Shown here: in pieces, positions 1-64,000 of the stretch
Numbering within the stretch: position 1 is the stretch's first letter
How the letters are laid out: the number at the start of each line of letters is the position of its first letter
From: a phage
Direction: 5' to 3' (one strand)
DNA length: 64,000 bases
NCBI GenBank assembly: GCA_037574385.1
Contig: GCA_037574385.1_4529.1
Made by a program: the position numbers and the translations under genes
Notes under the pieces: model-generated
Database searches by the model: none
Told to the model about the DNA's origin: nothing
Seen by the model: only the letters and a program-made list of their open reading frames with translations

Positions 1-33
1 GCTCATGCAATATATTGAATTTGCACGATCTTG

Positions 34-67
34 TAGGCCGGATAAGGCGTTCACGCCGCATCCGGCA
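34..67. repeat. REP-like palindromic unit (enterobacterial intergenic repeat)
   Basis: GC-rich imperfect palindrome gccggataaggcgttcacgccgcatccggc in host-like intergenic DNA. Confidence 0.5.
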
Positions 68-124
68 TGAATAAAGCGCACTTTGTCGACAAGTTAAATG
101 CCGGGTTTAATCCCGACATTATTT

Positions 125-1006
125 TTATCCAGCCACAAAACTCTCTTCAACACACTGAATAAAAGTGTGCATCGCCGGGCTAACCGCTTTTCCAGCATGG
201 TGTGCGCACATGGCCGTAATGGTCTGCGACTGTTCGCCAAAAGGCAATTCAATTAATTCTCCGCTCTCAAGCTCTTTTTCCACCGCAAAGCGGGGCAAGT
301 AACTGACACCGATATTCGCCGCGACACAACGTTTGATACTTTCAATGCTTAACAGCTCAATGGTGTTTTCCACCGTGATCCGCCGCTGACGCAGCGTGCT
401 CTCAAATATCTGCCGGAAGACACATTGCGGTTCGTTGATAATAAAGCTACAGGCGTTATGTCTTCCCGGCTCAGTAAAATCGACATCTGCAATTTGCGGT
501 GAAGCCACCAGCACCAGCGATTGTTCACCCAACTCTCGTCGGTTCAGGGCATCATCATTCCCTACGCGATAAAAGACGCCGACATCGGCCTCATCATTCA
601 GTAGCGCATCACGGATCACGTAACAGTTCAGCGACTGCAACGATAAACGCACTTTTGGTGCGCGTTGCCGAAAACGCTGCAACACCTGCGGCATTCGGTA
701 AGAGAGCAACGTTTCGCCCGAAACAACGCGTAGTTCCCCGTCCGGATCTGACTCCTTTTTGGCAGCCTCACGAAGCGTATCCATCACTCGGGTAAGTTCA
801 TAAATGTGCGGCAGCAACTTTTTTCCTTCGCGGGTAAGGCACATCCGTCGGCCAATTTTCTCAAATAACTGGACTGAAAACTCCTGCTCAAGCTGCTGAA
901 TATGAAAAGTCACCGTCGATTGTGTACAGCACAATTTTTGCGAAGCTCGCAAAAAGGAACCCTCTTCCACCACGGTTTTAAGCGTAATAAAACGGCGCAG
1001 ATCCAT
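125..1006 (-). CDS. yfiE: LysR-family transcriptional regulator (start taken at MDLRRFITL, internal to the ORF-track ORF)
   Basis: N-terminal HTH (LRRFITLKTVVEEGSFLRASQKLCCTQSTV) plus LysR substrate-binding-like C-terminus; divergent from eamB as in E. coli; ~50% GC. Confidence 0.75.
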   Translation of the reverse strand: MDLRRFITLKTVVEEGSFLRASQKLCCTQSTVTFHIQQLEQEFSVQLFEKIGRRMCLTREGKKLLPHIYELTRVMDTLREAAKKESDPDGELRVVSGETLLSYRMPQVLQRFRQRAPKVRLSLQSLNCYVIRDALLNDEADVGVFYRVGNDDALNRRELGEQSLVLVASPQIADVDFTEPGRHNACSFIINEPQCVFRQIFESTLRQRRITVENTIELLSIESIKRCVAANIGVSYLPRFAVEKELESGELIELPFGEQSQTITAMCAHHAGKAVSPAMHTFIQCVEESFVAG

Positions 1007-1108
1007 AACCCCAAACCTATCGAAAATATCGAATCTAGAATATAAAAACATTCATTTTTTTAAATGTTCCGTGTCGGGTACTGTCTACCAAAACAGAGGA
1101 GATAACAA

Positions 1109-1696
1109 GTGACACCGACCCTTTTAAGTGCTTTTTGGACTTACACCCTGATTACCGCTATGACGCCAGGACCGAACAATATTCTCGCCCTTAGCTCTGC
1201 TACGTCGCATGGATTTCGTCAAAGTACCCGCGTGCTGGCAGGGATGAGTCTGGGATTTTTGATTGTGATGTTACTGTGTGCGGGCATTTCATTTTCACTG
1301 GCAGTGATTGACCCGGCAGCGGTACACCTTTTGAGTTGGGCGGGGGCGGCATATATTGTCTGGCTGGCGTGGAAAATCGCCACCAGCCCAACAAAGGAAG
1401 ACGGACTTCAGGCAAAACCAATCAGCTTTTGGGCCAGCTTTGCTTTGCAGTTTGTGAACGTCAAAATCATTTTGTACGGTGTTACGGCACTGTCGACGTT
1501 TGTTCTGCCGCAAACACAGGCGCTAAGCTGGGTAGTTGGCGTCAGCGTTTTGCTGGCGATGATTGGGACGTTTGGCAATGTGTGCTGGGCGCTGGCGGGG
1601 CATCTGTTTCAGCGATTGTTTCGCCAGTATGGTCGCCAGTTAAATATCGTGCTTGCCCTGTTGCTGGTCTATTGCGCGGTACGCATTTTCTATTAA
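1109..1696 (+). CDS. eamB: LysE/RhtB-family cysteine/O-acetylserine exporter EamB (YfiK), GTG start
   Basis: 195 aa multi-TM protein; sequence recognised as E. coli EamB; RBS GAGGAGA upstream. Confidence 0.85.
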   Translation: MTPTLLSAFWTYTLITAMTPGPNNILALSSATSHGFRQSTRVLAGMSLGFLIVMLLCAGISFSLAVIDPAAVHLLSWAGAAYIVWLAWKIATSPTKEDGLQAKPISFWASFALQFVNVKIILYGVTALSTFVLPQTQALSWVVGVSVLLAMIGTFGNVCWALAGHLFQRLFRQYGRQLNIVLALLLVYCAVRIFY

Positions 1697-1704
1697 CGAA
1701 AAAA

Positions 1705-1730
1705 AGCGGAAGAGGTCGCCCTCTTCCGCT
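1705..1730. terminator. Bidirectional rho-independent terminator between convergent eamB and grcA
   Basis: Perfect hairpin agcggaagagg-tcgc-cctcttccgct flanked by A-run and T-rich sequence. Confidence 0.6.
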
Positions 1731-1751
1731 TAGTAACTTGCTACTTAAGCC

Positions 1752-2114
1752 TTACAGGCTTTCAGTAAAGGTACGAGCGATAACGTCGCGCTGCTGTTCC
1801 GGAGTCAGAGAGTTAAAGCGAACTGCATAACCGGATACACGGATGGTCAGCTGCGGATATTTTTCCGGATGCTTAACTGCATCTTCCAGAGTTTCGCGAC
1901 GCAGAACGTTAACGTTCAGGTGTTGACCACCTTCAATTTTAACTTTAGGTTGATGTTCAATTTCAATTTCACGGGCATTCAAACCGTAGAAAATTTCTGG
2001 GTCTACAATAGCGTCTTCTTTAAAAGCCTTAGAGACAATAATCCGGGCTTGAGTACCGTCTTCAAAATAAATAGTGCCTTTATGTGCACCTTCAAGAATT
2101 TGATATGCTTTCAT
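1752..2114 (-). CDS. grcA: Autonomous glycyl-radical cofactor GrcA/YfiD family; chimeric: C-terminal half host-type, N-terminal half phage-type (T4 Y06I-like)
   Basis: C-terminus [59 protein letters not shown] matches E. coli GrcA with glycyl-radical motif RVSGY; N-terminal 58 aa diverged and encoded by AT-rich DNA. Confidence 0.8.
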
Positions 2115-2120
2115 ATAACC

Positions 2121-2429
2121 TCAATTAGAAAATAAATTTATCCAAGTTTTTTCTTTAATCAAAAATGGGTCGGAATTAAACGCCATTAAACTTTGAGTGA
2201 TTAATCCCTTAAATGGTCCATCAATAAATTCCATTTTGAAATGTGGAATACTAGTCATCAGTCGTGCATTAGGAGCAGTACAAAGAACCTGCTGCCCTGC
2301 GAACGGTCCTTTAGTCAAACGATATCGTTTAGGTTTAAAATGGTAAATCTCGTAATTTTCTACAAGGGCCCTTTTATTGCATACTGGGCTGTTATAACAA
2401 TACTCAAAAACTTCAATAGTGGTCATCAT
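2121..2429 (-). CDS. Hypothetical phage protein (102 aa; start at MMTTIEV, ATGA overlap with upstream stop)
   Basis: ORF in early-gene orientation; start overlaps stop of 2426..2965 (translational coupling). Confidence 0.45.
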   Translation of the reverse strand: MMTTIEVFEYCYNSPVCNKRALVENYEIYHFKPKRYRLTKGPFAGQQVLCTAPNARLMTSIPHFKMEFIDGPFKGLITQSLMAFNSDPFLIKEKTWINLFSN

Positions 2430-2965
2430 TGCATTCCAATCACAAAAAATTGAGGACGAGCAATACCGCCGTTGCAATATTTGCTTTTACAGCAGTGTTG
2501 GACTGTTTTAATATGGACATTGTAAATCTTATCCATATCAGGAGCTTTAATAGGCTCGTCAATTATATACAGAATACGAGAAAGCGTTAATCCACGGAAT
2601 TTAGAACCTTCATTGCCAATAAAACTACGAACAGAATCAGTAAATAAACGGAATCGAATATCGTCGCTAGAATAACGAGAAAATTCTTTTTTAATGTTGC
2701 CAACAGAAATTTTAGCATAAGCTGAAGTATTAGAAAGAACAATAACTGTTCCACCATCATACAGCCAATTAACAGCAAAATTAGTTACTGCAGTTGATTT
2801 ACCTGATTGTCTGCCGCCGTCTAAACGAAGTGTACAGTACTGCTTGAGTACATCTTCAAATGGTGGGACATAACCGTTCTTACAAATTTCTTCTACTCTA
2901 GCATCAGAATGGTGTGTAAAAGCATTCATCAGGGATAGATAAGGTCCAGTTAAAAACGTTCTCAT
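2426..2965 (-). CDS. P-loop NTPase of unknown function
   Basis: Walker A GGRQSGKST and Walker B-like ILYIIDEP. Confidence 0.55.
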   Translation of the reverse strand: MRTFLTGPYLSLMNAFTHHSDARVEEICKNGYVPPFEDVLKQYCTLRLDGGRQSGKSTAVTNFAVNWLYDGGTVIVLSNTSAYAKISVGNIKKEFSRYSSDDIRFRLFTDSVRSFIGNEGSKFRGLTLSRILYIIDEPIKAPDMDKIYNVHIKTVQHCCKSKYCNGGIARPQFFVIGMQ

Positions 2966-3138
2966 TTAGTTTCTCTTAAGGTTGGGGCCATTCCATGGCA
3001 CATGTTAGGTCCTTCGACTCACTATGTAAACCCATTACCGCACTTGGGCTCGACCTTATTACAGGTTGGAAAAGGTACATCACTCAGAGGACTCGACGTT
3101 CATGAGGAGAGGTTGCGTTTCCCTTTATTAGGCAAGAA

Positions 3139-3468
3139 TTATACTCTAGGCTTTTGAGCTTGTTTGGTATTGGATTCCCACGCTGCTTTGGTAATTTTGT
3201 TAGCGGCATAGCCAAAGGCATTAGATAGAACACCTTTAGAGTTGAATACATCCAATCCAATAAGTACACCGGCTGCGTTAAATTTAGGAGCAAAGTACGC
3301 ATTAGTTTTAGAAAGAGCTTTTTTCAATTCAGGGTCTTGAACCAAGCCATCAAAAACGCCTTTACTATTTACTTTATATGTTACTTTGGGATTTTTACCT
3401 TCTTCGATAGCAGCTTTCTGTTCCGCAGATAATGTAACTTCAGTGATAAACTCTTGATATGTTTTCAT
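3139..3468 (-). CDS. Capsid-targeted internal protein candidate (CTS-bearing), 109 aa
   Basis: N-terminus MKTYQEFITE matches the T4 internal-protein capsid-targeting sequence (MKTYQEFIAE). Confidence 0.6.
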   Translation of the reverse strand: MKTYQEFITEVTLSAEQKAAIEEGKNPKVTYKVNSKGVFDGLVQDPELKKALSKTNAYFAPKFNAAGVLIGLDVFNSKGVLSNAFGYAANKITKAAWESNTKQAQKPRV

Positions 3469-3509
3469 ATGTTTCCTTTAAATGTAAATAGGCCTAAGTA
3501 TAGGCCTTA

Positions 3510-4088
3510 TTAATTACCACGGGCTGCATTAGCAACGGCGTAAGCGTACTGAACATTAGCGTCTTTAAACGTACCTTTAGAGGTATCTATTTCTGCCTTA
3601 AAGCCGCCTTTAGCCATAACATCGGCAAATTCTTTACGGAAAGCCATTGCGTCAAGACCTTTCCATGATGATTTATGCTTGGCAAATTCAAGACCAGCGT
3701 AGTTGACAGCTTTAGCCAATTTATTATCAATGACCCATTTACCTGCTTTAGGCACAAACTTCGGGCCTTTTTGTTTAGAGAACAGTTTTAAATTCCAGCG
3801 ACGAAGGTCACTGTCGGCTTTAACAAAAGCTGCGTCTAAGTTACTAGCAACAACATCTTCAATATGAGCAAATTTAAGACCATCAACTTCAATATTTAGA
3901 TCGTTACGCCAGCGAAGTCCTTCCCAAGCGAAGGCTTTAAAGTCGGAAGCCTTTGTAGCTAAGTACCGTTCAATAGGAGCAGTTTTAGGGTCAAAGCCGT
4001 TTCCGCCACGATAATTCCACTCGTCCTTATTAATGCCTTGGACTTTTCCTGCAAAGGCCTCGGCGATAAATTCTTTATATGTTTTCAT
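3510..4088 (-). CDS. Capsid-targeted internal protein candidate, 192 aa (size of T4 IPIII); start at internal MKTYKEFIAEA
   Basis: CTS MKTYKEFIAE preceded by RBS AAGGAAAC; ORF-track ORF extends 14 codons upstream. Confidence 0.6.
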   Translation of the reverse strand: MKTYKEFIAEAFAGKVQGINKDEWNYRGGNGFDPKTAPIERYLATKASDFKAFAWEGLRWRNDLNIEVDGLKFAHIEDVVASNLDAAFVKADSDLRRWNLKLFSKQKGPKFVPKAGKWVIDNKLAKAVNYAGLEFAKHKSSWKGLDAMAFRKEFADVMAKGGFKAEIDTSKGTFKDANVQYAYAVANAARGN

Positions 4089-4153
4089 TTTTGTTTCCTT
4101 GTTTGTTTTGATAGAGTAATTATACCCCATATTAATACTTAAGCGTAAACAAT

Positions 4154-4414
4154 TTAAGCTTTACCGCCAGAAATAATTCCGAAGTTGTTAAAATCGTATC
4201 CAATATCGTCAGCATCTACTTTAGGGCTTGCTACAACATAAGCAATTTCACGACGTTTTGCATAGGTGTTGATTTCTTTACCATCGCCACCTAAGAAAGA
4301 ATACCCATTACGTTTTAATGAGCCAAAGTCTTCGGCATCACCAACGAAAGCTTTAACTTTAAATTTGGGGTCTTTGGCATCTGCTTCAGTGATAAATTCT
4401 TGATACATTTTCAT
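4154..4414 (-). CDS. Capsid-targeted internal protein candidate, 86 aa; start at internal MKMYQEFITEA
   Basis: CTS-like N-terminus MKMYQEFITE with RBS AAGGAAAAA; immediately downstream of denV. Confidence 0.6.
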   Translation of the reverse strand: MKMYQEFITEADAKDPKFKVKAFVGDAEDFGSLKRNGYSFLGGDGKEINTYAKRREIAYVVASPKVDADDIGYDFNNFGIISGGKA

Positions 4415-4421
4415 TTTTTCC

Positions 4422-4835
4422 TTAGTAAATTGATTTACCATAGTATTTGTACCAAGTCGGACGTTGAGCAATTTTTTCATCTAAGCGTGCTTGACTTATC
4501 GCAATGGACGCTTCGGACGGGACATAATTATTACGAAATTCGGCAGGGATGTCGGAAATATCCTGGACTGTCGTGTCCTTTATTTTGAAACCACGTTTCA
4601 AACATTCAGCGATTAGCTCGATTTGACGTAAACGTAAAAATTCGAGTTTGTCATAAAAGAATGTTACGTGACCTGTGCCTAAGATAAATGTTGGAGAGAT
4701 TTTAAAATCTTTTACACGTTTACCGTTTTGGACATGTTTACGGACTGCACCAAATACGCGTGGTAATTCACGATACTCAGCCATAAGATGTTGGTCGGTC
4801 AGTTCAGAAACAAGTGTTAAATTGATACGAGTCAT
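4422..4835 (-). CDS. denV: Endonuclease V (pyrimidine-dimer DNA glycosylase/AP lyase), start at MTRINLTLV
   Basis: Near-identical over full length to T4 DenV as recalled ([12 protein letters not shown]...[10 protein letters not shown]); RBS GGAGGAAATT. Confidence 0.9.
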
Positions 4836-4863
4836 AATTTCCTCCAAGTAGTTGATAGATGTA

Positions 4864-4893
4864 TAGTATCAAAACCCTTGGAGGAAGTAAACA
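4864..4893 (-). promoter_or_regulatory. T4-type early promoter (-35 GTTTAC, N18, extended -10 TGnTACTAT) upstream of denV
   Basis: Minus-strand GTTTAC...TGATACTAT in the 58-bp gap upstream of denV. Confidence 0.5.
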
Positions 4894-5175
4894 CTATTTT
4901 TCTGAAGCGCCTGAAATATATTTTTCAAGACGTTGTTTCATCAGCGAGCCGTTCTTAGCGATTTCTTCCGGTTTATCGCACATACGCAACAAGGCTTCAA
5001 GCTTAACGATATCGCTGGTACGTTCAAATTTGCGAGTATCTATCTTACTAGCAAGTTCAGAAATACGTGCTAATAGACTTTCAGCTTCAACCAAAGCTGC
5101 ACCTAGCTTAGTTGCAAATGTGTCAGTAGCTTCGTTAAGAATAGATTCTGATAAAAATTCACTATATGTTTTCAT
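4894..5175 (-). CDS. Capsid-targeted internal protein candidate, 93 aa; start at [10 protein letters not shown]
   Basis: CTS-like N-terminus; its ATG overlaps the TGA stop of gene e (ATGA coupling); sits at the T4 ipII/ipIII position. Confidence 0.6.
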
Positions 5176-5660
5176 ATATACGCTTTCCAAGTTCCTGTTT
5201 TAAATGTTGAGATTACGCGTTTCGCACGATTAGGTGTCTGACGATACCATTTAGATTGGGCTAGATTTACTGCCGCTTCATCCCAACGTTTCTGTTGAAG
5301 CATACGAAGAGAATTAGTAAAACCAGCAACGCCTGCTACACCCATTTGGAAGACCATATTGACTAATGCACATCGACGAACCGCGTCTAAAGAATCATAC
5401 ACTGGTTTAAGTTTAGCATTACCCAAGATTCCACGAACGGCTTTATCAACATCTTCATTAAATAGCTTTTCAGCCTCATCAAGGGTAATTGTACCGTTGC
5501 ATTTACGACCGATCATTCTATCAAGTTCAGCTTTAGCTACGGCTAAAGACGGGTTCTTTGTTACCAAATGGCCTATGCCAATAGTCCAAAAGCCTTCGGT
5601 GTCTTTGTATAAAGACAGTCTAAGACCTTCGTCATTACGAAGCATTTCAAATATATTCAT
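5172..5660 (-). CDS. e: Phage lysozyme (endolysin, T4 gene e), start at MNIFEMLR
   Basis: Collinear high identity with T4 lysozyme as recalled ([27 protein letters not shown]...[31 protein letters not shown]). Confidence 0.95.
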
Positions 5661-5694
5661 AATACCTCCCACGTTTATAGGAGGTATTTATTAC

Positions 5695-6153
5695 TTATAG
5701 GATGGTAGTGAGCACCTTATATAATGATTTGCCCATCACATATTCCCATTGAGAAGGTTTAATTAAAGCGAATGCATCAAATTCAGGAATCTGTCGTCCG
5801 TCCGGGAATGTATGATAGGAATTACAAACACTGTTTCTGAATTGCTCGTGCTCTACAGGGATGGTATATTGGAATAGATGAATATTCTTATTGTCTGAGT
5901 AATGATGTTCACCTAGGTCTTTCAGGAAGGCAGGGTCATATTGTGTAAACCCAGTTTCTTCTTCGCATTCACGAATAGCGGCTTCAATAGGAGATTCGCC
6001 AGGTTCGACGCGGCCTTTAGGAATATCCCACCGATGAGCTAAAGAACCTTTAGGACGAGAACCAGTTACACGGCCCATGAATAATTCTTTATCTTCGGTA
6101 AGGAAAATAATACCGGCTGATAGTTCTTTCACTTTATTTTTCTTACTCATCAT
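5695..6153 (-). CDS. nudE: Nudix hydrolase (T4 NudE/e.1-like)
   Basis: Nudix box GRVEPGESPIEAAIRECEEETG; directly downstream of e as in T4. Confidence 0.85.
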   Translation of the reverse strand: MMSKKNKVKELSAGIIFLTEDKELFMGRVTGSRPKGSLAHRWDIPKGRVEPGESPIEAAIRECEEETGFTQYDPAFLKDLGEHHYSDNKNIHLFQYTIPVEHEQFRNSVCNSYHTFPDGRQIPEFDAFALIKPSQWEYVMGKSLYKVLTTIL

Positions 6154-6379
6154 CTCGGTCCCATGATTTGGCCATTAATTCGGACATAAATTCTTCAATG
6201 CGTGTTTCTTTAGATGGACTTTCACTATTAGAGACCGCAAGTTTGTAATCTGCAATAGGACGGAACAAATCAAGGTCCATATTAAGATCGTCTTTGATTT
6301 TTTCTTCTGACACATCTTTATCATATGTGTACAGATAACTATCACACGATTCTGATTTAATGTAAATTGCTATACTCAT
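6143..6379 (-). CDS. Hypothetical small acidic protein (start at second ATG, SD AGGAA)
   Basis: ORF with RBS; ATG overlaps upstream stop. Confidence 0.4.
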   Translation of the reverse strand: MSIAIYIKSESCDSYLYTYDKDVSEEKIKDDLNMDLDLFRPIADYKLAVSNSESPSKETRIEEFMSELMAKSWDRDDE

Positions 6380-6867
6380 CTCAAATTCCTGCATTCGGTA
6401 ATAAAACGTTCAACTTCATTATTCTTGGCCTTTATCTTGTCTTTACGTTCCTGTAAACTACTTTTAACAAGATTAATAATGATGCCTATAGTACCTCCAC
6501 CAATAATACCACCAATAATACTTACGATAGTAGATGCTAATAATATAGCGATAATATCTGGTATGGCAAAGGCACTTACTTTAGTACTAAAAAACCATAC
6601 CGACGGTACAAATATAATCCATCCTGTTATCCATTGGCACTTATTGAAAAACTTTTCAAGCTCAGCTTGAGTTGTTCGTATTACTTCATCGATAGGTTGA
6701 TATCCATTAATGTATCTGTTCACGATAATACCTGCTGGTTGGTCGATTTTAAATTCTTGACAAATACGTTTCACTAAGTAGGATGGACATCCTGTCCAAT
6801 CTACTGAATAGTACGAAATACCTTCATTACCGTCGTCTATATTAGACCAATATGTTTTGTTAATCAT
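6376..6867 (-). CDS. Hypothetical membrane protein (163 aa)
   Basis: Long hydrophobic, Gly/Ile-rich segment WITGWIIFVPSVWFF...IVSIIGGIIGGGTIGIIINLV. Confidence 0.5.
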   Translation of the reverse strand: MINKTYWSNIDDGNEGISYYSVDWTGCPSYLVKRICQEFKIDQPAGIIVNRYINGYQPIDEVIRTTQAELEKFFNKCQWITGWIIFVPSVWFFSTKVSAFAIPDIIAILLASTIVSIIGGIIGGGTIGIIINLVKSSLQERKDKIKAKNNEVERFITECRNLR

Positions 6868-7553
6868 TACCAGCCTTCCATAGGGAATTCCAGATAAACT
6901 TGAGCATTGACACGAATTTCATTGGTAATCTTTTTAACTCGGTCTGTATTACGAGATACACGTCCGAACCAACGCCATCCATTACTAATTGCACGAGAAC
7001 CAGTGTGCCATGTTTGCCAATCAAACTGAAGAAGAGTACGGTCTGGAGCTTCCCATTTCTCTAGTTCACCTTTTTCAATTTTTTCGAGGACTTCTTTGTG
7101 CCACTGGCGATAGATAAGTTCGCCATCAGGAATCTGACTGAACTCTGCAGTTCCTGTTGCAAAATGAGTAGGACACACGTCAGCGTTAACAAGGCCAAGA
7201 ATATGTTCAGACAAATAGCGAGGATTGTCATAATCAGGTTGTCCTGCAGTAATAAAATGTTGACCAACCGGAATATCCGGACGTGGTACATCGTCATGGT
7301 GATAACCTGGGATAGCAGGGTACCAACCAGGCATCAGCATGTGGACTCGTGAATCAAATACTACATCCGAGCCTTTCCAATCGTCAGGGAGATTTTGGAT
7401 AAAGCTACGAGTAATTGGACCGCCGTTATCCCAAGCAAAACTCAAATCACAGTTAAAGAACATTTGTTCATTTTTGATTTGGTCATTTTGTACGTTATGA
7501 GCAAAACCACCTACTGCACGAGCTTGACTATTAAACACTTTAGAACTATTCAT
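6867..7553 (-). CDS. Hypothetical protein (228 aa), no recognisable motif
   Basis: Long ORF in hyperplastic region; His/Asp-rich patches (HHDD, PTHFATG). Confidence 0.5.
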   Translation of the reverse strand: MNSSKVFNSQARAVGGFAHNVQNDQIKNEQMFFNCDLSFAWDNGGPITRSFIQNLPDDWKGSDVVFDSRVHMLMPGWYPAIPGYHHDDVPRPDIPVGQHFITAGQPDYDNPRYLSEHILGLVNADVCPTHFATGTAEFSQIPDGELIYRQWHKEVLEKIEKGELEKWEAPDRTLLQFDWQTWHTGSRAISNGWRWFGRVSRNTDRVKKITNEIRVNAQVYLEFPMEGW

Positions 7554-7554
7554 A

Positions 7555-7860
7555 TTATTTTCCTCGGCATTCTTTAATGAAATTTTCTAGATTGGTAGAT
7601 TCAATAGCTTTTTTACGAGCTTCTGCATGTTCTTCTTCAGACAATTTACATTTATAATTAACCCAGACGTTATGGTCAAAACTAGTCGTGGCATATAATA
7701 ACAAAGCCCCGACGAATAATAAAAATGGTGATAAGAATACAAAACCAGGAACACCATCCATATTGTAAGCCTTTTGTAATACTGCAACAGAAAGAGCTGC
7801 ATAAAAAGGCGATGCAAATATTGTAAAAAGACCAATTCGGTTGGTTTCGCCTAATTTCAT
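7555..7860 (-). CDS. Hypothetical small membrane protein (101 aa)
   Basis: Two predicted TM helices; RBS GAGGAGAAT; follows an early promoter. Confidence 0.5.
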   Translation of the reverse strand: MKLGETNRIGLFTIFASPFYAALSVAVLQKAYNMDGVPGFVFLSPFLLFVGALLLYATTSFDHNVWVNYKCKLSEEEHAEARKKAIESTNLENFIKECRGK

Positions 7861-7888
7861 AATATTCTCCTCATGTTTTAATAGGACT

Positions 7889-7918
7889 ACTATAACATAG
7901 TCCTATAATTGTGTAAAC
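7889..7918 (-). promoter_or_regulatory. T4-type early promoter embedded in a 9-bp inverted repeat (PeSL-like cassette)
   Basis: Minus strand GTTTAC-N18-TGTTATAGT; -10 lies within palindrome ATAGGACTA..TAGTCCTAT; near-identical copies at ~9184 and ~15870. Confidence 0.55.
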
Positions 7919-7930
7919 GGTTTTGTGAAA

Positions 7931-8887
7931 TTATTTGAAAGGTTTTACCATATGGAAATTTTGTTTGAAACGTTTGACGTAATCATCATGTCCTAAGCTT
8001 TGGTACATACTTACAACTTTGCTGTAGTTTTCCCAAGCATACTCACGGAACCAACCAGAGGTGATGCTTGTACAGACTTTTTCCAATGCCATCATAAAAC
8101 TGGCTTCAGGGTTAATTTTAAAGTCATTAGGAATCTGAGAACGTTCTAATGCTAGTACACATGATTCTTCGTATACACCGGCCAATTTGACCATTTCTGG
8201 TAATGATTCGAACTTCTCGCGTGAGGTCATGACTTCAGAACCATCTTTCATGTAAAATGTATAAGCCGGACGGTCTGTTAGTGCAATGGCTTCGTGAATA
8301 GTATCATGGTCATACGTATAGATGTCATCTTTAAAGAATGCGCTTTTAGAAGTGTCAAGAACTGGGTGAGCATAGTTCAAGGTTTCTTTCTGGCGTTTCA
8401 GCATAATTTCAGTAAGTTCATCGTTCAGTGTAACACCTTTACCACGAAGATACTGAATATGGTTCATAGTCTTTAAAAAGAATGGATTATTTTTCTTGAA
8501 ACGATGAGACATCTTAATTGCAAGACACATCTCAGGAGTTGCCCAGTAAAACCCGTTCAAACGGTCTTTAGTCAAATTTTTCTTGGCGTATTTTAAAAGG
8601 TCATAAGAAGACGTGAAATCTTCAGGAGTGAGTTCACCGACTAATTCACGGACATTAGTGATTGCCGGAACAATATACGCTTCAAAATGAGTTTCGCGTC
8701 CATTATGGAAGCATTTGAAAACTTGGACATCAGGGTTATCTTGGTGGACATATACACCCATCATTTGATTTTTGAATGTATTCCAAGAACCTTGGTCCGC
8801 AATAAAGTCCCAATCGCTATTTTTGATAGCGCTAGAATCAATAAGGCCATGATAGTGAAGTGCACGAGAACCAATAACTAACATCAT
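7931..8887 (-). CDS. Hypothetical protein (318 aa)
   Basis: Long ORF, no motif recognised. Confidence 0.5.
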   Translation of the reverse strand: MMLVIGSRALHYHGLIDSSAIKNSDWDFIADQGSWNTFKNQMMGVYVHQDNPDVQVFKCFHNGRETHFEAYIVPAITNVRELVGELTPEDFTSSYDLLKYAKKNLTKDRLNGFYWATPEMCLAIKMSHRFKKNNPFFLKTMNHIQYLRGKGVTLNDELTEIMLKRQKETLNYAHPVLDTSKSAFFKDDIYTYDHDTIHEAIALTDRPAYTFYMKDGSEVMTSREKFESLPEMVKLAGVYEESCVLALERSQIPNDFKINPEASFMMALEKVCTSITSGWFREYAWENYSKVVSMYQSLGHDDYVKRFKQNFHMVKPFK

Positions 8888-8915
8888 AATATTTTCCTCT
8901 GATTAATTCATTAAC

Positions 8916-9167
8916 TTAAATTTCACGACATGCGATATCATATTCATCCCAGAGGTCATCATGTGAAGCCTCTACCAATGGAACGATTGTACCGTTTATG
9001 TCTTCATTATAAGGACAAATTGTACAGTGCGCATCTTCGAATCGGATGCCTTTGTGTTCAGATTTTTTATAACGTATATCGAATATCTTTGCAAACTTTT
9101 CACGACTAATAGTTTTAGCAACTACTTCGGTTCCGATACTTTCGTAATAAATCATTGTGGACTCCAT
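8916..9167 (-). CDS. Hypothetical small protein (83 aa)
   Basis: ORF directly downstream of an early promoter. Confidence 0.45.
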   Translation of the reverse strand: MESTMIYYESIGTEVVAKTISREKFAKIFDIRYKKSEHKGIRFEDAHCTICPYNEDINGTIVPLVEASHDDLWDEYDIACREI

Positions 9168-9183
9168 TTAATTTGATAGGACT

Positions 9184-9213
9184 ACTATAACATAGCCCTA
9201 TCTTGTTGTAAAC
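9184..9213 (-). promoter_or_regulatory. T4-type early promoter within palindromic cassette
   Basis: GTTTAC-N18-TATAGT on minus strand; palindrome gataggactactataacatagccctatc. Confidence 0.55.
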
Positions 9214-9217
9214 TGTT

Positions 9218-9415
9218 TTAGCAAGAATAACTAGATGATACCCAGCCTTGAACAGTAATACTATTATTGGATAATGAGATCGCGTCCTGGAGATTCAGAC
9301 CTGCGTTATCTTCAATCCACAATGTAACTTCTTCGCGTTCTTCTGTTGCAATTTGGAACAGGTTTTCCAGAGCAGCTACTGCCGTACGTACAGCACAATC
9401 TAATTCACGAGACAT
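9218..9415 (-). CDS. Small protein, member 1 of a tandem paralog triplet (65 aa)
   Basis: C-terminus ...TVQGWVSSSYSC shared with the next two ORFs. Confidence 0.5.
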   Translation of the reverse strand: MSRELDCAVRTAVAALENLFQIATEEREEVTLWIEDNAGLNLQDAISLSNNSITVQGWVSSSYSC

Positions 9416-9424
9416 ATGATTTCC

Positions 9425-9697
9425 TTAACAAGTGTGAGAAGATGCAACCCAACCACCATCTTCAAGGCTCAGGTTGTAGTCGTATTGGTAAACGTCAGCC
9501 CATTCAGCCTGGCCGTTTTTTGTACAACGTTCAAGATCGGCTTTAAGATGTCCTGGTGAATGATAGGTTCCACCCATGCCATAAGCTGGATACAAGTCGA
9601 ATGTTGTGTTTTGTTTATTAGCAATTTCTTTGGCAGCCTCAATAGCTGCATAGATTTTTGCTACGGCTTCAGCCAGTTCGGTTTGTTCTTTAGACAT
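9425..9697 (-). CDS. Small protein, member 2 of tandem paralog triplet (90 aa)
   Basis: C-terminus ...DGGWVASSHTC; N-terminus MSKEQTELAEA. Confidence 0.5.
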   Translation of the reverse strand: MSKEQTELAEAVAKIYAAIEAAKEIANKQNTTFDLYPAYGMGGTYHSPGHLKADLERCTKNGQAEWADVYQYDYNLSLEDGGWVASSHTC

Positions 9698-9706
9698 AAT
9701 GATTCC

Positions 9707-10012
9707 TTAGCACAACGCAGAAGACGAAACCCAAGCACCTTCAGTAATAACGTAACCATTACCTTCACGCTTAACGTCGCCACCATTATTTTCAATTTCA
9801 TCTTTCATCCACTGGGATACGATTTCACCCTTAGGATAATAAGTACGACCGCTACCATAATCACCTACAGAAAATGATACGGCGTATTGGTCTGCGATCT
9901 TTGTTGCTTCTTCTTCGATACGTTCAGCTTGATTCAGAAGTTTATAAATTGCATCTGAAGCGGATTTGGCATCATTAAACTCTGGTACTTTAATTTCAAT
10001 AATCTTACTCAT
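9707..10012 (-). CDS. Small protein, member 3 of tandem paralog triplet (101 aa)
   Basis: C-terminus ...EGAWVSSSALC; N-terminus MSKIIEIKVPE. Confidence 0.5.
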   Translation of the reverse strand: MSKIIEIKVPEFNDAKSASDAIYKLLNQAERIEEEATKIADQYAVSFSVGDYGSGRTYYPKGEIVSQWMKDEIENNGGDVKREGNGYVITEGAWVSSSALC

Positions 10013-10071
10013 TTTCTACATTCCTTAATAAAGTTTTCGATTGTTTCATTTTCACGTCTAGCTAGGAGTTC

Positions 10072-10101
10072 ATTATAACTAATCATTTGAGAAGCGTAAA
10101 C
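10072..10101 (-). promoter_or_regulatory. T4-type early promoter (GTTTAC-N18-TATAAT) upstream of the paralog triplet
   Basis: Consensus -35 GTTTAC and perfect -10 TATAAT on minus strand in the 10013-10110 gap. Confidence 0.55.
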
Positions 10102-10110
10102 AGCATAAAT

Positions 10111-10503
10111 TCAGTTCAGGCTTTTGCATCTTATTTCCTTAACGAATTCCATAGCTTCTTCATATTCATACTTTTTAACAGCTTCATCATACTGAGCTTG
10201 GGCTTTTGCGCACTGAACTTTCCATTCTCTTAATCGGGCTCTGTGATGACGGCCTTGGTGCCAATATCCTACCCAATTAATAGGCATTAATAAAAACGGT
10301 ACAATAAGTGGTGCGACGAACATTAATGAAAACGCTGCATCAGACGATATAACTTTATTGGAATCTAAAATAGCTCCTATAATCATAAAGATTAAAAATG
10401 CTAAAGCTAAAATAGGACCAAATAGTACTTCATTTGGGATTAATTTACGCTTGTATTCATACGCCCAGGGCTTACTTGGCATGTATAGGGTTGGCTTTGA
10501 CAT
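10111..10503 (-). CDS. Hypothetical membrane protein (start uncertain; ORF-track ORF extends to 10533)
   Basis: Two hydrophobic helices (ILALAFLIFMIIGAIL, FSLMFVAPLIVPFLLMPI). Confidence 0.45.
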   Translation of the reverse strand: MSKPTLYMPSKPWAYEYKRKLIPNEVLFGPILALAFLIFMIIGAILDSNKVISSDAAFSLMFVAPLIVPFLLMPINWVGYWHQGRHHRARLREWKVQCAKAQAQYDEAVKKYEYEEAMEFVKEIRCKSLN

Positions 10504-11095
10504 ATTCTCTACATTCCATAATAAATTGCTCAAGGATTAAATTGTTAGTGAAATTAGGACTAACAACCATGGTTTCATAAAGAGCATCAATAGCACTTAA
10601 AGCATCAACTCTTTTAAGCAAAGGCTTGCCTTCATACATAGTTTCAGAATCGACGATTAACGTAAAGTAATATTTTTTGTTATCGACTAGAACTTCAGTA
10701 TCGATATAAAACATGTTAGACCTTAAGAGCTTATCTCTAAAACCATAATAATCTTCAGAGCGTTCGCTGATATATTCCCATTCGGTGTTTAAACAACAAA
10801 CAGACCACGTAGGAGCAACGAAATCAGTGAATCTAATATCATGGTCTGCAACTAGTTTAGCAATAGCTCCGATATCATGAATCATAATACCTGGGGCTAA
10901 TAAAGATTTTCTGCTATGGCTAGCCGTTTTCTCAGTTGTCTCATAAGAAGACGACCAGTACCATTTACGTCCAGTTGCAACATATCGTAATGAATCAACT
11001 AAAGACGTAGGTGGATTTACCTTATCTCGGAACTCTTCGAACATTGAGTCAATATCATTATTTTGGTTTCGCATGTTAACTCCTTTATTATCCAA
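10472..11095 (-). CDS. Hypothetical protein (207 aa)
   Basis: ORF with RBS AAGGAG; preceded by terminator hairpin. Confidence 0.5.
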   Translation of the reverse strand: MDNKGVNMRNQNNDIDSMFEEFRDKVNPPTSLVDSLRYVATGRKWYWSSSYETTEKTASHSRKSLLAPGIMIHDIGAIAKLVADHDIRFTDFVAPTWSVCCLNTEWEYISERSEDYYGFRDKLLRSNMFYIDTEVLVDNKKYYFTLIVDSETMYEGKPLLKRVDALSAIDALYETMVVSPNFTNNLILEQFIMECREYVKANPIHAK

Positions 11096-11097
11096 AA

Positions 11098-11115
11098 GGA
11101 GGACCGGAGTCCTCC
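11098..11115 (-). terminator. Intrinsic terminator-like hairpin (GGAGGAC-UCCG-GUCCUCC + U-run)
   Basis: Perfect 7-bp stem followed by UUUU on the minus-strand transcript, just after stop of 11124..11732. Confidence 0.5.
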
Positions 11116-11123
11116 GTATTATT

Positions 11124-11732
11124 TTATTTCAAAGAGTTAATATATTCTTGTACATCAGCAGAAGTGGTTTCAACACCGGCTGGAGCGCCATTGAATGTTT
11201 CAACGCGAGTCAGAGTGTCTTCGATATCAACCTTAGTCAGTGCAGCAATTTCAATTACATCATCAGCCGTAGAGATACCAAGAGCATTGGCTGCTCGAGT
11301 TTCGCGGATGTATTCAAGTTTGATTGCCAGGTTCTGACGAGCATCGTCAAGTTCAACCACCTTACGAGCAATTTCAATTCGCATAGCGGCATACCCGTCA
11401 GCTTTTGTATTAAGTTGTTCGGCGGTTCGACGATACAGAAGTCCAAGCTTAGCATGCATGGTAACATCTTGTCCTTCAGCCAGGAGCTTACGAATTTCAC
11501 GTTCCTTAGAAGCGGCTTGCTTGTTCTTTTCATTAACAAGTTCGCGAATACGTTTTTCTTCATTAATAGATTTAATAGAAGCCGTTTTTAGTTCTTTGAT
11601 TTGGGTAATCAACTTATCTGCGGCTGCGTTATACTGTTCTTCGACAGTCAGATTTTTAGCCATAGCAGTACCCAGTTTAGTGCGAATGAATTCAACAAGT
11701 TTCTTCAGTGTGTTCATATTATTACCTTTCAA
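11124..11732 (-). CDS. Coiled-coil protein, possibly PspA/IM30-like (202 aa)
   Basis: Highly charged heptad-rich sequence ([43 protein letters not shown]); fold assignment is a guess. Confidence 0.45.
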
Positions 11733-11787
11733 TTGGTGGTTTATTATCCAACGAGAGCATTATACTCTGCTCTCAAGAGTTTGTAAA

Positions 11788-12015
11788 TTATTTTTTAATC
11801 AAATTGACATAAAACTTGGCGTCTTCTGGGTGCATGCCTTCGCAATATTCTTCAACCATGAACTTCTTAACAGCTTCATAAGGACCACTCAGATTAAGCT
11901 CAGTTGTCCAGAACTTGGAATCTTGGACTGAATCGATACGAACTTCAGGGTGTCGGTTGCGAATAACTTCTTCGGTGTATTCATAATCAACGACATCAAT
12001 ACTAACTTTAGCCAT
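11788..12015 (-). CDS. Hypothetical small protein (75 aa)
   Basis: ORF with RBS GAGGAGAAA preceded by the promoter/5'UTR module also found at ~48620. Confidence 0.45.
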   Translation of the reverse strand: MAKVSIDVVDYEYTEEVIRNRHPEVRIDSVQDSKFWTTELNLSGPYEAVKKFMVEEYCEGMHPEDAKFYVNLIKK

Positions 12016-12044
12016 TTTGTTTCTCCTCTGTAGTTGATAAGTCT

Positions 12045-12074
12045 ATAGTATCACCATCCTTGGTGTTTGTACAT
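12045..12074 (-). promoter_or_regulatory. Early-promoter-like element (TGATACTAT extended -10; divergent -35)
   Basis: About 30 bp identical to the cassette upstream of 48344..48613 (gtagttgataagtctatagtatcac). Confidence 0.4.
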
Positions 12075-12082
12075 CATTATTT

Positions 12083-12388
12083 TTAATTTTTCCAACTTAA
12101 CAACTTGTAGTGTCCTTCATTCGTACGAGGTTTATCCCAAGAAATACTAATATATGATTCACTGTCAATAGAAGTCGCCGGGTTTTTCTCTACCGTAAGA
12201 CCTTCACTTTCCAGCCATTCAATAGTGTTTGCGCATAAATCTGAAGAACACCTCATCGGAAACTGGCAAGATTTTTCACCTTTAGCTGCAGCATTATACA
12301 TCTTTTCTAAAATACGCTTTTGCACGTTTTTAAAAATAGTTTCAGCAGATTCTTCAGATTTTTTATTCAGTTCAGTGTAAAGACTCAT
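12083..12388 (-). CDS. Hypothetical small protein (101 aa; start at MSLYTEL with SD GAGGAG)
   Basis: ORF; ORF-track ORF extends 9 codons upstream. Confidence 0.45.
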   Translation of the reverse strand: MSLYTELNKKSEESAETIFKNVQKRILEKMYNAAAKGEKSCQFPMRCSSDLCANTIEWLESEGLTVEKNPATSIDSESYISISWDKPRTNEGHYKLLSWKN

Positions 12389-12445
12389 AATATTCTCCTC
12401 ATTAATAGGGCTCATAATATCTCAATCATAAGCCCATGTACGCAT

Positions 12446-12721
12446 TTATTTCATATTATCGAAATATTCTTCAGCGATTTCGACATTATCATGGTAAACT
12501 TTAGAAGACAGTTTAACATAACCTTCTGCTGCGAACATATTAATCACAACCTTTACAGTATACCATTGTCCGTCTTCATTACCCATTACTGCGTAAGTTT
12601 CAAACATCGGATGGTCAGGTCCAATAACTTTAATATCATTCACCGTACGTCCGAAATCTTCTGGAATGCATTTCATAAAGAAGTTGAACAGTTCACCGTA
12701 ATTATCCATTTCATTCTCCAA
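12446..12721 (-). CDS. Hypothetical small protein (91 aa)
   Basis: ORF downstream of an early promoter. Confidence 0.45.
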   Translation of the reverse strand: MENEMDNYGELFNFFMKCIPEDFGRTVNDIKVIGPDHPMFETYAVMGNEDGQWYTVKVVINMFAAEGYVKLSSKVYHDNVEIAEEYFDNMK

Positions 12722-12751
12722 GGTTTTTCTGTATCGGTAGTTGATAGTTGT

Positions 12752-12781
12752 ATAGTACCACGGAAGAACAGGGATGTAAAC
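12752..12781 (-). promoter_or_regulatory. T4-type early promoter (GTTTAC-N18-TACTAT)
   Basis: Minus-strand motif; same cassette family as ~4864 and ~48644. Confidence 0.5.
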
Positions 12782-12883
12782 AGTTTTGTGAAAAAAATTT
12801 TTAAAAAGTTTTGGGGAATTCTAGGACAGGGAGAGGAAAGGCCTAGATACCAAAAAGCCCTATCTAAATGATAGGGCTTAAAA

Positions 12884-13447
12884 TTATTTACCTAGTTTAG
12901 TTATTATAGCTTCGGCAGCAGCTTTTAGCTTAGATGCAGTGTTAATACGATTTTTAATTTCGGTATACGCATCGCCAAGAACATCAAGGCTATCAGAATA
13001 AACACTTACACTATTGCGTTCGCTATTTGAAATAGAACCTTTAGTTTTACGATCAAAATCAGTGTACACGTCTTGAAGATCACGGGCTGCCTTCTTTGCA
13101 TCATCCAATGCGTCAAGAGCTTTATTCAAAGCATTGACATATTTTTTAGTGTCAAACATATTCTTAGAAATTTTAACAGGTGCACGTTCAGGAGTAGCTA
13201 AGGCGGATTTAGGAACCTGTGTGCCAGCTGCCAGTTTCTTAGAAATTTTGAAAAACGCTTTATTGAAACTATTTTCTTGACTCATCGTAAAAGAACTAGT
13301 ATCGATGTTATACATTTCAATAGCTTTAGCTTTCCACTTAAGAAAATCGCCACGGTCTTTTGGATCCAAGTTGAAGAATACTTTAGTAAGATCTGCTTCA
13401 GATGGTAATTTTGCTGCTTCGGTTAAAAATTCGGCATAGGTTTTCAT
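12884..13447 (-). CDS. Capsid-targeted internal protein candidate (187 aa) beside the tRNA cluster
   Basis: N-terminus MKTYAEFLTEA (CTS-like); Lys/Ala-rich. Confidence 0.55.
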   Translation of the reverse strand: MKTYAEFLTEAAKLPSEADLTKVFFNLDPKDRGDFLKWKAKAIEMYNIDTSSFTMSQENSFNKAFFKISKKLAAGTQVPKSALATPERAPVKISKNMFDTKKYVNALNKALDALDDAKKAARDLQDVYTDFDRKTKGSISNSERNSVSVYSDSLDVLGDAYTEIKNRINTASKLKAAAEAIITKLGK

Positions 13448-13531
13448 TTAAAATCCTTGAAATAATTTATCGGTTTGTTATTAATTATTTATTACTTTGG
13501 TATTATCAGTAACAGCATTCTCTGAGTGATT

Positions 13532-13564
13532 CAAACTAAAAAGCCCCAACCTTTCGGAAGGGGC
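13532..13564 (-). terminator. Rho-independent terminator closing the tRNA/stable-RNA cluster
   Basis: Minus-strand hairpin GCCCC..CC-GAAA-GG..GGGGC followed by UUUUUAGUUU. Confidence 0.6.
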
Positions 13565-13617
13565 TAAGCCTTGCGGCAACCTTGTCGGGGTTCCACCTGC
13601 TAAGGCAAGTGTTTGTA

Positions 13618-13708
13618 CGAAACGCCGGGATTCGAACCCGGTTATTAAGCAGTTGACGCTACTCAATATTTTTAAAAGGCCATATCTCGACCATATCCGA
13701 ACGTTCCG
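13618..13708 (-). ncRNA. tRNA-like or small stable RNA (canonical T-arm; no clean cloverleaf found)
   Basis: Minus-strand CCGGG-UUCGAAU-CCCGG T-arm and a pairable 7-bp acceptor-like stem 91 nt apart; D and anticodon arms not resolved. Confidence 0.25.
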
Positions 13709-13876
13709 TCAAAAACGCTACTCGGCTTACGGCAAAGATATTTCCTCGAATCGATAATTCTGTGCGCCGTTTCTGCTGTGATGTAAGGGGATATTAACAA
13801 ATCGTAAAGATTTATTAAGACCAGTCCTTACTCAGGGAACATCAGTCCGACGACTTGCCGGTAGCGACCCGGCTTC

Positions 13877-14221
13877 TTATTTTGACATATCATCAATTTG
13901 TTCTCTACGTCTACGCCATAGATTAATTACTTCATCAACACATTCAGCGTTTGATATATGACGGCAATAATATAATGATTCGCGTTTCTGGAACCGATGT
14001 TGCAATGGGATTTCGTTTAAAAGGTCTTTACGGTCAAAGTATTCAAAACTAGTTAACCCGGAACGATTTTTAATGAACTTCCAATGACCGAATTCATTTT
14101 GAACATAGATGTAATCGGCATGTTGATAAAGTGAATTAATCAATCGGTCTGAAATAACTGTATCATGTTCGTTAAAATAAAACGTTAAATCATGAACTAC
14201 TAAATAGACATTACCTTTCAT
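13877..14221 (-). CDS. Hypothetical protein embedded in the tRNA cluster (start at MKGNVYLVV; ORF-track start would overlap tRNA-Arg)
   Basis: ORF between tRNA-Arg and the stable-RNA region; no nuclease motif recognised. Confidence 0.4.
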   Translation of the reverse strand: MKGNVYLVVHDLTFYFNEHDTVISDRLINSLYQHADYIYVQNEFGHWKFIKNRSGLTSFEYFDRKDLLNEIPLQHRFQKRESLYYCRHISNAECVDEVINLWRRRREQIDDMSK

Positions 14222-14239
14222 ATTTTCCTCACTTATAAT

Positions 14240-14316
<77 letters not shown>

Positions 14317-14322
14317 AATATA

Positions 14323-14396
14323 TGACCCAGACCAGATTCGAACTGGTAACCTTTCCCTTATGAGGGGACTGCTGCTAACCGTTGAGCTACAGGGCC
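14323..14396 (-). tRNA. tRNA with anticodon CAU (Ile2-type or Met), CCA not encoded
   Basis: Acceptor GGCCCUG/CUGGGUC (one U-U mismatch), anticodon loop CUCAUAA, T-arm ACCAG-UUCGAAU-CUGGU; lies 6 nt upstream of tRNA-Arg. Confidence 0.55.
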
Positions 14397-14475
14397 TAAA
14401 TAACTTTCTATTATGAAAGGCACTTTAGAGCACCTTTGGTAATAGAGGGTATGAATTAATAATATCACATAATTC

Positions 14476-14991
14476 TTAAAGCAAATCAATCATTTTAACA
14501 GTCGGCAAAACGATTTCTTCTTCAATATAAGCAAATTCAACACATTCGACTACACGCAAGAAATCATAATCATAATATTCAGAAGCATGGCCAAGAATAT
14601 CAATGAGACCTTCTGATACTAAATATCCATTCTCACGGAACAGGTCAAATACACGTGATTCATCTTCTTCAGATTTATTACCGAGGTCGACTTCAATATC
14701 AAAGACCTTTTTAATGAATTCTGGATAAAGCTGGTCTGAGAACAATCCTTCAACCAAGTATTCATAGATTAAAAGCGAGCAATCACTGAATGGTGTATTA
14801 CCACAGTAACGTTCAGCTTTAGTGCTAGAATGACGACTCTTAAATTTCTTCAAAAGATATTTAAACTGTTGGAGCTCATGCTCTTCCACTTCAAACAATG
14901 TTTTGGTTTTATAGTTGTCACCATCATTTTCATAGGTAGTGACATCAATTACATAACCCTTAGGAATTGTACTGCCTAAACAAATATTCAT
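14476..14991 (-). CDS. Hypothetical acidic protein (171 aa)
   Basis: ORF; Glu/Asp-rich. Confidence 0.45.
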   Translation of the reverse strand: MNICLGSTIPKGYVIDVTTYENDGDNYKTKTLFEVEEHELQQFKYLLKKFKSRHSSTKAERYCGNTPFSDCSLLIYEYLVEGLFSDQLYPEFIKKVFDIEVDLGNKSEEDESRVFDLFRENGYLVSEGLIDILGHASEYYDYDFLRVVECVEFAYIEEEIVLPTVKMIDLL

Positions 14992-14995
14992 TTAC

Positions 14996-15286
14996 TCACC
15001 GCACCATATTAATGTAATTATATTCAATACAACGTAATTTCAAAGGATTCTTGAAAATATTGTATTCAAGAGGGCCTTTTTCTGTTTCAATAAAGAAATC
15101 AAAGTTAACTGTGTTAAATTTACCGTCTTCACAGAGTAATTTAACTTGCGAAGATGAACGGTCGATATAAACCTTTTCAACCTCAAAGTTAGTCAGAATA
15201 CCATAGTCATTAACTAGTGCTTTAGCTGCACGTTGATCGCTTTCGTATCCATTCTCAATAGATGACACTTTAGCATAAAGAATCAT
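14996..15286 (-). CDS. Hypothetical protein (96 aa)
   Basis: ORF; ATGA overlap with upstream gene. Confidence 0.45.
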   Translation of the reverse strand: MILYAKVSSIENGYESDQRAAKALVNDYGILTNFEVEKVYIDRSSSQVKLLCEDGKFNTVNFDFFIETEKGPLEYNIFKNPLKLRCIEYNYINMVR

Positions 15287-15645
15287 GAATGTTCCACCAC
15301 TTCAAAGGTATGAGCATCAACAATATGATACCAGTCAAAATTTTCTTCTGCGTTTTTATAAATTTCGCGAAGAGCCTCAACAGTTTTTCCTGTAGCAACA
15401 AGGTCGTCAATACCACCAAGAGGATAACAGTCATAACCAGCAAACAGAAGGAAATTAATAGTTTCTGTAGGTTCTGGATGCAGAACTCCATTATCGTCTA
15501 CCACTTCAAAGAAAGTGTAAGAAGGAGTATAAGTTTTAATCCAGGCCCATGCTTGTGCTGCTGAATCAAATGGCCTGCGTATCAAACGACAATCATGGTC
15601 TTTAGAAGGATTTGCTTCAAAATCCGCATATACGTGATATTTCAT
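15283..15645 (-). CDS. Hypothetical protein (120 aa; start at MKYHVY, SD AAGGTGAG)
   Basis: ORF with RBS. Confidence 0.45.
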   Translation of the reverse strand: MKYHVYADFEANPSKDHDCRLIRRPFDSAAQAWAWIKTYTPSYTFFEVVDDNGVLHPEPTETINFLLFAGYDCYPLGGIDDLVATGKTVEALREIYKNAEENFDWYHIVDAHTFEVVEHS

Positions 15646-15646
15646 T

Positions 15647-15853
15647 TTACTCACCTTTTGCAATTTTATCCATAACGATAGCGATTAAGCCGATTAGAAA
15701 TGCTACTACCAATGAGATAGAATTTTCGGTTGTTGTCAGTAGTCCACAAATGAATCCTACAAACATCGAAAAACTAAAAGCCATTGAAGCAATTACTACA
15801 GCAACATTACGAATCAGTTCAGCGCGTTTCATTTTATTTCTCCATTTACTCAT
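15647..15853 (-). CDS. Hypothetical small membrane protein (68 aa)
   Basis: Two hydrophobic helices; follows an early promoter. Confidence 0.45.
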   Translation of the reverse strand: MSKWRNKMKRAELIRNVAVVIASMAFSFSMFVGFICGLLTTTENSISLVVAFLIGLIAIVMDKIAKGE

Positions 15854-15869
15854 TTCGTTTTGATAGGAC

Positions 15870-15899
15870 TACTATAACATAGTCCTATCAGCATGTAAA
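15870..15899 (-). promoter_or_regulatory. T4-type early promoter within palindromic cassette
   Basis: GTTTAC-N18-TATAGT; palindrome gataggactactataacatagtcctatc, identical to the copy at ~7881. Confidence 0.55.
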
Positions 15900-15903
15900 C
15901 TAC

Positions 15904-16191
15904 TTACAGAAGAGTTTTTGCAATAATTTTAAGCTGAGCTACAGAAATATGCTTAGCTTTAAACAGTGCAGTCTCTTCAGCCGGAGAGATAACAATAGTA
16001 GCGCCGTCTTTCTTAGCAGACCATCCATCCCCTAAGTAAACAGTACCTTTTACTTCTTCGCCATCAACCAGACTAATCATTGGTTTACCCTCACGTCCTT
16101 TATTTGCTTTAATAACTTCAGAAGTAAGGGTTGCTTCGGTCAGAGTAGAAACGTTAGCAACAGGTGATATAAATTCTTTATAGGTTTTCAT
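15904..16191 (-). CDS. ipI: Internal protein I (IPI-like; in T4 an inhibitor of GmrSD type IV restriction)
   Basis: 95 aa, CTS MKTYKEFIS; central region matches recalled T4 IPI (SEVIKANKG.EGKPMISLVDGEE.KGTVYLGDGWSAKKDGATIVISPAEETALF); beside 57B as in T4. Confidence 0.75.
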   Translation of the reverse strand: MKTYKEFISPVANVSTLTEATLTSEVIKANKGREGKPMISLVDGEEVKGTVYLGDGWSAKKDGATIVISPAEETALFKAKHISVAQLKIIAKTLL

Positions 16192-16225
16192 TTTATTTCC
16201 TTGAGGTTGTTTATTTGATAGGATG

Positions 16226-16255
16226 ATAGTATCACACCATCATCCTTATGTAAAC
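16226..16255 (-). promoter_or_regulatory. T4-type early promoter upstream of ipI
   Basis: GTTTAC-N18-TACTAT; variant palindrome ggatgat..atcatcc. Confidence 0.5.
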
Positions 16256-16268
16256 TGTTTTGTGAAAA

Positions 16269-16954
<686 letters not shown>

Positions 16955-16958
16955 TTTA

Positions 16959-17693
16959 TTACCTTAAGATTTTTTCAATTTTAGAATAAAGCTCTTCTAA
17001 CGAGCCGTCGTTTGTAATAACTAAGTCGCCTTCTTCAATAGGCAACCCAGCTTCTGTAATATGTTTATCAGTGGATTCCGTACCAGAGCGAACCACATGA
17101 ATAACTGTAGCACCCATCGCTCTAGCAGTTTCCATTTCATGGACTTGACGTGTATCGGTTACAACATAGTAATCGAAATCACTTCCAATATAATCCATAT
17201 AGTTTAATGCAAAAAGCTTAACCCAATACATACGGTCAAATAAATTAACGACAACATCCGTACCGAGGGCTTGCATAAGACGGCGGATCGACCATGTGTC
17301 GTTGATATTATTTATAGCTTCACGCAGGGCTTCGTATGGTTTAATATCTAGATATGAATATCCACCTTCTAATGATGATAATATGTTAACACCATTAATT
17401 GGTAGGTATTGTCGTTGTAAATAAATTAGCGTTTCTTCCATTAATTCAATAACATCCAATTTATTGAGATTTAATGGTGTTTCACGGTCGTATCCAATGC
17501 CTTCAAAGTATTCATATTTCAACTCGGTGAATACATCAGGGTTTTCGGCATGTTTACGCTCCCAAGCTATTGCTAGAGCGTCTTTAATTGGATATGCTAA
17601 TTGATATTTTATGGATTTAAAGTTTGAATTGATGTAATCAGCAGTAGTGTCTTTACCACTACGTTTGATGCCGCTTAAAAAGATTAGCTCCAT
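16959..17693 (-). CDS. 1: gp1 deoxynucleoside monophosphate kinase
   Basis: P-loop SGIKRSGKDTTAD; long matches to recalled T4 gp1 (DRMYWVKLFAL, ARAMGATVIHVVR, ITEAGLPI..GDLVITNDGSLEEL). Confidence 0.9.
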   Translation of the reverse strand: MELIFLSGIKRSGKDTTADYINSNFKSIKYQLAYPIKDALAIAWERKHAENPDVFTELKYEYFEGIGYDRETPLNLNKLDVIELMEETLIYLQRQYLPINGVNILSSLEGGYSYLDIKPYEALREAINNINDTWSIRRLMQALGTDVVVNLFDRMYWVKLFALNYMDYIGSDFDYYVVTDTRQVHEMETARAMGATVIHVVRSGTESTDKHITEAGLPIEEGDLVITNDGSLEELYSKIEKILR

Positions 17694-17747
17694 AGGTTTT
17701 TCCTCATATAATTTATGAACGATTATAACATATGGAGCTAGAAGCGA

Positions 17748-18338
17748 TTAGCGCAAGGAAGGGTGTCTAGAAATGGATTTAGATTCGGCAGCCTGACGCG
17801 GTTGTTGAGATACAATGACTTCACCGTCTTTTTCTATCGTCATATACGCGTAATGAATAGTTGCTACGCAAGTAACGGCAGGGTCAGAGTCTTCAGTGTA
17901 ACTAAATTCAATTTCGCTCAAATCGGAAATCCATGGTTTATAGAAATTTGCCGTCAAAACTACTTCAGTCTTATTGTTGTTTAAAATGTGCAAAGTAACA
18001 AACTCAGGACCATCGGCATGGGCTGTATTATGACCTGTTATATAGTTATTAGTGCTGAGCATCCATTTATACATGTTCATCCAGGACGTCATGTCTTCAT
18101 CAACTATAAATCGTACAACAAAAGGGTCATATTCAAATGTAGTGCCTGCACGCATTGCACGTCCTAACCCCATTGTGCCTGTCACAGTTTCAACAACAGG
18201 AATTCTCACACCAGGTAATGGAGCCGTTTGGGCATTGAGCACAAAACCTGAAGTTCGTGTACTATCCGGGATATCCACAACAAAGTTTGTTATATTTGTT
18301 TGGTTAAAAATCTGTCTCGCTGGACGAGTCATAAGCAC
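17748..18338 (-). CDS. 3: gp3 tail completion/tube terminator protein (by synteny)
   Basis: Position between genes 1 and 2 as in T4; start may be internal to the ORF. Confidence 0.6.
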   Translation of the reverse strand: MLMTRPARQIFNQTNITNFVVDIPDSTRTSGFVLNAQTAPLPGVRIPVVETVTGTMGLGRAMRAGTTFEYDPFVVRFIVDEDMTSWMNMYKWMLSTNNYITGHNTAHADGPEFVTLHILNNNKTEVVLTANFYKPWISDLSEIEFSYTEDSDPAVTCVATIHYAYMTIEKDGEVIVSQQPRQAAESKSISRHPSLR

Positions 18339-18434
18339 CTCAAAAACGCTTTAATAAAAATGCAGTATAATGGTTTTAGGTCTCTTCCATTAATCCGGTT
18401 CAACAGAATATCAGAAGAACGGAAGAGAATAGAA

Positions 18435-19256
18435 TTAAGATTTCCAAACAGTATTCGCAGAGAAACGTTTTCCTTTTGACATAAACTGCTGAGTAGGTAA
18501 CATGATTATGTTAGCCCAGTCTTTAGGAGCGATTTCTGTTATTGTTCCTCTAATGTGTCCTGGTAGGTATGCTTTAATCATTTTGTCAGCACCTTGAAAT
18601 CCTTTCACCTTGCTCCAGTCTATCTTCAACTTTGTGTTATTAGTAATAGTAGTTGTGCTAGCATATTGCTTCAGCAATTCTTCAAGAAACTGTTGACGTG
18701 CTTTAGGCGGGATATAGTGCAAGTTTAGACCATACATCAAATTATGTTTACCTAATCCTAAATAAATAATCAAAGGATATCGGTCCCAATATGGCAGAGT
18801 ATCTTTATGTTTAGCATCATACACGTAAGTATAAATTTTGCCTGGTGTAGGTTTGACTACTTTATGGCCTTTTACACTTTTCTTAATTGTTTCAACGAAC
18901 CACTTGGATGATTTGTTGTTTACTGCTGCACCTTCATTTCTAATCTTTTCTCGTATTGAACTGCGAAACGAGTTTATCATCAGAAGCTGGCGTTCTTGCT
19001 TATTGAGTTTATTTTTAGGCTTAGATTCAAGCGTTTCAATTTTCTGTGCAGTCTTAATAGATGATGCATATCTAGACATTGCAGATGTAAATGACGAGTA
19101 TTTTATTCCTTTTGATTCTGCAAATGCTTTTGCAGTGATTCCTTTCTCTTTAGCTTTCTTGTATTCTAATCCTATCTCAATCCATTTTCTTTCATTCATA
19201 GACTGAGCAATCTTAGGGGCTTGTACGCCTTCAGATATAATTTGGAATATGCTCAT
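18435..19256 (-). CDS. 2: gp2 DNA end-protector protein
   Basis: 273 aa basic protein (T4 gp2 ~274 aa); synteny 1-3-2-4. Confidence 0.7.
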
Positions 19257-19258
19257 AA

Positions 19259-19708
19259 TTACCCCTTGTATCCGAGTTTCCTAAGTCCGTCTTCGGTTAG
19301 AACTCGAAATTTTATATTTCTCTTTTCAGCAACAGCTGAGGCAGCTTTCCATTTGTCACAGTTCACAGACCAGGTATATATTTCATTCATATAACGTTTC
19401 TTTGCCGCGGTCGTAAGATTTGCAGGCTTAATAGGTGGTTGAGTTTCTTTCTTTGGTTTTATTTCTACAAAGAACTCTTGACCTGATGCATCTTTCATCC
19501 ATATGTCCATATAGTATCGACGTTTCTTACCTTCTGCGTTACAGAAATATGGAATTACTGCTGTTTCACTACCCCATGCAATAATTTCTGGATTTTTATC
19601 CAACCATTCAAAAAAGAATTTTTCCCAGTTTGAACGATACGTTATTTTGGTATGGTCTCCACGGTATTTTTTTAAATTTTTTGGGACCCATTTACCAGAG
19701 TAGGCCAT
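19259..19708 (-). CDS. 4: gp4 head completion protein (start at MAYSGKW)
   Basis: 149 aa from internal ATG (T4 gp4 150 aa); divergent from gene 53 as in T4. Confidence 0.7.
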
Positions 19709-19719
19709 GTTGTCCTCCT

Positions 19720-19727
19720 TATAAATA
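19720..19727 (+). promoter_or_regulatory. T4 late promoter TATAAATA for gene 53
   Basis: Exact TATAAATA about 43 bp upstream of the gene 53 TTG start. Confidence 0.55.
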
Positions 19728-19734
19728 GTATTAT

Positions 19735-19742
19735 TATTTATA
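19735..19742 (-). promoter_or_regulatory. T4 late promoter TATAAATA for gene 4
   Basis: Exact TATAAATA on minus strand about 27 bp upstream of the gene 4 ATG. Confidence 0.5.
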
Positions 19743-19769
19743 CCAATTTTATATTGGAAGGAGACTATC

Positions 19770-20345
19770 TTGTTATTTACATTCTTCGACCCAATAGGAT
19801 ATAGTGCTAAAACCATTAATAAGAACGCACCTACTATTCCTATGACAGACATATTTCGTAATTATAAAGAGTACTTTAAACGTGTTGCGACCAACTATAG
19901 ATTACAAACTTATTATATTAAAGGTTCTCCGCGCCCAGAAGAACTAGCAAATATAATTTATGGTAATCCACAATTATACTGGGTGCTTTTGATGTGTAAT
20001 GATAACTATGATCCGTATTATGGATGGATTACATCTCAGGAAGCTGCGTATCAGGCATCTATTCAGAAGTATGCAAATGCAGGTGGGGACCAAATTCTTT
20101 ATCATATTAACGAAAAACGCGAGAAATTTTATAACTTAGTTTCATATCCAGATGAGCCATTAGTATGGTATGATAAAGGCGATAAAGCTCGTAAGTATCC
20201 ACAATATAAAGGACCTTTAGCTGCAGTAGATACTTATGAAGCTGCTGTACTAGATAATGAAAAACTTCGTAAAATAAAAATTGTTGCAAAAGAAGATATA
20301 AACTCGTTTATTACTGATTTGATTCGTGAGATGGAGATTGCATAA
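19770..20345 (+). CDS. 53: gp53 baseplate wedge protein (TTG start)
   Basis: 191 aa (T4 196); RBS GGAAGGAGA; precedes gene 5. Confidence 0.75.
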   Translation: MLFTFFDPIGYSAKTINKNAPTIPMTDIFRNYKEYFKRVATNYRLQTYYIKGSPRPEELANIIYGNPQLYWVLLMCNDNYDPYYGWITSQEAAYQASIQKYANAGGDQILYHINEKREKFYNLVSYPDEPLVWYDKGDKARKYPQYKGPLAAVDTYEAAVLDNEKLRKIKIVAKEDINSFITDLIREMEIA

Positions 20346-22078
20346 TGGAAATGATTAGCAGTAGCCTTAATTGGTTCGTGGGTGTTGTCGAGGACAGAAT
20401 GGACCCATTGAAACAAGGGCGTGTTCGAGTACGAGTCGTAGGACTTCATCCTGCGCAGAGAGCACAAGGTGACGTACAAGGTATTCCTACCGAAAAACTT
20501 CCATGGATGACTGTTATTCAACCTATTACATCTGCATCAATGTCGGGTATTGGTGGTTCTGTTACAGGCCCTGTTGAAGGAACTCGAGTATATGGTCATT
20601 TCTTAGACAAATGGAAAACAAACGGTATTGTACTAGGTACATATGGTGGAATTGTACGCGAAAAGCCTAATAGACTCGAAGGTTTTTCCGACCCTACAGG
20701 TCAATATCCGCGACGTTTAGGTAATGATACGAACGTATTAAACCAAGGTGGTGAAGCCGGTTATTATTCGAACTCTAACGTAATTCAAGATAACAACTTA
20801 GATTACGGTATAAACCCAGATGATACAGATTTAGCAAATATTCCAGAAGATGATGACCCTAATTTTACAATAACAGAAATGTTACGTCGTGATGAAGGTC
20901 TTCGTGATAAAGTGTATTGGGACCATCTAGGGTATCCTACAGTAGGTATTGGACACCTTATCGTAATGGAAAAGACCCGAGACATGACTCGAATTAATAA
21001 ATTGTTATCAGATCAAGTAGGGCGTGAAGTAACAGGAAATCCCGGGACTATTACATTAGAAGAAGCAACAGCTCTATTTGAGAAGGACCTTGCTAAGATG
21101 CAGAAAGACATTCGTTCTAATTCTAAAGTAGGACCTGTTTATGCCAAAATGAATAGGTCTCGCCAAATGGCATTAGAAAACATGTGCTTCCAAATGGGCG
21201 TTGGCGGTGTAGCAAAATTCAATACTATGCTTAAAGCAATGGCCACAGGCGATTGGAAAACCGCATACAAATCCGGGCGCGATTCGTTATGGTTCCAACA
21301 GACTAAAGGGCGCGCTTCACGTGTAACAACAATTATTTTAACTGGTAACATGGAATCATACGGTGTTCCTGTTAAAACACCACCTTCACCAGGAGTCGGT
21401 GCCGATTTAGTTACTAGAAATACCGATCCAGAAGACCCGGCTGGTCCTCCTGTTCCATTAGATTCGCGTATCCTTTTTAAAGAACCTGAATCAAGTTATC
21501 GTGGTGAATACCCGTATGTTCATGCTATGGAAACAGAAAGCGGTCATATCCAAGAGTTTGACGACACTCCAGGTAACGAACGTTATCGCTTAGTTCATCC
21601 AACAGGGTCATATGAGGAAGTTTCTCCATCCGGGCGGCGTACTCGTAAAACTGTAGAAGACCTTTTTGACATCACTAATGGCGATGGGAACTTCTTGATT
21701 TCCGGTGATAAACTTGTTAACGTTGGTGCTAACGAAATATATTATAACATGGCGGACCGCCTCCATCAAATAGATGGCAATGACACAATCTTTATTCGTG
21801 GTAACCAAACTAAAACTGTTGAAGGTGATGGAACTCTTTACGTTAAGGGTAATATCAAAATAGTCGTTGACGGGAATGCAGATATTCTTGTTAAAGGTGA
21901 TGCTAAAACTCAGGTCGAAGGGAATCATGACTATACTGTCAATGGTAATGTTAAATGGACTGTTAATGGTAATGTTGATATGGCTGTTGCCGGTAATTGG
22001 TCGGAGACAATGACTACAATGAGCTCAATAGCTTCAGGACAATATACTGTTGACGGGTCTCGTATTGATATTGGGTAA
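20345..22078 (+). CDS. 5: gp5 baseplate central spike with lysozyme domain
   Basis: N-terminus MEMISSSLNWFVGVVED matches T4 gp5; internal lysozyme domain (EMLRRDEGLRDKVYWDHLGYPTVGIGHL); C-terminal VxGxxxxx beta-helix repeats. Confidence 0.95.
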   Translation: MEMISSSLNWFVGVVEDRMDPLKQGRVRVRVVGLHPAQRAQGDVQGIPTEKLPWMTVIQPITSASMSGIGGSVTGPVEGTRVYGHFLDKWKTNGIVLGTYGGIVREKPNRLEGFSDPTGQYPRRLGNDTNVLNQGGEAGYYSNSNVIQDNNLDYGINPDDTDLANIPEDDDPNFTITEMLRRDEGLRDKVYWDHLGYPTVGIGHLIVMEKTRDMTRINKLLSDQVGREVTGNPGTITLEEATALFEKDLAKMQKDIRSNSKVGPVYAKMNRSRQMALENMCFQMGVGGVAKFNTMLKAMATGDWKTAYKSGRDSLWFQQTKGRASRVTTIILTGNMESYGVPVKTPPSPGVGADLVTRNTDPEDPAGPPVPLDSRILFKEPESSYRGEYPYVHAMETESGHIQEFDDTPGNERYRLVHPTGSYEEVSPSGRRTRKTVEDLFDITNGDGNFLISGDKLVNVGANEIYYNMADRLHQIDGNDTIFIRGNQTKTVEGDGTLYVKGNIKIVVDGNADILVKGDAKTQVEGNHDYTVNGNVKWTVNGNVDMAVAGNWSETMTTMSSIASGQYTVDGSRIDIG

Positions 22079-22081
22079 TAT

Positions 22082-22597
22082 ATGGCACAAATACTTCCTT
22101 TAAATACCGACTTAGGAGAAGACATGGAAGGGGCGTCTATTGACGTCCTTTTTACTCCGCAGTTAGAAACTACCGAAACTTTGGTGTCAATAAATATAAT
22201 AGATTATGAACCAACACAAGGCATTACAGTTGACGGTAATCACTTATATGGAACATACGAAAGCGTATTTAGCTTTTCTTCAGATGCATTGAAATATCGA
22301 TTAAACGATGATTTTAAAACTGCATCTTCATGGGAAGATTTACCACAAGACCAAAGCACTCAACTATATTTGTGGAGAGCTCCTCAGAACCTCCGTAAAG
22401 TATTTAGTTATACGGTTGAAATGATTTATAACTACCAAGAAGAAGGTTCATCAGGCGGCTCAAGAAGTGACTCTAGTATAGAACCTCCGCCAGCTCCGGT
22501 GCAAAAAACTCTTACTAAGGTTTATACAAAAACTATAGTAGGAAATTGGAGCAAATGGGCTCAACAATTACGAAACTATGTTTATGCGAGGCCATAA
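22082..22597 (+). CDS. 5.1: gp5.1-like protein
   Basis: 171-aa ORF between genes 5 and 5.4. Confidence 0.6.
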
Positions 22598-22599
22598 AA

Positions 22600-22893
22600 A
22601 TGTCTGGATTAAGTTACGACCAGTGCGTTACAACAGGTCATGAAGCATGGCCTCCTACAGTAATTAATGCTTCTCAATCTAAAGTATTCACCGGCGGTAT
22701 TCCTGTTCTTGTAGCAGGAGATCAAATAACACCTCATACAGAAATTAAAAAACCGTACGAGACTCATGGTGGTGTTACTGAACCTCGTACATCTAAAGTA
22801 TATGTCACCGGTAAAAAGGCCGTTCAAATGGCTGACCCAATTTCATGCGGGGACACTGTTTCTCAGGCCTCGTCAAAAGTCTTTATAAAATAG
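22600..22893 (+). CDS. 5.4: gp5.4 PAAR-repeat spike tip (start at MSGLSYDQ)
   Basis: 97 aa from internal ATG, as T4 gp5.4; conserved Cys/His. Confidence 0.7.
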
Positions 22894-22901
22894 GAATTAA
22901 A

Positions 22902-24872
22902 ATGGCAAACACTCCTGTAAATTATCAGTTAGTCAGAACGGCGAATGCTATTCCCGAAATTTTTATCGGGGGCACATTTGCCGAAATTAAAACAAATATA
23001 ATCGAATGGCTCAATGGACAGAACGAATTTCTTGATTATGATTTTGAAGGTTCGCGTTTAAACGTATTGTGTGACCTTTTAGCATATAATACTCTTTATA
23101 TCCAACAGTTCAGTAATAGTGCAGTGTATGAAAGCTTTATGCGTACTGCTAACTTGCGCAGTTCCGTTGTACAAGCGGCTCAGGATAATGGATATCTGCC
23201 TGCATCTAAATCGGCAGCACAAACAGAAATTATGCTCACATGTACGGATGCATTAAATAGAAACTATATCACTATTCCACGTGGTACTCGTTTCCTGGCG
23301 TATGCTAAAGGTACTTCTGTAAATCCATATAACTTTGTTTCCACTGAAGACGTCATTGTAGTTAAAGACAAAAATAATCAATATTTCCCACGTCTTAGGT
23401 TAGCTCAGGGACGTATTGTTCGTACTGAATTAACATTTGATAAATTAAAACCTATCATTATTCGTGATAAGAACATTGACCGTAATTTGGTTAAATTGTA
23501 TGTTGACGGAGCAGAATGGATTAACTGGACTCGCAAATCGATGGTTCATGCTGGTTCTACTTCAACCATTTATTATATGCGAGAAACTGTTGACGGGAAC
23601 ACTGAATTTTATTTTGGTGAAGGTGAAATCTCTATTAACACGTCAGAAGGTGCTTTAACATCTAACTACATTGGCGGCCTTAAACCTGTCCAGGGTTCTA
23701 AAATAGTAATTGAATATATTTCTACTAATGGTGCTGAAGCAAATGGTGCAGTAGGATTCTCTTATGCTGATACATTAGCTAATATCACAGTTATTGGAAT
23801 TAATGAAAACCCGAGTAATAACCCTGACTTCGTTGGTGCGGATGGCGGTGGCGACCCTGAAGATATTGAACGTATCCGTGAATTAGGTACAATTAAACGT
23901 GAAACTCAACAACGATGTGTGACAGCGACCGATTACGACACATTCGTCTCTGAACGATTTGGTTCTATTATTCAAGCGGTTCAGACATTTACGGATTCAT
24001 CTAAGCCTGGGTACGCATTTATTGCTGCTAAACCTAAGTCTGGGTTATATTTGACTTCCGTCCAACGAGACGATATTAAAAATTATCTTAATGAGTATAA
24101 CTTAGGGACGATAACTCCTGTTGTTATTTCTCCTGATTATTTGTTTATTAAAATGAATATTCGCGTTACGTATGCATTGAACAAATTACAGGAATCTGAA
24201 CAATGGTTAGAAGGCCAAATTATTAATAAAATCGACCGGTATTATATTGAAGACGTGGAAATTTTTAACTCGTCGTTCGCAAAATCTAAAATGCTAACGT
24301 ATGTCGATGACGCAGATATTTCTATCATTGGTTCGTCTGCGACTATTCAAATGGTTCGCGAGGTACAGAACTTCTACAAAACACCTGAAACAGGTATTAA
24401 ATACAATAACCAGATTAAAGATAGAACATTAGAATCTAACGTGTTTTCATTTGATAGTTTACGCGTTGACCCTGAAACGGAAACTACTATTAAATATGAT
24501 GTTCGCATTGTAGGTTCAGATAGAAATGACCGTGGCATTGGACAAGTTATCATTGGCCCGTTTGCAGATGGCGACGTTATGGAAAATGCTTATATTCAAC
24601 CATATACTGGTGACGATTTTAATAAACTTCATGTTACGGACGGAAGAAACAAATATTACTCTATAGGTGAAGTAAATTATCCGGCTGATTCAATTTATTG
24701 GAATATAGCTAAAATTGATTTAACATCTGATAGGTTTGAAGTTCAAACTATTGAACTCTATTCAGACCCAGCTGATGATGTTATCTTTACTAAAGACGGG
24801 TCATTAATTGTATTTGAAAATGACTTACGTCCACAATATTTAACCATAGATTTGGAGCCTATTTCACAATGA
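22902..24872 (+). CDS. 6: gp6 baseplate wedge protein (start at MANTPVNYQ)
   Basis: 656 aa (T4 660); synteny. Confidence 0.85.
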   Translation: MANTPVNYQLVRTANAIPEIFIGGTFAEIKTNIIEWLNGQNEFLDYDFEGSRLNVLCDLLAYNTLYIQQFSNSAVYESFMRTANLRSSVVQAAQDNGYLPASKSAAQTEIMLTCTDALNRNYITIPRGTRFLAYAKGTSVNPYNFVSTEDVIVVKDKNNQYFPRLRLAQGRIVRTELTFDKLKPIIIRDKNIDRNLVKLYVDGAEWINWTRKSMVHAGSTSTIYYMRETVDGNTEFYFGEGEISINTSEGALTSNYIGGLKPVQGSKIVIEYISTNGAEANGAVGFSYADTLANITVIGINENPSNNPDFVGADGGGDPEDIERIRELGTIKRETQQRCVTATDYDTFVSERFGSIIQAVQTFTDSSKPGYAFIAAKPKSGLYLTSVQRDDIKNYLNEYNLGTITPVVISPDYLFIKMNIRVTYALNKLQESEQWLEGQIINKIDRYYIEDVEIFNSSFAKSKMLTYVDDADISIIGSSATIQMVREVQNFYKTPETGIKYNNQIKDRTLESNVFSFDSLRVDPETETTIKYDVRIVGSDRNDRGIGQVIIGPFADGDVMENAYIQPYTGDDFNKLHVTDGRNKYYSIGEVNYPADSIYWNIAKIDLTSDRFEVQTIELYSDPADDVIFTKDGSLIVFENDLRPQYLTIDLEPISQ

Positions 24873-27800
24873 CAGTAAAAGCGCCAGCAGTCACGAGTCT
24901 CAGATTATCTAAATTGTCCGCAAACCAAGTTCAAATTCGCTGGGATGAGGTTGGCGCTAATTTCTACTATTTTGTGGAAATAGCTGAGACCAAAACAGCT
25001 AACGGGGAAGCAATTCCCCGTAATAGCTATAGATGGACTAATTTAGGATATACAGCTGATAACAATTTCTTTGAGTCTGGTTTAAATTCATTAACAACAT
25101 ATATGATGCGTGTGGCTACAGCAGCAGAGGGATTTGAGCAGTCTGATTGGAGATACACCGAAGAGTTTGAAACATTTGAAATAAACGCTTACACATTCCA
25201 ACATATGATTGAAATGCAATTAGCTAACGAGTTTATTTCTGAAAAATTTACAAAAAATAATACAAACTACGTTGATTTTAATAATGACACGATCATGGCA
25301 GCACTGATGAGCGAGTCGTTCCAATTTAGTCCTGCATACACCGATGTGTCATCGATTAGAAATTTTATAATTGGTGAAAATCAGTATCATGAAATCCAGG
25401 GGCATATTCAGGATGTATGTAAAGATATAAATCGAGTATATCTAATGGAATCTGAAGGAATTCTTTACCTTTTTGAAAGATTCCAACCTATTGTAAAAGT
25501 GTCTAATGATAAAGGCCAAACATGGAAAGCGGTTAAATTGCTTAATGACCGTGTAGGATATCCACTTTCACGAACCGTATATTACCAATCAGAATATACG
25601 ACGTATTTGCTCGGCTATGATAAGATTTTTTACGGGCGTAAATCATCCGATATTCGTTGGTCTGCTGATGATGTTCGTTTCAGTTCACAAGACGTAACAT
25701 TTGCTAAAATCGGGGACCAATTAAATTTAGGTTTTGATGTAGAGATTTTCGGTACATACGCGTCATTACCAGGAAACGTATCACGTATTGCAGAAGCTAT
25801 TACTTGTAATGATGACTATGTTTATATTGCGGCCAGAGATAAAGTTCGCTTCGTTAAAACCAGTAACGCTCCTATTGATTCAGATCCATTATCTCCGACC
25901 TATTCCGAACGGTTGTTTGAACCTGAGACGTTTACAATAACAGGCAACCCTAAAGCAGTTTGTTATAAAATGGATTCTGTTGGTGGGAGAATATTCGCTC
26001 TTATTATTGGTGAAGTCGAAAACGTTAATGACGACCCAAGAACAAAGCCTATTTTAGATTCCGTTGATAAAGGTGTATACGTTTTAGACCATGATGCTGG
26101 AACATTTAAAAGGATATTTGGTAATACCGAAGAAGAACGCCGTCGTATAGAACCAGCTTTCACCAATATGTCTACTGATGGTGTTGAGCTTTATATCTCT
26201 TCTAGTAATTTTAAATTTTTAGAATCTGATATTGTTGACGACCCAGAAACGCAATCTAAGTATGGACTTTTAGGAGCAGTTAAGTATGAATATCCTAGAG
26301 AATGGCTCGCAGATAAACATTACCATATGATGATTTTCGCATCAAACGAAGAAAGTAATTGGGAAACTTTTTCACCAACTCCTATGCAGTATTATGCAGA
26401 ACCTTTCTTTAGTTATTCTAGAAAATCAGGCACACGTTCTTGGATTAATAACTCTGATAGAGCGGTAGTGATTTATTCTGATTTGCTTTATACAAAGGTA
26501 GTGGAAAGCCACCCTAGCACTTCACCTGATCGTAAAGTTCACGAATACTGGAATGATGGCGATTGTAAGATTGTTATGCCGAATATAGAATTCACTGGAT
26601 TTAAAAAATACGCATCTGGTATGTTGTTTTATAAATCATCAGGTGAAATAATTTCATATTACGATTTTAGTTATCGTGTTAGAGATAACGTTTCTATAAT
26701 TTGGAAGCCAACTAACGTATTTTTGACCGCCTCATTACAAAACCAAGAAAAAGAAACTTCTTGGGTTCCTGTTGAAGAGACAGGTCTAGCTGACCCGGAT
26801 TTACGCCCATTACTCACTACAATGATGCCAGAGTCTTATCTGTTGGATAATACAAACTTTGAAGCGTTTTGTGAAGCGTATATTCAATATCTTTCTGATG
26901 GATACGGGACTCATTATAATAACTTATTGAATTTGATTAAAAATAAATACCCACGAGAAGAACACGCATGGGAATATCTTTGGTCTGAAATTTATAAACG
27001 GAACATTTATTTGAATGCCGAGAAACGTGATTTAGTTTCTAGGTTCTTTGAGTCTAGAAGTTATGATTTTTATTCTACTAAAGGAACTGAAGCGTCGTAT
27101 AAGTTTTTGTTTAAAGTTCTTTATAACGAAGACGTTGAAGTGGAAATCGAGTCATCTGCTGGAACAGAGTATGATATCATAATTCAATCTGATTCCATAA
27201 GTGAAGATTTGGTTGGACAAACTATATACACCGCTACAGGTAGATGTAATGTTACATATTTGGAAAGAAGCTATTCTAAAGGTAAATTACAATGGACTGT
27301 GACTATTCATAACCTTTTAGGTAGGCTTTTAGTCGGTCAAGAAGTAAAAGCCGAAAGACTAGCAGATTTTGAAGGTGAAATAGTTCGCGGTATTAAAGGT
27401 AAAGAACTTGCCCAAAACACTATCGATTATTTTAATCGTGGTAGAGCTTATTACGTCATGAAAATAAAGTCAAATCTTCCATCCTCTCGTTGGAAATCTG
27501 ACGTACTACGTTTTGTACATCCGGTAGGATTTGGATTTATTGCAATAACCTTATTAACAATGTTTATTAATACAGGATTAACGCTTAAACATGTTGAAAC
27601 TATTATTAATAAATATAAAAATTATAAGTGGGATTCCGGACTGCCTACGGAATATGCAGACCGCGTCGCTCGTTTAGACCCTCAAGGTAATGTAGAATTC
27701 AATCCTGTTACAGGTGAAGTAATTTATGATGCTGGTCCTTATGCCGGTATCGAATACCCTTTACCTGCAAATTATAATGAAGAAAATGATAACTCTATTT

Positions 27801-27967
27801 TCCAAGGACAATTACCGTCCGAACGACGCAAGCCAATGAGCCCATTATTTGATGCATCAGGTACAACGTTCTCTAGATTTAGAGAGCTTGTTAATGAAAG
27901 ATTGTTAGATAACGTGGGAAATCCTAGAGACCCGATTAATCCACCACAGGTTAAATTAGATGAATGA
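24869..27967 (+). CDS. 7: gp7 baseplate wedge protein
   Basis: 1032 aa, same size as T4 gp7; ATGA overlap with gene 6. Confidence 0.85.
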   Translation: MTVKAPAVTSLRLSKLSANQVQIRWDEVGANFYYFVEIAETKTANGEAIPRNSYRWTNLGYTADNNFFESGLNSLTTYMMRVATAAEGFEQSDWRYTEEFETFEINAYTFQHMIEMQLANEFISEKFTKNNTNYVDFNNDTIMAALMSESFQFSPAYTDVSSIRNFIIGENQYHEIQGHIQDVCKDINRVYLMESEGILYLFERFQPIVKVSNDKGQTWKAVKLLNDRVGYPLSRTVYYQSEYTTYLLGYDKIFYGRKSSDIRWSADDVRFSSQDVTFAKIGDQLNLGFDVEIFGTYASLPGNVSRIAEAITCNDDYVYIAARDKVRFVKTSNAPIDSDPLSPTYSERLFEPETFTITGNPKAVCYKMDSVGGRIFALIIGEVENVNDDPRTKPILDSVDKGVYVLDHDAGTFKRIFGNTEEERRRIEPAFTNMSTDGVELYISSSNFKFLESDIVDDPETQSKYGLLGAVKYEYPREWLADKHYHMMIFASNEESNWETFSPTPMQYYAEPFFSYSRKSGTRSWINNSDRAVVIYSDLLYTKVVESHPSTSPDRKVHEYWNDGDCKIVMPNIEFTGFKKYASGMLFYKSSGEIISYYDFSYRVRDNVSIIWKPTNVFLTASLQNQEKETSWVPVEETGLADPDLRPLLTTMMPESYLLDNTNFEAFCEAYIQYLSDGYGTHYNNLLNLIKNKYPREEHAWEYLWSEIYKRNIYLNAEKRDLVSRFFESRSYDFYSTKGTEASYKFLFKVLYNEDVEVEIESSAGTEYDIIIQSDSISEDLVGQTIYTATGRCNVTYLERSYSKGKLQWTVTIHNLLGRLLVGQEVKAERLADFEGEIVRGIKGKELAQNTIDYFNRGRAYYVMKIKSNLPSSRWKSDVLRFVHPVGFGFIAITLLTMFINTGLTLKHVETIINKYKNYKWDSGLPTEYADRVARLDPQGNVEFNPVTGEVIYDAGPYAGIEYPLPANYNEENDNSIFQGQLPSERRKPMSPLFDASGTTFSRFRELVNERLLDNVGNPRDPINPPQVKLDE

Positions 27968-28964
27968 TTCAAGTGTTGTCTATCGTTCGATAGTTACTTC
28001 AAAATTTAGAACTGAAAAAATGTTGAATTTCTACAATTCAATAGGTGATGGTGATAATAAAAACACCATCTTTATAACGTTTGGTCGGTCTGAACCATGG
28101 GCTGCTAATGAAAATGAGGTGGGCTTCGCCCCACCGTATCCAACAGACTCGGTTTTAGGTGTAACAGATATGTGGACTAACATGATGGGTTTAGTTAAAG
28201 TTATCCCATCTATGTTAGACTCGGTTATTCCTAGACGTGACTGGGGAGATATTCGTTATCCAGACCCTTATACATTCAAAATAAATGATATAGTCGTATG
28301 TAATACAGCCCCATATAATGCCACTGAAGTCGGGGCCGGATGGTTAGTATATCGTTGCGTAGATGTTCCTGATGTTGGGATGTGTTCTATTGAGTCTCTC
28401 GACAACAAAGAAGAATGTCTTAAATTAGGCGGTAAATGGACTCCATCTGTTAGGTCTTTAACCCCTCCTGAAGGCCGTGGAGATGCTGAAGGTATTATCG
28501 AAGTTGGCGATGGATATATATGGGAGTATCTTTATGAGATTCCACCCGATGTGTCTATAAACCGATGTACTAATGAATATATAGTCGTTCCATGGCCGGA
28601 AGAAGTTAAAGAAGACCCTGCTCGTTGGGGATATGAAAACAATCTAACCTGGCAACAAGATGATTTTGGCCTTGTGTATAGAGTTAAAGCAAACATAATT
28701 CGTTTTAAAGCCTATTTAGACTCAGTTTATTTCCCTAATGCAGCACTGCCTGGTAATAAAGGATTTAGACAAATTTCTATTATCACAAACCCGTTGGAAG
28801 CTAAACTCCGTCCTAATGACCCTAATATAAAAGCTGAAAAGGATTATTATGACCCCAGAGATTTACAACGTCATTCGGGTGAAATGATTTATATGGAAAA
28901 CCGTCCACCTATTATTATGGCAATGGACCAAACCGAAGAAATCAATATTTTGTTTATGTTCTAA
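27960..28964 (+). CDS. 8: gp8 baseplate wedge protein
   Basis: 334 aa as T4 gp8. Confidence 0.85.
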   Translation: MNDSSVVYRSIVTSKFRTEKMLNFYNSIGDGDNKNTIFITFGRSEPWAANENEVGFAPPYPTDSVLGVTDMWTNMMGLVKVIPSMLDSVIPRRDWGDIRYPDPYTFKINDIVVCNTAPYNATEVGAGWLVYRCVDVPDVGMCSIESLDNKEECLKLGGKWTPSVRSLTPPEGRGDAEGIIEVGDGYIWEYLYEIPPDVSINRCTNEYIVVPWPEEVKEDPARWGYENNLTWQQDDFGLVYRVKANIIRFKAYLDSVYFPNAALPGNKGFRQISIITNPLEAKLRPNDPNIKAEKDYYDPRDLQRHSGEMIYMENRPPIIMAMDQTEEINILFMF

Positions 28965-28968
28965 TTTA

Positions 28969-28986
28969 GGGAGACTTCGGTCTCCC
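28969..28986 (+). terminator. Stable hairpin GGGAGAC-UUCG-GUCUCCC after gene 8
   Basis: Perfect 7-bp stem with UUCG tetraloop, followed by UUUCG. Confidence 0.5.
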
Positions 28987-28993
28987 TTTCGTG

Positions 28994-29001
28994 TATAAAT
29001 A
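28994..29001 (+). promoter_or_regulatory. T4 late promoter TATAAATA for gene 9
   Basis: Exact TATAAATA 26 bp upstream of gene 9 start. Confidence 0.55.
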
Positions 29002-29026
29002 GTATAAACTATTAAGGATTAGCCAT

Positions 29027-29890
29027 ATGTATATTCAAACTCCAAAACAATTGATTGACGTTGGCGAAATTGGTAACGCTTCTACAGGCGATATCCTTTT
29101 TGACGGCGGTGTTAAAATAAACAATGATATAAATGCTATTTACAATGCGTTTGGCGACCAACGAAAAATGGCAACTGCTAATGGGACAGGACCAAATGGA
29201 CAAATAATCCATGCCACTGGATACTACCAAAAAGGAGGTCCTACTGATTATTTCACCCCTGTTCCAGTAGGAAGTAGACACGACATAGATGCTTCTACCG
29301 GTGGTGTTATTGTTACTGTTGCTAGAGGTGAACTCGGTGATTCCGTGGAATTTATAAATTCAAACGGTTCAATTTCGGTAAACAACCCATTAAGTATCCA
29401 AGCATTAGATTCTATTAAAGGTGTTGCAGGTAATTTAGTTATAACTACACCTTATACTAAAGTTACTCTTCGTTGTATTTCTTCTGGTACAGGCGGCTCA
29501 ATATGGGATTATTCTACAGAAAGTATGTTTAGTCATACCGAAATTCCTGTAGACGGGACATGGAATATTATTTCAGACTATGTCAATATTCCTCTATTTT
29601 ATAAAACTGAATATAATGCTGCTAAACTTTTGGTTACATGCCAATCTGCCAACGGCAGAAAAATTAAATCATGCGAAATAAATATTCTAATAGATACAAT
29701 TAATTCAAGAGTTATTTCAACCGAATACGCAGTGATGCGCGTTGGTAATGATAACGAAGAAGATGAAATTGCGAATATTAGTTTTTCGATAATTAACAAT
29801 TTTGCCACTATGACAGTTTCTTCACATATAAATGGTCTTCGAGTGGCAGCTAAAGTTATTTCAACTCAGAAAATTAGGGTCGCTCAATAA
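29027..29890 (+). CDS. 9: gp9 baseplate wedge / long-tail-fiber socket
   Basis: 287 aa (T4 288); synteny. Confidence 0.85.
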   Translation: MYIQTPKQLIDVGEIGNASTGDILFDGGVKINNDINAIYNAFGDQRKMATANGTGPNGQIIHATGYYQKGGPTDYFTPVPVGSRHDIDASTGGVIVTVARGELGDSVEFINSNGSISVNNPLSIQALDSIKGVAGNLVITTPYTKVTLRCISSGTGGSIWDYSTESMFSHTEIPVDGTWNIISDYVNIPLFYKTEYNAAKLLVTCQSANGRKIKSCEINILIDTINSRVISTEYAVMRVGNDNEEDEIANISFSIINNFATMTVSSHINGLRVAAKVISTQKIRVAQ

Positions 29891-31704
29891 TGAAACAAAA
29901 TATTAAAATTGGGAACGTCGTTGATGACGGACAAGGCGATTACCTTCGTCGTGGTGGTGCAAAAATTAATGAAAACTTTGATGAGTTGTATTATGAATTA
30001 GGCGATGGCGAAGTTCCATATTCCGCTGGTGCCTGGAAAACATACCATTCTTCAGATGGACTTAATTTAGCTGCTGAATGGGGTAAATCATACGCAATTG
30101 ATACTTCAACAGGGCGTGTTTCTATAAATTTACCTAAAGGAACAGTGGAAGATTATAATAAAGTAATTAGAGCCCGTGATGTATTCGCCACATGGAATAT
30201 TAATCCTGTAACATTAATTGCTGCCAGTGGTGATACTATTAAAGGTTCTTCTAGCCCAGTAGAAATCAATGTGCAGTTTTCAGACTTAGAATTAGTTTAC
30301 TGTTCTCCTGGGCGCTGGGAATACGTTAAAAATAAACAAATAGACAAAATTACTAGTTCTGATATTAGTAGTGTAGCTCGTAAAGAATTTTTAGTCGAAG
30401 TTCAAGGTCAAACTGATTTTCTTGATGTATTTGGGTCTGTTTCTTATAATGTGAATAATATCCGTGTAAAACATCGTGGTAACGAATTATACTACGGTGA
30501 TGTGTTCAGTGACAATAGTGACTTTGGTTCTCCAGGAGCTAATCCTGGTGAAATCGTTGCATTAGATGGTAAAAACATCCGTTTAAGACAACCATGTAAT
30601 ATCGGCGACACCGTGCAAATTGAAACCTTTTTGGATGGTATTACACAATTACGCAGTTCTTATTCTCGCCGCCAAATACGTATTTTAGATTCGAAATTAA
30701 CAACCCGTCCTTCCTTAGAAGGAAGTGTATATGTTGCTGATTTGTCAACTTTGAAATCTATTCCTTTTTCCGCATTTGGAGTTAATCCTTCAGAACCGGT
30801 CAATACCAATTCTTTAGAAGTTCGTTTTAACGGTATTCTTCAAGAATTAGCTGGTACTGTTGGTTTACCTATGTTCAGATGTGAAGGAGCTGACGCAGAA
30901 ACTTCTACTGAGTGTTCAGCTTTAGGTGGGACTTGGGTTACATCTAACACAGATTATTCTATTGAATATGATGATAACGATGCAACTATCGCACGTGCTT
31001 TAGTCTTTGACCGTAAGTTTGAAGACCAAGACATTATTGATATTACATGGTTTAATAACGATTTAGGCACTTTATTAAGTATCGATGACATTTTAGATAC
31101 AACTGATGAAAGGTATGTCGCACAAGGTGCAACCGTAAATGTGACAGGCGATGTGGCTTTGACCGATTTCAATAATATCGGATGGCCTAATGTAGAACCT
31201 GTTCCGACATATAGCAGGGAATTCTCATCTATTGCAAATATTTTTAACACCATTTACCCTGTCGGTACTATTTACGAAAATGCAGTGAACCCTAATAACC
31301 CAGCCACGTATTTAGGATTTGGCTCTTGGAAATTATGGGGACAAGGAAAAGTATTAGTTGGATGGAACGACGATATTAGCGATCCTAATTTTGCATTAAA
31401 TAATAACGACCTTGATTCTAGCGGGAATCCTACACATACCGCCGGTGGAACAGTCGGAACAACGTCTAACACACTAACTAATTCTGATTTACCTCCTACT
31501 CAAACTGACGAGAAAGTTCTTATTTCCGATGAGAACGGTACAATTATTATTGGTGGTTGTCAATACGACCCTGATGCAGAAGGTCCTATATACACCAAAT
31601 ACCGTGAAGGCCACGCCACAACGAATAGTACACACGTACCGCCTCAAGCTGTAAATAATATTCAACCGTCAATTACCGTATACCGTTGGGTAAGGATTGC
31701 ATAA
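29890..31704 (+). CDS. 10: gp10 baseplate wedge / short-tail-fiber attachment
   Basis: 604 aa (T4 602); synteny. Confidence 0.85.
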
Positions 31705-32363
31705 TGACCATACTTAGTACTAAAGCGGGAGTAATATCCCGCGAAGCAGATTTTTTAGGATTTAGAAAAAATCCTACTCAAATTGATATTTTAAACAACC
31801 AAGGCGTAGGTTCTGTAACTATTTCTCAATTGGCAAAAGGATTCTACGATGATAACGTAGAATCTGCAATAAACGATGTTCATAATATTGCTAGAGCAGA
31901 TGTAGGAACAGTTACAATTAACACCTCAGGTGTATCTCCTGAAGGAACTTCACAGGTAGATTATTGGTCCTTTAGTGGAAGTGTAACTGACCCTAGTTTG
32001 CCCGATGGAAGCCCTGTTATTGTAAAAGTTTATGGACTTCCTGTTAATGCTACTGTAGGTATGACCGCCGACGAATTTGTTGTACAATTACGTACTACTC
32101 TCCGGAATGCGATTTCCGACCAATTGGCTATTGCAGAGTATAAAGATGACCCTACTGTTGGGACTAAATTACAAATAACATATTTAGATAACCAAAGACA
32201 CGTACTCCCAACGTATTCCTCTTATGGTATCACGGTTTCTCAAGAAATAGTGTCTCAGGCTAAGTCCGGGTACGGCACTTGGAATTTACTAGGTGCGCAA
32301 ACCATTACTCTTGACAACCATATTTCACCTACAACCTTTTATTATTTTGTGAGAACCGCATGA
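31704..32363 (+). CDS. 11: gp11 baseplate wedge protein (start at MTILSTK, TAATG overlap)
   Basis: 219 aa as T4 gp11. Confidence 0.8.
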
Positions 32364-33910
32364 GTAACAATACATATCAACACGTTTCGAACGAATCTGT
32401 ATATGTTGAATTTGACCCGGTAGGGTCAAATTTTGATAGTTCAATAACCAATGTCCAGGCAGCCTTAGCCTCAATTAGCGCATATGGTGTTAAAGGTGTT
32501 CCAGACGCAAGCGAAGCAGAAAAAGGTGTAATTCAATTAGCGACAGAACAAGAAGTTCTTGATGGATTTAATAGTACTAAAGCCGTTACACCCGCCACAT
32601 TAAATGCAAGACTTCAGTATCCGAACGCGTCAGAAACACAATACGGTGTAACTAAATACGCAACACAAGAGGAAGCCATTGCCGGCACTTTAGACACTGT
32701 TTCTATTACTCCGCTTAAATTAAACCAAACTATTGATAACACGTTCTCTACTCGTTATTCCACCGAAACAACTAATGGTGTTATTAAAATTGCAACTCAA
32801 ACCGCTGCACTTGCCGGGTCTGATGATACCACAGCAATGACACCGCTTAAAACTCAGCAATTAGCAATAAAATTAATTTCTCAAATAGCTCCTAATAACG
32901 ACCCGGCTTCGGAAGCTATTACTGGCGTTGTGCGTTTAGCTACAGTGGCCCAAACACGTCAAGGAACTCTTCGCGAAGGATATGCAATTTCCCCATATAC
33001 CTTTATGAATTCTGTTGCAACACAAGAATATAAAGGTGTTATACGTCTAGGAACACAAACGGAAATTAATAGTAATTTAGGAGATGTTGCTGTAACAGGT
33101 GAAACGCTAAATGGTAGAGGAGCTACCGGTTCTATGCGCGGAGTCGTAAAATTAACGACGCAGGCCGGTGTTGCACCAGAAGGCGATAGCTCTGGAGCAT
33201 TAGCATGGAACGCAGATGTAATTAATACACGCGGTGGGCAAACTATTAATGGTTCTTTAAATTTAGACCATCTCACAGCAAACGGAATTTGGTCACGTGG
33301 CGGAATGTGGAAAAACGGTGACCAGCCGGTTGCAACAGAGCGATATGCATCTGAACGTGTTCCTGTTGGAACAATTCAAATGTTCGCAGGTGATAGCGCT
33401 CCTCCAGGTTGGGTTTTATGTCATGGTGGGACCGTTTCTGGGAACCAATTTCCGGACTATCGAAATGTGGTTGGAACGAGATTTGGCGGTGATTGGAATA
33501 ATCCTGGAATTCCAGACATGCGCGGTCTTTTTGTTAGAGGAGCTGGTACAGGCAGCCATATTTTAAATAATCGCGGCCAAGACGGCTATGGAAAGGATAG
33601 ATTAGGTGTAGGATGTGACGGTATGCATGTTGGTGGTGTCCAAGCACAGCAAATGTCATATCATAAACACGCTGGTGGATGGGGTGAATATCAACGTCAT
33701 GAGGCACCGTTCGGAGCATCCGTATATCAAGGTTATTTGGGTACTAGAAAATACTCTGATTGGGATAACGCATCGTATTTCACAAATGACGGCTTCGAAT
33801 TAGGCGGTCACCGCGACGCAACAGGCACTCTTAACCGTGAAGGACTTATCGGATATGAGACTCGTCCATGGAATATATCTTTAAATTATATTATTAAAGT
33901 CCATTACTAA
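32360..33910 (+). CDS. 12: gp12 short tail fiber
   Basis: 516 aa (T4 527); synteny. Confidence 0.85.
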
Positions 33911-33919
33911 GGGTAAAAA

Positions 33920-35362
33920 ATGATCGAATTAAAAAGTCTACCATACGTTGATGGCCCTCCTGATGAGGGTCAAAAACGTTTAAACTGGATTAAAAATTCA
34001 GAAGAAATAACTGGCGCTGATACGTTATACGGTTCTGAAGGAGTAATGAACCGTCCAATAACAGAAGTTCAACGAAATGTAGAAACAATTAACGATAACG
34101 TTAAGACTATCGCAGAATCTTTAGATACCGCTAATGCTGATATTGTCACAATTAAAAGTATCTTAGATGTTTCTGGTGATGTAGATGCTTTAGCACAAAT
34201 TGGACATAACACTGATGATATTGAAGTATTAAAACACACTGTAAATTCACACAGTGTTGATATTTTAAACACTGAAGAAAAACTAGATGATACTATTGCT
34301 AATATCGGAGTAGTTAATCCAGAAACAGATTCAGTGTATCGTACGGTGCGTAACGACCTTCTTTGGATTAAAACCGAATTAGGGCAATATACTGGGCAAG
34401 ATATTAATGGTGTCCCAACCGAAGGTAATGAAAGCACCGGCATGAAACGACGTATTATTACTAACAGCTCAGTGTTGGTTGACCAAGGCGTTCGTTTAAC
34501 TGAGTTAGAAAATAAATTTGCCGATTCTGATGTTGGGGCTCTGACAACCGAAGTTGAAAACCTCCGTCAAGAAATAGGTCCTAGACCATCGTTAACAGTA
34601 CCGGTTTACACTCGTTTATCCGGTATTGATTCATCCATTTCTATCCAAACTAGAGATATTGCGGCATTAAAAGATTTTGTTGGATATCCTAATTCAACCG
34701 CTATTAAAACTCAAGTCGAGGCCAATCGTCTTTCTATATCAACAATAAATTCAGACATTAACTCGCCTGGCGGTATTAAACCACGTTTGACAACGTTAGA
34801 AACTACTATAGGCTCCCCAGATTTACCAACTACTCTTCAGGGTAGGATCAAATTAAATACCGATTCCATTTCAGGTATTAACACAGTTTTAGGTGTTGAT
34901 TCTTCTAGTGGTTTACGTTTTAATGTAGCATGGCTTAATCAGGTGGTTGGCGTTGATTCAAATGGTGGACAACCCGAACCGGCTGGTTCACTTTTATATA
35001 GGACTCGTATTCTTGAAACTGGTGTTACTGACCTAGACAATAACATTCAAAACGTTCAAACCGAATTGGGAACTAATTCGTCAGGTATTAAAGGACAAGT
35101 AACTAGTTTAAATAAACTTATAAGCGGCACTAACCCAAATGGTCAAACCATAGAAGAACGTGGTATATTGCCAACAGTTAAAAACCATGACACAACAATT
35201 ATGGCTTTAACTACGCGTGTTACCACTTTAGAAACCGACCTTGCTGCAGCAGAAGCAGAAATTCAGGCCCTTAAAGAGGCTGGATATATTGAAGATGCTC
35301 CTTCAGACGGTAAATTCTATGTTCGCAAAGATGGTGCATGGGTTGAACTTCCTACAGCTTAA
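33920..35362 (+). CDS. wac: Fibritin (whisker antigen control)
   Basis: 480 aa coiled-coil protein with C-terminal foldon-like GYIEDAPSDGKFYVRKDGAWVEL. Confidence 0.9.
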   Translation: MIELKSLPYVDGPPDEGQKRLNWIKNSEEITGADTLYGSEGVMNRPITEVQRNVETINDNVKTIAESLDTANADIVTIKSILDVSGDVDALAQIGHNTDDIEVLKHTVNSHSVDILNTEEKLDDTIANIGVVNPETDSVYRTVRNDLLWIKTELGQYTGQDINGVPTEGNESTGMKRRIITNSSVLVDQGVRLTELENKFADSDVGALTTEVENLRQEIGPRPSLTVPVYTRLSGIDSSISIQTRDIAALKDFVGYPNSTAIKTQVEANRLSISTINSDINSPGGIKPRLTTLETTIGSPDLPTTLQGRIKLNTDSISGINTVLGVDSSSGLRFNVAWLNQVVGVDSNGGQPEPAGSLLYRTRILETGVTDLDNNIQNVQTELGTNSSGIKGQVTSLNKLISGTNPNGQTIEERGILPTVKNHDTTIMALTTRVTTLETDLAAAEAEIQALKEAGYIEDAPSDGKFYVRKDGAWVELPTA

Positions 35363-35369
35363 TGAAAAG

Positions 35370-35383
35370 GGCCTTCGGGCCCT
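35370..35383 (+). terminator. Hairpin GGGCC-UUCG-GGCCC after wac
   Basis: 5-bp GC stem with UUCG tetraloop. Confidence 0.45.
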
Positions 35384-35394
35384 AAAGGATTTAT

Positions 35395-36321
35395 ATGTCA
35401 GGTTATAATGCACAAAACCCTAAAGAATTAAAGGATGTAATATTACGTCGTTTAGGCGCTCCTATTGTAAATGTCGAATTAACTACAGACCAAATTTATG
35501 ATTGTATTTCACGAGCGTTAGAACTTTATGGCGAATACCATTTTGACGGGTTGAATAAAGGTTTCCATGTATTTTTTGTTGATGACGAAGAAAAATACCG
35601 TCACGGCGTATTTGATATGCGTGGTTCTAATGTATTTGCTGTAACAAGAATTATAAGAACAAACGTTGGCTCTATTACTTCAATGGATGGTAACGCAACT
35701 TATCCATGGTTCACTGATTTCCTTTTAGGAATGGCAGGCGTTTCTGGTGGTATGGGTAGTAATTGTGGTAAATTCTACGGTCCGAACGCTTTTGGTGCCG
35801 ACCTCGGGTATTATTCTCAATTAGTATCTTATATGGGTATGCTTCAAGATATGATTGCTCCTCTTCCAGATTTTTGGTTTAACTCTGCAAACGAGCAATT
35901 AAAAGTAATGGGTAACTTTAGACAGAAAGATGTTATTATCGTTGAATCGTATGTTCGCTCTTATATTGAGACACATAAGATGGTAGGAAATACAGTAGGT
36001 TATGGTCAGGTCGGTCCTCGTGATTCATGGTCTATTTCTGAACGTTATGATAATCCAGACCATAATTTAGTCGGACGTCGAGTTGGTGAAGATCCTGCAA
36101 CTAAACAAGGCGCATATAACAACCGCTGGGTTAAAGATTATGCAACTGCATTAGCTAAAGAGCTTAATGGACAAATTCTTGCTAAACATCAAGGTATGAT
36201 GTTACCTGGTGGTGTCACTGTTGATGGTGTTCGATTAATTGAAGAAGCCCGTTTAGAGAAAGAAGCTTTACGAGAAGAGTTATATTTACTGGACCCTCCT
36301 GCAGGTATTTTGGTAGGTTAA
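35395..36321 (+). CDS. 13: gp13 neck protein
   Basis: 308 aa (T4 309); synteny. Confidence 0.85.
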
Positions 36322-36322
36322 T

Positions 36323-37087
36323 ATGGCGACTTATGATAAAAATCTTTTCGCCAAACTAGAAAATCGCGGCGGGTATTCTCAGACAAATGAGACCGAAATC
36401 CTCAATCCATTTGTCAATTTTAATAACTATGAGAATAGTCAGACATTAGCTGATGTTCTAGTGGCAGAAAGCATACAAATGCGCGGTATTGAATGTTTTT
36501 ATGTTCCACGTGAATATGTTGCAGTGGATCTTATCTTTGGTGAGGACCTTAAAAATAAATTTACTAAAGCATGGAAATTTGCTGCGTATCTGAACTCTTT
36601 TGAAGGTTATGAAGGAGCGAAATCGTTCTTCAGCAACTTCGGAATGCAAGTTCAAGATGAAGTTACATTATCTATTAACCCAGGTCTTTTCAAACACCAG
36701 GTTAACAATCAGGAGCCTAAGGAAGGTGATTTAATATACTTCCCAATGGATAACAGTTTGTTTGAGATTAACTGGGTTGAACCATATGACCCATTCTATC
36801 AAGTAGGTAAAAATGCAATTCGTAAAATTACTGCAGGCAAGTTTATTTACTCTGGCGAAGAAATCAATCCGGTGCTTCAGAAAAATGAAGGTATCAATAT
36901 ACCTGAATTTAGTGACTTGGAACTTAACCCTGTTAGAAATCTTGACGGTATCCATGACATTAATATCGATGAATATTCTGAAGTTGAGCAAATCAATTCA
37001 GAGGCAAGTGAATACGTTGAGCCGTATGTAGTAGTTAACAACCGTGGTAGACAAAATTCACCATTTGACGATGGGTTTATGAATTAA
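36323..37087 (+). CDS. 14: gp14 neck protein
   Basis: 254 aa (T4 256); synteny. Confidence 0.85.
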
Positions 37088-37136
37088 TAAATAGATAAGA
37101 TAAAGCAAACACCGGTCGAAAGGCCGGTTAGGAGAA

Positions 37137-37961
37137 ATGATGTTTGGTTATTTTTACAACTCGTCGTTCAGGCGATATATCACAATGATGGGCGATTTGT
37201 TTTCAAATATCCAAGTTAACCGTCAATTGTCTACAGGCAATAAATTAATTAGAGTTCCTATTACGTATGCATCTAAAGAGCACTTTATGATGAAACTTAA
37301 TAAATGGACCTCTATAAACTCACAAGAAGATGTGGCTAAAGTCGAAACTATTCTACCACGTATAAATCTCCAAATGGTAGATTTCGTTTATAACCCGACT
37401 TTTAAAACGAATATATTGAATAACTCTCTTTTGAGTAAATCGACTAAGGATATTGTAGACCAATACAACCCATCACCAATTAAAATGATTTTTGAACTGA
37501 GCATCTTTACTCGTTATGAAGATGATATGTTTCAAATCGTTGAGCAAATTATTCCGTATTTTCAGCCGCATTTTAATACGACTATGATTGAGCAGTATGG
37601 ACAGGATATTCCATTTGAAAGGGATATTAAAGTCGTATGGATGTCAGCAGCAATGGATGAACAAATAGATGGTGATAATTTATCCCGTCGACGTTTAGAG
37701 TGGTCATTAACATTTGAAGTAAATGGATGGATGTATCCTCCGGTAGGCGCAGCCGAAGGCCTTATTAAAACGACTTATCTTGATTTTCATGCTAATGAAC
37801 GAGACCTTCAAACAGCCGCCAGTGTTTTTGAATCAGTTGATACAGAAATTAAACCGAGAGACGTTGAAGCACAAGATTGGAATGGTGAAGTTGAACAAAC
37901 TTATACTCATGATATTCCAATCCCGACTCCACCAACCCCTCCTGGTCCTAGAAAACAATAA
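37137..37961 (+). CDS. 15: gp15 tail sheath stabilizer / tail completion
   Basis: 274 aa (T4 272); synteny. Confidence 0.85.
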   Translation: MMFGYFYNSSFRRYITMMGDLFSNIQVNRQLSTGNKLIRVPITYASKEHFMMKLNKWTSINSQEDVAKVETILPRINLQMVDFVYNPTFKTNILNNSLLSKSTKDIVDQYNPSPIKMIFELSIFTRYEDDMFQIVEQIIPYFQPHFNTTMIEQYGQDIPFERDIKVVWMSAAMDEQIDGDNLSRRRLEWSLTFEVNGWMYPPVGAAEGLIKTTYLDFHANERDLQTAASVFESVDTEIKPRDVEAQDWNGEVEQTYTHDIPIPTPPTPPGPRKQ

Positions 37962-40287
<2,326 letters not shown>

Positions 40288-40314
40288 AAATAAAGCAAAT
40301 TAAGAGGAATTAAA

Positions 40315-42297
40315 ATGGCACTTCTCTCTCCGGGCGTTGAGCTCAAAGAAACTACCGTACAGAGTACTGTAGTTAATAACTCCACTGGTACTGCTGCCCT
40401 GGCTGGAAAATTCCAATGGGGACCTGCATTCCAGATTAAACAAATCACCGATGAAGTTGCGTTGGTTGATATGTTTGGTACTCCTAACACAGACACCGCA
40501 GATTATTTCATGTCTGCTATGAACTTCCTTCAATATGGTAATGACCTTCGTGTTGTACGCGCTGTTGATCGTGATACTGCTAAGAACTCATCTCCTGTGG
40601 CAGGAAACATTAATTTTACTATTTCTTCGGCTGGCACCAACTACAGAGTCGGTGATAAAGTTGTAGTTAAATATTCTACAGATGTTATCGAACCAGACGG
40701 TGAAGTTACTTCGGTTGATTCTGACGGTAAAATTTTGAATATCTTTATTCCTTCAGGTAAAATTATCGCTAAAGCGAAAGAAATCGGCGAATATCCTGAA
40801 TTAGGTTCAAACTGGACTGCCGAAATGTCTGGGTCTTCTTCTGGTCTATCTGCAGTAATTACTATTGATTCCGTTGTAATGGATTCTGGTATTCTGTTGA
40901 CTGAAGTTGAAACTTCAGAAGAAGCTATTACTTCTCTAACTTTCCAAGAATCTATTAAAAAATATGGTGTCCCGGGTGTAGTTGCTCTTTATCCAGGTGA
41001 ACTTGGAGACCAGCTCGAAATTGAAATCGTATCTAAAGCAGACTATGACAAAGGTGCTTCAGCCCAGTTAAAAATTTATCCTGATGGTGGCACTCGTTAT
41101 TCTACTGCTAAAGCAATCTTTGGGTACGGTCCACAGACCGATGACCAATATGCAATTATCGTTCGTCGCAACGACGCGGTAGTCCAGAGCGTAGTTCTTT
41201 CTACTAAACGTGGTGAACGAGATATTTATGGTAGCAATATCTTCATTGACGATTTCTTTGCTAAAGGCGCAAGCAATTATATTTTCGCTACGGCACAAGG
41301 TTGGCCAAAAGGTTTCTCTGGCGTAATCAAACTGAATGGTGGCTTATCATCTAATGAAACGGTTGAAGCCGGTGATTTAATGGAAGCTTGGGATTTGTTT
41401 GCTGACCGCGAATCTGTTAATGCGCAGTTGTTTATTGCCGGTTCTTGTGCAGGCGAATCTTTAGAAGTTGCTTCCACTGTTCAGAAACATGTTGTAGCAA
41501 TTGGTGATTCTCGCCAAGATTGTTTGGTTCTTTGCTCACCGCCACGTGCAACTATAGTCGGTATTCCTGTTAATCGTGCAGTTGATAATCTGGTTGATTG
41601 GCGTACTGCGTCAGGAACTTACACCGATAATAACTTTAATGTAAGTTCTACTTATGCTGCTATTGACGGTAACTATAAATATCAATATGACAAATATAAT
41701 GACGTGAATCGTTGGGTTCCATTAGCTGCTGATATCGCTGGTCTTTGTGCTCGCACAGACAATATTTCTCAGCCTTGGATGTCTCCTGCCGGTTATAACC
41801 GTGGACAAATTCTTAACGTTATTAAGCTTGCAATTGAAACTCGCCAAGCGCAGCGTGATCGTTTATATCAGGAAGCTATTAACCCTGTTACTGGTACTGG
41901 TGGTGATGGGTATGTTCTGTACGGTGATAAAACTGCCACTTCTGTTCCTTCGCCATTTGACCGTATTAACGTTCGTCGTTTGTTCAATATGGTTAAAACG
42001 AACATTGGTTCAGCATCTAAATATCGCCTGTTTGAATTGAACAACGCATTTACCCGTTCTTCTTTCCGTACAGAGACTTCTCAATATCTACAGGGTATTA
42101 AAGCTCTCGGTGGTGTATATAACTTTAAAGTTGTTTGTGATACTACCAATAACACCCCGGCAGTTATCGACCGTAATGAATTTGTAGCTACTTTCTACTT
42201 ACAACCTGCCCGCTCGATAAATTATATTACGTTGAACTTTGTAGCAACAGCAACTGGTGCTGATTTCGACGAACTAATTGGTGCTGTAGGTGGCTAA
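40315..42297 (+). CDS. 18: gp18 contractile tail sheath protein
   Basis: 660 aa (T4 659); synteny. Confidence 0.95.
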   Translation: MALLSPGVELKETTVQSTVVNNSTGTAALAGKFQWGPAFQIKQITDEVALVDMFGTPNTDTADYFMSAMNFLQYGNDLRVVRAVDRDTAKNSSPVAGNINFTISSAGTNYRVGDKVVVKYSTDVIEPDGEVTSVDSDGKILNIFIPSGKIIAKAKEIGEYPELGSNWTAEMSGSSSGLSAVITIDSVVMDSGILLTEVETSEEAITSLTFQESIKKYGVPGVVALYPGELGDQLEIEIVSKADYDKGASAQLKIYPDGGTRYSTAKAIFGYGPQTDDQYAIIVRRNDAVVQSVVLSTKRGERDIYGSNIFIDDFFAKGASNYIFATAQGWPKGFSGVIKLNGGLSSNETVEAGDLMEAWDLFADRESVNAQLFIAGSCAGESLEVASTVQKHVVAIGDSRQDCLVLCSPPRATIVGIPVNRAVDNLVDWRTASGTYTDNNFNVSSTYAAIDGNYKYQYDKYNDVNRWVPLAADIAGLCARTDNISQPWMSPAGYNRGQILNVIKLAIETRQAQRDRLYQEAINPVTGTGGDGYVLYGDKTATSVPSPFDRINVRRLFNMVKTNIGSASKYRLFELNNAFTRSSFRTETSQYLQGIKALGGVYNFKVVCDTTNNTPAVIDRNEFVATFYLQPARSINYITLNFVATATGADFDELIGAVGG

Positions 42298-42310
42298 TAA
42301 GACGCCTGAT

Positions 42311-42337
42311 GGGCTATTTAGGTAGCCCATATAAATA
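42311..42337 (+). promoter_or_regulatory. Hairpin (GGGCUA..UAGCCC) followed by late promoter TATAAATA for gene 19
   Basis: Stem-loop directly after gene 18 stop, then exact TATAAATA. Confidence 0.5.
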
Positions 42338-42409
42338 TACTATATCGTTTAAAAATTAATTCTATGGGCATCCGGTTAATCCTAAGCCCATATTACTACA
42401 GAGGCTAAT

Positions 42410-42901
42410 ATGTTTGTAGATGACGTAACTCGTGCCTTCGAATCTGGTGATTTCGCTCGCCCTAACCTGTTCGAAGTAGAAATCTCTTATCTTGGGCAAA
42501 ACTTTAGCTTCCAGTGTCGTGCTACGGCTCTTCCTGCTGCGATCGTTGAAAAGGTTCCTGTTTCTTATATGAACCGTAAAATTAACGTGGCCGGTGACCG
42601 TACATTTGACGATTGGACTATTACAGTAATGAATGACGATGCTCATAGTATTCGTCAGAAATTTGTTGATTGGCAAGGTATTGCAGCAGGACAAGGTAAT
42701 GAAATTACCGGTGGTAAACCTGCTGAATATAAAAAGACTGCTATCGTTCGTCAATTTGCTCGTGATGCTAAAACGGTCACTAAAGAAGTTGAAATTGTTG
42801 GCTTGTGGCCTACTAACGTTGGCGAAGTATCTCTTGACTGGGACAGCAATAACGAGATTGAAACGTTCGAAGTAACTCTTGCTCTTGATTGGTGGGAATA
42901 A
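42410..42901 (+). CDS. 19: gp19 tail tube protein
   Basis: 163 aa as T4 gp19. Confidence 0.95.
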   Translation: MFVDDVTRAFESGDFARPNLFEVEISYLGQNFSFQCRATALPAAIVEKVPVSYMNRKINVAGDRTFDDWTITVMNDDAHSIRQKFVDWQGIAAGQGNEITGGKPAEYKKTAIVRQFARDAKTVTKEVEIVGLWPTNVGEVSLDWDSNNEIETFEVTLALDWWE

Positions 42902-42949
42902 TCTGGTTGGGGAGAAATCCCCAGCTTCCCGTGATGACGGAGAAGTCCA

Positions 42950-42957
42950 TATAAATA
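42950..42957 (+). promoter_or_regulatory. T4 late promoter TATAAATA for gene 20
   Basis: Exact TATAAATA 28 bp upstream of gene 20 start, after a GNRA hairpin (~42907..42923). Confidence 0.55.
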
Positions 42958-42985
42958 TAACTATAATTCCCATTCGGAGAATACA

Positions 42986-44557
42986 ATGAAATTTAATATC
43001 TTAAGTTTGTTTGCTCCATGGGCAAAAATGGACGAACGTGATTACAAAGACCAAGAAAAAGAAAATTTAGAATCGATTACCACACCAAAATTAGATGATG
43101 GTGCTAAAGAATACGAAGTATCTGAAAATGAAGCACAGCAAACATATAATGCTATGTTTCAGAGAATGTTTGGTAGCCAAGAACCAGGGCTCAAATCAAC
43201 CCGTGAATTAATCGATACATACCGAAATTTGATGACGAACTATGAAGTAGACAATGCAGTCTCTGAAATAGTTTCCGATGCTATCGTATACGAAGATGAT
43301 ACAGAAGTCGTTTCTATAAATTTAGACAACACAAAATTTAGTCCAAATATCAAATCAATGATGTTGGATGAATTTAACGAAGTGTTAAATCATTTATCTT
43401 TCCAACGTAAAGGTTCAGACCATTTTAGACGTTGGTATGTGGATTCTCGAATTTTCTTCCATAAAATTATTGACCCTAAACGCCCTAAAGAAGGTATTAA
43501 AGAGCTTCGTCGTTTAGACCCACGTCAAGTTCAATATGTCCGTGAAGTTATTACAACCACTGAAGCCGGTGTTAAAATAGTCAAGGGTTATAAAGAATAT
43601 TTCATTTATGACACATCACACGAATCTTATGCTTGTGACGGTCGCATATATGAAGCTGGCACAAAAATAAAAATCCCTAAAGCCGCGATTGTTTATGCCC
43701 ATTCTGGTTTAGTTGATTGTTGTGGTAAAAATATCATTGGTTATTTGCATCGGGCTATTAAGCCGGCGAACCAATTAAAACTTCTTGAAGATGCTGTCGT
43801 AATTTATCGTATTACTCGTGCTCCCGATCGTCGTGTATGGTACGTTGATACAGGTAATATGCCTTCAAGAAAAGCAGCAGAACATATGCAACATGTTATG
43901 AATACGATGAAAAACCGTATTGCATATGATGCTACTACAGGCAAGATTAAAAACCAGCAGCATATTATGTCGATGACCGAAGATTATTGGTTACAACGAC
44001 GTGATGGTAAAGCAGTAACAGAAGTTGATACATTACCGGGGGCAGATAATACTGGAAATATGGAAGATGTACGTTGGTTCCGTAATGCGCTTTATATGGC
44101 TTTACGTATTCCAATTACCCGTATTCCAAGCGACCAAGGCGGTATACAGTTTGATGCCGGTACTTCTATTACACGAGATGAATTGACATTTGGTAAATTT
44201 ATTCGTGAGCTGCAACATAAATTTGAAGAGATATTCCTAGATCCGCTTAAAACTAATTTAATTCTTAAAGGAATTATTACAGAAGATGAGTGGAATGATG
44301 AAATAAATAATATTAAGATAAAATTTCATCGGGATAGTTATTTCTCGGAATTAAAGGATGCTGAGATTCTGGAGCGTCGCATTAATATGCTTCAGATGGC
44401 CGAACCATTTATTGGTAAATATATTTCCCACAGAACAGCTATGAAAGATATTCTTCAGATGTCTGACGAGGAAATTGAACAAGAGGCTAAGCAAATTGAA
44501 GAAGAGTCGAAAGAGGCTCGTTTCCAAGACCCCGACCAAGAACAAGAGGATTTTTAA
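42986..44557 (+). CDS. 20: gp20 portal vertex protein
   Basis: 523 aa (T4 524); synteny. Confidence 0.95.
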
Positions 44558-44793
44558 TGGACGATTTAATTCAAGCTATTAAATCAAACGACCTCGTTGC
44601 TACTCGAAAGTTTTTTGAAAGTGCAATGGCAGAAAAAACGGTTCGTTTGATTGAAGCACGCAAAGCAGAAATCGCTTCTCAATTTTTGATTGAAGGCGAA
44701 GAACCTGAAGAAGAAAAGAAAGCTAAAGCTTCGGAAGACGACGCTGATGAAGGCGATGACGACGAAGACGAAGATGATGAGGACGATGAATAA
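44557..44793 (+). CDS. 67: gp67 prohead core protein
   Basis: 78 aa with acidic D/E-rich C-terminus. Confidence 0.8.
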
Positions 44794-45218
44794 TGTATCT
44801 TATCCCTGAATCTTATGAATTAGTACTCGAAAATGTCGAAGCACTTATTCCTGAAGCACAGGGCCGAATCGATGCATTGTCTTCTGCTCTCGATATTGAC
44901 GATATAAATACTATTATCGAGAACATGCTTGAAACTGAAACGGATTTAGCTGTTGCAATGGCTTCCATTATTAATGAAGAACAGTTAAATGAGTTTATCG
45001 TTAAACATGTTTCTTCTCGTGGTGAAGTCACCCGCACTAAAGACCGTAAAACTCGTGAACGTAACGCGTTCCAAACAACTGGTCTTTCTAAAGCAAAACG
45101 TAGACAAATCGCTCGTAAGGTCGTTAAAGCTAAAAAAGCTAACCCTTCAGGCCAAGTTAAAGGCTTGCGTAAGCGTAAAAAAGCTCTTAAACGTCGTAAA
45201 GCATTAGGATTAAGCTAA
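44793..45218 (+). CDS. 68: gp68 prohead core protein
   Basis: 141 aa as T4 gp68; basic C-terminus. Confidence 0.8.
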
Positions 45219-45859
45219 TGAATAAACCCGAGTTACTTATTGAAACTTGGGGTCAACTCGGTGAGATTATTGATGGCGTTCCAATGTTGGAATCTCATGA
45301 TGGAAAAGATTCTGGCTTAAAACCAGGGCTTTATATAGAAGGTATTTTTCTTCAGGCAGAGGTTGTTAACCGAAATAAACGTTTATATCCTAAACGCGTT
45401 TTGGAAAAAGCAGTAAGTGACTATATTAAAGAACAAGTCGCAACTAAACAGGCCCTTGGAGAATTAAACCATCCACCTCGCGCAAATGTTGACCCTATGC
45501 AAGCCGCTATCATTATTGAAGATATGTGGTGGAAAGGAAACGATGTATATGGACGCGCTAGAATTATTGAAGGCGACCATGGTCCCGGCGATAAATTAGC
45601 TGCTAATATACGAGCTGGTTGGATTCCAGGTGTTTCCTCTCGTGGTCTTGGTTCTTTAACCGACACCAATAAAGGGTACCGTATCGTGAACGAAGGATTT
45701 AAATTAACCGTCGGCGTAGATGCCGTATGGGGACCTTCTGCTCCAGATGCTTGGGTTACTCCTAAACAAATATCAGAATCAGAAAATTCGGTGGAAATCA
45801 CCAAAAACAGTGCTGATGAAGCATTTAAAGCTCTCGCAGAGAGTTTAAAAGCATTATAA
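45218..45859 (+). CDS. 21: gp21 prohead core protease
   Basis: 213 aa (T4 212); synteny 68-21-22-23. Confidence 0.9.
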   Translation: MNKPELLIETWGQLGEIIDGVPMLESHDGKDSGLKPGLYIEGIFLQAEVVNRNKRLYPKRVLEKAVSDYIKEQVATKQALGELNHPPRANVDPMQAAIIIEDMWWKGNDVYGRARIIEGDHGPGDKLAANIRAGWIPGVSSRGLGSLTDTNKGYRIVNEGFKLTVGVDAVWGPSAPDAWVTPKQISESENSVEITKNSADEAFKALAESLKAL

Positions 45860-45862
45860 ATA
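45855..45862 (+). promoter_or_regulatory. T4 late promoter TATAAATA for gene 22
   Basis: Exact TATAAATA 30 bp upstream of gene 22 start. Confidence 0.55.
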
Positions 45863-45892
45863 ATAATGTAATCTAAACCACAGGACACTAAA

Positions 45893-46705
45893 ATGATCAA
45901 AGAACAACTTTTGAAAGAAGCTCAGAATATCGAGACTTCAGTTGCTCTTAATAGTGTTTTCGAATCAGTAGAACTGTCTCCGGACGTTAAAGCTAATTTC
46001 AGCACTGTATTCGAAGCCACCGTTAAGCAGGAAGCAGTCAAACTTGCTGAATCTCATATCAAAGCCATCGCCGAAAAAGCCGAAGAAGAAGTTGAAAAGG
46101 CTAAAGAAGATGCTGAAGAGAAAGCTGATAAAAAATTGGCTGAACAAGCTTCTAAATTCCTGGACCATCTTGCAAAAGAATGGCTCGCAGAAAACCAAAT
46201 CGCAGTTGATAAAGGCATTAAAGCTGATTTGTTCGAATCCATGCTTGGTGGTCTGAAAGAACTGTTTGTTGAACATAACGTTGTTGTTCCAGAAGAATCT
46301 GTAGATGTTGTAGCAGAAATGGAAGAAGAGCTGGCCGAACATAAAGAAGAAACCGCTCGTTTGTTCGAAGAAGTTACCAAACGTGATGCATATATCAATT
46401 ACGTTCAGCGTGAAACCGCTATTAATGAAAGCGTGAAAGACCTGACTGAATCTCAGAAAGAAAAAGTTATTGGCCTGGTTGAAGGTATGGATTATTCTGA
46501 CGCATTTGGTACTAAGTTAACTGCTATTGTAGAAATGGTTAAAGGTTCTACTAAAGAAGAAGCCGCTATTACCGAAAGTATAAATACAGTTGACAATGAC
46601 GCTGCCGGTCTTAATTTTGTTGCCGAAGCAGTTGACACTACCACAACTCAGGTAGAACAGAATTCTAATGTAAGTTTATATGCGAAAGTCGCATCTCGTT
46701 TCTAA
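45893..46705 (+). CDS. 22: gp22 prohead core scaffold protein
   Basis: 270 aa acidic coiled-coil protein (T4 269). Confidence 0.9.
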   Translation: MIKEQLLKEAQNIETSVALNSVFESVELSPDVKANFSTVFEATVKQEAVKLAESHIKAIAEKAEEEVEKAKEDAEEKADKKLAEQASKFLDHLAKEWLAENQIAVDKGIKADLFESMLGGLKELFVEHNVVVPEESVDVVAEMEEELAEHKEETARLFEEVTKRDAYINYVQRETAINESVKDLTESQKEKVIGLVEGMDYSDAFGTKLTAIVEMVKGSTKEEAAITESINTVDNDAAGLNFVAEAVDTTTTQVEQNSNVSLYAKVASRF

Positions 46706-46722
46706 TTTAAAGGTTAACACAA

Positions 46723-48291
46723 ATGACTACTATCAAAACTAAAGCTCAGCTCGTAGACAAATGGAAAGAACTGCTGGAAGGTGAAGGCCTGCCGGAAATC
46801 GCTAATAGCAAGCAGGCTATTATCGCTAAAATCTTCGAAAACCAGGAAAAAGATTTCGAAGTATCCCCTGAATATAAAGACGAGAAAATCGCTCAGGCAT
46901 TTGGTTCTTTCTTGACCGAAGCTGAAATTGGTGGTGACCACGGTTATAATGCTCAGAACATCGCAGCAGGTCAAACCTCTGGTGCAGTAACCCAGATTGG
47001 GCCAGCAGTTATGGGTATGGTTCGTCGTGCTATTCCTAATCTGATCGCTTTTGATATTTGTGGTGTTCAGCCTATGAACAGCCCTACCGGTCAGGTATTT
47101 GCTCTTCGTGCAGTATATGGTAAAGACCCTATCGCTGCTGGCGCTAAAGAAGCTTTCCATCCGATGTATGCTCCGGATGCAATGTTCTCTGGTCAGGGCG
47201 CTGCTAAGAAATTCCCGGCGTTGGCTGCTAGCACACAAACCGTTGTAGGTGATATCTATACTCACTTCTTCCAGGAAACTGGTACTGTATATCTGCAAGC
47301 TTCCGCTGTAGTAACAATCGATGCTAGTGCTAACGATGCAACTAAATTAGATGCTGAAATTAAGAAACAAATGGAAGCGGGTGTACTGGTAGAAATCGCT
47401 GAAGGTATGGCTACTTCTATTGCTGAACTTCAGGAAGGTTTCAACGGTTCTACTGATAACCCATGGAATGAAATGGGCTTCCGTATCGATAAACAAGTTA
47501 TCGAAGCTAAATCTCGCCAGCTGAAAGCTGCTTACTCTATCGAATTAGCACAAGACCTCCGTGCAGTACACGGTATGGATGCTGATGCTGAACTGAGCGG
47601 TATCCTGGCTACAGAAATTATGCTAGAAATCAACCGTGAAGTTGTTGACTGGATTAACTACTCTGCTCAGGTTGGTAAATCTGGTATGACCCTGACTCCG
47701 GGTTCTAAAGCTGGTGTATTTGACTTCCAGGACCCGATTGATATCCGTGGTGCTCGTTGGGCCGGTGAAAGCTTTAAATCTCTGTTGTTCCAGATTGATA
47801 AAGAAGCAGTTGAAATCGCTCGTCAAACCGGTCGTGGTGAAGGTAACTTCATTATCGCTTCCCGTAACGTAGTTAACGTACTGGCTTCAGTTGATACTGG
47901 TATTTCTTACGCTGCACAGGGTCTGGCTTCTGGTTTTAATACTGACACTACTAAGTCTGTATTTGCCGGTGTACTTGGTGGTAAATACCGCGTATACATC
48001 GACCAGTATGCTAAACAGGATTACTTCACCGTTGGTTATAAAGGCGCTAACGAAATGGATGCAGGTATTTACTATGCTCCTTACGTTGCACTTACCCCGC
48101 TGCGTGGTTCCGATCCTAAGAACTTCCAGCCGGTAATGGGCTTTAAAACTCGTTACGGTATCGGTGTTAACCCGTTTGCTGAAAGTTCCCTGCAGGCTCC
48201 AGGTGCTCGCATCCAGTCCGGTATGCCGTCTATCCTGAACAGCCTTGGTAAGAACGCTTACTTCCGCCGTGTATATGTAAAAGGCATCTAA
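46723..48291 (+). CDS. 23: gp23 major capsid protein
   Basis: 522 aa (T4 521); synteny. Confidence 0.95.
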   Translation: MTTIKTKAQLVDKWKELLEGEGLPEIANSKQAIIAKIFENQEKDFEVSPEYKDEKIAQAFGSFLTEAEIGGDHGYNAQNIAAGQTSGAVTQIGPAVMGMVRRAIPNLIAFDICGVQPMNSPTGQVFALRAVYGKDPIAAGAKEAFHPMYAPDAMFSGQGAAKKFPALAASTQTVVGDIYTHFFQETGTVYLQASAVVTIDASANDATKLDAEIKKQMEAGVLVEIAEGMATSIAELQEGFNGSTDNPWNEMGFRIDKQVIEAKSRQLKAAYSIELAQDLRAVHGMDADAELSGILATEIMLEINREVVDWINYSAQVGKSGMTLTPGSKAGVFDFQDPIDIRGARWAGESFKSLLFQIDKEAVEIARQTGRGEGNFIIASRNVVNVLASVDTGISYAAQGLASGFNTDTTKSVFAGVLGGKYRVYIDQYAKQDYFTVGYKGANEMDAGIYYAPYVALTPLRGSDPKNFQPVMGFKTRYGIGVNPFAESSLQAPGARIQSGMPSILNSLGKNAYFRRVYVKGI

Positions 48292-48315
48292 TCTTAATTG
48301 ATTAAATCTTATTTT

Positions 48316-48333
48316 GGGAGACTTCGGTCTCCC
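48316..48333 (+). terminator. Rho-independent terminator after gene 23
   Basis: GGGAGAC-UUCG-GUCUCCC followed by AUUUUUGGUUUU. Confidence 0.6.
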
Positions 48334-48343
48334 ATTTTTGGTT

Positions 48344-48613
48344 TTATTTCTGGGCAATTTCGATGTAAGTTTTCAAAATATTTTGCCAATTAGGCATACC
48401 TTCTTGGACATATGCTGGAGAACCGTCTTTGTTTTTGAATGATGCAAGTTTATCAGTGGCCCAATAGCCTTTAGCTCGAGCTTCAGAATCAACTTTCATC
48501 CATACTTTGTTGAAGGCATTACCATTAACTTTTGCACCATATTTTTCTACTAACTTAACCGCTTCAGCTTCCAGAACTTTTAAAGTATCTCGTAAGAAAC
48601 GTGCTTTAGTCAT
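48344..48613 (-). CDS. Hypothetical small protein (89 aa) at the T4 segD position between genes 23 and 24
   Basis: Minus-strand ORF with RBS GAGGAG and its own early promoter; not homing-endonuclease-like. Confidence 0.5.
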   Translation of the reverse strand: MTKARFLRDTLKVLEAEAVKLVEKYGAKVNGNAFNKVWMKVDSEARAKGYWATDKLASFKNKDGSPAYVQEGMPNWQNILKTYIEIAQK

Positions 48614-48643
48614 TTTGTTTACTCCTCTGTAGTTGATAAGTCT

Positions 48644-48673
48644 ATAGTATCACATACCAAATACGTTGTAAAC
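48644..48673 (-). promoter_or_regulatory. T4-type early promoter (GTTTAC-N18-TGATACTAT) for the 89-aa gene
   Basis: Same ~30-bp promoter/5'UTR module as at ~12030. Confidence 0.5.
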
Positions 48674-48679
48674 AATCTT

Positions 48680-48687
48680 TATAAATA
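48680..48687 (+). promoter_or_regulatory. T4 late promoter TATAAATA for gene 24
   Basis: Exact TATAAATA 26 bp upstream of gene 24 start. Confidence 0.55.
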
Positions 48688-48713
48688 ATCTATATCACAT
48701 AAGGAAAAATGCA

Positions 48714-49994
48714 ATGAGTAAAATCCAAAAATTATTGCGTGAATCTACAACGTCTACTAGCAACTCAATTGGTCGCCCAAATCTTGTTGCTTTGACTCGC
48801 GCTACGACTAAATTAATATATTCTGACATTGTGGCAACACAAAGAACTAATCAACCTGTTGCTGCTTTTTATGGTATTAAATATCTTAACCCAGACAACG
48901 AATTAACGTTTAAAACTGGTGCTACTTATGCCGGCGAAGTTGGATATGTAGACCGAGAAAAAATTACTGAACTCACAGAAGAATCAAAAGTCACACTAAA
49001 TAAAGGCGATTTTTTCAAATATAATAATATCGTCTATAAAGTGTTAGAAGATACACCATTTGCAGATATTCAAGAAAGTGATCTAGAATTAGCTCTTCAG
49101 ATTGCAGTCGTTCATTTAAAGGTACGGTTATTTTCAGATGCAGCGGTGACAAGCAAATTTGAAAGCTCTGGTAGCGAAATTTCTGATGCAAGATTCCAAA
49201 TTAATAAATGGCAAACTTCGGTCAAATCTCGTAAACTTAAAACCGGTCTCACGGTTGAATTAGCGCAAGATTTGGAAGCGAATGGATTTGATGCCCCTAA
49301 CTTCTTAGAAGATTTGCTTGCTACTGAAATGGCTGATGAAATTAATAAAGATATTCTTCAGTCTTTAATTACTGTATCGAAACGTTATAAAGTTACTGGA
49401 ATTACTGACACCGGATTTATTGACTTGAGCTATGCATCCGCTCCAGAAGCAGGTCGTTCGTTATATCGAATGGTGTGTGAAATGGTATCACACATTCAAA
49501 AAGAGTCAACTTATACTGCGACGTTTTGTGTAGCTTCAGCTCGTGCAGCTGCTATTCTTGCTGCTTCAGGTTGGTTAAAACATAAACCAGAAGATGATAA
49601 GTATCTTTCACAAAATGCTTACGGGTTCTTAGCTAATGGTTTACCGCTTTATTGCGATACTAACAGCCCATTAGATTATGTGATCGTTGGCGTAGTAGAA
49701 AATATCGGTGAAAAAGAAATTGTTGGATCAATTTTCTATGCCCCGTATACAGAAGGTCTCGACTTAGATGACCCGGAACATGTTGGTGCATTTAAAGTTG
49801 TAGTTGATCCAGAAAGCTTGCAACCGTCTATTGGTTTATTGGTTAGATACGCTTTATCTGCGAATCCTTACACAGTAGCAAAAGATGAAAAAGAAGCGAG
49901 AATAATTGATGGCGGGGACATGGATAAAATGGCGGGACGTTCGGACTTGTCTGTTTTACTTGGTGTTAAATTGCCTAAAATTATTATAGATTAA
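48714..49994 (+). CDS. 24: gp24 capsid vertex protein
   Basis: 426 aa (T4 427); synteny. Confidence 0.9.
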   Translation: MSKIQKLLRESTTSTSNSIGRPNLVALTRATTKLIYSDIVATQRTNQPVAAFYGIKYLNPDNELTFKTGATYAGEVGYVDREKITELTEESKVTLNKGDFFKYNNIVYKVLEDTPFADIQESDLELALQIAVVHLKVRLFSDAAVTSKFESSGSEISDARFQINKWQTSVKSRKLKTGLTVELAQDLEANGFDAPNFLEDLLATEMADEINKDILQSLITVSKRYKVTGITDTGFIDLSYASAPEAGRSLYRMVCEMVSHIQKESTYTATFCVASARAAAILAASGWLKHKPEDDKYLSQNAYGFLANGLPLYCDTNSPLDYVIVGVVENIGEKEIVGSIFYAPYTEGLDLDDPEHVGAFKVVVDPESLQPSIGLLVRYALSANPYTVAKDEKEARIIDGGDMDKMAGRSDLSVLLGVKLPKIIID

Positions 49995-50000
49995 TAAAAA

Positions 50001-50022
50001 GGGACCGTAAGGTCCCTTTTTT
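50001..50022. terminator. Bidirectional terminator between convergent gene 24 and rnlB
   Basis: AAAAA-GGGACC-GUAA-GGUCCC-UUUUUU. Confidence 0.65.
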
Positions 50023-50024
50023 CG

Positions 50025-51032
50025 TTATGATACTAATTCAATCCATGCAGGACGCAGAACATCTTGCACCATTCGGACTAATTCTTTCTTAACAAGATTC
50101 GGATTATCAGATGATGTTAATACAATACCTTCACGAGAAGTTTCTTCCAGAATATCTTGAACAGTCAATCCCATCACTTTGCCAAAATCTTTTGACGTTA
50201 CAGTCCCAATCTTAGAAATAACATTATTAACAGGATTTAATGTAACATAACAAGCTAGAACATCAAGCAAGTTTTTGTCAATTTCAGTTAATGGAACCCG
50301 GGTTTTAATAGGCTTATCAGACTTTTTCTTTTCACTGAATTTAGAGTTCTTGCACTTAATCGCTACACGAGTACCGTTTGGCAGCCATTTAGGGAAACAA
50401 GGCTTCAGAACATAACCTTCTGCCGTATTATCGCCAATAACATTAGCATCAAATACGCAATTATTTGCTTCGACAAGGTCTTCTGATGCAGTAGCGTTAT
50501 AAGCGGCTAAGACGGAATCAAGGTCGTTTGGAATCATGATAAGAGCATCAAATGTTCCACGTCCAAGCATTGGTGCCATTTTAAAACCAAACGTATTACA
50601 TAAATCTTGCATTTCGTAATCACTCATGTAATAAGTATCACCGCTTTCCGTGTTTATGATGATATCGAATACATAGAAATCTTTTTCACCGTAGTCAACA
50701 CCTTTCTGAATTCCACCACCAGCGAATTCACCAAAGACTTGATATGTCACCGGCACTGAAGTTGAAATACTGCCCATGACTTCTTGAACGCCTTTAATAG
50801 CTTTATCATACTTTTTGAGTACTATTTCATAGCCATAAAAATCTTCTGCTGGAAGAATAGGGCCTGTGCGCTTGGCGCATGTGACGTTGTCACGTTCAAT
50901 TATTAACGAGAAGTTAGTCCCATGGATTTTCTCACGTGCTACCCAAACACCAGTAGTCAAACCGTTAGTGTAGAGTTTTTCAATAAACTTAGAGTTGTAG
51001 TGGTTTTCAAGACTGCTGTATTTCTTAAACAT
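50025..51032 (-). CDS. rnlB: RNA ligase 2 (Rnl2)
   Basis: 335 aa (T4 334); nucleotidyltransferase motif I KIHGTN; position after gene 24. Confidence 0.85.
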
Positions 51033-51151
51033 AAATCACCATTATAAATAATAATATCAAAATAATTAGCAGAGACTCTATCTCCGACCCGATGTTTAAT
51101 TTGAATGGATAGAACCTAGATTCATTATACCATCAAAAAATGTAAAGCATA

Positions 51152-51403
51152 TTAGAACTTGATTTCTATCCAATGTCCATCACGTTGGTCGTGATTAATT
51201 TTGTACTGAAAGCCATTATCACGTAACCACTGCCCGACTTGCTCTGTGATAGTTAAATCATTCTTTGATGGATAGTACGTGAATTGTGTCTGGCCTTTGT
51301 CAGCGGCTTTCTCTGCCATCACAGAGAAGTTAGTAATAAAATCACTCAACAAATTGGCTTTAGCGGCCAGAGCCCTTTCTCTTAATTCCTGTGCAAAACT
51401 CAT
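51152..51403 (-). CDS. Hypothetical protein at the T4 24.2 position
   Basis: 83-aa ORF; synteny. Confidence 0.5.
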   Translation of the reverse strand: MSFAQELRERALAAKANLLSDFITNFSVMAEKAADKGQTQFTYYPSKNDLTITEQVGQWLRDNGFQYKINHDQRDGHWIEIKF

Positions 51404-51600
51404 TTCTTCACCTTTTTGTTAATCAAACGTTTACGGTATACAACTTTTTCTTTTGCTTTAAACTTTGACCGAGCTGTCTCGGCTTTAGTCCATAGTAATC
51501 CAACTTCTTTAGGTTGTAAACCGATTTTTTGAGCAATTTCTACGAATGAAAATCCTGCCTCATGTAATGTATAAACTTCAACTTCAGCTCTCATAATCAA
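51400..51600 (-). CDS. Small HTH-like protein at the T4 24.3 position
   Basis: 66 aa; helix-turn-helix-like FSFVEIAQKIGLQPKEV, basic C-terminus. Confidence 0.5.
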   Translation of the reverse strand: MIMRAEVEVYTLHEAGFSFVEIAQKIGLQPKEVGLLWTKAETARSKFKAKEKVVYRKRLINKKVKK

Positions 51601-51674
51601 TCCAGTGTTATTTGGTTTGTGCCATTATATACATCAATCTCAAGTTGTGTTTTATATGCTTTAAAACGAAGAAA

Positions 51675-51688
51675 GGGGCCGAAGCCCC
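51675..51688 (-). terminator. Hairpin GGGGC-UUCG-GCCCC immediately after hoc stop
   Basis: 5-bp GC stem with UUCG tetraloop on minus strand. Confidence 0.45.
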
Positions 51689-51694
51689 TTACGA

Positions 51695-53110
51695 TTATGG
51701 ATATGTATAAATGATACCAGTTTCTAGCGCAGTTTTATGGATGATGTATCCATTACGTGATTCTTGAACATCAACTTCTGGATAGTCTTTCATCATCTTC
51801 TGAAGAGTGTAACGATGCAGGTAGTATTTACTATCTGGATCGTCAATTTTCCAATCTTTACCTTCTTCAGTCATTTTTTGGATTTCATCCATAACCCACC
51901 AACCACACCAGATGTAAGCTGAAGTACGGTGTGGAAGAGGATGAACATAAGGTAGTTCACCTTCTGGTTCAATTGGAGTCCGTTCAGCAATAACAACTTC
52001 AGCGGTTGAACTAATTGTCTTTGAAGTATAGTTATCTTTAGTTAATACTGCTTCAACTTTAATTGTATGAGTACCAGCTGAGGAGGTATCAATACTGTAA
52101 GTATTAGTAGAATTACTTTCTGCTACGTTGTCTTTCTTCCAAGAATACACAATATTAGTATCACCTGGAGCACCAGTAACAGATGCTGTTAAAGTTGCAG
52201 TTCCACCAACAGTAGTATTAACTGATGGCGGAGATAAAGAAATGGTGGCACTATTAAATGTCGCATTATTAGTTACTACTGTTGCTTCTGCTGAAATTTC
52301 TTTTGTAACATAATTTGTTGCAGAAACAGATACGGTGCATTTAAGAGTTTTACTTCCTACCTCGGTTGGAGTGAATTTATACGTAGCAGAAGTTGCATCC
52401 GGAATATTACTGTCATCCATTGACCACTGGAATGATGTAGTAGCACCTGAAGGTGCACCAGAGACATTTGCAGTTAAAGTAATAGGAACACCAAAGACTG
52501 TAGTCGGAGACTCAGGCGTAATTTTTAGTGTTGAAGAATTAGCCTTTTTATTTACAGTCAAAGAAACCGCTGATGATTCTACTGTTTTATCAACGTAATC
52601 AGTTGCAGTCACTGTGACGGAGCAAGTTATAGACTTAGTTCCTTCAGATGTTGGTGTATATTCAAAGGTTGATTGCTTTTGACCATCAACAGCGACCCCG
52701 TCAACTTTCCATGTATAAGCAATAGCAGCACCACTAGGTTGATTGCTTACATTAGCAGTGAATGTTGTTGCTGTTCCAATTTCTACTGCAGCCGGAGAAG
52801 CCGGAGTAACAGCGACGGTAGAATTATTTTCTTTCTTATTAACAGTGATAGTTGTTGATGCTTCAGCTATTTCCGGATCTCCTGCGGAAAGTGTATTAGT
52901 TGCAACCACTTTAATTTTTTTTGTTCCTGCCGGAGAAGCAAGAGTATAATCCATTGTAGCAGCCGTAGACTCCTGTGCTATATCATCTACAGTCCAGACG
53001 TATGTAATAGTACCATCTGGAGTTTCACCTGCAGGTGTAGCAGTGAATGTTTGTGAACCTCCAATAACCCCTGTAGGAGTTAAAGGAGATAATGTGACAG
53101 TGAATGTCAT
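51695..53110 (-). CDS. hoc: Hoc (highly immunogenic outer capsid protein) with four tandem Ig-like repeats
   Basis: 471 aa; four ~95-aa Thr/Ser-rich repeats (e.g. TANVSNQPSGAAIAYTWKVDG..., TANVSGAPSGATTSFQWSMDD...) plus C-terminal capsid-binding domain. Confidence 0.8.
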   Translation of the reverse strand: MTFTVTLSPLTPTGVIGGSQTFTATPAGETPDGTITYVWTVDDIAQESTAATMDYTLASPAGTKKIKVVATNTLSAGDPEIAEASTTITVNKKENNSTVAVTPASPAAVEIGTATTFTANVSNQPSGAAIAYTWKVDGVAVDGQKQSTFEYTPTSEGTKSITCSVTVTATDYVDKTVESSAVSLTVNKKANSSTLKITPESPTTVFGVPITLTANVSGAPSGATTSFQWSMDDSNIPDATSATYKFTPTEVGSKTLKCTVSVSATNYVTKEISAEATVVTNNATFNSATISLSPPSVNTTVGGTATLTASVTGAPGDTNIVYSWKKDNVAESNSTNTYSIDTSSAGTHTIKVEAVLTKDNYTSKTISSTAEVVIAERTPIEPEGELPYVHPLPHRTSAYIWCGWWVMDEIQKMTEEGKDWKIDDPDSKYYLHRYTLQKMMKDYPEVDVQESRNGYIIHKTALETGIIYTYP

Positions 53111-53119
53111 AAGTTATCC

Positions 53120-53788
53120 TTATTTTAATGTTACGAAAGAAGAATTACGAGTTTCACGAATTAGAACTGATCCATCGCGATTAATATAATAAATTAAGCT
53201 AAATAATGTTTGGTGAGCAGAAGCGTGCACAAAACTGGTTGGGCGAGATTTCCAATCAGGTGTTTCGGCTATCCATTGATAAATCCACCAAGGAACAGTA
53301 ACATATCCTAGGCCTTTGCCTAATTTAATGAGTGTAGGACTAAAATTTTCAGGCAGAACAAATTTTACTTCTTTATTTACCTCTGTCTCAGGCTCCTTTT
53401 CAGATTCAACAACCTGAGTAATTGCTTCTTCGAATTTATCATGGTCGAATTCTTTTTCTTGTTCGACAACTTCTAATACTTCAACTTGTTCTGTTGGAGA
53501 ATCAAACAACAGAATAGCTTCTTCTTTAACTTCTTCGTTGGTGAAATTAACACCGTCCACATCATCTGCGGCAGTAATTAAATCGGTTATAGATAATCCA
53601 TCAGTTTCAGGTAACGGTTCATCAGCCAGTGCGTTAAGAGCTTCTTCGATATCAATAACAATATTATCGAATGATTTTGTTTTCTTAACACTAATGCCAA
53701 ATTGTTTCGCATATTCGAACAGTTTAGCTTTGGCTTCCTTTTTATCAGAAAGAGCACGCAACTCTTCAATATAGTCTTTATCGATCAT
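53120..53788 (-). CDS. inh: Inh (inhibitor of prohead protease gp21), by synteny
   Basis: 222 aa acidic protein between hoc and uvsW (T4 Inh 226 aa). Confidence 0.65.
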   Translation of the reverse strand: MIDKDYIEELRALSDKKEAKAKLFEYAKQFGISVKKTKSFDNIVIDIEEALNALADEPLPETDGLSITDLITAADDVDGVNFTNEEVKEEAILLFDSPTEQVEVLEVVEQEKEFDHDKFEEAITQVVESEKEPETEVNKEVKFVLPENFSPTLIKLGKGLGYVTVPWWIYQWIAETPDWKSRPTSFVHASAHQTLFSLIYYINRDGSVLIRETRNSSFVTLK

Positions 53789-53801
53789 GGTATTTCCTCA
53801 T

Positions 53802-53809
53802 TATAAATA
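53802..53809 (+). promoter_or_regulatory. T4 late promoter TATAAATA for uvsW
   Basis: Exact TATAAATA 30 bp upstream of uvsW start. Confidence 0.55.
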
Positions 53810-53838
53810 TAACTATATTTATTACATGGTAATTTGAC

Positions 53839-55353
53839 ATGACTGACATTAAAGTACATTTTTATGATTTTAGTCACGTTCGCATTGAATGCGACGAAAG
53901 TACGTTTTACGAACTTCGTGACTTTTTTAGCTTTGAAGCTGACGGGTATAAATTTAACCCAAAATATCGCTATGGGCAATGGGATGGTAGAATTCGACTT
54001 TTAGATTACAATCGTTTGTTACCATATGGACTTGTAGGACAAATAAAAAAGTTCTGTAACAATATGAGTTATTCTGTATGGATTGACCCTAAAATCTTTG
54101 AGACCGAAGACCTTACCAGGGAAGATTTTGACGCATGGCTTTCTAAACAAGAAATTTATTCAGGCAATACCAAAATCGAACCGCATTGGTATCAAAAAGA
54201 TGCAGTATATGAAGGTCTAGTTAATCGTCGTCGAATTTTAAACCTTCCGACATCAGCAGGTAAATCACTAATCCAAGCACTTTTAGCTCGGTATTATCTA
54301 GAGAACTATGAAGGTAAAATTCTCATTATCGTCCCTACAACAGCATTGACAACCCAGATGGCTAATGATTTTGTTGATTATCGCTTGTTTAGTCATTCGA
54401 TGATTAAGAAAATTGGCGGTGGTGCTGATAAAGCGGACAAATCTAAAAACGACGCCCCAATTATTGTTGGCACATGGCAAACAGTAGTTAAGCAGCCTAA
54501 AGAATGGTTCTCTCAGTTCGGTATGATGATGAACGATGAATGCCACTTAGCAACAGGCAAAAGTATTTCTTCAATCATCTCAGGATTAAATAATTGCATG
54601 TTTAAATTCGGTTTATCCGGCTCATTAAGAGACGGAAAAGCCAATGTAATGCAGTACGTAGGTATGTTCGGCGAAATCTTCCGTCCTGTTAGCACGTCTA
54701 AATTAATGGAAGACGGACAGGTAACTGAGCTTAAGATTAATAGTATTTTCCTTCGTTATCCAGACGAATTCGCCACTAAATTAAAAGGTAAAACATACCA
54801 AGAAGAAGTTAAAATTATTACCGGACTAAAACGTCGTACAAAGTGGATTGCTCAACTTTCAGTCAAATTGGCTAAGAAAGACGAGAACGCCTTTGTAATG
54901 TTTAAACACGTTACACACGGTAAAGAAATATTTGAAGCTATTAAAGAGCTTGGATACGAAAAAGTTTATTACGTATCAGGTGAAGTTGATACTGAAACAC
55001 GTAACGCGCTTAAAGTCATGGCAGAAAATGGTAAAGGCATTATTATTGTCGCATCATATGGAGTGTTCTCTACCGGTATTTCAGTCAAGAATCTTCATCA
55101 TGTTATTTTTGCCCATGGTGTTAAATCAAAAATTATCGTACTTCAAACCGTAGGTCGCGTGCTTCGTAAGCATGGTTCTAAAGCTGTTGCTACAGTTTGG
55201 GATCTCATCGATGACGCAGGTGTAAAACCTAAATCATTAAATACTAAAAAGAAGTATACTCATCTTAATTACTTGTTAAAACACGGTATTGATCGTATCC
55301 AACGTTACGCTGATGAGAAATTTAACTATGTAATGAAAACAATTAATTTATAA
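53839..55353 (+). CDS. uvsW: UvsW SF2 DNA/RNA helicase
   Basis: 504 aa; Walker A PTSAGKS, DECH box (MNDECHLA). Confidence 0.9.
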   Translation: MTDIKVHFYDFSHVRIECDESTFYELRDFFSFEADGYKFNPKYRYGQWDGRIRLLDYNRLLPYGLVGQIKKFCNNMSYSVWIDPKIFETEDLTREDFDAWLSKQEIYSGNTKIEPHWYQKDAVYEGLVNRRRILNLPTSAGKSLIQALLARYYLENYEGKILIIVPTTALTTQMANDFVDYRLFSHSMIKKIGGGADKADKSKNDAPIIVGTWQTVVKQPKEWFSQFGMMMNDECHLATGKSISSIISGLNNCMFKFGLSGSLRDGKANVMQYVGMFGEIFRPVSTSKLMEDGQVTELKINSIFLRYPDEFATKLKGKTYQEEVKIITGLKRRTKWIAQLSVKLAKKDENAFVMFKHVTHGKEIFEAIKELGYEKVYYVSGEVDTETRNALKVMAENGKGIIIVASYGVFSTGISVKNLHHVIFAHGVKSKIIVLQTVGRVLRKHGSKAVATVWDLIDDAGVKPKSLNTKKKYTHLNYLLKHGIDRIQRYADEKFNYVMKTINL

Positions 55354-55378
55354 GGGCTTCGGCCCTTAGGAGATAAAA

Positions 55379-55609
55379 ATGGTACTTGAATTTAAACAAT
55401 TTTTATACGAAGCATCTATTGACGAATTCATGGGTAAAATTGCTAGTTGTCATACCCTAGAAGGGCTTGAAGAATTGGAAGCTTATTATAAGAAACGTAT
55501 AAAAGAAACGGAATTAAAAGATACAGATGATATTTCTGTCAGGGATGCCTTAGCAGGTAAGCGTGCCGAACTTGAAGGCGACGATGAGGATGCGGAAGAA
55601 GATTTCTAA
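55379..55609 (+). CDS. uvsW.1: UvsW.1 small acidic protein
   Basis: 76 aa as T4 UvsW.1; separated from uvsW by a UUCG hairpin. Confidence 0.75.
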   Translation: MVLEFKQFLYEASIDEFMGKIASCHTLEGLEELEAYYKKRIKETELKDTDDISVRDALAGKRAELEGDDEDAEEDF

Positions 55610-55617
55610 TTAAAAAA

Positions 55618-55640
55618 GGCCCGACCTTTTTGGAAGGGCC
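55618..55640. terminator. Bidirectional terminator hairpin between uvsW.1 and the downstream minus-strand gene
   Basis: GC stem flanked by A-run and T-run. Confidence 0.5.
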
Positions 55641-55665
55641 AAAACCATAGGCAAAAAAGGTAACA

Positions 55666-55833
55666 CTATAGTAAAAGTTGGGTTTCGTTCAATTGCTCTT
55701 CTGAACTTTCTGAAACCGGTAATTGTTGGACATAATTATAACAAGGACCAGGATGTGCCGGACCTTTGTCTGTTTCAACAACCAATGCAGAATCGATTGG
55801 AGTTTTACAGACAACACAAATCTTATCTGACAT
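55666..55833 (-). CDS. Small Cys-containing protein (55 aa) at the T4 uvsY.-2 position; not in the ORF track
   Basis: Manual translation MSDKICVVCKTPIDSALVVETDKGPAHPGPCYNYVQQLPVSESSEEQLNETQLLL with SD GAGGAGG; CxxC ... C. Confidence 0.5.
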   Translation of the reverse strand: MSDKICVVCKTPIDSALVVETDKGPAHPGPCYNYVQQLPVSESSEEQLNETQLLL

Positions 55834-55861
55834 GATTGCCTCCTCTGAATTATATATCTAT

Positions 55862-56086
55862 TTATACCACTCGCATGCACATATCGATACCCATATCTTT
55901 TGTATAAAAATACTCGTCGATGTACCCAGCAAACTTCCCTTTAATATAAAGGACGTCTTCGCCACAAGGATGGTCCGCCAGAATACGAATATCCTGGCGA
56001 CGTAGACGATACTTTTCCATTAAGAATTTAATTTCAGTTTCAAATTCTTCATCATTATTAAAGGCATCTTCAATTGAATAACGCAT
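55862..56086 (-). CDS. Protein at the T4 uvsY.-1 position
   Basis: 74 aa (T4 uvsY.-1 ~76 aa); directly upstream of uvsY. Confidence 0.6.
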   Translation of the reverse strand: MRYSIEDAFNNDEEFETEIKFLMEKYRLRRQDIRILADHPCGEDVLYIKGKFAGYIDEYFYTKDMGIDMCMRVV

Positions 56087-56499
56087 TATTGCCCCGCTTC
56101 AAATTCTCGCATATCTTGAATATGTTTAAGTGCAAAACTACGAGACTTAACTGCGTCAAGTGCACCACTACAGAACTCAAGTAAAATTCCCCAGTATTGT
56201 AAAGTAGTCTCTATTTTAAGCACATCTTTATCTGCAGCCAGGACAGTTTTCATTTCAGATTTCTCGTATCGGTCCATACTGAATTCATCACCATCACCTC
56301 GTCCCGAGTAGTAGTCTAATCTTGCTTTTAGAGCAGTTTTCTTCTGAGTCTCTATACGCAACATTTCTTTACGAATAAATGAGTGCTTACGTAGCCATTT
56401 GCTGTATAACTTAACATTATTCGCCGTCTCATATTGCAACTTTGTCGTATCAATAGCTAAGTCTGCGTCTAACTCTTCCTGTAAATCTTCCAGCTTCAT
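56086..56499 (-). CDS. uvsY: UvsY recombination mediator (start at MKLEDLQEEL)
   Basis: 137 aa from internal ATG; long matches to recalled T4 UvsY (LQYE.ANNV.LYSKWL.KHS.I.KEMLRIE.QKK.ALKARLDYYSGRGDGDEFSMDRYEKSEMKTVL.ADKDVLK). Confidence 0.9.
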   Translation of the reverse strand: MKLEDLQEELDADLAIDTTKLQYETANNVKLYSKWLRKHSFIRKEMLRIETQKKTALKARLDYYSGRGDGDEFSMDRYEKSEMKTVLAADKDVLKIETTLQYWGILLEFCSGALDAVKSRSFALKHIQDMREFEAGQ

Positions 56500-56579
56500 A
56501 ATGTTCTCTCTTTTAACTAATAATCTCCCGGCTGTATCGGAAGGACCTAAAACCATTATACATAGGTTGCCTTGAAGCA

Positions 56580-56978
56580 TTACACTCTATTGCTTGACGC
56601 TAACTGAAGTTTAATTTGTTCAATATCGTCAGGGTTGTCTACGACCGAAAATCTAATCTCTACTATAACCGTATAGTCATCATATACTGGCGTTACACTT
56701 ACAGAAAGTTTGTCGATGCGTGGCTCATAGTTACGAACAGCTGCTTGGATATTACGCTCAATCGTATCGGCTGTAAGTGGTGTCATGTTCTCGAAAAGTT
56801 CATCAACCAAATCGCATCCAAATTCAGGGTCGAATGGGCGTGAGCCTTTTCTGGTTGTCACTATGCCAAGAAGACTATTTTTAATAGAACGAAGTCCTAC
56901 AGAACGAGCAACGTCCTTGTTCCAATCCATACGCATTTCTGGGTCGATATCTGAATAAAGTTTATTGATATTAGACAT
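56580..56978 (-). CDS. 25: gp25 baseplate wedge protein
   Basis: 132 aa as T4 gp25. Confidence 0.9.
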   Translation of the reverse strand: MSNINKLYSDIDPEMRMDWNKDVARSVGLRSIKNSLLGIVTTRKGSRPFDPEFGCDLVDELFENMTPLTADTIERNIQAAVRNYEPRIDKLSVSVTPVYDDYTVIVEIRFSVVDNPDDIEQIKLQLASSNRV

Positions 56979-57604
56979 TATAATAACTCAAAGAATTCTT
57001 TGAGGCCTCGTATTGTGTGAACGTGTGACGCCCCACATTTGGGACATTTAATAGGGGTTGCTAGATAAATTGATGGCGATACCAAAAGATTTTTAATATT
57101 GATCATGTCATCTTCTGTTATAAGGCCGTAAAGGTCATTTATTTCTGCTTCAGTTAAATCTTCAACAGGGATGGACTCTCCATTGACAAAAACAGCCTCA
57201 ATACATGAAGCAATCATTAATGCGATATTTTTATCATCAAATAATTTAGGTTGACGGAACTTAATTTTAATACCACTGAACGAATACCAGGGATCGGCCT
57301 GTTCATCTAATTGAGTGTGCAATAAATTCATATAGACTTGAAATGAATGCCCACAGGAACAATTCCAGGTGTGTTCTTGATTCACTTCACCTAATGAATG
57401 TGCCCACAGATTTACCAACAATAACTCGGCTTCTTGTTTAGACAAGTTTTTAGCATTAGAGCAATTAGTGATAATATTGTTCACTGCTGATTCAATAGTA
57501 CCGGTAGCACGAGCACCTATGAGCCCTAAATATTCTTTTAAAGTAAAGGCTCTACAATTCACTTCTTTATCGCCTAAACGTACGGTAAACGTATATTTGT
57601 ACAT
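56978..57604 (-). CDS. 26: gp26 baseplate hub protein
   Basis: 208 aa as T4 gp26. Confidence 0.85.
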   Translation of the reverse strand: MYKYTFTVRLGDKEVNCRAFTLKEYLGLIGARATGTIESAVNNIITNCSNAKNLSKQEAELLLVNLWAHSLGEVNQEHTWNCSCGHSFQVYMNLLHTQLDEQADPWYSFSGIKIKFRQPKLFDDKNIALMIASCIEAVFVNGESIPVEDLTEAEINDLYGLITEDDMINIKNLLVSPSIYLATPIKCPKCGASHVHTIRGLKEFFELL

Positions 57605-57622
57605 GTTAACTCCTTTATTGTG

Positions 57623-57634
57623 TATTTATAAATA
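57623..57634. promoter_or_regulatory. Overlapping divergent late promoters (palindromic TATTTATAAATA) for genes 26 and 51
   Basis: TATAAATA readable on both strands in the 47-bp gap between divergent genes 26 and 51. Confidence 0.55.
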
Positions 57635-57651
57635 ATAGAAAAGGAGTAATT

Positions 57652-58404
57652 ATGGCTAATATAATTCGTTGTAAATTACCGGATGGTGTTCATCGTTTTA
57701 AGCCGTTCACTGTGGCGGATTATAGAGACTTTTTACTAGTTAGAAATGATATCGAACATCGTTCGCCGCAAGAACAAAAAGAAATAATTGCTGATCTGAT
57801 TGATGATTATTTTGGCGAGTACCCTAAAACATGGCAACCATTTATATTCCTGCAAGTTTTTGCAGGCTCTATAGGCAAAACAAAAGTTCCCGTTATTTTC
57901 ACTTGTCCTAAATGCTCTAAAGAAAAAACTGCACCATTTGAAATATATCAAAAAGAACTAGTCGAACCTGAACTTGATGTTGCTGGTATAAAAATACGTT
58001 TTTCTTTCCCTGAAAAGTTTTATGACAACAAAGCATTAATGATAAGTGAAAACATAAAAGAAATATATTATAACGATGAATGGTACCCATGGAATGATTT
58101 GACTGAAGAGAACCAAATCCAAGTAATAGAAGCAATAGACATTGACTCGCTCGAGAAGGTTATTGCTTCTATGAATCCTATTAATTTGACCCTTAGATTA
58201 GGTTGTTGTGAACGTCATGTTAAAACATACACTGATATCTTAGAGGTTTTTAAATTGTTAGTTAACCCTGATGAGATTTTTACATTCTATCAGATAAACC
58301 ATTCACTTGTAAAGAGTCAATACACATTGGATTCTATTATGCAAATGATTCCTGTTGAACGTGGTATTGCTTTAACATTAGTAGAAAAGGACCATAAAAA
58401 ATGA
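57652..58404 (+). CDS. 51: gp51 baseplate hub assembly catalyst
   Basis: 250 aa (T4 249). Confidence 0.85.
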
Positions 58405-59573
58405 CAGTATTCCAACGTCCAGGATATCCTAACTTAAGCGTTAAATTATACCAAGATTATTCGGCTTGGCAAGAAAATAGATATGTTGAACTCGCAGCAA
58501 CAATAACAACTTTAACCATGCGAGATTCACTATATGGAAGAAATGAAGGGATTCTTCAATTTTATGACACTAAAAACATCCACACTAAAATGGATGGTAG
58601 ACAGATAGTTCAAATCTCTGTTTCAAATTCAAACACACCTCTTCAAGTTAGAACTCGAATTTACGGATGTAGACATTATTCTGTGTCTGTGGACTCAAAA
58701 GGTGACAATATTATTGCAATTGAGCTTGGAACAATACATTCTATAGAGAACCTTAAATTTGGGCGTCCATTCTTCCCAGACGCAGGAGAATCTATACGTG
58801 AAATGTTAGGTGTCATATATAAAGACCGTACGTTAATTACTCCGCCAATAAACACTATTAATGCTTATGTTCCTGATATTCCTTGGACAAGCACATTTGA
58901 TGATTATTTGGCATATGTCAGAGAATTAGGACTTGCTACAGCGAGTGATAAGTTCGTATTCGTATGGCAAGATATTTTAGGCGTAAACATGATTGACTAC
59001 GATACTCTTATTGGCCAGGAAGGCATTAAGATGGTTGTAGGCGAGCCAAATACTGTAGGTCAGTATATTCAAGAGCTTGAGTATCCATTAGTATGGGATT
59101 TTACCTGGATGACTAAAGCTAACCAATTTACAAGAGACCCTATTAAAAACGCCACAATATTCGCCCATTCATTTTTAGATACATCTATTCCGGTTATTGT
59201 TACAGGTGATGGTGATAATGCTATTCTTGTGTCAAGATCCGGCGGATATTCCGAAATGACCTATCGTAATGGATTTGAAGAAGCAAGTCGTCTTCAGACA
59301 ATGGCTCAATATGACGGATATGCTAAATGCACTACTACAGGTAATTTTAACATAACGCCTGCTACTAAAATTATATTTGTTGACCAAAAGAATCAATTCA
59401 AATCCGAATTTTACGTCGATGAAGTTATTCATGAGTTATCAAATAACAACTCACAAACTCATCTGTACATGTTTACCAACTCAATGGTGTTAGAACCTGT
59501 TAACCCAGTTAAGGTTAAAAATGAACTTAAATCTGATTCTACCTCTAAAGAAAATAATTCTACCACAGTCTAA
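58401..59573 (+). CDS. 27: gp27 baseplate hub protein
   Basis: 390 aa (T4 391). Confidence 0.9.
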
Positions 59574-60054
59574 TAAAAAGGTAATGATTCCCAAATTAGG
59601 GCTCAAACATTATAATCTTTTAAAGGACGTTAAAGGTCCTGATGAAAACATGAAAATCTTAGCTGATTCTATTTGTAAAAATATGAGTCCCGCAGATTTT
59701 GATTTTGCATGTCTACACATATTGGAATTTAATAACAAACTTAAGTCTGAAGTTGAAAAAGACGGATTCACTTATAAACTAGATGACGTTTATGTATGTC
59801 AACGAACGGAATTCCAATTCCAAGGTAATACTTTTTATTTTAGACCCCCAGGCAAATTTGAACAATTCGCTACAATCAGTGAAATGCTATCAAATTGCTT
59901 AATAAAAGTTAATGACGAAGAGAAAGAAATTTCTTTCCTTGAGATGCCTGCTTTTGTAATCAAATGGGCAGAAGACCTTTCGACAACTATTGCTATTCCA
60001 GGCCCTAATGGCCCTATTAAGGGTATAGCAGAAATTATTGGATTGCTTGAATGA
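59521..60054 (+). CDS. 28: gp28 baseplate hub distal subunit
   Basis: 177 aa as T4 gp28; overlaps gene 27 end. Confidence 0.8.
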
Positions 60055-61823
60055 AACCTGAAGAAATGAAATCCATGCGTAGAAATAAGGTCATTGCCGA
60101 TAATAAACCACAAAAAGTAGCTGCAACAGCAGCTACCGATTCATTAGAAGCATTGAATAACATTTCATCAAAACTAGACGATGTCCAAGCCGCGTCTGAA
60201 CTCACATCACAAAGTGTAGAAGATAAAGGCAATGGAATTATTGAATCAATTGGAGACTTAAAGAATTCGACAGATAATACTGCTGAAGGCACAGAGCTTA
60301 TCGCAGAAGTTATTGAAAAACAAACTGAAGTCACTAAAAGTATAAACGAAGTTTCTAGTGCAATAAGCTCTAAGTTAGACCGATTAGCTACATTATTAGA
60401 GCAAAAATTACAAACATCTACCGCTATTCAAAATACAGGAGGCACCTCTCTTGAAGTAATTGAGAACGCGATACCTGTTAAAGTGGTTGAGAACGAAACT
60501 TCTGATGAGTTGTTTAAAGCATTACCTACACCTGAAAAGATTGATAATAAGCCAGACGAAGATTTCTTCCCAGCACCGGTTCAAGAAAGCGCTAATTCTA
60601 CTTCCGATTCTAAAGGCGGGATTAGCTTTAAATTGAGCGATAAAATTGCAATGCTCACCAAAACAGTTCAAACCGGGTTTAATAAATCAATATCAATTTC
60701 AGACAGAATTGCTGGAATGCTTTTCAAATACACTATAACGGCTGCTATTGAAGCAGCAAAAATGGCCGCACTTATTCTTGGTATTGTTATCGGTATTGAT
60801 TTATTGATAGTCCATTTCAAATATTGGACAGACAAGTTCACTTCTGCCTGGGATTTATTTGATGAAAACTTTACTAAATTCTCTGATGAAGCTAAAGAGT
60901 GGGGTAAATTCTTAAGTGATATATTCACTTCTATTGACTCGATAAAACAATTGTGGGAAGCTGGAGACTGGGGTGGTTTAACCGTTGCTATTGTCAAAGG
61001 TGTAGGAACAGCATTAATGAACTTAGGTGAACTAATTCAATTAGGAATGGCTAAACTCTCTGCGTCTATATTGCGTGCTATAGGTTTTGGTGATACTGCG
61101 GACGAAATAGAAGGACGTGCTTTAGAAGGATTCCAAGAAACTACTGGGAACAAATTAAAGAAAGAAGACCAAGAGAAAGTCGCTAAATACCAAATGAAGC
61201 GTGACGATGGGGAATTAGGAACCGTTTCTAAAGGTCTTGATATGTTACAACGCGGCAAAACATTCGTTACTAACTGGGTTCGTGGTAATGACAATAAAGA
61301 AGAGTTTAGTACAAGCGATGAGCGTGCTGCGGAATCAGCAAAATTAAAAGAGCTACCTGAAGAGGAGCGTAAAGAGGCATATATAAAAGCTAATGAAACT
61401 CGGGCAGCCTTAGTTAGATTTGAGGATTATATCGATAAAATCGATATGACTAATCCGGAAAATGCTAAAAACGTTGAGAAGTCTTATGCTGATTTAAGTA
61501 AACTTATTAAAGACCCTGAACTTAATAAAACTCCTGTCGTTAAAAAGGAATTAGATGCTAGATTTGAAAAGCTAAATAATAAAATGGCTGAAGCCAAAAA
61601 AGCTCAGACAACAGTTAAGCCTGAATCTTCAACTAAATCTCCAGAAGCAAAACAAGTTCAGTCAATAGAGAAAGGACGTGCTTCTGAATCTAAACAACAG
61701 CAACCGGTAGCGACGATTAGTAACACAAACAATGTCGTCAAAAAGAATACCGTAGTCCAGAATATGACCCCTGTAACAAGTACAACGGCTCCTGGAATTT
61801 TCCATGCCACCGGTGTTAATTAA
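60051..61823 (+). CDS. 29: gp29 tail length tape-measure / baseplate hub protein
   Basis: 590 aa as T4 gp29. Confidence 0.9.
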   Translation: MKPEEMKSMRRNKVIADNKPQKVAATAATDSLEALNNISSKLDDVQAASELTSQSVEDKGNGIIESIGDLKNSTDNTAEGTELIAEVIEKQTEVTKSINEVSSAISSKLDRLATLLEQKLQTSTAIQNTGGTSLEVIENAIPVKVVENETSDELFKALPTPEKIDNKPDEDFFPAPVQESANSTSDSKGGISFKLSDKIAMLTKTVQTGFNKSISISDRIAGMLFKYTITAAIEAAKMAALILGIVIGIDLLIVHFKYWTDKFTSAWDLFDENFTKFSDEAKEWGKFLSDIFTSIDSIKQLWEAGDWGGLTVAIVKGVGTALMNLGELIQLGMAKLSASILRAIGFGDTADEIEGRALEGFQETTGNKLKKEDQEKVAKYQMKRDDGELGTVSKGLDMLQRGKTFVTNWVRGNDNKEEFSTSDERAAESAKLKELPEEERKEAYIKANETRAALVRFEDYIDKIDMTNPENAKNVEKSYADLSKLIKDPELNKTPVVKKELDARFEKLNNKMAEAKKAQTTVKPESSTKSPEAKQVQSIEKGRASESKQQQPVATISNTNNVVKKNTVVQNMTPVTSTTAPGIFHATGVN

Positions 61824-61831
61824 GGATTATT

Positions 61832-62941
61832 ATGATTAGTGTAAAAGAAATAGTAGTAGATGCAAAGGATTTAAATAAAGCAATCCCAGTCTCAGAAAGT
61901 GCTGGGCAAAGCACTAAAACCGAAACAACTACTAAAACTTATGTTGCTCAATTTCCTACAGGAAGAGCAGCCGGAAATGACTCCACAGGAGACTTCCAGG
62001 TAACAGACCTTTATAAGAATGGATTATTATTTACCGCGTACAATATGTCTGCACGCGATTCAGGATCCCTCAGGAATTTACGTCCGGCATACGCCGGGAC
62101 TTCATCTAATGGTATCATATCAGATTTAACTGATAATGTGAAAGATGCGGTGACTAAATTCTCAAACGGATTGCTTCCTGCTGGAGCTAATAAATCTACT
62201 ATAAATAAAACTCCTGTTGCTAATATACTTTTGCCACGTTCCAAATCTGACGTTGATACAACTTCACATCGTTTTAATGATATCGGTGATAGCCTTATTA
62301 CTAAAGGTGGAGGTACTGCTACGGGCGTTTTAAGTAACATTGCTTCTACTGCAGTTTTTGGTGCATTAGATTCTATTACTCAAGGTCTTATGGCTGATAA
62401 TAACGAACAGATTTATACGACTTCTCGTAGTATGTACGGCGGTGCTGAGAACCGTACTAAAGTCTTTACATGGGATTTAACTCCACGTTCAACTGAAGAC
62501 CTTATGGCTATTATAAACATTTACCAATATTTTAACTATTTCTCATATGGCGAGACTGGTAAATCACAATACGCCCAAGAGATTAAAAGTTATTTAGACG
62601 AATGGTACCGTTCAACGTTTATTGAGCCTATGACACCAGACGATGCTGTAAAAAATAAGACATTGTTTGAAAAGATTACTGCGTCATTAACAAACGTATT
62701 AGTTGTAAGCAACCCTACAATTTGGATGGTTAAAAACTTTGGACACACGTCTAAATTTGACGGGTTAACTGATGTATTTGGCCCATGTCAAATTCAAAGC
62801 GTACGTTTTGATAAAACTCCAAATGGACAATTTAATGGTCTCGCTGTTGCTCCTAACTTACCATCAACATTTACGTTAGAGATAACAATGCGAGAAATTA
62901 TTACATTAAACCGTTCTTCACTTTATGCGGGGACTTTCTAA
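61832..62941 (+). CDS. 48: gp48 baseplate tail-tube junction protein
   Basis: 369 aa (T4 364). Confidence 0.9.
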   Translation: MISVKEIVVDAKDLNKAIPVSESAGQSTKTETTTKTYVAQFPTGRAAGNDSTGDFQVTDLYKNGLLFTAYNMSARDSGSLRNLRPAYAGTSSNGIISDLTDNVKDAVTKFSNGLLPAGANKSTINKTPVANILLPRSKSDVDTTSHRFNDIGDSLITKGGGTATGVLSNIASTAVFGALDSITQGLMADNNEQIYTTSRSMYGGAENRTKVFTWDLTPRSTEDLMAIINIYQYFNYFSYGETGKSQYAQEIKSYLDEWYRSTFIEPMTPDDAVKNKTLFEKITASLTNVLVVSNPTIWMVKNFGHTSKFDGLTDVFGPCQIQSVRFDKTPNGQFNGLAVAPNLPSTFTLEITMREIITLNRSSLYAGTF

Positions 62942-63903
62942 TGTACTCTTTAGAAGAATTTAATAACCAAGCTATAAATGCAGATTTTCAACGAAACAAT
63001 ATGTTTAGTTGTGTATTTGCTACTACACCATCGACCAAATCGTCTTCACTAATTTCGTCAATTGGTAGTTTTGCTTATAATAACTTAGGGTTGGATTCTG
63101 ATTGGCTAGGATTGACTCAAGGTGATATCAATCAGGGCGTAACAACCCTGATTACAGCAGGAACACAGAAATTAATTCGAAAATCAGGTGTAAGTAAATA
63201 TCTGATTGGAGCAATGAGTCAACGTACGGTACAAAGCTTGTTAGGTGAGTTCACAGTAGGAGCTTATCTGATAGACTTCTTCAATATGGCATATAATAAT
63301 ACAGGTTTAATGATTTATTCTGTAAAAATGCCTGAGAACCGATTATCTTATGAAACAGATTTCAACTATAACTCACCGAACATCCGAATTACCGGTCGTG
63401 AAATGGACCCGTTAGTAATAAGCTTTAGAATGGATTCTGAAGCATCTAACTTTAGAGCAATGCAAGACTGGGTAAACTCGGTCCAAGACCCTGTAACAGG
63501 TCTTCGTGCTTTACCACAAGACGTCGAAGCAGATATTCAGGTTAATTTACATGCACGAAACGGTTTACCACATACCGCTGTCATGTTCACCGGATGTATT
63601 CCTGTTAGTGTCTCTTCTCCTGAGTTAACGTATGATGGTGATAATCAGATAACAGTTTTTGATGTAACATTTGCTTATCGCGTTATGCAATCAGGTGCTG
63701 TAAATAGACAGGCTGCTTTAGAATGGCTGGAATCAGGACTTATTAGTAGTGTTTCAGGAATGTTCGGAAATAATCAAAATGATTCTGGGCTAGGAAGTGC
63801 AGTATCAAGACTTTCTAGATTAGGTGGGACTGCTGGAGGTGTGTCTAATATAAACACATTGACAGGCGTGGTGAATTCTGCATCAAGAGTTTTAGGTCTA
63901 TAA
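62941..63903 (+). CDS. 54: gp54 baseplate tail-tube initiator
   Basis: 320 aa as T4 gp54. Confidence 0.9.
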   Translation: MYSLEEFNNQAINADFQRNNMFSCVFATTPSTKSSSLISSIGSFAYNNLGLDSDWLGLTQGDINQGVTTLITAGTQKLIRKSGVSKYLIGAMSQRTVQSLLGEFTVGAYLIDFFNMAYNNTGLMIYSVKMPENRLSYETDFNYNSPNIRITGREMDPLVISFRMDSEASNFRAMQDWVNSVQDPVTGLRALPQDVEADIQVNLHARNGLPHTAVMFTGCIPVSVSSPELTYDGDNQITVFDVTFAYRVMQSGAVNRQAALEWLESGLISSVSGMFGNNQNDSGLGSAVSRLSRLGGTAGGVSNINTLTGVVNSASRVLGL

Positions 63904-63913
63904 GAAAAAAAAA

Positions 63914-63930
63914 GGGAGACAACGTCTCCC
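63914..63930 (+). terminator. Hairpin GGGAGAC-AAC-GUCUCCC after gene 54
   Basis: 7-bp stem preceded by A9 and followed by UUUAGGGG. Confidence 0.5.
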
Positions 63931-64000
63931 TTTAGGGGTTTATTTACGGAATGAAAGGAATGCTGGTGCTCGGAATGGAGTATCATCTTTAGAGTATTTA

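Follow-up and report, generated by a model that had tools for sequence, protein, structure and literature searches.

Host DNA at the end of an RB69-like phage contig: a probable assembly misjoin through a 175-bp repeat common to Escherichia coli grcA and T-even vs.6

A 64,000-nucleotide stretch of a phage assembly (GCA_037574385.1, contig GCA_037574385.1_4529.1; 'the window' hereafter, meaning this whole stretch) begins with Escherichia coli chromosomal DNA and continues as the genome of an RB69-like Mosigvirus. The join is most probably an assembly misjoin through a natural 175-bp repeat, and the open reading frame that spans it is an ordinary native phage vs.6 rather than a new chimera.

The two sides differ in composition, GC running at ~0.48–0.54 over positions 100–1900 and at 0.32–0.38 to the right of 2000. 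Positions 1–1936 correspond to E. coli yfiE-eamB-grcA at 99.9–100% identity to thousands of E. coli genomes; strain S1-CAM-02-A is 100% identical over this interval, and many other strains are 99.9% identical. From its outer end, the host arm comprises (i) a REP/BIME-type repeat (1–87), of which an E. coli genome has a median of 36 sites and which also finds scattered matches in unrelated phage records, (ii) yfiE (125–1006, minus strand), a LysR-family regulator named from the RefSeq annotation of the 100% identical strain and matching Pfam HTH_1 and LysR_substrate, (iii) eamB (1109–1696, plus strand), a cysteine/O-acetylserine exporter by RefSeq annotation that matches Pfam LysE, and (iv) an intrinsic terminator hairpin between eamB and grcA (1704–1731, minus strand; a 12-pair stem, then a T run), whose sequence is of host type and was not seen in the phage genomes aligned. 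In the S1-CAM-02-A sequence examined, an IS621 copy (1408–2388 of that sequence) adjoins the REP element where the window starts, just outside its left end, which marks this place as rich in repeats and as one where contigs would naturally break.

On the other side, positions 1745–64000 match RB69-like Mosigviruses (ESh15, ESh27, phiC120, RB69) at 96–98% identity, a range that holds for 1745–4500 against Mosigvirus and Tequatrovirus phages as well. The segment from 1937 to 64000 is 97–98% identical to ESh27, phiC120 and RB69, and its gene order, from vs.6 through denV, e, nudE and two tRNAs to the structural genes, is collinear with that of RB69-like phages. Beside vs.6 lie vs.7 (2121–2429, minus strand; T4 Y06J family), whose protein is identical on 10 genome-length Mosigvirus contigs, and vs.8 (2426–2965, minus strand), assigned by synteny with ESh15, T4 and the ten genome-length Mosigvirus contigs. 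Looking up the exact Vs.6 and Vs.8 sequences of the window returned no record. Between vs.8 and a 109-aa gene there is a gene-free spacer of ~175 bp (2966–3140; 44% GC) that is kept in ten related genomes; as a candidate structured RNA it was rejected, with no Rfam match and a folding z-score of +1.2. A preliminary description, drawn from the letters of the window, had reported the drop in GC from host to phage, the E. coli gene order with a REP element on the left, the T4-like DNA on the right and a single intact 120-aa frame across the composition switch, and all four are borne out.

That frame (1752–2114, minus strand) is the phage gene vs.6, annotated as an autonomous glycyl radical cofactor and orthologous to T4 Y06I; vs.6 is a known conserved ORF of T4-like phages (PMC1524935). 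It is made up of three stretches. The phage-only 5′ half (1937–2114, minus strand; GC 0.35, GC3 0.22) is 97% identical to that of ESh15 and 89% identical to that of T4, and aligning it with the 5′ half of E. coli grcA revealed no nucleotide similarity. A block of 175 bp (1762–1936, minus strand), delimited by alignment and common to E. coli grcA and T-even vs.6, follows it, and it is this repeat that links host to phage. The last three codons and the stop (1752–1761, minus strand) are spelled as in the host (GAA AGC CTG TAA, with diagnostic bases at 1755, 1758 and 1761), whereas Mosigviruses have GAG AGT CTA TAA at the equivalent codons, followed by the start of vs.5.

At the protein level, the window's Vs.6 shares 111 of its 120 residues (92.5%) with T4 Vs.6, and its C-terminal 60 residues are identical to those of E. 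coli GrcA, the RVSGYAV motif included. This motif occupies residues 92–98 of the stand-alone protein (120 aa, in keeping with the ~14 kDa of the family) and places the radical glycine at G95, the equivalent of YfiD G102. Residues 59–101 match Pfam Gly_radical (PF01228) above its gathering score (67.3 bits against a cut-off of 22.2), and the protein aligns from end to end with E. coli YfiD (PDB 6OWR, E = 7e-43). The score against the NCBIfam equivalog TIGR04365 (spare_glycyl) is 159.3 bits, under the trusted cut-off of 170, because the N-terminal half of Vs.6 is of the divergent phage type; by this measure the protein is a phage-type homologue and not a bacterial GrcA equivalog. The two proteins validated by experiment as spare parts for pyruvate formate-lyase cleaved by oxygen are T4 Y06I and YfiD (PMC8683613, which credits the biochemistry to Wagner et al., 2001). 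From its identity to T4 Vs.6, the window's Vs.6 would likewise be expected to serve as a spare part for O2-cleaved pyruvate formate-lyase, the radical being installed by the PFL-activating enzyme.

The grcA-like block is already part of vs.6 in T4 (as Y06I), in RB69 and in ~640 other phage records, at 95–100% identity; searched alone, 1762–1936 was at least 95% identical to 641 phage records. Counted against E. coli grcA, the block has no differences in the window, none in phage Lv5cm, one in ESh15 and two in T4, and across 18 phage copies examined the differences number 0–6, the block always being followed by phage-spelled last codons and vs.5. The order vs.7-vs.6-vs.5-vs.4-regB occurs in all ten genome-length contigs whose Vs.7 is identical to that of the window, and in T4, ESh15 and Lv5cm vs.6 likewise runs on into vs.5-vs.4-regB. 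The preliminary description had taken the product for a chimeric cofactor peculiar to this locus, a claim that does not survive: T4, RB69, ESh15, Lv5cm and hundreds of other phages carry the same 3′ sequence and continue into vs.5. A full-length phage homologue with this exact 3′ sequence, named in that description as something that would refute it, was looked for by alignment and by database search, and was found. In Salmonella phage Lv5cm (MZ150757) the 5′ half of vs.6 has undergone a tandem partial duplication (2632–3157), annotated as two 'autonomous glycyl radical cofactor' coding sequences, one full (2632–2994) and one a 61-aa fragment (2972–3157).

What is abnormal in the window lies only to the left of 1762, where an E. 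coli terminator, eamB and yfiE stand in place of phage vs.5. The junction had at first been placed within 1880–1960, and there is indeed a sharp boundary at 1936/1937, just upstream of the codons for [10 protein letters not shown]; this boundary is, however, the one native to the phage gene, and host-only sequence begins at or left of 1761. The intervening 175 bp (1762–1936) are as much host as phage, so that the actual switch point can be placed no more closely than within the block. Normal phages also carry vs.4, two genes downstream of vs.6; in the window the host arm stands in its place. The vs.4 homologue matches the Pfam family Acb2_Tad1_hairpin, an anti-CBASS/anti-Thoeris nucleotide-sponge fold, and is located at 8772–9038 in a contig of GCA_011967385.1 and at 6892–7158 in ten genome-length contigs.

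The block is a true inter-replicon repeat, and one longer than the usual k-mers, because it is identical to E. coli (175 bp, 0 mismatches) and is also present in T4, ESh15, Lv5cm and the 641 phage records; within the window, the host and phage replicons have no other sequence in common. Most probably, an assembler joined two DNA molecules through this exact repeat, which both naturally carry. The first would be the genome of a virulent RB69-like phage, with a vs.6 that natively ends in a grcA-identical stretch, and the second E. coli chromosomal DNA in the same read set, that is, contaminating host DNA. In the assembly graph the phage genome would form a circle connected to the host reads by nothing but the block; at that branch the assembler would open the circle and follow the host path (the 3′ end of grcA, eamB, yfiE) as far as the next host repeat, the REP element. 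If so, no substantial population of physical molecules should carry the join. Of the two alternatives offered earlier, an assembly chimera through the shared sequence is therefore the one we favour; the other, a recombination product between host grcA and its phage homologue, holds only in a historical sense, as an ancestral capture of grcA.

Public assemblies show the graph branching at the block. Logan contigs are built on 31-mers (k = 31; PMC12424806), and one of them, SRR28442125_254, is 100.000% identical to window positions 1907–11769 and stops exactly 30 nt into the block. As 30 nt is k − 1, this is the signature of a host grcA path and a phage path merging in the de Bruijn graph of SRR28442125. 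In two related Logan contigs the sequence breaks off 32 and 44 nt inside the block. Two independent Logan contigs also break at window position 11769, beside a hairpin (GAGAGCA...TGCTCTC, window 11740–11800); no repeat that would explain this break was found within the window.

The join itself is absent from finished genomes. Finished relatives all have vs.6 and then vs.5, yfiE or eamB was not found in deposited phage records, and 1937–64000 had no match in 5,426 complete E. coli genomes. The last of these results bears on a Campbell-style integration of a T4-like genome at E. coli grcA, in which one crossover within the shared block would give exactly the junction seen. We regard such an integration as exceedingly improbable, as none of 1937–64000 is found in the 5,426 E. 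coli genomes and as the phage is collinear with the strictly lytic RB69; the metagenomic contig described below is, moreover, too short for a second host arm, and under integration unique ung-side host DNA should have extended it further. A search for the reciprocal junction in IMG/VR gave no match, a result that is uninformative because the collection has only 3 normal vs.6 copies.

We searched for further examples of the join using a junction pattern in which the block is flanked by bases diagnostic of the host to one side and of the phage to the other. The pattern had no match in IMG/VR and none in GTDB genomes; in metagenomes it had one, contig OCHD01000040.1. Between this contig and the window, identity over the phage part is 94–98%, and the host arms differ at ~9 sites, in yfiE. 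The contig can thus be counted as an independent case, from a different phage and a different E. coli strain. Its 170,927 bp amount to roughly one Mosigvirus genome plus the host arm, which forms the terminal 1.74 kb (169,187–170,927) and ends at the equivalent of window position 21, inside the REP repeat where the window begins; the window itself starts 20 nt further into that repeat. In OCHD01000040.1, then, the host DNA lies at the contig end and breaks off at the next repeat, as on the path proposed above. We found no paper in the literature that mentions OCHD01 or SRR28442125.

The same contig is informative about a phage lineage that stably carries the E. coli piece (the 3′ end of grcA, eamB and yfiE) downstream of vs.6, with one of the two junctions formed by homologous and the other by illegitimate recombination. 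At 170.9 kb, OCHD01000040.1 has room for 1–2 kb beyond the 168–170 kb of a typical Mosigvirus genome. The host arm nevertheless reaches the very end of the contig and never returns to phage sequence, and the two cases, with different phages and different host alleles, both end at the same host repeat. With eamB and yfiE in no deposited phage genome, and with the Logan assembly of an identical phage breaking at the block, we hold a stable insert to be very improbable.

The two contigs need not have switched at the same place. Within its block OCHD01000040.1 carries five phage-type SNPs (1920, 1896, 1887, 1866 and 1800), all of which are also found in ACALWA010000010.1, a normal relative, and its switch therefore lies in the last 38 shared bases, 1762–1799. 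The block of the window has no phage-type SNP, and the change at 1896 is seen in 15 of the 18 phage copies examined (OCHD01000040.1 among them); because of this, the window's own switch point probably lies in 1897–1936. Differing switch points fit either a misjoin or a recombination model.

The recombination model in question is that of a join that is real but rare. Host-chromosome fragments ending in grcA would invade the vs.6 block during infection, recombination-dependent, join-copy replication of the T4 type would turn them into hybrid molecules, and a few chimeric reads would then steer the assembler; template switching during library PCR would yield the same chimeric reads in vitro. T4 recombines with plasmid-borne homologies of similar length, and recombination of this type is very efficient, an identity of 175 bp being enough for phage–host join molecules, so some chimeric reads may genuinely exist. 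The perfect homology over 175 bp is in keeping with this, as are the appearance of the join in two data sets independent of each other and the history of the block, in which host and phage have exchanged the segment at least once. Yet the recurrence, the terminal arm, the end in the REP element and the k − 1 break are all explained by the topology of the graph alone, every finished relative has vs.5 after vs.6, and any hybrid molecules would be a tiny minority and not the phage genome. We thus consider a real but rare join unlikely, and retain the misjoin as our explanation.

Regardless of how the contig arose, vs.6 is itself a mosaic gene, with a phage-type 5′ half and an E. coli grcA-type 3′ half. 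In the 5′ half GC is 0.33–0.37 and GC3 0.18–0.28, with only weak similarity to GrcA at the protein level, whereas the 3′ half has the composition of E. coli (GC ~0.49, GC3 0.37–0.45). The block is 97–100% identical to E. coli but 83–92% identical to grcA of other Enterobacterales, and the 3′ half of vs.6 has the look of an E. coli grcA fragment that a forebear of the T-even phages took up. Among 20 SNP types that separate phage copies of the block from E. coli, 18 are GC→AT and one is AT→GC. This bias implies that the E. coli state is ancestral and that the phage copies are decaying towards phage composition. Within the literature searched, we found no paper describing the nucleotide identity between vs.6 and grcA.

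Synonymous divergence gives some idea of the age of the block. Between Tequatrovirus and Mosigvirus, dS is 0.41 in the 5′ half and 0.11 in the 3′ half, values that rest on ~40–45 synonymous sites and are indicative only; within Mosigvirus the corresponding figures, with the same number of sites and equally indicative only, are 0.06 and 0.10. As dS between the genera is lower in the block than in the 5′ half, the block appears to be younger than the Tequatrovirus/Mosigvirus split, and it may either have spread between phages or have been re-copied from E. coli more than once. A bolder proposal connects this history with the contigs: the chimeras would capture real molecules, T-even phages recombining with the E. 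coli chromosome at the block in ordinary infections. We think this improbable. If true, phage genera would owe the E. coli-like state of their block to continuing exchange, and vs.6 would be an ever-open homology portal, allowing a virulent phage to acquire adjacent host genes (eamB, yfiE).

We also asked whether each phage genus carries the grcA block of its own host, comparing vs.6 of Jiaodavirus, Karamvirus, Pseudotevenvirus, Krischvirus and an unclassified Klebsiella phage with 53 enterobacterial grcA genes, a panel without K. pneumoniae and K. oxytoca proper. As a general rule such host-tracking was rejected, the best identities being only 77–88%; over the block itself, these other Straboviridae genera reached just 76–88% with any host in the comparison. 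In Klebsiella Jiaodavirus, GC3 is 0.58–0.62 in the 3′ block of vs.6 and 0.23–0.25 in the 5′ half, and two phages of this group differ by 4.4% in their 3′ blocks and by 1.1% in their 5′ halves. These values hint at a separate, older host-derived block in Jiaodavirus, the true Klebsiella donors lying outside the panel. Two further records from the grcA searches deserve mention. The sequence NZ_JBQPOM010000029.1 ('Vagococcus sp. WN89Y') bears a grcA with 91% amino acid identity to that of E. coli and is probably mislabelled or contaminated, since this grcA is of the Enterobacteriaceae type. In addition, 'plasmid unnamed4' (275 kb) of Klebsiella sp. WOUb02 also bears grcA.

The practical consequence concerns anyone who assembles T4- or RB69-type coliphages. 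These phages share a 175-bp repeat with their host, and contigs extended through it can come to carry eamB and yfiE as false 'host gene cargo' or to show a false 'integration site' in grcA, and could be misread as transduction, as lysogeny by a virulent phage or as host-gene capture. Phage lysates, metagenomes and phage-contaminated isolates are the assemblies at risk, and two independent cases have been found. Because the repeat is a host-derived half-gene fixed in the phage, every data set that combines a T-even phage with E. coli holds this trap. Mosigvirus DNA also occurs inside four NCBI WGS-style assemblies (GCA_011967385.1, GCA_054137945.1, GCA_033580375.1 and GCA_052336805.1), as three genome-length contigs (169–171 kb) and one of 23 kb; if these are bacterial isolates, as they look, this suggests phage contamination or carriage in the cultures. 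As for vs.6 itself, it is a clean case, and one that can be dated, of host DNA replacing part of a gene in a virulent phage, the biology being real but modest.

Set beside T4 Vs.6/Y06I, the frame in the window has the same length of 120 aa and the same position in the series vs.8-vs.7-vs.6. It departs from T4 in that its last three codons and the sequence downstream are spelled as in E. coli, which leaves the protein sequence unaffected, and in that the E. coli terminator, eamB and yfiE stand where the phage has vs.5. The 3′ half of vs.6 shares with the products of host-gene capture (mosaic and auxiliary metabolic genes) a host composition and an identity to E. coli. Unlike in host-gene capture generally, however, only half a gene was replaced, in frame and inside a pre-existing, divergent phage homologue. 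The window as a whole resembles the repeat-induced chimeric contigs and host-DNA tails known from phage assemblies, in that an exact repeat links two replicons, the join recurs and finished genomes lack it; the foreign arm of OCHD01000040.1 is likewise terminal and ends at the next repeat. It differs from such contigs in its repeat, which is not a mobile element or rRNA but a host-derived half-gene residing in a virulent phage.

Follow-up and report, generated by a model that had tools for sequence, protein, structure and literature searches.

The whole stretch of DNA analysed, referred to here as the window, was 64,000 nucleotides long and consisted of two parts of different origin. Bases 1..1936 were 100% identical to the E. 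coli chromosome, covering yfiE, eamB, a terminator and the last 185 nt of grcA, while bases 1937..64000 were phage and represented approximately 62 kb of an RB69-like Mosigvirus genome. The GC content fell from 0.49 to about 0.38 at the switch. The ORF listing of the window contained a single ORF at 1752..2114 on the minus strand, which extends over the border between the two parts. The features of the locus are as in Table 1.

Table 1. Features at the host/phage border of the window and native phage genes used for comparison (positions in the window unless a comparison locus, L001 to L004, is given).
Feature	Position	Strand	Evidence and remarks
E. coli yfiE (LysR-family regulator)	125..1006	minus	E. 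coli identity; extent from E. coli annotation (L002 2625-3506)
E. coli eamB (cysteine/O-acetylserine exporter)	1109..1696	plus	ORF listing and E. coli identity
E. coli grcA/eamB intergenic hairpin terminator	1704..1731	minus	Terminator scan; E. coli identity
vs.6/Y06I-type autonomous glycyl radical cofactor (GrcA homologue)	1752..2114	minus	Intact 120-aa ORF, ATG/TAA
3' block of the gene, codon 60 to stop, 185 nt	1752..1936	minus	GC 0.49; 100% identical to E. coli grcA
Interval of the switch from phage-type to E. coli-type	1762..1936		Without fixed diagnostic differences (variable-site table)
Phage-type 5' part of the gene, gene nt 1-178, codons 1-59	1937..2114	minus	GC 0.35; 98-99% nt identity to Mosigvirus genes
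Ribosome-binding site GAGG	2119..2122	minus	5 nt before ATG; overlaps the vs.7 stop codon
vs.7 homologue (102 aa from ATG, T4 Y06J family)	2121..2429	minus	63% to T4 vs.7, E=1e-47; PHROG 2049
vs.8 homologue (179 aa)	2426..2965	minus	89% to T4 vs.8, E=2e-123; PHROG 1488
Native mosaic vs.6 genes	L001:2509-2871, L003:2509-2871, L004:6558-6920		3' 183-185 nt is an E. coli grcA-like block

The product of the ORF was assigned to the GrcA/YfiD-like family, in agreement with an earlier reading made from the sequence alone (the sequence-only reading). Gly_radical (PF01228) was its sole Pfam domain, located at residues 59-101 and scoring 67.3 bits where the gathering threshold is 22.2 (E=2e-18). A PDB sequence search matched residues 21-120 to 6OWR, the solved structure of E. 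coli GrcA (E=7e-43), and aligned residues 57-120 to positions 696-759 of PflB (E=2.6e-26). The profile of PHROG 1209, which is 121 positions long, matched the ORF over its full length (residues 1-120 against positions 1-121, E=2e-62). The fingerprint RVSGY was present, with Gly95 aligned with Gly102 of E. coli GrcA. Protein identity was 92.5% to T4 vs.6, which is the protein Y06I (NP_049730.1, annotated GrcA), and 98.3% to the proteins of phages phiC120 and ESh15. Outside the radical domain, the N-terminal halves of the ORF and of E. coli GrcA were 35% identical over 40 aa (pairwise E=3e-6). The likeness to GrcA is much stronger than chance would give. Overall, the ORF has the size, the lone Gly_radical domain, the RVSGY glycine and the N-terminal homology that make up the structural definition of GrcA/Y06I.

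The NCBIfam equivalog TIGR04365 (spare_glycyl) was the top-scoring family for the ORF, but its score of 159.3 bits was below the cut-off of 170; T4 vs.6 scored 151.1 bits and E. coli GrcA 234. The shortfall reflects the diverged N-terminal 20 residues of the ORF and does not put the shared function in dispute, because the T4 protein, which has been tested, scores lower still. We attribute the score below the cut-off to the training of the model on bacterial proteins and do not take it as an argument against membership. An exact-protein look-up returned no record of a protein identical to the composite GrcA or to the 179-aa vs.8 homologue, and an Rfam scan showed no non-coding RNA near the locus.

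On the phage side, the synteny vs.8 - vs.7 - vs.6 was the same as in T4, phiC120 and ESh15, and the GAGG site of the phage gene was also the same in phiC120 and ESh15 according to the alignment. Beyond vs.7 and vs.8, genes for internal proteins, denV, e and nudE followed in the T-even order. The window from about position 1745 onwards matched Mosigvirus T-even phages (phiC120, ESh15 and RB69 relatives) at approximately 97%, and a 20-kb stretch deeper in the window was collinear with and 98% identical to phiC120 and RB69. In native phages the order is vs.8 - vs.7 - vs.6 - vs.5 - vs.4; its upstream half was kept in the window, but vs.5 and vs.4 were absent downstream because of the host/phage junction. 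The two flanking genes at 2121..2965 had been called uncharacterised in the sequence-only reading, and this holds, as the vs.7 and vs.8 homologues fall in PHROGs of unknown function. PF26834 (Phage_T4_Y06J) was found on vs.7-type genes in an identical context.

The vs.8 homologue contained a Walker-A or P-loop-like motif (GGRQSGKST) and weakly resembled the N-terminal ATPase of the large terminase, with a sub-threshold Pfam score of 16.1 bits (threshold 22) and a match to PHROG 2 at E=1e-6. On sequence grounds, it is possibly an uncharacterised P-loop NTPase. About 170 nt (2966..3138) separating the vs.8 homologue from a gene of internal-protein type were without an ORF of more than 36 aa and without an Rfam match; the counterpart in ESh15 is annotated with a 34-aa ORF. 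Two phage tRNA genes, tRNA-Arg(tct) and tRNA-Met(cat), were located at 14240..14396 on the minus strand, 6 nt apart. In native Mosigviruses vs.4 (e.g. L097:6931-7197), which lies two genes 3' of vs.6, matched Pfam PF24729 (Acb2_Tad1_hairpin), a family named for anti-defence sponge proteins; the window has E. coli DNA in place of vs.4.

The two parts of the gene differed in their relationship to known sequences. The sequence-only reading had described the N-terminal part as phage-type and as a diverged GrcA homologue, and both descriptions were borne out, by the identity of 1937-2114 to Mosigvirus genes and by the distance of the protein from E. coli GrcA given above. Gene nt 1-178 were only 2-3 nt off phiC120 and a related contig, and showed no nucleotide-level resemblance to the 5' part of E. 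coli grcA when aligned. The block at 1752..1936 encodes the glycyl radical domain including RVSGY with Gly95. At gene nt 354, 357 and 360 the window had the E. coli bases, and the Mosigvirus copies examined differed; the last three codons (GAA AGC CTG) and the sequence downstream were E. coli-type, while Mosigvirus copies have GAG/GAA AGT CTA followed by vs.5. The hairpin terminator now stands 3' of the composite gene, where native phages have vs.5. The switch narrows to 1897-1936 on the assumption that gene nt 219 of the parent phage was the common T/G. Judged by these sequence comparisons, the gene in the window is an in-frame host/phage composite.

Such a composite was possible because native vs.6 already carries a near-identical E. 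coli grcA block. GC content in vs.6 genes rose from 0.35 over the 5' part to a host-like 0.47-0.49 over the block, compared with 0.38 for the phage part of the window. Native phage copies differed from E. coli at 4-9 positions of the 3' block, and T4, phiC120 and ESh15 at 4-5 positions over the 3' 183 nt (97-98% identity). By comparison, the E. coli grcA block differed from that of Salmonella at 30 positions (83.6%) and from that of Citrobacter at 14. The block peptide was invariant among E. coli, Salmonella and Citrobacter, so that the differences from host to host are synonymous. The block was present, at 95-99% identity, in 633 phage records.

These comparisons point to a recent gene conversion from host to phage as the source of the 3' block in T4- and RB69-type vs.6, with Escherichia as the donor. 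A recent Escherichia origin is indicated because the phage block is closer to E. coli (97-98%) than Salmonella grcA is, and the direction from host to phage is indicated because the E. coli block diverges from other enterobacteria approximately as much as its 5' part does. The T4-type and RB69-type copies have several differences from E. coli in common, at gene nt 219 and 357. Because these are shared, the pattern is more easily explained by one conversion that then spread among phages than by many independent events. The block would be a clear example of conversion from host to phage that can be dated and that affects only the half of the protein which has to fit host PflA and PflB. A literature search, in which the coverage of papers was incomplete, gave no description of the nucleotide-level identity between the vs.6 3' block and the host.

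Of the phage sequence, 54 kb were compared with E. coli by megablast, and the block was the only similarity at that level: positions 2150-55999 matched none of 5,426 complete E. coli genomes. Conversely, the eamB/yfiE flank was found in no phage record, the matches there being trivial ones to REP elements. Since the block is the only near-identical stretch that host and phage share, an assembler or a recombinase alike would join the two exactly here. We consider it reasonably probable, from the sequence evidence, that the join is an assembler mis-join (or a library chimera) made through this block, phage and host DNA having been present in one sample.

Public records showed that the block acts as an assembly breakpoint. 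ES21 (MN508617.1) and ES26 (MN508618.1), both labelled 'complete genome' and unverified, had both of their ends inside the block with the middle missing, so that vs.6 is disrupted in the two records. GEP001 (PV173775.1) begins inside the block, 39 nt from the end of the gene, and the Logan contigs L103 (6355-6603) and L104 (6359-6589) stop 71 and 53 nt into it. Against a mis-join, assemblers more often break at such repeats, as in ES21, ES26, L103 and L104. Nothing specific on assembly chimeras at the vs.6/grcA site was found in the literature search.

A real junction would have arisen if, in the course of infection, phage recombination of the UvsX/UvsY type had made a crossover inside the 185-nt block between the phage genome and a piece of E. 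coli chromosome undergoing degradation. Sequencing would then have captured the resulting hybrid host-phage molecule, which could be an intermediate of recombination or a packaged transducing-like particle. Homologous recombination is very active in T-even phages, the reading frame and the protein were preserved, and the E. coli-like block (97-98%) in 633 phage records shows that exchange with host grcA by recombination has taken place in nature and become fixed. The switch also lies exactly within the only near-identical stretch of host and phage, although mis-assembly predicts the same. However, no second copy of the junction and no reciprocal was found in any collection searched. The junction itself (E. 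coli 3' flank, 173 nt and a phage-specific anchor), a degenerate junction pattern with T4-type anchors and the reciprocal junction each gave 0 matches in the viral, genome and metagenome contig collections, scans of low power as the phage-specific anchor was present in only 2 IMG/VR contigs. Exact matches to the neighbouring 109-aa protein were in normal phage contexts only. The absence of eamB/yfiE from phage records likewise speaks against a real junction, as do the conserved genes that would be lost when host DNA replaced vs.5, vs.4, vs.3, regB and beyond, the need for a second crossover when the span tested offered no homology for one, and the demonstrated faltering of assemblers at the block. 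Overall, a real recombinant was considered possible but rather unlikely. Still more doubtful was a wider proposal that T4- and RB69-type phages recurrently homogenise the radical-domain half of vs.6 with host grcA, which would make the locus a recombination hotspot and the window a genuine in vivo hybrid. Should the junction nevertheless exist as a molecule, host-phage exchange would have been caught directly in progress. The encoded C-terminal 60 aa are unchanged whether the junction is real or an artefact.

Taken as a whole, the best explanation, held with high confidence, identified the ORF as vs.6/Y06I from an RB69-like Mosigvirus, present in the window as a host/phage composite and probably through a mis-join. 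The sequence-only reading had called the gene phage-borne; this stands for vs.6 of Mosigvirus, but the copy in the window straddles the host/phage junction and may be an assembly artefact. T4- and RB69-type genomes and the E. coli chromosome share a near-perfect repeat of approximately 185 nt inside vs.6, which breaks or mis-joins assemblies and accounts both for the composite gene in the window and for the broken public assemblies. No fewer than three phage records in GenBank and two contigs in Logan were affected by the repeat, and therefore joins between E. coli and T-even sequence at grcA should be distrusted until the reads have been checked.

The biochemistry of the family is known from T4. 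According to a 2021 JBC paper (PMC8683613, citing Wagner et al. 2001, BBRC 285:456), the radical of T4 Y06I is installed by PFL-AE, and the protein, like E. coli YfiD, forms a complex with oxygen-cleaved PFL and restores activity to the O2-cleaved enzyme. Y06I and YfiD are given in that paper as the only validated spare-part proteins. The sequence-only reading had proposed the same spare-part biochemistry and had named loss of the glycine motif from the native full-length gene as the finding that would speak against it. RVSGY was kept in all of the native full-length genes inspected (phiC120, ESh15, T4 and five further Mosigvirus contigs), and the C-terminal 60 aa of these genes were identical to E. 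coli GrcA except for R73H in T4. With the T4 orthologue as precedent (PMC8683613), the proposal was judged to be right for the present protein by analogy.

If the present protein acts as E. coli GrcA and the T4 orthologue do, its RVSGY loop would lose a hydrogen at Gly95 to PflA, the radical-SAM activase of the host. Carrying the radical, the vs.6 protein, a 14-kDa 'spare part', would then dock on PFL in which the C-terminal radical domain has been cut by oxygen at Gly734, and catalysis would be restored. Host gene expression is shut off by T-even infection, and the phage copy may keep PFL running in the micro-oxic gut during this shut-off. Such upkeep of PFL would sustain acetyl-CoA and ATP during infection, and would also supply formate, the reductant of class III ribonucleotide reductases including the phage anaerobic NrdD, to the phage's own anaerobic ribonucleotide reductase. 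Maintenance of host anaerobic metabolism during infection, as the sequence-only reading had suggested, may thus be the role of the gene.

The vs.6 protein could alternatively be a spare part for the phage NrdD, which is also an oxygen-cleaved glycyl radical enzyme, and not for host PflB. T-even phages encode NrdD/NrdG, and a role in nucleotide metabolism was suggested from the shared Pfam domain (Nolan et al. 2006, PMC1524935). However, the C-terminal 64 aa of the ORF are those that aligned to PflB in the PDB search, the last 61 aa are the same as in E. coli GrcA, and the 3' block was copied from host grcA and not from nrdD. There was no NrdD chain among the 33 PDB matches at E<=1e-3, and T4 NrdD structures are presumably present in the PDB. 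The T4 protein also works with PFL-AE and cleaved PFL, as stated in PMC8683613. A spare part for NrdD was therefore rejected as highly improbable, the similarity being to PflB and GrcA only.

The proposal of the sequence-only reading that the gene is a novel phage auxiliary metabolic gene, with a function still to be established, was scarcely credible. The label 'unknown function' of phrog_1209 in PHROGs, the name hypothetical protein in many phage records and the absence, in the literature search, of any paper on phage grcA as an auxiliary metabolic gene could be taken in its favour. However, vs.6 was listed in 2006 as a conserved Gly_radical ORF of T4-like phages (PMC1524935), and RefSeq phage proteins are already named 'autonomous glycyl radical cofactor GrcA'. 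Biochemical validation of the orthologue from T4, with 92.5% identity, was reported in 2001, and the radical-transfer and PFL-rescue experiment that had been suggested as a check was already done with it (PMC8683613, citing Wagner et al. 2001). That phages carry a GrcA homologue, how it works biochemically and how widely it occurs are already known. As a gene finding, the ORF carries little weight, since a phage GrcA homologue is on record.

A GrcA homologue was present in 1,589 phage records, many of which name the gene GrcA and many others of which list a hypothetical protein. In at least one close relative, OR352941.1 (L100:6048-6555), a vs.7-like and a vs.5-like gene were directly adjacent, with neither grcA/vs.6 nor a remnant of it between them; this record shares an identical 109-aa neighbouring protein and the gene order. 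vs.6 is thus accessory and dispensable in the OR352941.1 lineage. The host comparison set consisted of 81 grcA genes (E. coli and 80 host loci). Comparison of Klebsiella, Enterobacter, Citrobacter and Salmonella phages with the 80 host grcA loci showed no other near-identical pair of phage and host. The Klebsiella phages pKp20 and Matisse (L085, L086) carried the radical-domain variant LLDAVEH, which was likewise present in a Phytobacter host locus (L009), where E. coli has LEDAVKH. The nucleotide identity of the LLDAVEH Klebsiella phages to the best host sampled was only 84-90%, and any matching of Klebsiella phages to their host is old, or the true donor lies outside the sample.

Compared with known systems, homologues in Jiaodavirus, Slopekvirus, Karamvirus, Krischvirus, Pseudotevenvirus (phage Miller), T5-like Tequintavirus/Epseptimavirus and Aeromonas Biquartavirus had the same domain and RVSGY in proteins of 120-138 aa. 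The 3' halves of the genes in these groups, including the Aeromonas phages, were 76-90% identical at the nucleotide level to the best host sampled and had no recent E. coli-type block. In PflB (e.g. 1H16), the part of the C-terminal glycyl radical domain aligned with the ORF (696-759) is the portion lost on oxygen cleavage; the ORF is a stand-alone protein of 14 kDa without the 10-stranded barrel or the catalytic cysteines of PflB. E. coli GrcA (YfiD; WP_000627807.1; NMR structure 6OWR) shared with the window an identical C-terminal 61 aa (EGGQHLN...TESL) and the identical 185 nt encoding them, and its presumed partners, PflA and cleaved PflB, are shared as well. The N-terminal part of the ORF was 7 aa shorter than that of E. 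coli GrcA and, unlike the E. coli gene, the ORF sits in a phage transcription unit with a phage ribosome-binding site. T4 vs.6/Y06I (NP_049730.1) has the same 120 aa in length, the same upstream vs.7 and vs.8, and the same mosaic of an AT-rich phage-type 5' half and an E. coli-like 3' block. Nine substitutions separated it from the ORF, eight of them in the N-terminal 59 aa, and the C-terminal 60 residues differed at R73H only. Finally, T4 continues 3' of vs.6 with vs.5, vs.4 and onward, whereas the window continues with the last three codons of E. coli grcA, its terminator and the E. coli chromosome.

Follow-up and report, generated by a model that had tools for sequence, protein, structure and literature searches.

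The minus strand of the DNA analysed here, a phage sequence of 64,000 nt (GenBank assembly GCA_037574385.1, contig GCA_037574385.1_4529.1; hereafter the window), carries at positions 2426..2965 a gene for a small protein with the nucleotide-binding motifs of a P-loop NTPase. A preliminary description, made from the sequence alone, regarded this gene as an orphan lying directly downstream of a grcA-like gene, and remarked that small P-loop proteins of this kind are often kinases or regulators of host processes. The locus raises the question of what this protein is, from which family its P-loop domain derives and what it could do for the phage.

Identity of the gene and origin of the window

The ORF is intact, starts with ATG and encodes 179 aa with both motifs that had been noticed, all on the minus strand. 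The Walker A motif or P-loop (D49-GGRQSGKS-57, with a terminase-type Arg-Gln within the loop) is encoded at 2795..2821, and the Walker B motif (I131-LYIIDEP-138, including D136 and the catalytic E137) at 2552..2575. A Shine-Dalgarno-like AAGAG (2973..2977, minus strand) is placed 7 nt 5' of the ATG, and the purine-rich block is kept in alignments. An in-frame TAA (2966-2968) stands immediately 5' of the ATG, so that an N-terminal extension of the protein is impossible in this phage.

In a BLASTP comparison the protein showed 89% identity to Vs.8 of phage T4 (NP_049732, E 2e-124) over all its 179 residues, which align to the C-terminal 179 residues of the T4 protein. It also matched phrog_1488 (E 2e-78 over residues 3-179), a PHROG annotated as 'unknown function'. 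With such a clear assignment to a known T4 protein family the gene can no longer be called an orphan. From position 1745 onward the DNA shares 97-98% identity with phages of the RB69 type (Mosigvirus: phiC120, ESh15 and RB69), the identity of the locus itself to phiC120 being of the same order (97.7%), and in annotated relatives the three genes of the locus are named vs.8, vs.7 and vs.6. Judged by sequence, the phage is RB69/phiC120-like (Mosigvirus), and the ORF is its vs.8, orthologous to that of T4. The T4 record differs in giving Vs.8 as 219 aa; the 40 additional N-terminal residues are not conserved as coding sequence and read through the RNA element described below, as do the 194-196-aa gene models of other phages. 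The label 'endoribonuclease' has spread to some of the Vs.8 homologues.

Bases 1-1936 of the window match the yfiE-eamB-grcA region of E. coli with 100% identity, and the identity to phages sets in at 1745. The overlap corresponds to the last ~180 nt of grcA/vs.6, a stretch with hardly any differences between E. coli, phiC120 and T4, and the 3' end of vs.6 is fused in the window to the E. coli chromosome. This junction was absent from all complete RefSeq E. coli genomes. The window is a host-phage chimera joined inside a shared repeat, either through an assembly artefact or as a homologous recombinant. In intact relatives the gene unit runs on into vs.5, vs.4, vs.3 and regB; this normal continuation of the operon is missing from the window.

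Gene order and conservation

The gene vs.8 is the first of the minus-strand unit vs.8-vs.7-(vs.6), followed by the gene for a 102-aa protein (vs.7, 2121..2429) and, in third place, by the gene for a GrcA-like glycyl-radical cofactor (vs.6, 1752..2114). The order first described, with the P-loop gene directly downstream of grcA, is thus the reverse of the order of transcription on this strand. The ATGA junction between the first two genes is as described, the TGA of vs.8 (2426-2428) overlapping the ATG of vs.7 (2427-2429). The product of vs.7 belongs to PHROG 2049 and is 63% identical to T4 Vs.7. Its conserved core holds two GPF(K/A)G motifs, which may resemble the KOW motif of NusG; no Pfam match was found, and its AlphaFold2 model, built on an alignment of 4 close sequences, is unreliable (pLDDT 51). 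The GrcA-like protein is 93% identical to T4 Vs.6 and has matches to Pfam Gly_radical and to TIGR04365.

The synteny comparison covered 35 IMG/VR loci together with T4, phiC120 and mar005P1. The position of vs.8 between denV/internal-protein genes and vs.7 is kept in the 35 T4-type IMG/VR contigs and agrees with that in annotated relatives, the genes directly upstream in the window being internal-protein genes and not denV. The gene lies in an early, accessory region of a T4-type phage. Since vs.7 follows vs.8 in ~30 of the 35 related loci whereas vs.6 is present in only ~12, the conserved unit is vs.8-vs.7 and the grcA-like gene is an incidental, facultative neighbour. Wherever vs.7 is present (30/30 loci), its start and the vs.8 stop share 4 nt or 1 nt. 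A functional tie between Vs.8 and the GrcA-like Vs.6 was rejected, vs.6 being missing from most related loci.

An alignment of 21 homologues, with identities down to 38%, showed invariance of DGGRQSGK (D49-K56), E137-P138, R113 and R124-G125, the last pair lying 12-13 residues before Walker B. Within Walker B, L132 and I134 likewise never vary, and I135 and D136 show conservation of 90% or more. Both Walker motifs are therefore genuine and not chance matches. Invariance extends to an N-terminal helix motif (YL.LM.AF; YLSLMNAF in full) and to a C-terminal G-x-Q within a conserved FFVIGMQ, neither of which is a generic P-loop feature. A profile search of 1.84 billion representative proteins returned 56 relatives, almost all stand-alone and of 160-185 aa; in the most distant of them the Walker A lysine is replaced by histidine. 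The view of a compact, stand-alone and conserved P-loop NTPase devoid of a second domain is supported. T2, SV76, Lutter and certain metagenomic phages carry truncated alleles of vs.8, which means that the gene is dispensable under some conditions, as expected of a conditionally useful gene in an arms race.

Fold and relationship to the large terminase

The AlphaFold2 model of Vs.8, which is of good confidence (pLDDT 82.6, pTM 0.83), consists of a five-stranded RecA-like domain preceded by two helices, and its best structural matches are the RecA domains of helicases and terminases. Scans of Pfam, NCBIfam and PADLOC gave no model at threshold. Below threshold, Pfam Terminase_6N (PF03237) reached 16.1 bits against a gathering score of 22 and matched 16 of 47 Vs.8 family members, all sub-threshold. 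The large-terminase family phrog_2 matched the protein of the window with E 9.6e-7 and 19 of the 47 members (best 3.9e-8). Among PADLOC defence and anti-defence models there was only a weak PtuA AAA match (E 0.011, 12.8 bits). The coupling protein TcpA, retrieved by a PDB sequence search (E 0.06-0.1), matched weakly and locally and was set aside as generic P-loop similarity.

The window encodes its own large terminase subunit, gp17, at 38449-40284. With hhalign, Vs.8 matched the single gp17 sequence weakly (14% probability), whereas a 47-sequence Vs.8 profile matched a 21-sequence profile of the gp17 N-terminal part with 96.6% probability (E 5e-10, 163 columns), the match being significant only with diverse profiles on both sides. 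The alignment spans residues 5-175 of Vs.8 and only 120-296 of gp17, and the motifs fall in register: RQSGKS of Vs.8 on RQLGKT of gp17 (162-167; Walker A aligns from gp17 S161), R124-G125 on R245-G246, and D136-E137 on D255-E256 (gp17 Walker B 251-256). Vs.8 is thus made up of one RecA-like P-loop domain, and this domain is a homologue of ATPase subdomain I in gp17.

The likeness to gp17 subdomain I (PDB 2o0h) includes the RecA-like fold, the Arg-Gln-x-Gly-Lys-Ser/Thr P-loop, of which Vs.8 keeps the terminase-type residues R52, Q53, K56 and S57, and an Arg-Gly pair 11-13 residues before the Walker B Asp-Glu. In the P74-26 terminase a trans-acting arginine finger lies 11 residues before the Walker B glutamate; this spacing equals that of R245 and E256 in gp17 and is close to that of R124 and E137 in Vs.8, which we regard as a lead. 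The differences are equally clear. Vs.8 has 179 aa compared with 611 for gp17, lacks any counterpart of the N-terminal ~120 residues, of subdomain II and of the RNase-H-like nuclease, and is encoded in an early accessory region, unlike gp17 with its late packaging operon. The chain stops just behind its fifth beta-strand, on which a terminase would have its coupling motif. Having neither ATPase subdomain II nor nuclease, Vs.8 is a terminase-derived ATPase core and not a terminase; nor is it a helicase or a kinase. In comparison with the RecA1 domains of SF2 helicases (DEAD-box, RIG-I-like, Mfd/RecG) and with PhoH-like ATPases, it has no second RecA domain and its P-loop is of terminase type; helicase families in Pfam gave no sequence match above noise and none at threshold, family members included.

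Recognition by Avs2 and possible function

The Vs.8 family is already known and has recently been characterised in part. An article in Nat Commun dated 3 August 2026 (PMC13601566) describes an AlphaFold 3 screen in which proteins of T4 and of PhiC120 were tried against EcAvs2, a sensor of terminase. [quoted passage not shown] In the AlphaFold 3 model Vs.8 occupies the terminase pocket of EcAvs2 with a bridging ATP (ipTM 0.84), and the authors propose an anti-defence role, which Avs2 would have come to recognise. Our terminase assignment agrees with that report. Two further non-terminase activators described there, Ksap1 and Ksap2, resemble Vs.8 in being small, with a terminase-ATPase-like beta-sheet core, in being reported to fit the Avs2 sensor pocket and in being limited to particular phage lineages; true sequence homology and Walker motifs in common with terminase are attributed in the article to Vs.8 (PMC13601566).

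Vs.4 is the anti-CBASS sponge Acb2. T4 Vs.3, encoded in the same cluster as vs.8, is the anti-Thoeris sponge TadIV-1, and the vs.8-vs.3 segment, cloned along with the native sequence upstream of it, was active in uninfected cells (PMC13243611).

The best explanation overall, in which we have moderate confidence, is that Vs.8 is a terminase-ATPase mimic heading a counter-defence operon, most likely as a counter-defence or decoy protein. The protein would bind ATP, which it probably hydrolyses as well, and it would work as a complex with the co-translated Vs.7. The mimic would be made before the real terminase, which is a late protein, the early timing of vs.8 being suggested by its genome position and by a weak promoter-like site; its most likely targets would be host factors with affinity for the terminase ATPase fold, and Avs2 would have acquired the ability to detect it. 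Against a counter-defence function it can be said that the sole reported Vs.8 phenotype is the activation of a defence protein and not its inhibition.

A passive decoy, moreover, would have no need of the invariant catalytic Glu and Arg, which suit an enzyme better, and for this reason an ATP-driven activity is kept as the main rival. Vs.8 would then be a working ATPase acting on phage or host nucleic-acid metabolism and not on immunity, either by remodelling a nucleic-acid or protein complex, with Vs.7 as the substrate-binding partner, or by regulating packaging through mixed assemblies with gp17/gp16. The full catalytic set (K56, D136, E137, R52 and R124-G125) is invariant, the homologous part of gp17 is the one that oligomerises and hydrolyses ATP, and the translational coupling of vs.8 to vs.7 is strict. 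Single RecA domains of ASCE ATPases normally need a partner or a ring for activity. We nevertheless consider this reading rather unlikely, as Vs.8 has neither a nucleic-acid-binding domain nor a second RecA domain, Vs.7 matches no known family in Pfam, the gene is truncated, and hence to some extent dispensable, in T2, SV76 and Lutter, and it is located among accessory and anti-defence genes and not among packaging genes.

The small kinase (of nucleotides or proteins) or generic regulator of host processes that was first imagined has in its favour the P-loop, the small size and the early region, together with weak thymidine-kinase Pfam matches (E 0.013) in two of the 47 family members. It is nonetheless very improbable: no kinase appears among the top structural or profile matches, which are helicase and terminase RecA domains and, in the profile-profile comparison, gp17, and the model lacks the LID and NMP-binding segments of nucleotide kinases. 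The Asp-Glu end of Walker B, with its catalytic Glu, is typical of ASCE hydrolases and, combined with the RecA-like fold and the lack of kinase elements, points to an ASCE NTP hydrolase, that is, a RecA-like P-loop NTPase. We give just as little credit to a decaying, functionless remnant of a terminase duplication kept only by linkage. Truncated copies do exist in several phages and no vs.8 phenotype is known in the phage life cycle, but full-length copies with invariant catalytic motifs are found down to 35-40% identity in many T4-type genera, the position and the coupling to vs.7 are conserved, and so are the YLSLMNAF and FFVIGMQ segments, which a generic P-loop would not require.

A conserved structured RNA upstream of vs.8

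Conservation in the 173 nt that separate vs.8 from the preceding gene exceeds that of the Vs.8 protein, even in phages where the latter is only 35-45% identical. This region contains, directly upstream of vs.8, a conserved structured RNA of ~134 nt (2984..3117, minus strand). A protein-coding role on either strand is excluded by indels of 1 and 2 nt. RNAalifold, applied to ten sequences, predicted six helices: a closing helix P0, a hairpin P1, a helix P3 enclosing hairpin P2 and P4, and a 3' hairpin P5. Folding of the single sequence gave no excess stability (z +1.0), and RNAalifold found little structure on gappy alignments of the element. In the MAFFT alignment of the ten sequences 94.4% of the cells were paired, with 7 compensatory pairs, and none of 500 shuffles was as good, a contrast inflated by the use of the same sequences for deriving the structure; slid controls were 33-46% paired.

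A covariance model found one copy in the 64-kb window, at 2984-3117 on the minus strand (147.6 bits), and a copy upstream of vs.8, on the vs.8 strand, in all related loci but one. The element is present in tandem copies in two related loci. In four loci an internal-protein gene cassette is inserted on the downstream side of the element, which there lies ~400 nt farther upstream, and the insertion is accompanied by a duplicate of the element's 3' part. Across 38 distinct sequences 94.7% of the cells were paired, with 11 compensatory pairs, in an alignment fitted to the covariance model, which favours the structure; the same columns covary in the unfitted alignment. The pairs of P0 occur as 4-5 pair types, its variants including CCG/CGG, CGC/GYG, CAC/GUG, CCA/UGG, CUG/CAG, CGA/UCG and UCG/CGA. 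Frequent G-U pairs support the vs.8-sense strand as the one that forms the RNA.

No Rfam family matched the window at the gathering threshold, and none matched 2900-3200 at E up to 1. The T4 RNAs rnaC and rnaD were tested as possible identities of the element and rejected. Within it there is a promoter-like TTTACA-17-TAACAT (3002..3030, minus strand; 9/12 matches) of uncertain status. In a consensus scan the promoter-like sites of the region were not more numerous than in shuffled sequences; the GTTTAC of this site is kept in most relatives, the T4 group having GTAAAT instead, and hairpin insertions in other groups break the spacing. The 3' part of the element, with TTTACA-N17-TAACAT beside a hairpin, resembles the PeSL promoter/stem-loop cassettes of T4-type phages (PMC2839356, PMC4122927). 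PeSLs, however, are short motifs repeated through the genome, whereas the element has ~134 nt, a covarying multi-helix 5' domain and a core that recurs near tRNA arrays in unrelated phages. A repeated PeSL cassette was rejected on the finding of a single copy in 64 kb, both by a pattern search allowing 3 mismatches and by the covariance model. The element may be either the leader of vs.8 or an independent small-RNA gene.

The RNA core in other phages

The element contains a near-invariant core of ~31 nt, CCUGUAAnAAGGUCGAGCCnnAGnGCGGUAA, predicted to be closed by a covarying helix within a three-way junction. Pattern scans of metagenomes and IMG/VR found this core in unrelated phage contigs of 46-140 kb, where none of the ORFs around it matched Vs.8 or Vs.7. 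The flanks of the core in these contigs differ from one another and are yet complementary (CCA/UGG, CCCU/AGGG, CUGGU/GCCAG, CGCG/CGCG, UACGCG/UGCGUG). In the unrelated contigs the core lies on the strand of tRNA gene arrays, mostly 200-600 nt upstream of them. An Rfam scan of nine divergent loci matched only tRNAs.

We would put at about an even chance that the element belongs to an undescribed class of structured phage RNA, acting in T4-type phages as a cis-regulatory leader of the vs.8-vs.3 operon that senses a ligand or a protein, or as a small RNA, and being placed elsewhere upstream of tRNA arrays. The adjacency of the core to such arrays suggests a function tied to tRNA or translation.

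Significance for T4-type phages

For the P-loop gene these results are useful chiefly for annotation: the name Vs.8, with the description of a terminase-ATPase-like protein and Avs2 activator, should replace 'hypothetical', 'orphan' and 'endoribonuclease'. In relation to the accessible text of PMC13601566, what is added here is the strict translational coupling of vs.8 and vs.7 across the subfamily, the residue-level map of Vs.8 onto gp17 and the recognition that part of the 219-aa gene model of T4 covers a non-coding element. Should Vs.8 serve as a terminase mimic directed against immunity, it would exemplify a phage that duplicates precisely the protein targeted by host sensors. Of greater importance than the P-loop gene is the upstream RNA, which is conserved, covarying and unannotated although few genomes have been studied as well as that of T4, and which connects a counter-defence operon of T4-type phages with the tRNA clusters of other phages.

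Candidate structured RNA element upstream of vs.8

Directly upstream of vs.8 (2426-2965, (-) strand) lies a non-coding element of about 134 nt (2984-3117, (-) strand) which, across T4-type phages, is better conserved than the Vs.8 protein itself. Six helices were predicted in this element, backed by compensatory changes, and no match to it was found in Rfam. We consider it a candidate for a new structured RNA, which could function either as a leader or as a small RNA.

The vs.8 gene models that we examined were that of T4 (locus L002, 6254-6913; NP_049732) and those of the homologous proteins P0002, P0005, P0007, P0008 and P0010. The T4 model, with 219 aa, has its start inside the conserved upstream RNA, and the models of 194-196 aa also begin within it; one such start is the AUG in hairpin AUGUGCCAAGGAAUGGCCC, giving a protein that begins 'MCQGMAQ...'. 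Protein conservation of Vs.8 sets in at M(R/K)xFLT, and the public gene models are probably too long.

The near-invariant core of the element, CCUGUAAnAAGGUCGAGCCnnAGnGCGGUAA, recurs together with covarying closing flanks in other phage contigs of 46-140 kb (L084, L096, L111, L116, L128, L138, L142 and L191-L203). At the nine of these loci that were checked, the surroundings of the core yielded no match to Vs.8 or Vs.7. Most of these contigs carry tRNA arrays on the same strand as the core, which is usually placed 200-600 nt upstream. Long conserved flanks around the core are common to members of some contig groups, which suggests that it may be part of a larger RNA there.

Gene order and cassette insertion

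In four related phages a gene encoding a 104-aa internal-protein-like product (MKTYKEFITEAKA...) has been inserted downstream of the RNA element, ahead of vs.8 (L020, 5433-5995; likewise in L021, L022 and L031), and the 3' hairpin of the element is duplicated before vs.8 along with the ribosome-binding region. This cassette insertion is of the same kind as that described for the T4 internal-protein locus. The window itself contains four internal-head-protein-like genes with an MKTY(Q/K)EFI targeting leader (3139-3468, 3510-4130, 4154-4480 and 4894-5190, all on the (-) strand). The gene denV (4422-4847) is interleaved among them, whereas in T4 it is located directly before vs.8.

Host-phage junction in vs.6

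Positions 1-1936 are 100% identical to the E. coli chromosome (yfiE, eamB and the 3' part of grcA), while from 1745 to 64000 the DNA is that of an RB69/phiC120-like phage; by its sequence the window is thus a host-phage chimera, joined within the approximately 180 nt common to host grcA and phage vs.6. Because this junction is absent from all complete RefSeq E. coli genomes, the chimera is either a genuine recombinant or an artefact of the assembly. In T4, phiC120 (L039) and the window, the last 180 nt or so of vs.6 (window 1757-1936) are almost identical in nucleotides to E. coli grcA and stand beside an unrelated 5' half, which points to a segment exchanged between host and phage, recently or repeatedly.

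Vs.7, record names and truncated vs.8 alleles

Within the conserved core of Vs.7 (2121-2429; alignment A3) a GPF(K/A)G motif occurs twice, in the arrangement Y-x-F-x-x-GPFKG ... EFI-x-GP-x-KG, and the pair looks like an internal repeat. It may also resemble the KOW motif of NusG. Vs.7 had no Pfam match and structure prediction gave no reliable model. The name 'endoribonuclease' is attached to homologues of Vs.8 or Vs.7 in some database records (proteins P0003, P0006 and P0076; DNA-search matches H3 and H13); our analysis found no support for this label, which looks like a carry-over from the nearby regB gene.

In several T-even phages, T2 and SV76 among them, vs.8 alleles are truncated to 57-133 aa (proteins P0013, P0018 and P0027; BFVD structure-model entries A0A386KE76 from T2 and A0A7D5KS97 from Lutter). 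Such repeated loss or breakage would fit conflicting selection on vs.8, for example as a trigger of the immune sensor Avs2.

Follow-up and report, generated by a model that had tools for sequence, protein, structure and literature searches.

Six capsid-targeting-sequence genes in a Mosigvirus genome: candidate packaged inhibitors of type IV restriction

We scanned the window, a 64-kb (64,000-nucleotide) stretch of phage DNA, in all six frames for the capsid-targeting sequence (CTS) of T4 internal proteins (Ips). The regular expression MK.Y.EF[ILVM] matched six times and nowhere else, each match heading an ORF on the minus strand, in agreement with the direction in which that part of the genome is transcribed. 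Loosening the motif brought in just one further ORF, which was unrelated. These are exactly the six genes that an earlier sequence-only reading had singled out as CTS-type ORFs. From the amino-acid frequencies, 0.0023 matches would be expected in the six-frame translation; with roughly 0.002 expected and six found, all on one strand, a chance origin of the N-terminal motif is ruled out.

Automated ORF calls begin too far upstream for three of the CTS ORFs, and the start codons chosen in that reading are the right ones. Each chosen ATG has a Shine–Dalgarno sequence (AAGGA/GGAAA) 5–9 nt upstream or forms an ATGA overlap with the stop codon of gene e. All six coordinates agree with the RefSeq gene calls of near-identical Mosigvirus genomes. 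In the four-gene block around denV, the ORFs measure 330, 579, 261 and 282 nt, just as the RefSeq CDSs of phage phiC120 do; the two sequences share 96.8% identity across this block. ORFs antisense to the block on the plus strand (e.g. 4859-5203) were dropped because the homologues and annotations all lie on the minus strand. At the left end of the window (1700-2000), host eamB runs into phage vs.7, a chimera that may be either genuine recombination or an artefact of assembly. The exact late-promoter sequence TATAAATA was absent upstream of all six genes, where sites with one mismatch were the only ones found.

In the direction of transcription, the block begins with a gene for a 93-residue internal protein of the Ip5 family (4894..5175, minus strand), whose ATG overlaps the stop codon of the lysozyme gene e. 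Its product matches phrog_3499 (‘internal head protein’, E = 1e-46), is found by tblastn in 497 phage records, and is 88% identical to ‘ip5’ of VR25 and 48–51% identical to RB51 Ip5 and the T6/T2 copies, which lie in the ipI locus. The gene is followed by denV (endonuclease V; 4422..4835, minus strand), a landmark that interrupts the array and does not encode a CTS protein. This gene was identified by homologous placement, being annotated at the corresponding place in phiC120, mogra and RB69, and has 79% DNA identity to T4 denV. Between the two, folding reveals an RNA hairpin (4839..4886, minus strand) with a 10-bp stem (−19.9 kcal/mol, z = −3.45; none of 200 shuffled sequences folded as stably), whose 3′ arm holds the denV Shine–Dalgarno sequence GGAGG (4841-4845) and whose 5′ arm and loop are overlapped by the early-promoter-like sequence GTTTAC-N18-TACTAT.

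Beyond denV lies the gene for an 86-residue CTS protein (4154..4414, minus strand; MKMYQEFITE/ADAKD..., mature part 76 residues, pI 6.4), equivalent to RB69ORF125c. The protein matches phrog_2667 (‘internal head protein’, E = 1e-21), carries that same label in RefSeq, and occurs in 220 phage records, with homologues of 32–75% identity in Gaprivervirus, Salmonella and Morganella T4-like phages. The next gene is the ipIII orthologue (3510..4088, minus strand; MKTYKEFIAE/AFAGK...), with 92% identity to T4 IPIII over 192 residues and a match to phrog_5341 (E = 1e-117). It shares with T4 IPIII an identical CTS architecture and the same hotspot beside e and denV. A GC-rich stem-loop, GGCCUAuacuUAGGCC, followed by a U-rich stretch (3491..3506, minus strand; −11.6 kcal/mol, z = −3.2), separates ipIII from the last gene of the block and lies within a segment exchanged as a unit in RB69. 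That last gene encodes a 109-residue CTS protein (3139..3468, minus strand; MKTYQEFITE/VTLSAEQ..., mature part 99 residues, pI 9.7), equivalent to RB69ORF123c and matching phrog_3966 (‘unknown function’, E = 1.5e-32). Nearly all of its 91 records read ‘hypothetical protein’, one reads ‘endonuclease repair enzyme’ and none reads internal protein. Its WG01 homologue is only 36% identical, yet keeps MKTYQQFITE. The gene order e-ip5-like-denV-p86-ipIII-p109 thus compares with e-ipIII-ipII-denV in T4; the window has no ipII, and the unrelated 109-residue protein fills the slot after ipIII, a slot still occupied by a true ipII in the closely related phage mogra.

The remaining two genes lie further into the window. 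The ipI orthologue (15904..16191, minus strand) encodes 95 residues, comprising a 19-residue propeptide ending in LTE and a mature IPI* of 76 residues. Residues 20–95 match Pfam IPI_T4 (PF11634; E = 1.3e-50, 169.7 bits, cut-off 25), a family that none of the other five CTS proteins matches. The 76-residue chain of PDB 2JUB aligns to the same residues (E = 6e-42), so that the solved IPI* chain begins exactly at residue 20. The product has the same sequence as RB69 IPI and is 88% identical to T4 IPI, the inhibitor of the GmrSD of E. coli CT596, with four differences in the mature part. It also resembles T4 IPI in its 19-residue propeptide ending in (I/L)TE and in its locus, trna.4 to 57B, and differs in that its propeptide start, MKTYKEFIS, is nearer to the canonical CTS than T4 MKTFKEFTS. 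The sixth gene (12884..13447, minus strand) encodes a 187-residue CTS protein (MKTYAEFLTE/AAKLPSE...) with a mature part of 177 residues (pI 9.5), predicted to be all-helical. Immediately after it is an intrinsic-terminator-like hairpin, AGCCCUAUC...GAUAGGGCU plus U5, read from the sequence (12852..12878, minus strand). The protein matches phrog_2280 (‘unknown function’, E = 8e-53) and occurs in 165 Mosigvirus and Tequatrovirus records, labelled ‘hypothetical’ in all of them; a homologue of 31% identity starts MITFNEFLNE. Five of the six genes sit in the hypervariable Ip loci (e-denV-vs.8 or trna.4-57B). The exception is the 187-residue gene between e.8 and the tRNA genes, a third position compared with the ‘two Ip loci’ of the literature.

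In T4, suppressor genetics showed that Y/F4 and F7 of the CTS govern targeting, and I/L8 and E10 govern cleavage by gp21 (PMC9026906). Y4 and F7 are present in all six ORFs. In a set of 11 families with unrelated mature parts, drawn from five phages, Y4, E6 and F7 never vary, and I/L8 and E10 almost never do. The cleavage motif (I/L)-x-E occupies residues 8–10 in five of the proteins (ITE, IAE, ITE, LSE and LTE) and residues 17–19 (LTE) in IPI. The 93-residue protein carries two [LI]xE sites (residues 10 and 15), with SILNE between them and then A. The CTS persists in homologues whose mature parts are just 31–36% identical. The enzyme that removes the CTS, the gp21 prohead protease, is encoded in the window (45218..45859, plus strand; Pfam Peptidase_S77, E = 1.4e-106), among the prohead core genes 67, 68, 21 and 22 (44557..46705, plus strand; Pfam GP67, 3e-20, and T4_CASP, 1.5e-89), of which gene 68, without a Pfam match, was assigned by comparing its place and length with the T4 map. 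The portal gene 20 (42986-44557; Pfam Portal_T4) and the capsid genes 23 and 24 (46723-49994; Pfam Gp23) flank them. The N-termini are of the T4 type, as first read: they carry the experimentally important residues, and the window also encodes their protease.

Behind this shared start, the mature parts have no similarity to one another (all-against-all BLASTP, best E = 0.3), and PHROG cross-matches between the CTS proteins are limited to residues 1–41. Three of the mature domains are basic (pI 9.5–9.7, net charge +7 to +9), and those of the 86- and 93-residue proteins have a pI of 6.3–6.4 and a net charge of 0; with three basic and two neutral or slightly acidic, a single biochemical mode is not evident. 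For the 86-, 93-, 109- and 187-residue proteins, Pfam, NCBIfam, PADLOC and PDB sequence searches gave no functional hint. Weak Pfam matches (cytochrome b562, ALIX) and weak PDB matches (E > 0.03) were discarded, being attributable to helical repeats or chance. A search of 5.8 billion proteins with the 109-, 187- and 86-residue queries returned nothing beyond near-identical sequences. Two partial short matches (P0012 and P0013) were set aside, as they look like chimeric short-read contigs, and an exhaustive search of representatives with the 187-residue query gained one informative distant homologue (P0025). AlphaFold2 models of the 187-residue protein (single sequence; pLDDT 62.7, pTM 0.30) and the 86-residue protein (5-sequence alignment; pLDDT 45.4) were too poor for fold comparison.

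Whole mature domains have been exchanged among related phages, with homology restarting at the boundary between tag and mature part. Against mogra, homology is lost over 3005-3437, where the 109-residue mature part stands opposite ipII, and returns at 3438, the first base past CTS codon 10. Against RB69, it is lost over 3478-4059, where the ipIII mature part stands opposite the Ip10-like RB69ORF124c that replaces ipIII there, and returns at 4060, inside the last CTS codon. Ip5 homologues have also changed locus: those of RB51 and T6 belong to the ipI locus, and that of the window stands beside gene e. The six CTS-coding repeats (3439..3468, 4059-4088, 4385-4414, 5146-5175, 13418-13447 and 16135-16191, all minus strand) form, together with the upstream Shine–Dalgarno sequence, a stretch of 36–53 bp that is 77–92% identical among paralogues in BLASTN cross-matches and DNA alignment. 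We propose that this conserved DNA heading each gene could serve as the short homology for recombination, and that mature domains would thereby be swapped between slots, loci and phages, diversifying the repertoire. The window is a clean example of such a cassette swap. Three families are degenerate in RB69, where the 187-residue gene is frameshifted, ORF123c carries E10A and the Ip5-like ORF127c has a degraded CTS (MKTYMNFYQN), and these families are therefore dispensable in some lineages.

Taking these features together, the six ORFs are probably the Ip genes of a Mosigvirus (RB69-like T-even) phage, diversified by cassette exchange and encoding packaged, injected inhibitors of type IV restriction. 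Packaging of all six as CTS proteins appears very likely. Each product would be synthesised with an N-terminal CTS of about 10 residues, which would dock it on the scaffolding core during prohead assembly; the CTS is thought to bind the gp22/gp67/gp68 scaffold. The gp21 protease would then cut after the Glu of (I/L)-x-E (residue 10, or 19 in IPI), freeing the mature domain in the head, from which it would be ejected with the DNA ahead of all phage gene expression. Once in the cell, it would bind and block a host nuclease already present that attacks DNA with sugar-modified hydroxymethylcytosine (hmC). The presumed targets are type IV enzymes of the GmrSD/BrxU or McrBC kind, with one enzyme subtype for each mature domain. 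Packaging, cleavage, injection and anti-GmrSD activity are taken from the literature on T4 Ip1–3 and extended to the 86-, 93-, 109- and 187-residue proteins.

This literature bears most directly on two of the genes. T4 Ip1, Ip2 and Ip3 each block a distinct GmrSD, without cross-protection (Silas 2025, PMC12373910); Ip2 inhibits the BrxU-like GmrSD of ECOR21 and Ip3 the two-gene GmrSD of ECOR17. IPIII expressed in the host without its CTS still rescues infection (PMC9391042). The link that the sequence-only reading had drawn to the T4 IPI*/GmrSD pair holds, in that the ipI and ipIII of the window are orthologous to proteins of demonstrated anti-GmrSD activity (PMC12373910; PMC9391042), and from this orthology we infer that both products block GmrSD. 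For the four non-T4 proteins (86, 93, 109 and 187 residues), analogy with these cases somewhat favours inhibition of type IV restriction. Bas37_0260, a CTS protein of the ipI locus, inhibits McrBC (preprint, 10.1101/2025.11.20.689424), and CTS proteins can therefore hit type IV enzymes besides GmrSD; as judged from its description, it has the same N-terminal signal as the window proteins and an unrelated mature part. Against another five active GmrSD systems, Ip4–10 of T4-like phages showed no inhibition that could be reproduced (PMC12373910, Supplementary Fig. 9). The DNA of this phage lineage carries arabinosyl-hmC, not glucosyl-hmC (PMC6024577), which may make the targets different from the ones mapped with T4.

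One alternative is a mainly structural role for the extra proteins, as abundant basic fillers of the head that would neutralise DNA charge, aid in packaging the genome or ejecting it, or join the scaffold as auxiliary components, with any anti-defence action secondary. T4 heads hold about 360 copies of each of IPI, IPII and IPIII, whose lysines touch DNA phosphates (PMC3012670; PMC9026906), and IPIII mutants assemble heads more slowly, with burst size down to about 40% and more polyheads (PMC9026906). The three basic mature domains would fit such a role, whereas the uncharged 86- and 93-residue proteins would not, and a generic charge function gives no selection for unrelated folds, fast cassette turnover or strict one-to-one specificity. 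Each T4 Ip has a specific GmrSD target (PMC12373910), and T4 lacking all three grows on laboratory hosts (PMC9026906); we regard a mainly structural role as quite improbable. Less probable still is that some of the six are evolutionary passengers, which would have lost efficient packaging or usefulness and whose CTS-like start would be kept only by recombination homogenising the heads of paralogous genes. The CTS DNA is a recombination substrate, and the degenerate RB69 copies described above are of the kind expected of passengers; however, all six window copies are intact, with full CTS and cleavage motif, and the families are 95–100% identical across 91 to 497 independent isolates. The CTS is also retained at 31–36% identity, too distant for gene conversion by close paralogues to be a likely cause, and CTS codon usage differs between paralogues, which argues for selection on the peptide.

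A further alternative keeps injection and changes the target of the non-T4 proteins to something other than type IV restriction. Candidates would be further immediate-early defences (BREX, DISARM, Druantia, nuclease-helicase systems, RecBCD-type exonucleases), the physiology of the host, or rival phages through superinfection exclusion. The lack of reproducible Ip4–10 activity on the GmrSD panel would fit it, and T4 Alt, another packaged protein, is a host-takeover enzyme and no restriction inhibitor (PMC9026906). The 187-residue protein, which is larger, with two helical parts predicted, and lies outside the classical Ip loci, could be of this kind. Against this, all four CTS proteins of known target (Ip1, Ip2, Ip3 and Bas37_0260) inhibit type IV enzymes, and GmrSD diversity is large, with just 15 groups sampled, all with glucosyl-hmC phages (PMC12373910). 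Nor did the Pfam, NCBIfam and PDB searches give a domain or fold match pointing to a different activity, and we consider a target outside type IV restriction unlikely. A bolder variant is about as doubtful: the 109- and 187-residue proteins would be unrecognised Ip families, the latter at a third Ip locus (e.8-tRNA) in Mosigvirus and Tequatrovirus, and both would, once injected, inhibit a kind of defence new to Ips, such as arabinosyl-hmC-specific nucleases or a non-type-IV defence. Type IV restriction remains our preferred target for all six proteins.

Loading into the head, processing by the prohead protease and delivery with the DNA before phage expression (PMC9026906; PMC9024508, PMC5694885) are also features of DarA/DarB of P1, the ejection proteins of the giant phages phiKZ/SPN3US, whose propeptides are likewise removed by a protease, and T4 Alt. 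Their targeting signals, proteases and cleavage motifs are different, and they are not known to be related in sequence to the Ips. Far closer are the polymorphic Ip genes of T-even phages (Ip4–Ip13+; Repoila 1994, Comeau 2007), which are reported to combine a shared leader with unrelated mature parts and to cluster in hypervariable loci flanked by early-promoter/stem-loop modules (PMC2839356, PMC3012670, PMC12373910). The window genes have the same anatomy, and the 93-residue protein belongs to the named Ip5 family.

The observation is thus real and its interpretation sound, but the class and its anti-restriction role are already published, and conceptually there is nothing new. More than 30 Ip variants had been catalogued by 2007 (PMC2839356). 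The idea of Ips as injected anti-restriction proteins appears in reviews of 2010 (PMC3012670) and was tested in 2022–2025, so that the class, its leader, its hypervariability and the anti-type-IV function of its best-studied members are all in print. Our literature search found no virion proteome of any Mosigvirus. By annotation, the six comprise two T4 orthologues, one Ip5-family member, one ‘internal head protein’ and two ‘hypothetical’ proteins (109 and 187 residues). The families of these last two have no Ip name in the records, and Repoila 1994 or Comeau 2007 may list them. Both phrog_3966 and phrog_2280, which are widespread and unannotated, would likely gain a function from their CTS. 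The survival of T-even phages in the first seconds in wild E. coli is decided by injected Ips, which therefore matter for host range and for designing phage-therapy cocktails.

Calling the array ‘expanded’, as the sequence-only reading did, is correct in that six CTS genes are present and overstated as a distinction, since RB69, WG01 and SP18 hold the same multi-gene arrays and six such genes are normal for non-T4 T-even phages. Its comparison figure of three in T4 is true for the canonical internal proteins; our scan of the whole T4 genome returned ipI, ipII and ipIII and, in addition, an unreported CTS-like N-terminus on gp61.1.

From about position 1745 to its end, the window is DNA of a Mosigvirus, an RB69-like genus of T-even phages. 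Region 2400–5700 matches 920 phage records and is collinear over its full length, at 96.5–97.7% identity, with Shigella phage ESh15 and Escherichia phages SQ17, phiC120, Av-05, S143_2 and phi25-307. We scanned all six frames of the window with MK.Y.EF[ILVM], a pattern for the T4-type capsid-targeting sequence (CTS), the N-terminal leader of ~10 residues removed by the prohead protease gp21. The scan returned exactly the six ORFs of the sequence-only reading, all on the minus strand, which is the coding strand for the genes of the window's first 17 kb. Amino-acid frequencies predict 0.0023 chance matches, and relaxing the pattern added a single, unrelated ORF. The internal start codons chosen in that reading are correct, with an AAGGA/GGAAA Shine-Dalgarno at the proper distance or an ATGA overlap with the stop of gene e, and the ORF lengths equal those of the phiC120 RefSeq coding sequences. 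The mature parts are indeed mutually dissimilar (best BLASTP E = 0.3), and the complete T4 genome yielded ipI, ipII and ipIII as its sole canonical members. As for an 'expanded array', six genes are present, but six internal-protein (Ip) genes are normal among non-T4 T-even phages; RB69, WG01 and SP18 have the same arrays.

Aligning the leaders of 11 unrelated mature families, from the window, T4, RB69, WG01 and SP18, showed positions 1, 2, 4, 6 and 7 to be invariant, with Ile or Leu at position 8 and Glu at position 10 in 10 of the 11. Among them are the residues to which suppressor genetics of T4 IPIII assigned targeting (4 and 7) and cleavage (8 and 10) (PMC9026906). The leader is kept although identity across the mature part falls to 36% (WG01 homologue of the 109-aa protein) and 31% (P0025, a distant homologue of the 187-aa protein). 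The gp21 protease and core proteins are encoded within the window, where late head genes 20, 67, 68, 21, 22, 23 and 24 occupy 42986–49994 on the plus strand. The T4 scan also showed a fourth CTS-like N-terminus, MKTFKEFIKE, with I-x-E at residues 8–10, in gene 61.1 (NC_000866, 18966–19130; 54 aa). Unlike the Ip genes, 61.1 is very widely conserved (1433 phage records by tblastn, including Vibrio KVP40, Aeromonas and Acinetobacter T4-likes); we found no literature on it.

The 192-aa product of 3510–4088 (minus strand, as are all six) is the ipIII orthologue, 92% identical to T4 IPIII (phrog_5341, E = 1e-117), and that of 15904–16191 (95 aa; Pfam IPI_T4, E = 1e-50) is the ipI orthologue and is identical to RB69 IPI; PDB 2JUB aligns to its residues 20–95, and the mature protein therefore begins after LTE19. 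The 93-aa product of 4894–5175 belongs to the Ip5 family (497 records), with 88% identity to VR25 'ip5' and 48–51% to Ip5 of RB51, T6, T2 and PST. The 86-aa product of 4154–4414 (RB69ORF125c; 220 records, RefSeq 'internal head protein') has homologues of 32–75% identity in Gaprivervirus and in Salmonella and Morganella T4-likes. The 109-aa product of 3139–3468 (RB69ORF123c, phrog_3966) has 91 records, nearly all 'hypothetical protein' and none labelled an internal protein, while all 165 records for the 187-aa product of 12884–13447 (phrog_2280) read 'hypothetical protein'. Very probably, phrog_3966 and phrog_2280 are Ip families unrecognised in any database annotation. Profile and PDB searches gave no functional match for the four non-T4 proteins, and AF2 models of the 187-aa and 86-aa proteins were of poor quality.

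The 187-aa gene (flanks 12852–13500) stands as a unit of its own, with e.8 on one side and the tRNA genes on the other. It has a separate terminator hairpin and, 38 nt upstream, a late-promoter-like AATAAATA carrying one mismatch; the corresponding e.8–rnaC gap of T4 is empty. The gene occupies a third position, outside the 'two Ip loci' of the literature. The adjacent tRNA genes are the window's only two (Arg-TCT and Met-CAT, 14240–14396, minus strand), as in RB69, while T4 has eight. P0025 (204 aa, 31% identical; Logan SRR28624380 contig, 1419–2033) lies on a 2.6-kb T4-like metagenomic contig beside a 30.3-like gene and an ART-PolyVal/DUF3990 gene. Its start, MITFNEFLNE, points to a diverged leader form in remoter T4-like phages.

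Comparison with phage mogra revealed a sole homology break, 3005–3437, where the 109-aa mature part replaces mogra ipII; homology returns at 3438, the first base past CTS codon 10. Against RB69, the break spans 3478–4059, the ipIII mature part and its terminator hairpin replacing the Ip10-like ORF124c, and homology returns at 4060, within the final CTS codon. DNA comprising the Shine-Dalgarno and CTS is repeated at the start of each gene (36–53 bp, 77–92% identity). In RB51 and T6 the ipI locus holds Ip5 homologues, whereas the window's member of that family lies beside gene e. Read from these junctions, the Ip repertoire evidently changes by modular shuffling via short stretches of conserved sequence, in the way earlier work described for Ip loci (PMC2839356). 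Three RB69 copies look degraded (coordinates of L004): the 187-aa homologue is split by a frameshift (ORF149c, 12051–12491, and ORF148c, 11929–12114), the Ip5-like ORF127c (3423–3704) has a degenerate leader, MKTYMNFYQN, with LNE retained at residues 13–15, and residue 10 of ORF123c (1950–2279) is Ala, not the Glu needed for cleavage. Such degradation suggests that packaging or processing has been lost in particular lineages.

The proposal that these proteins are candidate injected inhibitors of different host defences agrees with the published view; the observation is real and correctly read, and already known. Our additions are modest: the two probable Ip families and the third position. In the proposed chain, the CTS would direct packaging of each protein, gp21 would cleave it, and the mature protein would be ejected along with the DNA and specifically inhibit a modification-dependent nuclease already present in the host. 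This is the chain to which we commit. It is predicted for IPI and IPIII from their close orthology to proteins that have been tested, and is inferred for the four non-T4 proteins from their common anatomy and the known targets of CTS proteins, all four of which are type IV restriction systems. Arbiol et al. (2010) cited >30 Ip variants at two hypervariable loci (PMC2839356). Infection of ECOR17 needs ipIII, which works without its CTS when host-expressed (Srikant et al., 2022; PMC9391042). Ip1, Ip2 and Ip3 were each shown to block a GmrSD type IV enzyme distinct from those of the other two, without cross-protection, and GmrSD variants were proposed as targets of all Ip-loci proteins (Silas et al., 2025; PMC12373910). 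A further CTS protein inhibits McrBC (2025 preprint, 10.1101/2025.11.20.689424). In RB69-type phages the DNA contains arabinosyl-hmC, and IPI has four substitutions (PMC6024577).

Injected effectors aimed at something other than type IV restriction are unlikely given those four targets, though the lack of reproducible inhibition by ip4-10 of the further GmrSD systems assayed (PMC12373910) counts in their favour. Three mature parts are basic in pI and IPIII has an assembly phenotype (PMC9026906), both of which favour a structural or charge-neutralising role. That role is nonetheless rather improbable, since two mature parts have neutral pI and unrelated folds turn over rapidly. Partial decay of some of the genes is very improbable.

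Between the ip5-like gene and denV, a stable hairpin at 4839–4886 (minus strand; -19.9 kcal/mol, z = -3.45; stem of 10 bp) encloses the denV Shine-Dalgarno within its 3' arm, and an early-promoter-like GTTTAC-N18-TACTAT overlaps its 5' arm and loop. Translation of denV would be masked on readthrough transcripts from the upstream ip5-like gene and unmasked on transcripts begun inside the hairpin, a layout resembling that known for e, soc and other T4 genes.

The window does not start in phage DNA. Positions 1–1936, which cover yfiE, eamB and the grcA 3' end, match the E. coli chromosome at 100% identity. With phage homology starting at 1745, the junction falls within about 1762–1936, inside a ~175-bp segment where phage vs.6 (a GrcA homologue) and host grcA differ by 1–2 nt. 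Either an assembly chimera across this common segment or genuine host–phage recombination would account for the join. The near-identity recurs in phiC120, RB69 and even T4, although vs.6 is phage-specific in its 5' half. In itself, the near-identity suggests that host grcA and phage vs.6 have exchanged sequence recently or repeatedly.

What the first reader, a model, noticed from the sequence alone, without database searches (positions are those of the whole stretch)
6376..7860. Several small membrane proteins behind early promoters: candidate exclusion or immunity factors
Four small predicted membrane proteins (6376..6867, 7555..7860, 10111..10503, 15647..15853) are scattered through the early region, two of them directly behind palindromic early-promoter cassettes. 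In T4, small early membrane proteins (Imm, Sp) mediate superinfection exclusion; these may do the same or act as spanins, holin modulators or defence inhibitors.
Basis: inference. Interest (0 to 1): 0.35.

Follow-up and report, generated by a model that had tools for sequence, protein, structure and literature searches.

The report
Known T-even early membrane proteins, shared tail
The four small membrane proteins are real, but they are already-annotated accessory genes of T4/RB69-type phages (e.2, RB69ORF133c, e.4, tRNA.4) of unknown function and unrelated to the known exclusion proteins. Three of them share a conserved C-terminal peptide with their neighbours e.3 and e.5, which gives a way to look for a common partner.

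Summary
Two of them (7555-7860 and 15647-15832) sit directly behind repeated promoter-plus-hairpin cassettes of the published PeSL type. The four are orthologues of T4 e.2, RB69ORF133c, T4 e.4 and T4 tRNA.4. These were already annotated as predicted membrane proteins, and the T4 copies showed no fitness effect in a genome-wide knock-down screen.

They show no similarity to Imm, Sp, holin, antiholins or spanins. Relatives of this phage carry their own imm and sp genes elsewhere. All four look like N-in/C-in hairpins with only 5-10 residues facing the periplasm, so exclusion is neither supported nor excluded, and a spanin role is rejected.

The new point is a C-terminal motif, [F/W]-[I/V]-x-x-C-R. 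It is shared by e.2, ORF133c, e.4 (degenerate), the e.3 remnant and the soluble e.5. It occurs nowhere else in the window or in 126 kb of T4, it persists in distant homologues, and its Arg and Cys codons vary synonymously.

My best reading is that these are membrane-anchored adaptors showing one common cytoplasmic docking peptide. The main rival is that the motif is a by-product of the downstream gene's ribosome-binding site. The function remains unknown.

The parts
7873..7924 (-). PeSL-type early promoter cassette in front of the ORF133c homologue: -35 TTTACA at 7917-7912, extended -10 TGtTATAGT ending at 7889, and a 9-10 bp hairpin at 7881-7906 that overlaps the -10 box.
   Evidence: (repeat families D1/D2); concept from PMC2839356
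7555..7860 (-). RB69ORF133c homologue, 101 aa. It has two TM segments (9-28 and 37-58) and a 43-aa charged cytoplasmic tail ending LENFIKECRGK. The family is restricted to Mosigvirus-type phages.
   Evidence: PHROG 9798, E 1e-67; 150 records; related to TM2 plus tail of e.2: 14.8 bits, 0/2000 shuffles
6867..7553 (-). RB69ORF132c homologue, a 228-aa soluble protein of unknown function. It is translationally coupled to ORF133c upstream and to e.2 downstream (TAAtATG and TAATG junctions). A homologue sits next to e.2 in distant relatives as well.
   Evidence: (PHROG 1843); no Pfam, PDB or PADLOC hit
6376..6867 (-). T4 e.2 homologue (Pfam Phage_T4_Y06M, PHROG 2203), 163 aa. It has a ~78-aa N-terminal soluble domain, two TM segments (79-99 and 105-133) and a 30-aa basic tail ending VERFITECRNLR.
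   Evidence: (E 5e-56)
6388..6405 (-). Codons of the shared C-terminal motif F-I-T-E-C-R in e.2. The equivalent motif codons lie at 7564-7581 (ORF133c), 10015-10032 (e.3 remnant), 10129-10146 (e.4, FVKEIR) and 10508-10525 (e.5).
10111..10503 (-). T4 e.4 homologue (PHROG 2604), 130 aa. It has two TM segments (26-46 and 57-78) and a 52-aa cytoplasmic tail ending MEFVKEIRCKSLN. Its start codon lies inside the 3' end of e.5, and the start codon of e.3 lies inside its own 3' end.
10012..10110 (-). Remnant of e.3. Relative to RB69 (intact, 119 aa, two TM segments), about 258 nt are deleted. The 3' end that remains still encodes ...ENFIKECRK* and carries an internal promoter, TTTACG-17-TATAAT (10100-10072).
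10472..11074 (-). T4 e.5 homologue, 200 aa and soluble (no TM segment). It carries the same motif (LEQFIMECREYVK...) 11 residues before its stop codon. The motif region is the most conserved part of the family.
   Evidence: (PHROG 2607)
15647..15832 (-). T4 tRNA.4 homologue (PHROG 1692), 61 aa and 84% identical to T4. It has two TM segments (9-29 and 38-57), an 8-residue loop and no tail motif. It is the first gene behind the cassette and is unrelated to the e.2-e.5 set.
   Evidence: (944 records)
15855..15906 (-). PeSL-type early promoter cassette in front of tRNA.4: TTTACA-17-TATAGT at 15899-15871 and a 12-bp hairpin at 15863-15888.

Best explanation
The four ORFs are orthologues of accessory early genes of T-even phages: e.2 (6376-6867), RB69ORF133c (7555-7860), e.4 (10111-10503) and tRNA.4 (15647-15832). 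This identification is shown.

Each is predicted to be a helical hairpin in the inner membrane with both ends in the cytoplasm and a periplasmic loop of only 5-10 residues. This is inferred from hydropathy and charge distribution, not tested.

Three of them, together with the neighbouring e.3 (deleted here) and the soluble e.5, end in the same short amphipathic peptide, [F/W]-[I/V]-x-x-C-R, preceded by a charged helix. This is shown. The peptide is kept by selection on the protein, which I infer from codon usage and from its retention in distant homologues.

The mechanism I think most likely is that e.2, ORF133c, e.3 and e.4 are membrane anchors that display a common docking or oligomerisation peptide at the cytoplasmic face of the inner membrane. 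e.5 would carry the same peptide to reach the same partner or the same assembly. The set would therefore act together, from the inside of the membrane, as a conditional host-takeover or accessory module, not as a periplasm-facing block to incoming phage. The partner and the phenotype are unknown. tRNA.4 is a separate, more widely conserved 61-aa hairpin with no functional clue.
For: Identity:
- 12 kb of the region is 96-97.5% identical to RB69 and phiC120.
- The gene-by-gene correspondence is given.
- PHROG E-values are 1e-32 to 1e-68.
- T4 e.4 and trna.4 map by tblastn to 10503-10120 and 15832-15650.

Membrane hairpins:
- There are two hydropathy peaks in exactly these four of the 35 genes. 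K+R residues sit on the N- and C-sides and the loops are nearly uncharged.
- AlphaFold gives two long helices for e.2, at low confidence.

Shared tail:
- A six-frame scan finds the motif within 15 residues of a stop only in e.2, ORF133c, the e.3 remnant, e.4 and e.5 in the 64-kb window, and only in e.2-e.5 in 126.5 kb of T4.
- The motif residues are invariant columns within each family across Tequatro-, Mosig- and Gaprivervirus.
- Similarity between families is confined to the tail: hhalign E-values are 2e-5 to 8e-7, and the e.2 HMM scores 14.8 bits against ORF133c with 0 of 2000 shuffles reaching that.
- Distant e.2 homologues from a search of 1.84 billion proteins all end in [FW]I-x-x-CR[KN].
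- In distant contigs the motif also ends other soluble proteins of the same region.

Selection on the protein:
- Across the 31 loose-pattern matches tallied (a few are probably chance hits), Cys is coded TGT 10 times and TGC 11 times, and Arg is coded AGA 13, AGG 5, CGA 4 and CGT 6 times.
- The position of the Shine-Dalgarno sequence shifts while the peptide stays fixed.

Accessory role:
- The T4 orthologues are scored 'Not Fit' in CRISPRi-ART (PMC11879866 supplement).
- e.3 is deleted here and e.2 is truncated in T4.
Against: - No partner, localisation or phenotype is known. No dedicated topology predictor was available.
- Both structure models are of low confidence (pLDDT 55-56), and the tails are the least confident parts.
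- The motif always lies just upstream of the next gene's ATG: the Arg codon ends between -1 and +11 nt from it in nearly all cases. Its K-E, K-G or Arg codons supply that gene's Shine-Dalgarno sequence, so part of the conservation may be at the RNA level.
- In e.4 the Cys is displaced or absent, because the e.3 start codon sits there.
- The e.2 HMM does not detect e.4. The link to e.4 runs only through e.3.
- Knocking down the T4 orthologues has no effect in the laboratory, so nothing yet shows that the set does anything measurable.
Confidence: 0.45

Rival explanations
1. The shared C-terminal peptide is a by-product of gene junctions. On this view the conserved DNA/RNA stretch (about TTYATTAARGAATGYAGR) is the translation-initiation region of the next, translationally coupled gene, inherited through tandem duplication of gene-plus-junction units. 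The proteins need not share any function or partner.
For: - The motif is positioned relative to the next ATG, not relative to its own stop codon. In e.5 it lies 11 codons before the stop and in e.4 five codons before it, because the next gene starts inside.
- AAGGA, GAGGA or AGGAA within the motif codons sits 5-11 nt upstream of each downstream ATG.
- A 22-nt DNA repeat, 91% identical, links the e.3 and e.5 junctions (family D12).
- e.3 and e.4 also share their first codons, M-x-K-P-x-L.
Against: - Arg is encoded by both the AGR and CGN codon families and Cys by TGT and TGC about equally, while the amino acids stay fixed.
- The Shine-Dalgarno sequence moves between the K-E codons and the Arg codon, and the ATG offset changes reading-frame phase, yet the peptide does not move.
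- Distant e.2 homologues vary the two middle residues (KE, KG, KM, KD, KR, TE, EE) but keep F/W, I, C and R.
- The sequence is not a general T-even initiation region. It occurs nowhere else in the window or in 126 kb of T4.
Confidence: 0.25
2. One reading: the proteins are superinfection-exclusion or immunity factors that alter the envelope so that DNA from a second T-even phage cannot enter, as Imm and Sp do.
For: - They are small, expressed from early promoters, located in the inner membrane and dispensable for single infections. That is the same profile as imm and sp, which are listed as non-essential ('NO') in the same supplementary table.
- They lie in a hyperplastic accessory region rich in PeSL cassettes.
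Against: - There is no similarity to Imm or Sp or to any exclusion family in PHROGs.
- Relatives of this phage already encode Imm and Sp orthologues.
- Only 5-10 residues would face the periplasm, and the conserved parts (the e.2 N-domain and the tails) are cytoplasmic.
- e.3 is deleted here, and e.2 is truncated in T4, without known consequence.
Confidence: 0.12
3. The proteins take part in lysis control (pinholin-like, antiholin or holin modulators). The argument rests on their class II holin-like build and their linkage to the endolysin gene e.
For: - They have two TM segments, an N-in/C-in topology and a highly charged C-terminal tail. From my own knowledge, that matches the textbook class II holin architecture.
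- ORF133c, ORF132c, e.2, ORF130c, nudE and e form one tight gene string behind the promoter at 7917-7889.
Against: - The promoters are sigma70-type early promoters, whereas holins are late genes.
- T-even lysis is accounted for by t, rI, rIII and pseT.2/pseT.3, which lie elsewhere and have no similarity to these proteins.
- The best holin PHROG hit has E = 0.48.
- Knock-down of the T4 orthologues has no effect. In the same supplementary table, t and e are listed as essential for lysis.
Confidence: 0.08
4. The ORFs are chance open frames, not genes.
For: None beyond their small size.
Against: - Each is conserved as an intact ORF in 150-944 phage records.
- Each has its own PHROG family.
- Each has a Shine-Dalgarno sequence or a coupled start codon.
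- Their amino-acid conservation is accompanied by synonymous codon variation.
Confidence: 0.01

Closest known systems
T4 e.2 / e.3 / e.4 and RB69ORF133c (Pfam Phage_T4_Y06M and sister families; PHROGs 2203, 2330, 2604, 9798)
   Same: They are direct orthologues. The gene order upstream of nudE and e is the same, the architecture is the same, and the public records already carry the annotation 'conserved hypothetical, predicted membrane protein'.
   Different: Nothing differs about the genes themselves. This phage has lost most of e.3. The shared tail motif did not turn up in the few papers I could search.
T4 Imm (superinfection immunity) and Sp (spackle)
   Same: They are small, early and non-essential, and they are associated with the envelope. 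Imm also has two TM segments (sequence).
   Different: There is no sequence similarity. Sp is a secreted periplasmic protein with a signal peptide. The proteins here expose almost nothing to the periplasm and carry conserved cytoplasmic tails. Imm and Sp orthologues exist separately in related phages.
Class II holins / pinholins (for example phage 21 S; from my own knowledge)
   Same: Two TM segments, both ends in the cytoplasm, a charged C-terminal tail and a size of 60-130 aa.
   Different: These genes have early rather than late promoters. There is no family match. T-even phages use the unrelated T holin. The T4 orthologues showed no fitness effect in the knock-down screen.
Bacterial small membrane-protein regulators (MgrB, AcrZ, MgtS type; from my own knowledge)
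   Same: They are short hairpin or single-pass inner-membrane proteins thought to act by binding larger partners. This is the closest model for how these proteins might work.
   Different: Those regulators are host-encoded, have no shared C-terminal peptide and are not sequence-related. The comparison is an analogy only.
PeSL cassettes of T4-type phages (Arbiol et al. 2010, PMC2839356; Comeau et al. 2014, PMC4122927)
   Same: They are repeated ~50-100-nt intergenic units with a strong sigma70-like promoter, a stem-loop overlapping the -10 box, then a Shine-Dalgarno sequence and ATG, placed in front of accessory ORFs in hyperplastic regions.
   Different: The stem here is AT-rich (TAGGACTA/TAGTCCTA), not the GGGG...CCCC type described for RB49 and phi1. 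RB69-type phages are not mentioned in those two papers.
C-terminal amphipathic membrane-targeting or docking helices (MinD and FtsA membrane-targeting sequences; from my own knowledge)
   Same: The tail is a short terminal amphipathic helix with basic flanks. Its hydrophobic moment is 0.49-0.69 over 11 residues. It is present on both a soluble protein and membrane proteins.
   Different: The invariant Cys and Arg point to specific recognition, not generic lipid binding. No experimental link exists.

Membership tests
T4 e.2 family (PHROG 2203; Pfam PF26896 Phage_T4_Y06M) | Significant profile match over the full length | tested here: met
   PHROG 2203 matches with E = 4.6e-56 over residues 1-161. 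All homologues carry a precomputed PF26896 assignment. The local Pfam copy lacks this model.
T4 e.2 family (PHROG 2203; Pfam PF26896 Phage_T4_Y06M) | Position upstream of nudE and e, on the same strand | tested here: met
T4 e.4 family (PHROG 2604) | Profile match, and a position between e.5 and e.3 with overlapping start and stop codons | tested here: met
   PHROG 2604 matches with E = 5e-64. The protein is 53% identical to T4 e.4. The overlaps are shown.
T4 tRNA.4 family (PHROG 1692) | Profile match, and a position as the first gene of the tRNA.4-tRNA.3-tRNA.2 string downstream of ipI | tested here: met
   PHROG 1692 matches with E = 1e-32. The protein is 84% identical to T4. Gene order is shown.
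RB69ORF133c family (PHROG 9798) | Profile match and the same position as in RB69 | tested here: met
   PHROG 9798 matches with E = 1e-67. The protein is 96% identical to RB69ORF133c. Position is shown.
Imm (T4 superinfection immunity) | Sequence similarity to T4 Imm | tested here: not met
   The best phmmer --max score is 4.6 bits (E = 0.07 in a database of 19 sequences). The e.2 HMM scores 0.5 bits against Imm. There is no Imm-like stretch in the window.
Imm (T4 superinfection immunity) | Blocks DNA entry of superinfecting T-even phage | not testable with these tools
   This needs plasmid expression followed by phage challenge.
Sp (spackle) | N-terminal signal peptide, a soluble periplasmic domain, and sequence similarity to T4 Sp | tested here: not met
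   There is no similarity. None of the four has a cleavable signal peptide followed by a soluble domain. All have two TM segments with cytoplasmic soluble parts.
Spanins (Rz/Rz1, PseT.3/PseT.2, u-spanin) | Either a lipobox lipoprotein, or one N-terminal TM segment followed by a long periplasmic coiled coil | tested here: not met
   There is no lipobox. Each has two TM segments and periplasmic loops of 5-10 residues. There is no similarity to T4 PseT.2 or PseT.3.
Class II holins | Two TM segments, N-in/C-in topology and a charged C-terminus | tested here: inconclusive
   The architecture fits by hydropathy and charge, but many non-holin proteins share it. The best holin PHROG hit has E = 0.48.
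Class II holins | Late expression and timed hole formation | tested here: not met
   The genes lie behind sigma70-type early promoters. Hole formation itself cannot be tested here.
PeSL cassettes | A repeated intergenic unit consisting of a sigma70-like promoter, a stem-loop, a Shine-Dalgarno sequence and an ATG, placed in front of accessory ORFs | tested here: met
   the definition comes from PMC2839356. Promoter and terminator activity were not tested.

The most novel reading that the evidence does not exclude
e.5, e.4, e.3, e.2 and ORF133c, plus further soluble proteins of the same region in more distant T4-like phages, would form one previously unrecognised tail-tagged set. In it, unrelated protein bodies, both membrane-anchored and soluble, are all addressed by the same C-terminal peptide [F/W]-[I/V]-x-x-C-R to a single partner or assembly at the cytoplasmic face of the inner membrane. 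A more exotic variant is not excluded: the peptide could act while still nascent, on the ribosome that has just reached the next gene's start codon, to tune translational coupling.
Probability: 0.35. Interest if true: 0.55.

Novelty: already known. Interest (0 to 1): 0.33.

Why it matters
Taken alone, the finding adds little. These ORFs have been annotated as predicted membrane proteins in T4 and RB69 for about twenty years, and their function is still unknown.

What may matter is the shared tail. More than 100 small early T-even genes remain without a function (the "monkey wrenches" of PMC6071114), and single knock-outs of them are usually silent. A peptide common to five adjacent gene families suggests they are redundant or cooperating parts of one module. 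That would explain the silent single knock-downs. It also gives a concrete handle: one peptide for pull-downs, one block deletion, and three residues to mutate.

If a host partner were found, it would open a new piece of T-even host takeover. If instead the motif turns out to be only an embedded ribosome-binding site, it becomes a tidy example of dual coding that mimics a protein motif.

Tried and rejected
- **Family searches.** Pfam, NCBIfam, PADLOC and PDB sequence searches of the four proteins, ORF132c, e.5 and e.6 gave nothing above noise.
- **e.6 as a PspA-like coiled coil.** This could have linked it to small membrane proteins, but there is no Pfam or PDB support and I dropped the idea.
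- **AlphaFold of e.2** (52-sequence alignment). Mean pLDDT was 54.6 and the model shows only two long helices. It was too poor for a fold search.
- **AlphaFold of e.5.** Mean pLDDT was 55.7 and pTM 0.55.
  - Foldseek against the PDB gave no significant hit. The top matches were small alarmone synthetases and nucleotidyltransferases, at E = 0.02 and TM-score 0.23, which I treat as noise.
  - Foldseek against BFVD matched only uncharacterised proteins of T4-like phages.
- **Wider homologue searches.**
  - An IMG/VR scan with the e.4 profile found only 8 loci, all from the same three genera.
  - An exhaustive HMM search with the e.2 profile found only 22 clusters among 1.84 billion proteins. This is a narrow phage family with no cellular relatives.
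- **Literature.** Searches by gene name were mostly noise. Neither the CRISPRi-ART nor the HIDEN-SEQ main text mentions these genes.
- **Resemblance to the capsid-targeting sequence.** The tail (E-N-F-I-K-E) resembles the N-terminal capsid-targeting sequence of internal proteins (M-K-T-Y-x-E-F-I-x-E) and contains an I-x-E site of the prohead protease type. I considered this and rejected it as coincidence. Distant e.2 homologues lose the Glu but keep Cys-Arg, and these are early membrane proteins.
- **Motif-mediated deletion of e.3.** The deletion end points are not at the motif.
Full report
**What the window is.** From about position 1745 onward the window is the genome of an RB69-like T4-type phage (genus Mosigvirus). 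The 12 kb around the finding is 97.5% identical to phage phiC120 and 96.3% to RB69. All genes between 1.7 and 17.7 kb lie on the minus strand. They run from the tail-fibre chaperone, 57B and ipI region, through the tRNA genes and the "e.x" genes, to nudE and the lysozyme gene e.

**Check of the observation.** The four ORFs exist as described.
- A Kyte-Doolittle scan (19-residue window, threshold 1.6) finds two strong hydrophobic segments in each of them. It finds none in the other 31 minus-strand genes of the region.
- Two of the four lie directly behind a repeated cassette. A ~50-nt unit with TTTACA-17-TATAGT and the palindrome ATAGGACTATGTTATAGTAGTCCTAT occurs three times: at 7881-7906, 9176-9201 and 15863-15888. 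None is expected by chance. A fourth cassette at 16210-16261 has a different palindrome.
- The hairpins are stable, at -13 to -19 kcal/mol with z-scores down to -4.6.
- These are PeSL-type cassettes: promoter plus stem-loop plus Shine-Dalgarno sequence in front of accessory ORFs. They were described for T4-type phages by Arbiol et al. (PMC2839356) and extended to the T-even subgroup by Comeau et al. (PMC4122927).
- The other two ORFs (e.2 and e.4) are internal, translationally coupled operon members.
- One correction: the tRNA.4 homologue most likely starts at 15832 (61 aa), behind a GGAG, as in T4 and RB69.

**Identity of the four ORFs.**
- 6376-6867 is the e.2 homologue (PHROG 2203 "membrane protein", E = 5e-56; Pfam Phage_T4_Y06M on its homologues).
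- 7555-7860 is RB69ORF133c (PHROG 9798).
- 10111-10503 is e.4 (PHROG 2604, 53% identical to T4).
- 15647-15832 is tRNA.4 (PHROG 1692, 84% identical to T4).
- By tblastn against 50,697 phage records, ORF133c is confined to 150 Mosigvirus-type records. e.2 and e.4 occur in about 680 records of the E. coli, Shigella and Yersinia T-evens. tRNA.4 occurs in 944 records, including Klebsiella and Kosakonia phages.
[quoted passage not shown] As objects, these are known.

- Unfiltered phmmer of the four proteins (plus RB69 e.3) against T4 Imm, Sp, T, RI, RI.1, RIII, PseT.2, PseT.3, Ac and other small T4 membrane proteins gives nothing above 5 bits.
- An HMM of 52 e.2 homologues scores Imm at 0.5 bits and Sp at -1.3 bits.
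- PHROGs, Pfam, NCBIfam and PADLOC give only unknown-function families or noise.
- The window has no imm, sp, rI, rIII, t or pseT.3 homologue, as expected from its map position. Close relatives of this phage carry imm (64% identical to T4) and sp (66%) elsewhere.
- The known exclusion functions are therefore already present. These four proteins would be additional.

**Topology.** In all four, Lys and Arg cluster on the N-side of TM1 and the C-side of TM2. The connecting loops are 5-10 residues long with at most one basic residue. By the positive-inside rule they are N-in/C-in hairpins. The parts that could carry specificity would then face the cytoplasm: the 78-residue N-domain of e.2 and the tails of 30, 43 and 52 residues. 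This is an inference; I had no dedicated topology predictor. It argues against an Sp-like periplasmic mode of action and excludes spanins, since there is no lipobox and no periplasmic domain. It does not exclude an Imm-like effect within the membrane.

**The shared tail.** Reading the C-termini side by side showed a common ending:
- e.2: ...VERFITECRNLR
- ORF133c: ...LENFIKECRGK
- e.4: ...MEFVKEIRCKSLN
- e.5 (soluble): ...LEQFIMECREYVKANPIHAK
- an untranslated remnant at 10012-10110: ...IENFIKECRK

The remnant is the 3' end of e.3. RB69 has an intact 119-aa, two-TM e.3, and this phage has lost about 258 nt of it.

The evidence that the motif is specific and conserved:
- A six-frame scan for the motif within 15 residues of a stop finds only these five places on the coding strand of the 64-kb window. 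In 126.5 kb of T4, covering all its early regions, it finds only e.2, e.3, e.4 and e.5.
- Within each family the motif residues are among the few invariant columns across Tequatrovirus, Mosigvirus and Gaprivervirus.
- Between families, profile comparisons detect only the tail. e.2 against e.3 gives E = 2e-5. e.3 against e.4 gives E = 8e-7 over 43 columns. ORF133c against e.2 and e.3 gives 6e-5 and 7e-6.
- The e.2 HMM aligns ORF133c over TM2 plus tail at 14.8 bits, which none of 2000 shuffles reaches. ORF133c therefore looks like a relative of the C-terminal half of e.2.
- An exhaustive search of 1.84 billion representative proteins with the e.2 profile finds only 22 clusters. The distant members end in FIKGCRK, WIKGCRK, FIKMCRNS, FIKDCRK or WIKRCRRD. 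The core is thus [F/W]-I-x-x-C-R.
- In contigs of such distant relatives the motif also ends the e.5-position protein and a ~100-aa soluble protein.
- tRNA.4 has no such tail and no relation to the set.

**Is the motif a peptide or a piece of RNA?** The motif always sits just upstream of the next gene's start. Its Arg codon ends between -1 and +11 nt from the next ATG in nearly all cases, and its K-E, K-G or Arg codons provide that gene's AAGGA, GAGGA or AGGAA. In e.5 and e.4 the protein runs on past the motif only because the next gene starts inside it. Part of the conservation could therefore be a dual-coding effect, and I keep this as the main rival. Four observations argue against it being the whole story:
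- Arg is written AGA, AGG, CGA and CGT (13, 5, 4 and 6 times) and Cys TGT or TGC (10 and 11 times).
- The Shine-Dalgarno sequence shifts between codons and the ATG changes phase, while the peptide stays put.
- The middle residues vary freely in distant homologues.
- The sequence is not used at any other gene start in the window or in T4.

I conclude, at roughly 60%, that the peptide itself is under selection. It is predicted helical, at low confidence. It is amphipathic, with F/L, F/W, I and C on one face and a hydrophobic moment of 0.49-0.69.

**Context.**
- The promoter at 7917-7889 heads a tight string of ORF133c, ORF132c, e.2, ORF130c, nudE and e.
- ORF132c is a 228-aa soluble protein with no family. 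It overlaps e.2 (TAATG), and a homologue sits immediately upstream of e.2 in Gaprivervirus and in distant metagenomic relatives. This suggests that the two work together.
- In T4 proper ORF132c is absent and e.2 is cut short by a stop after TM1. The tail is still readable in another frame. Many other Tequatroviruses keep e.2 intact.
- The loss of e.3 here, and the truncation of e.2 in T4, show that individual members are dispensable.
- In the CRISPRi-ART screen of T4, e.2, e.3, e.4, e.5, e.6 and trna.4 are all scored "Not Fit" (PMC11879866, supplementary file 15).
- Many T4 immediate-early genes lie in deletable regions, and their products are regarded as conditional "monkey wrenches" (PMC6071114). 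I did not check that paper's map for this particular region.

**Most likely mechanism.**
- *Shown:* four conserved early genes encode proteins with two hydrophobic segments, and three of them, plus e.3 and e.5, share a specific C-terminal peptide.
- *Inferred:* the proteins are inner-membrane hairpins with cytoplasmic ends, and the peptide is selected as a peptide.
- *Proposed:* the hairpins are anchors that display one docking or oligomerisation peptide at the inner face of the membrane. The soluble e.5 uses the same peptide to join the same partner or assembly. The block would then act as one partly redundant accessory module, which would also explain the silent single knock-downs.
- The partner and the phenotype are unknown.
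- Probabilities: about 0.45 for this package; 0.25 for the junction by-product view; 0.12 for exclusion or immunity; 0.08 for lysis control.

**Novelty and score.** The finding as written concerns genes that are already annotated as predicted membrane proteins of unknown function. The promoter cassettes are a published element type. The tail motif did not come up in my limited literature search, and it makes the block experimentally approachable. It remains a sequence observation with a credible mundane rival. Interest is 0.33.

**Dead ends.**
- The structure models were too weak to use. pLDDT was 55-56, there was no significant PDB match, and BFVD matched only uncharacterised T4-like proteins.
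- The idea that e.6 is PspA-like found no support.
- IMG/VR added no new genera.

Noticed in passing
window 1-1936 (junction zone 1745-1936): The first 1936 bases are 100% identical to the E. coli chromosome (yfiE, eamB and the 3' part of grcA), with GC 0.485. From 1745 onward the window is 97-98% identical to Mosigvirus phages. The two matches overlap inside the grcA-like phage gene (1752-2114, the T4 vs.6 homologue). This is either an assembly chimera through ~190 shared bases or a real host-phage recombinant.
   Followed up: partly
window 10012-10110: e.3 is deleted: about 258 nt are missing relative to RB69. What remains is its start codon fused out of frame and its last ~32 codons, which carry an internal sigma70-like promoter (10100-10072) for the downstream genes. 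phiC120 also lacks e.3.
   Followed up: yes
L003 (T4) 3480-3961: T4 e.2 (102 aa) ends at a stop after the first TM segment. The rest of the gene, including ...NFITECRKLK, is still readable in another frame before nudE. Shfl2 and many other Tequatroviruses have the intact 162-aa form.
   Followed up: partly
window 6867-7553; L006 4234-4920; L019 5230-5919; L021 5439-6134: A soluble protein of ~229 aa with no family (RB69ORF132c type) always lies immediately upstream of e.2, abutting or overlapping it, in Mosigvirus, Gaprivervirus and distant metagenomic relatives. It is absent from T4. It may be a functional partner of e.2.
   Followed up: partly
L007 4466-5020; L017 5466-6020: The protein at the e.5 position in Gaprivervirus and Dhakavirus is only 17-21% identical to T4/RB69 e.5 over the body in the alignment, and BLASTP aligns only 7-10% of the query (58-69% identical there). 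It nevertheless keeps the tail LNRFIAECREYAK. Either the body has diverged beyond recognition or a different body carries the same tail.
   Followed up: partly
window 3139-3468, 3510-4088, 4154-4414, 4894-5175, 12884-13447, 15904-16191: Six genes begin with M-K-T/M-Y-x-E-F-[IL]. From memory, this is the capsid-targeting sequence of T4 internal head proteins. Their start regions form a DNA repeat family (D3). This is an unusually large set of internal-protein genes flanking the e.x block.
   Followed up: no
window 16269-16724: This is the homologue of T4 57B, annotated 'RNA ligase' in RefSeq. From memory, it is the Acb1 anti-CBASS phosphodiesterase. I did not test this here.
   Followed up: no
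window 14996-15286: This is the homologue of T4 trna.2. Trna.2 was one of only two T4 proteins enriched in pull-downs of the DRT1 defence protein (PMC13275509). It lies two genes downstream of tRNA.4 in the same string.
   Followed up: no
window 16210-16261: A fourth promoter cassette has the same flanks as the other three but a different palindrome (GGATGATGGTGTGATACTATCATCC). It lies in front of the ipI-like gene at 15904-16191.
   Followed up: partly
window 10472-11074 (e.5 model): The top Foldseek PDB matches of the low-confidence e.5 model are all nucleotidyltransferase-fold proteins (small alarmone synthetases RelP and SAS1, and JHP933). They are far below significance (E = 0.02, TM-score 0.23).
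   Followed up: partly
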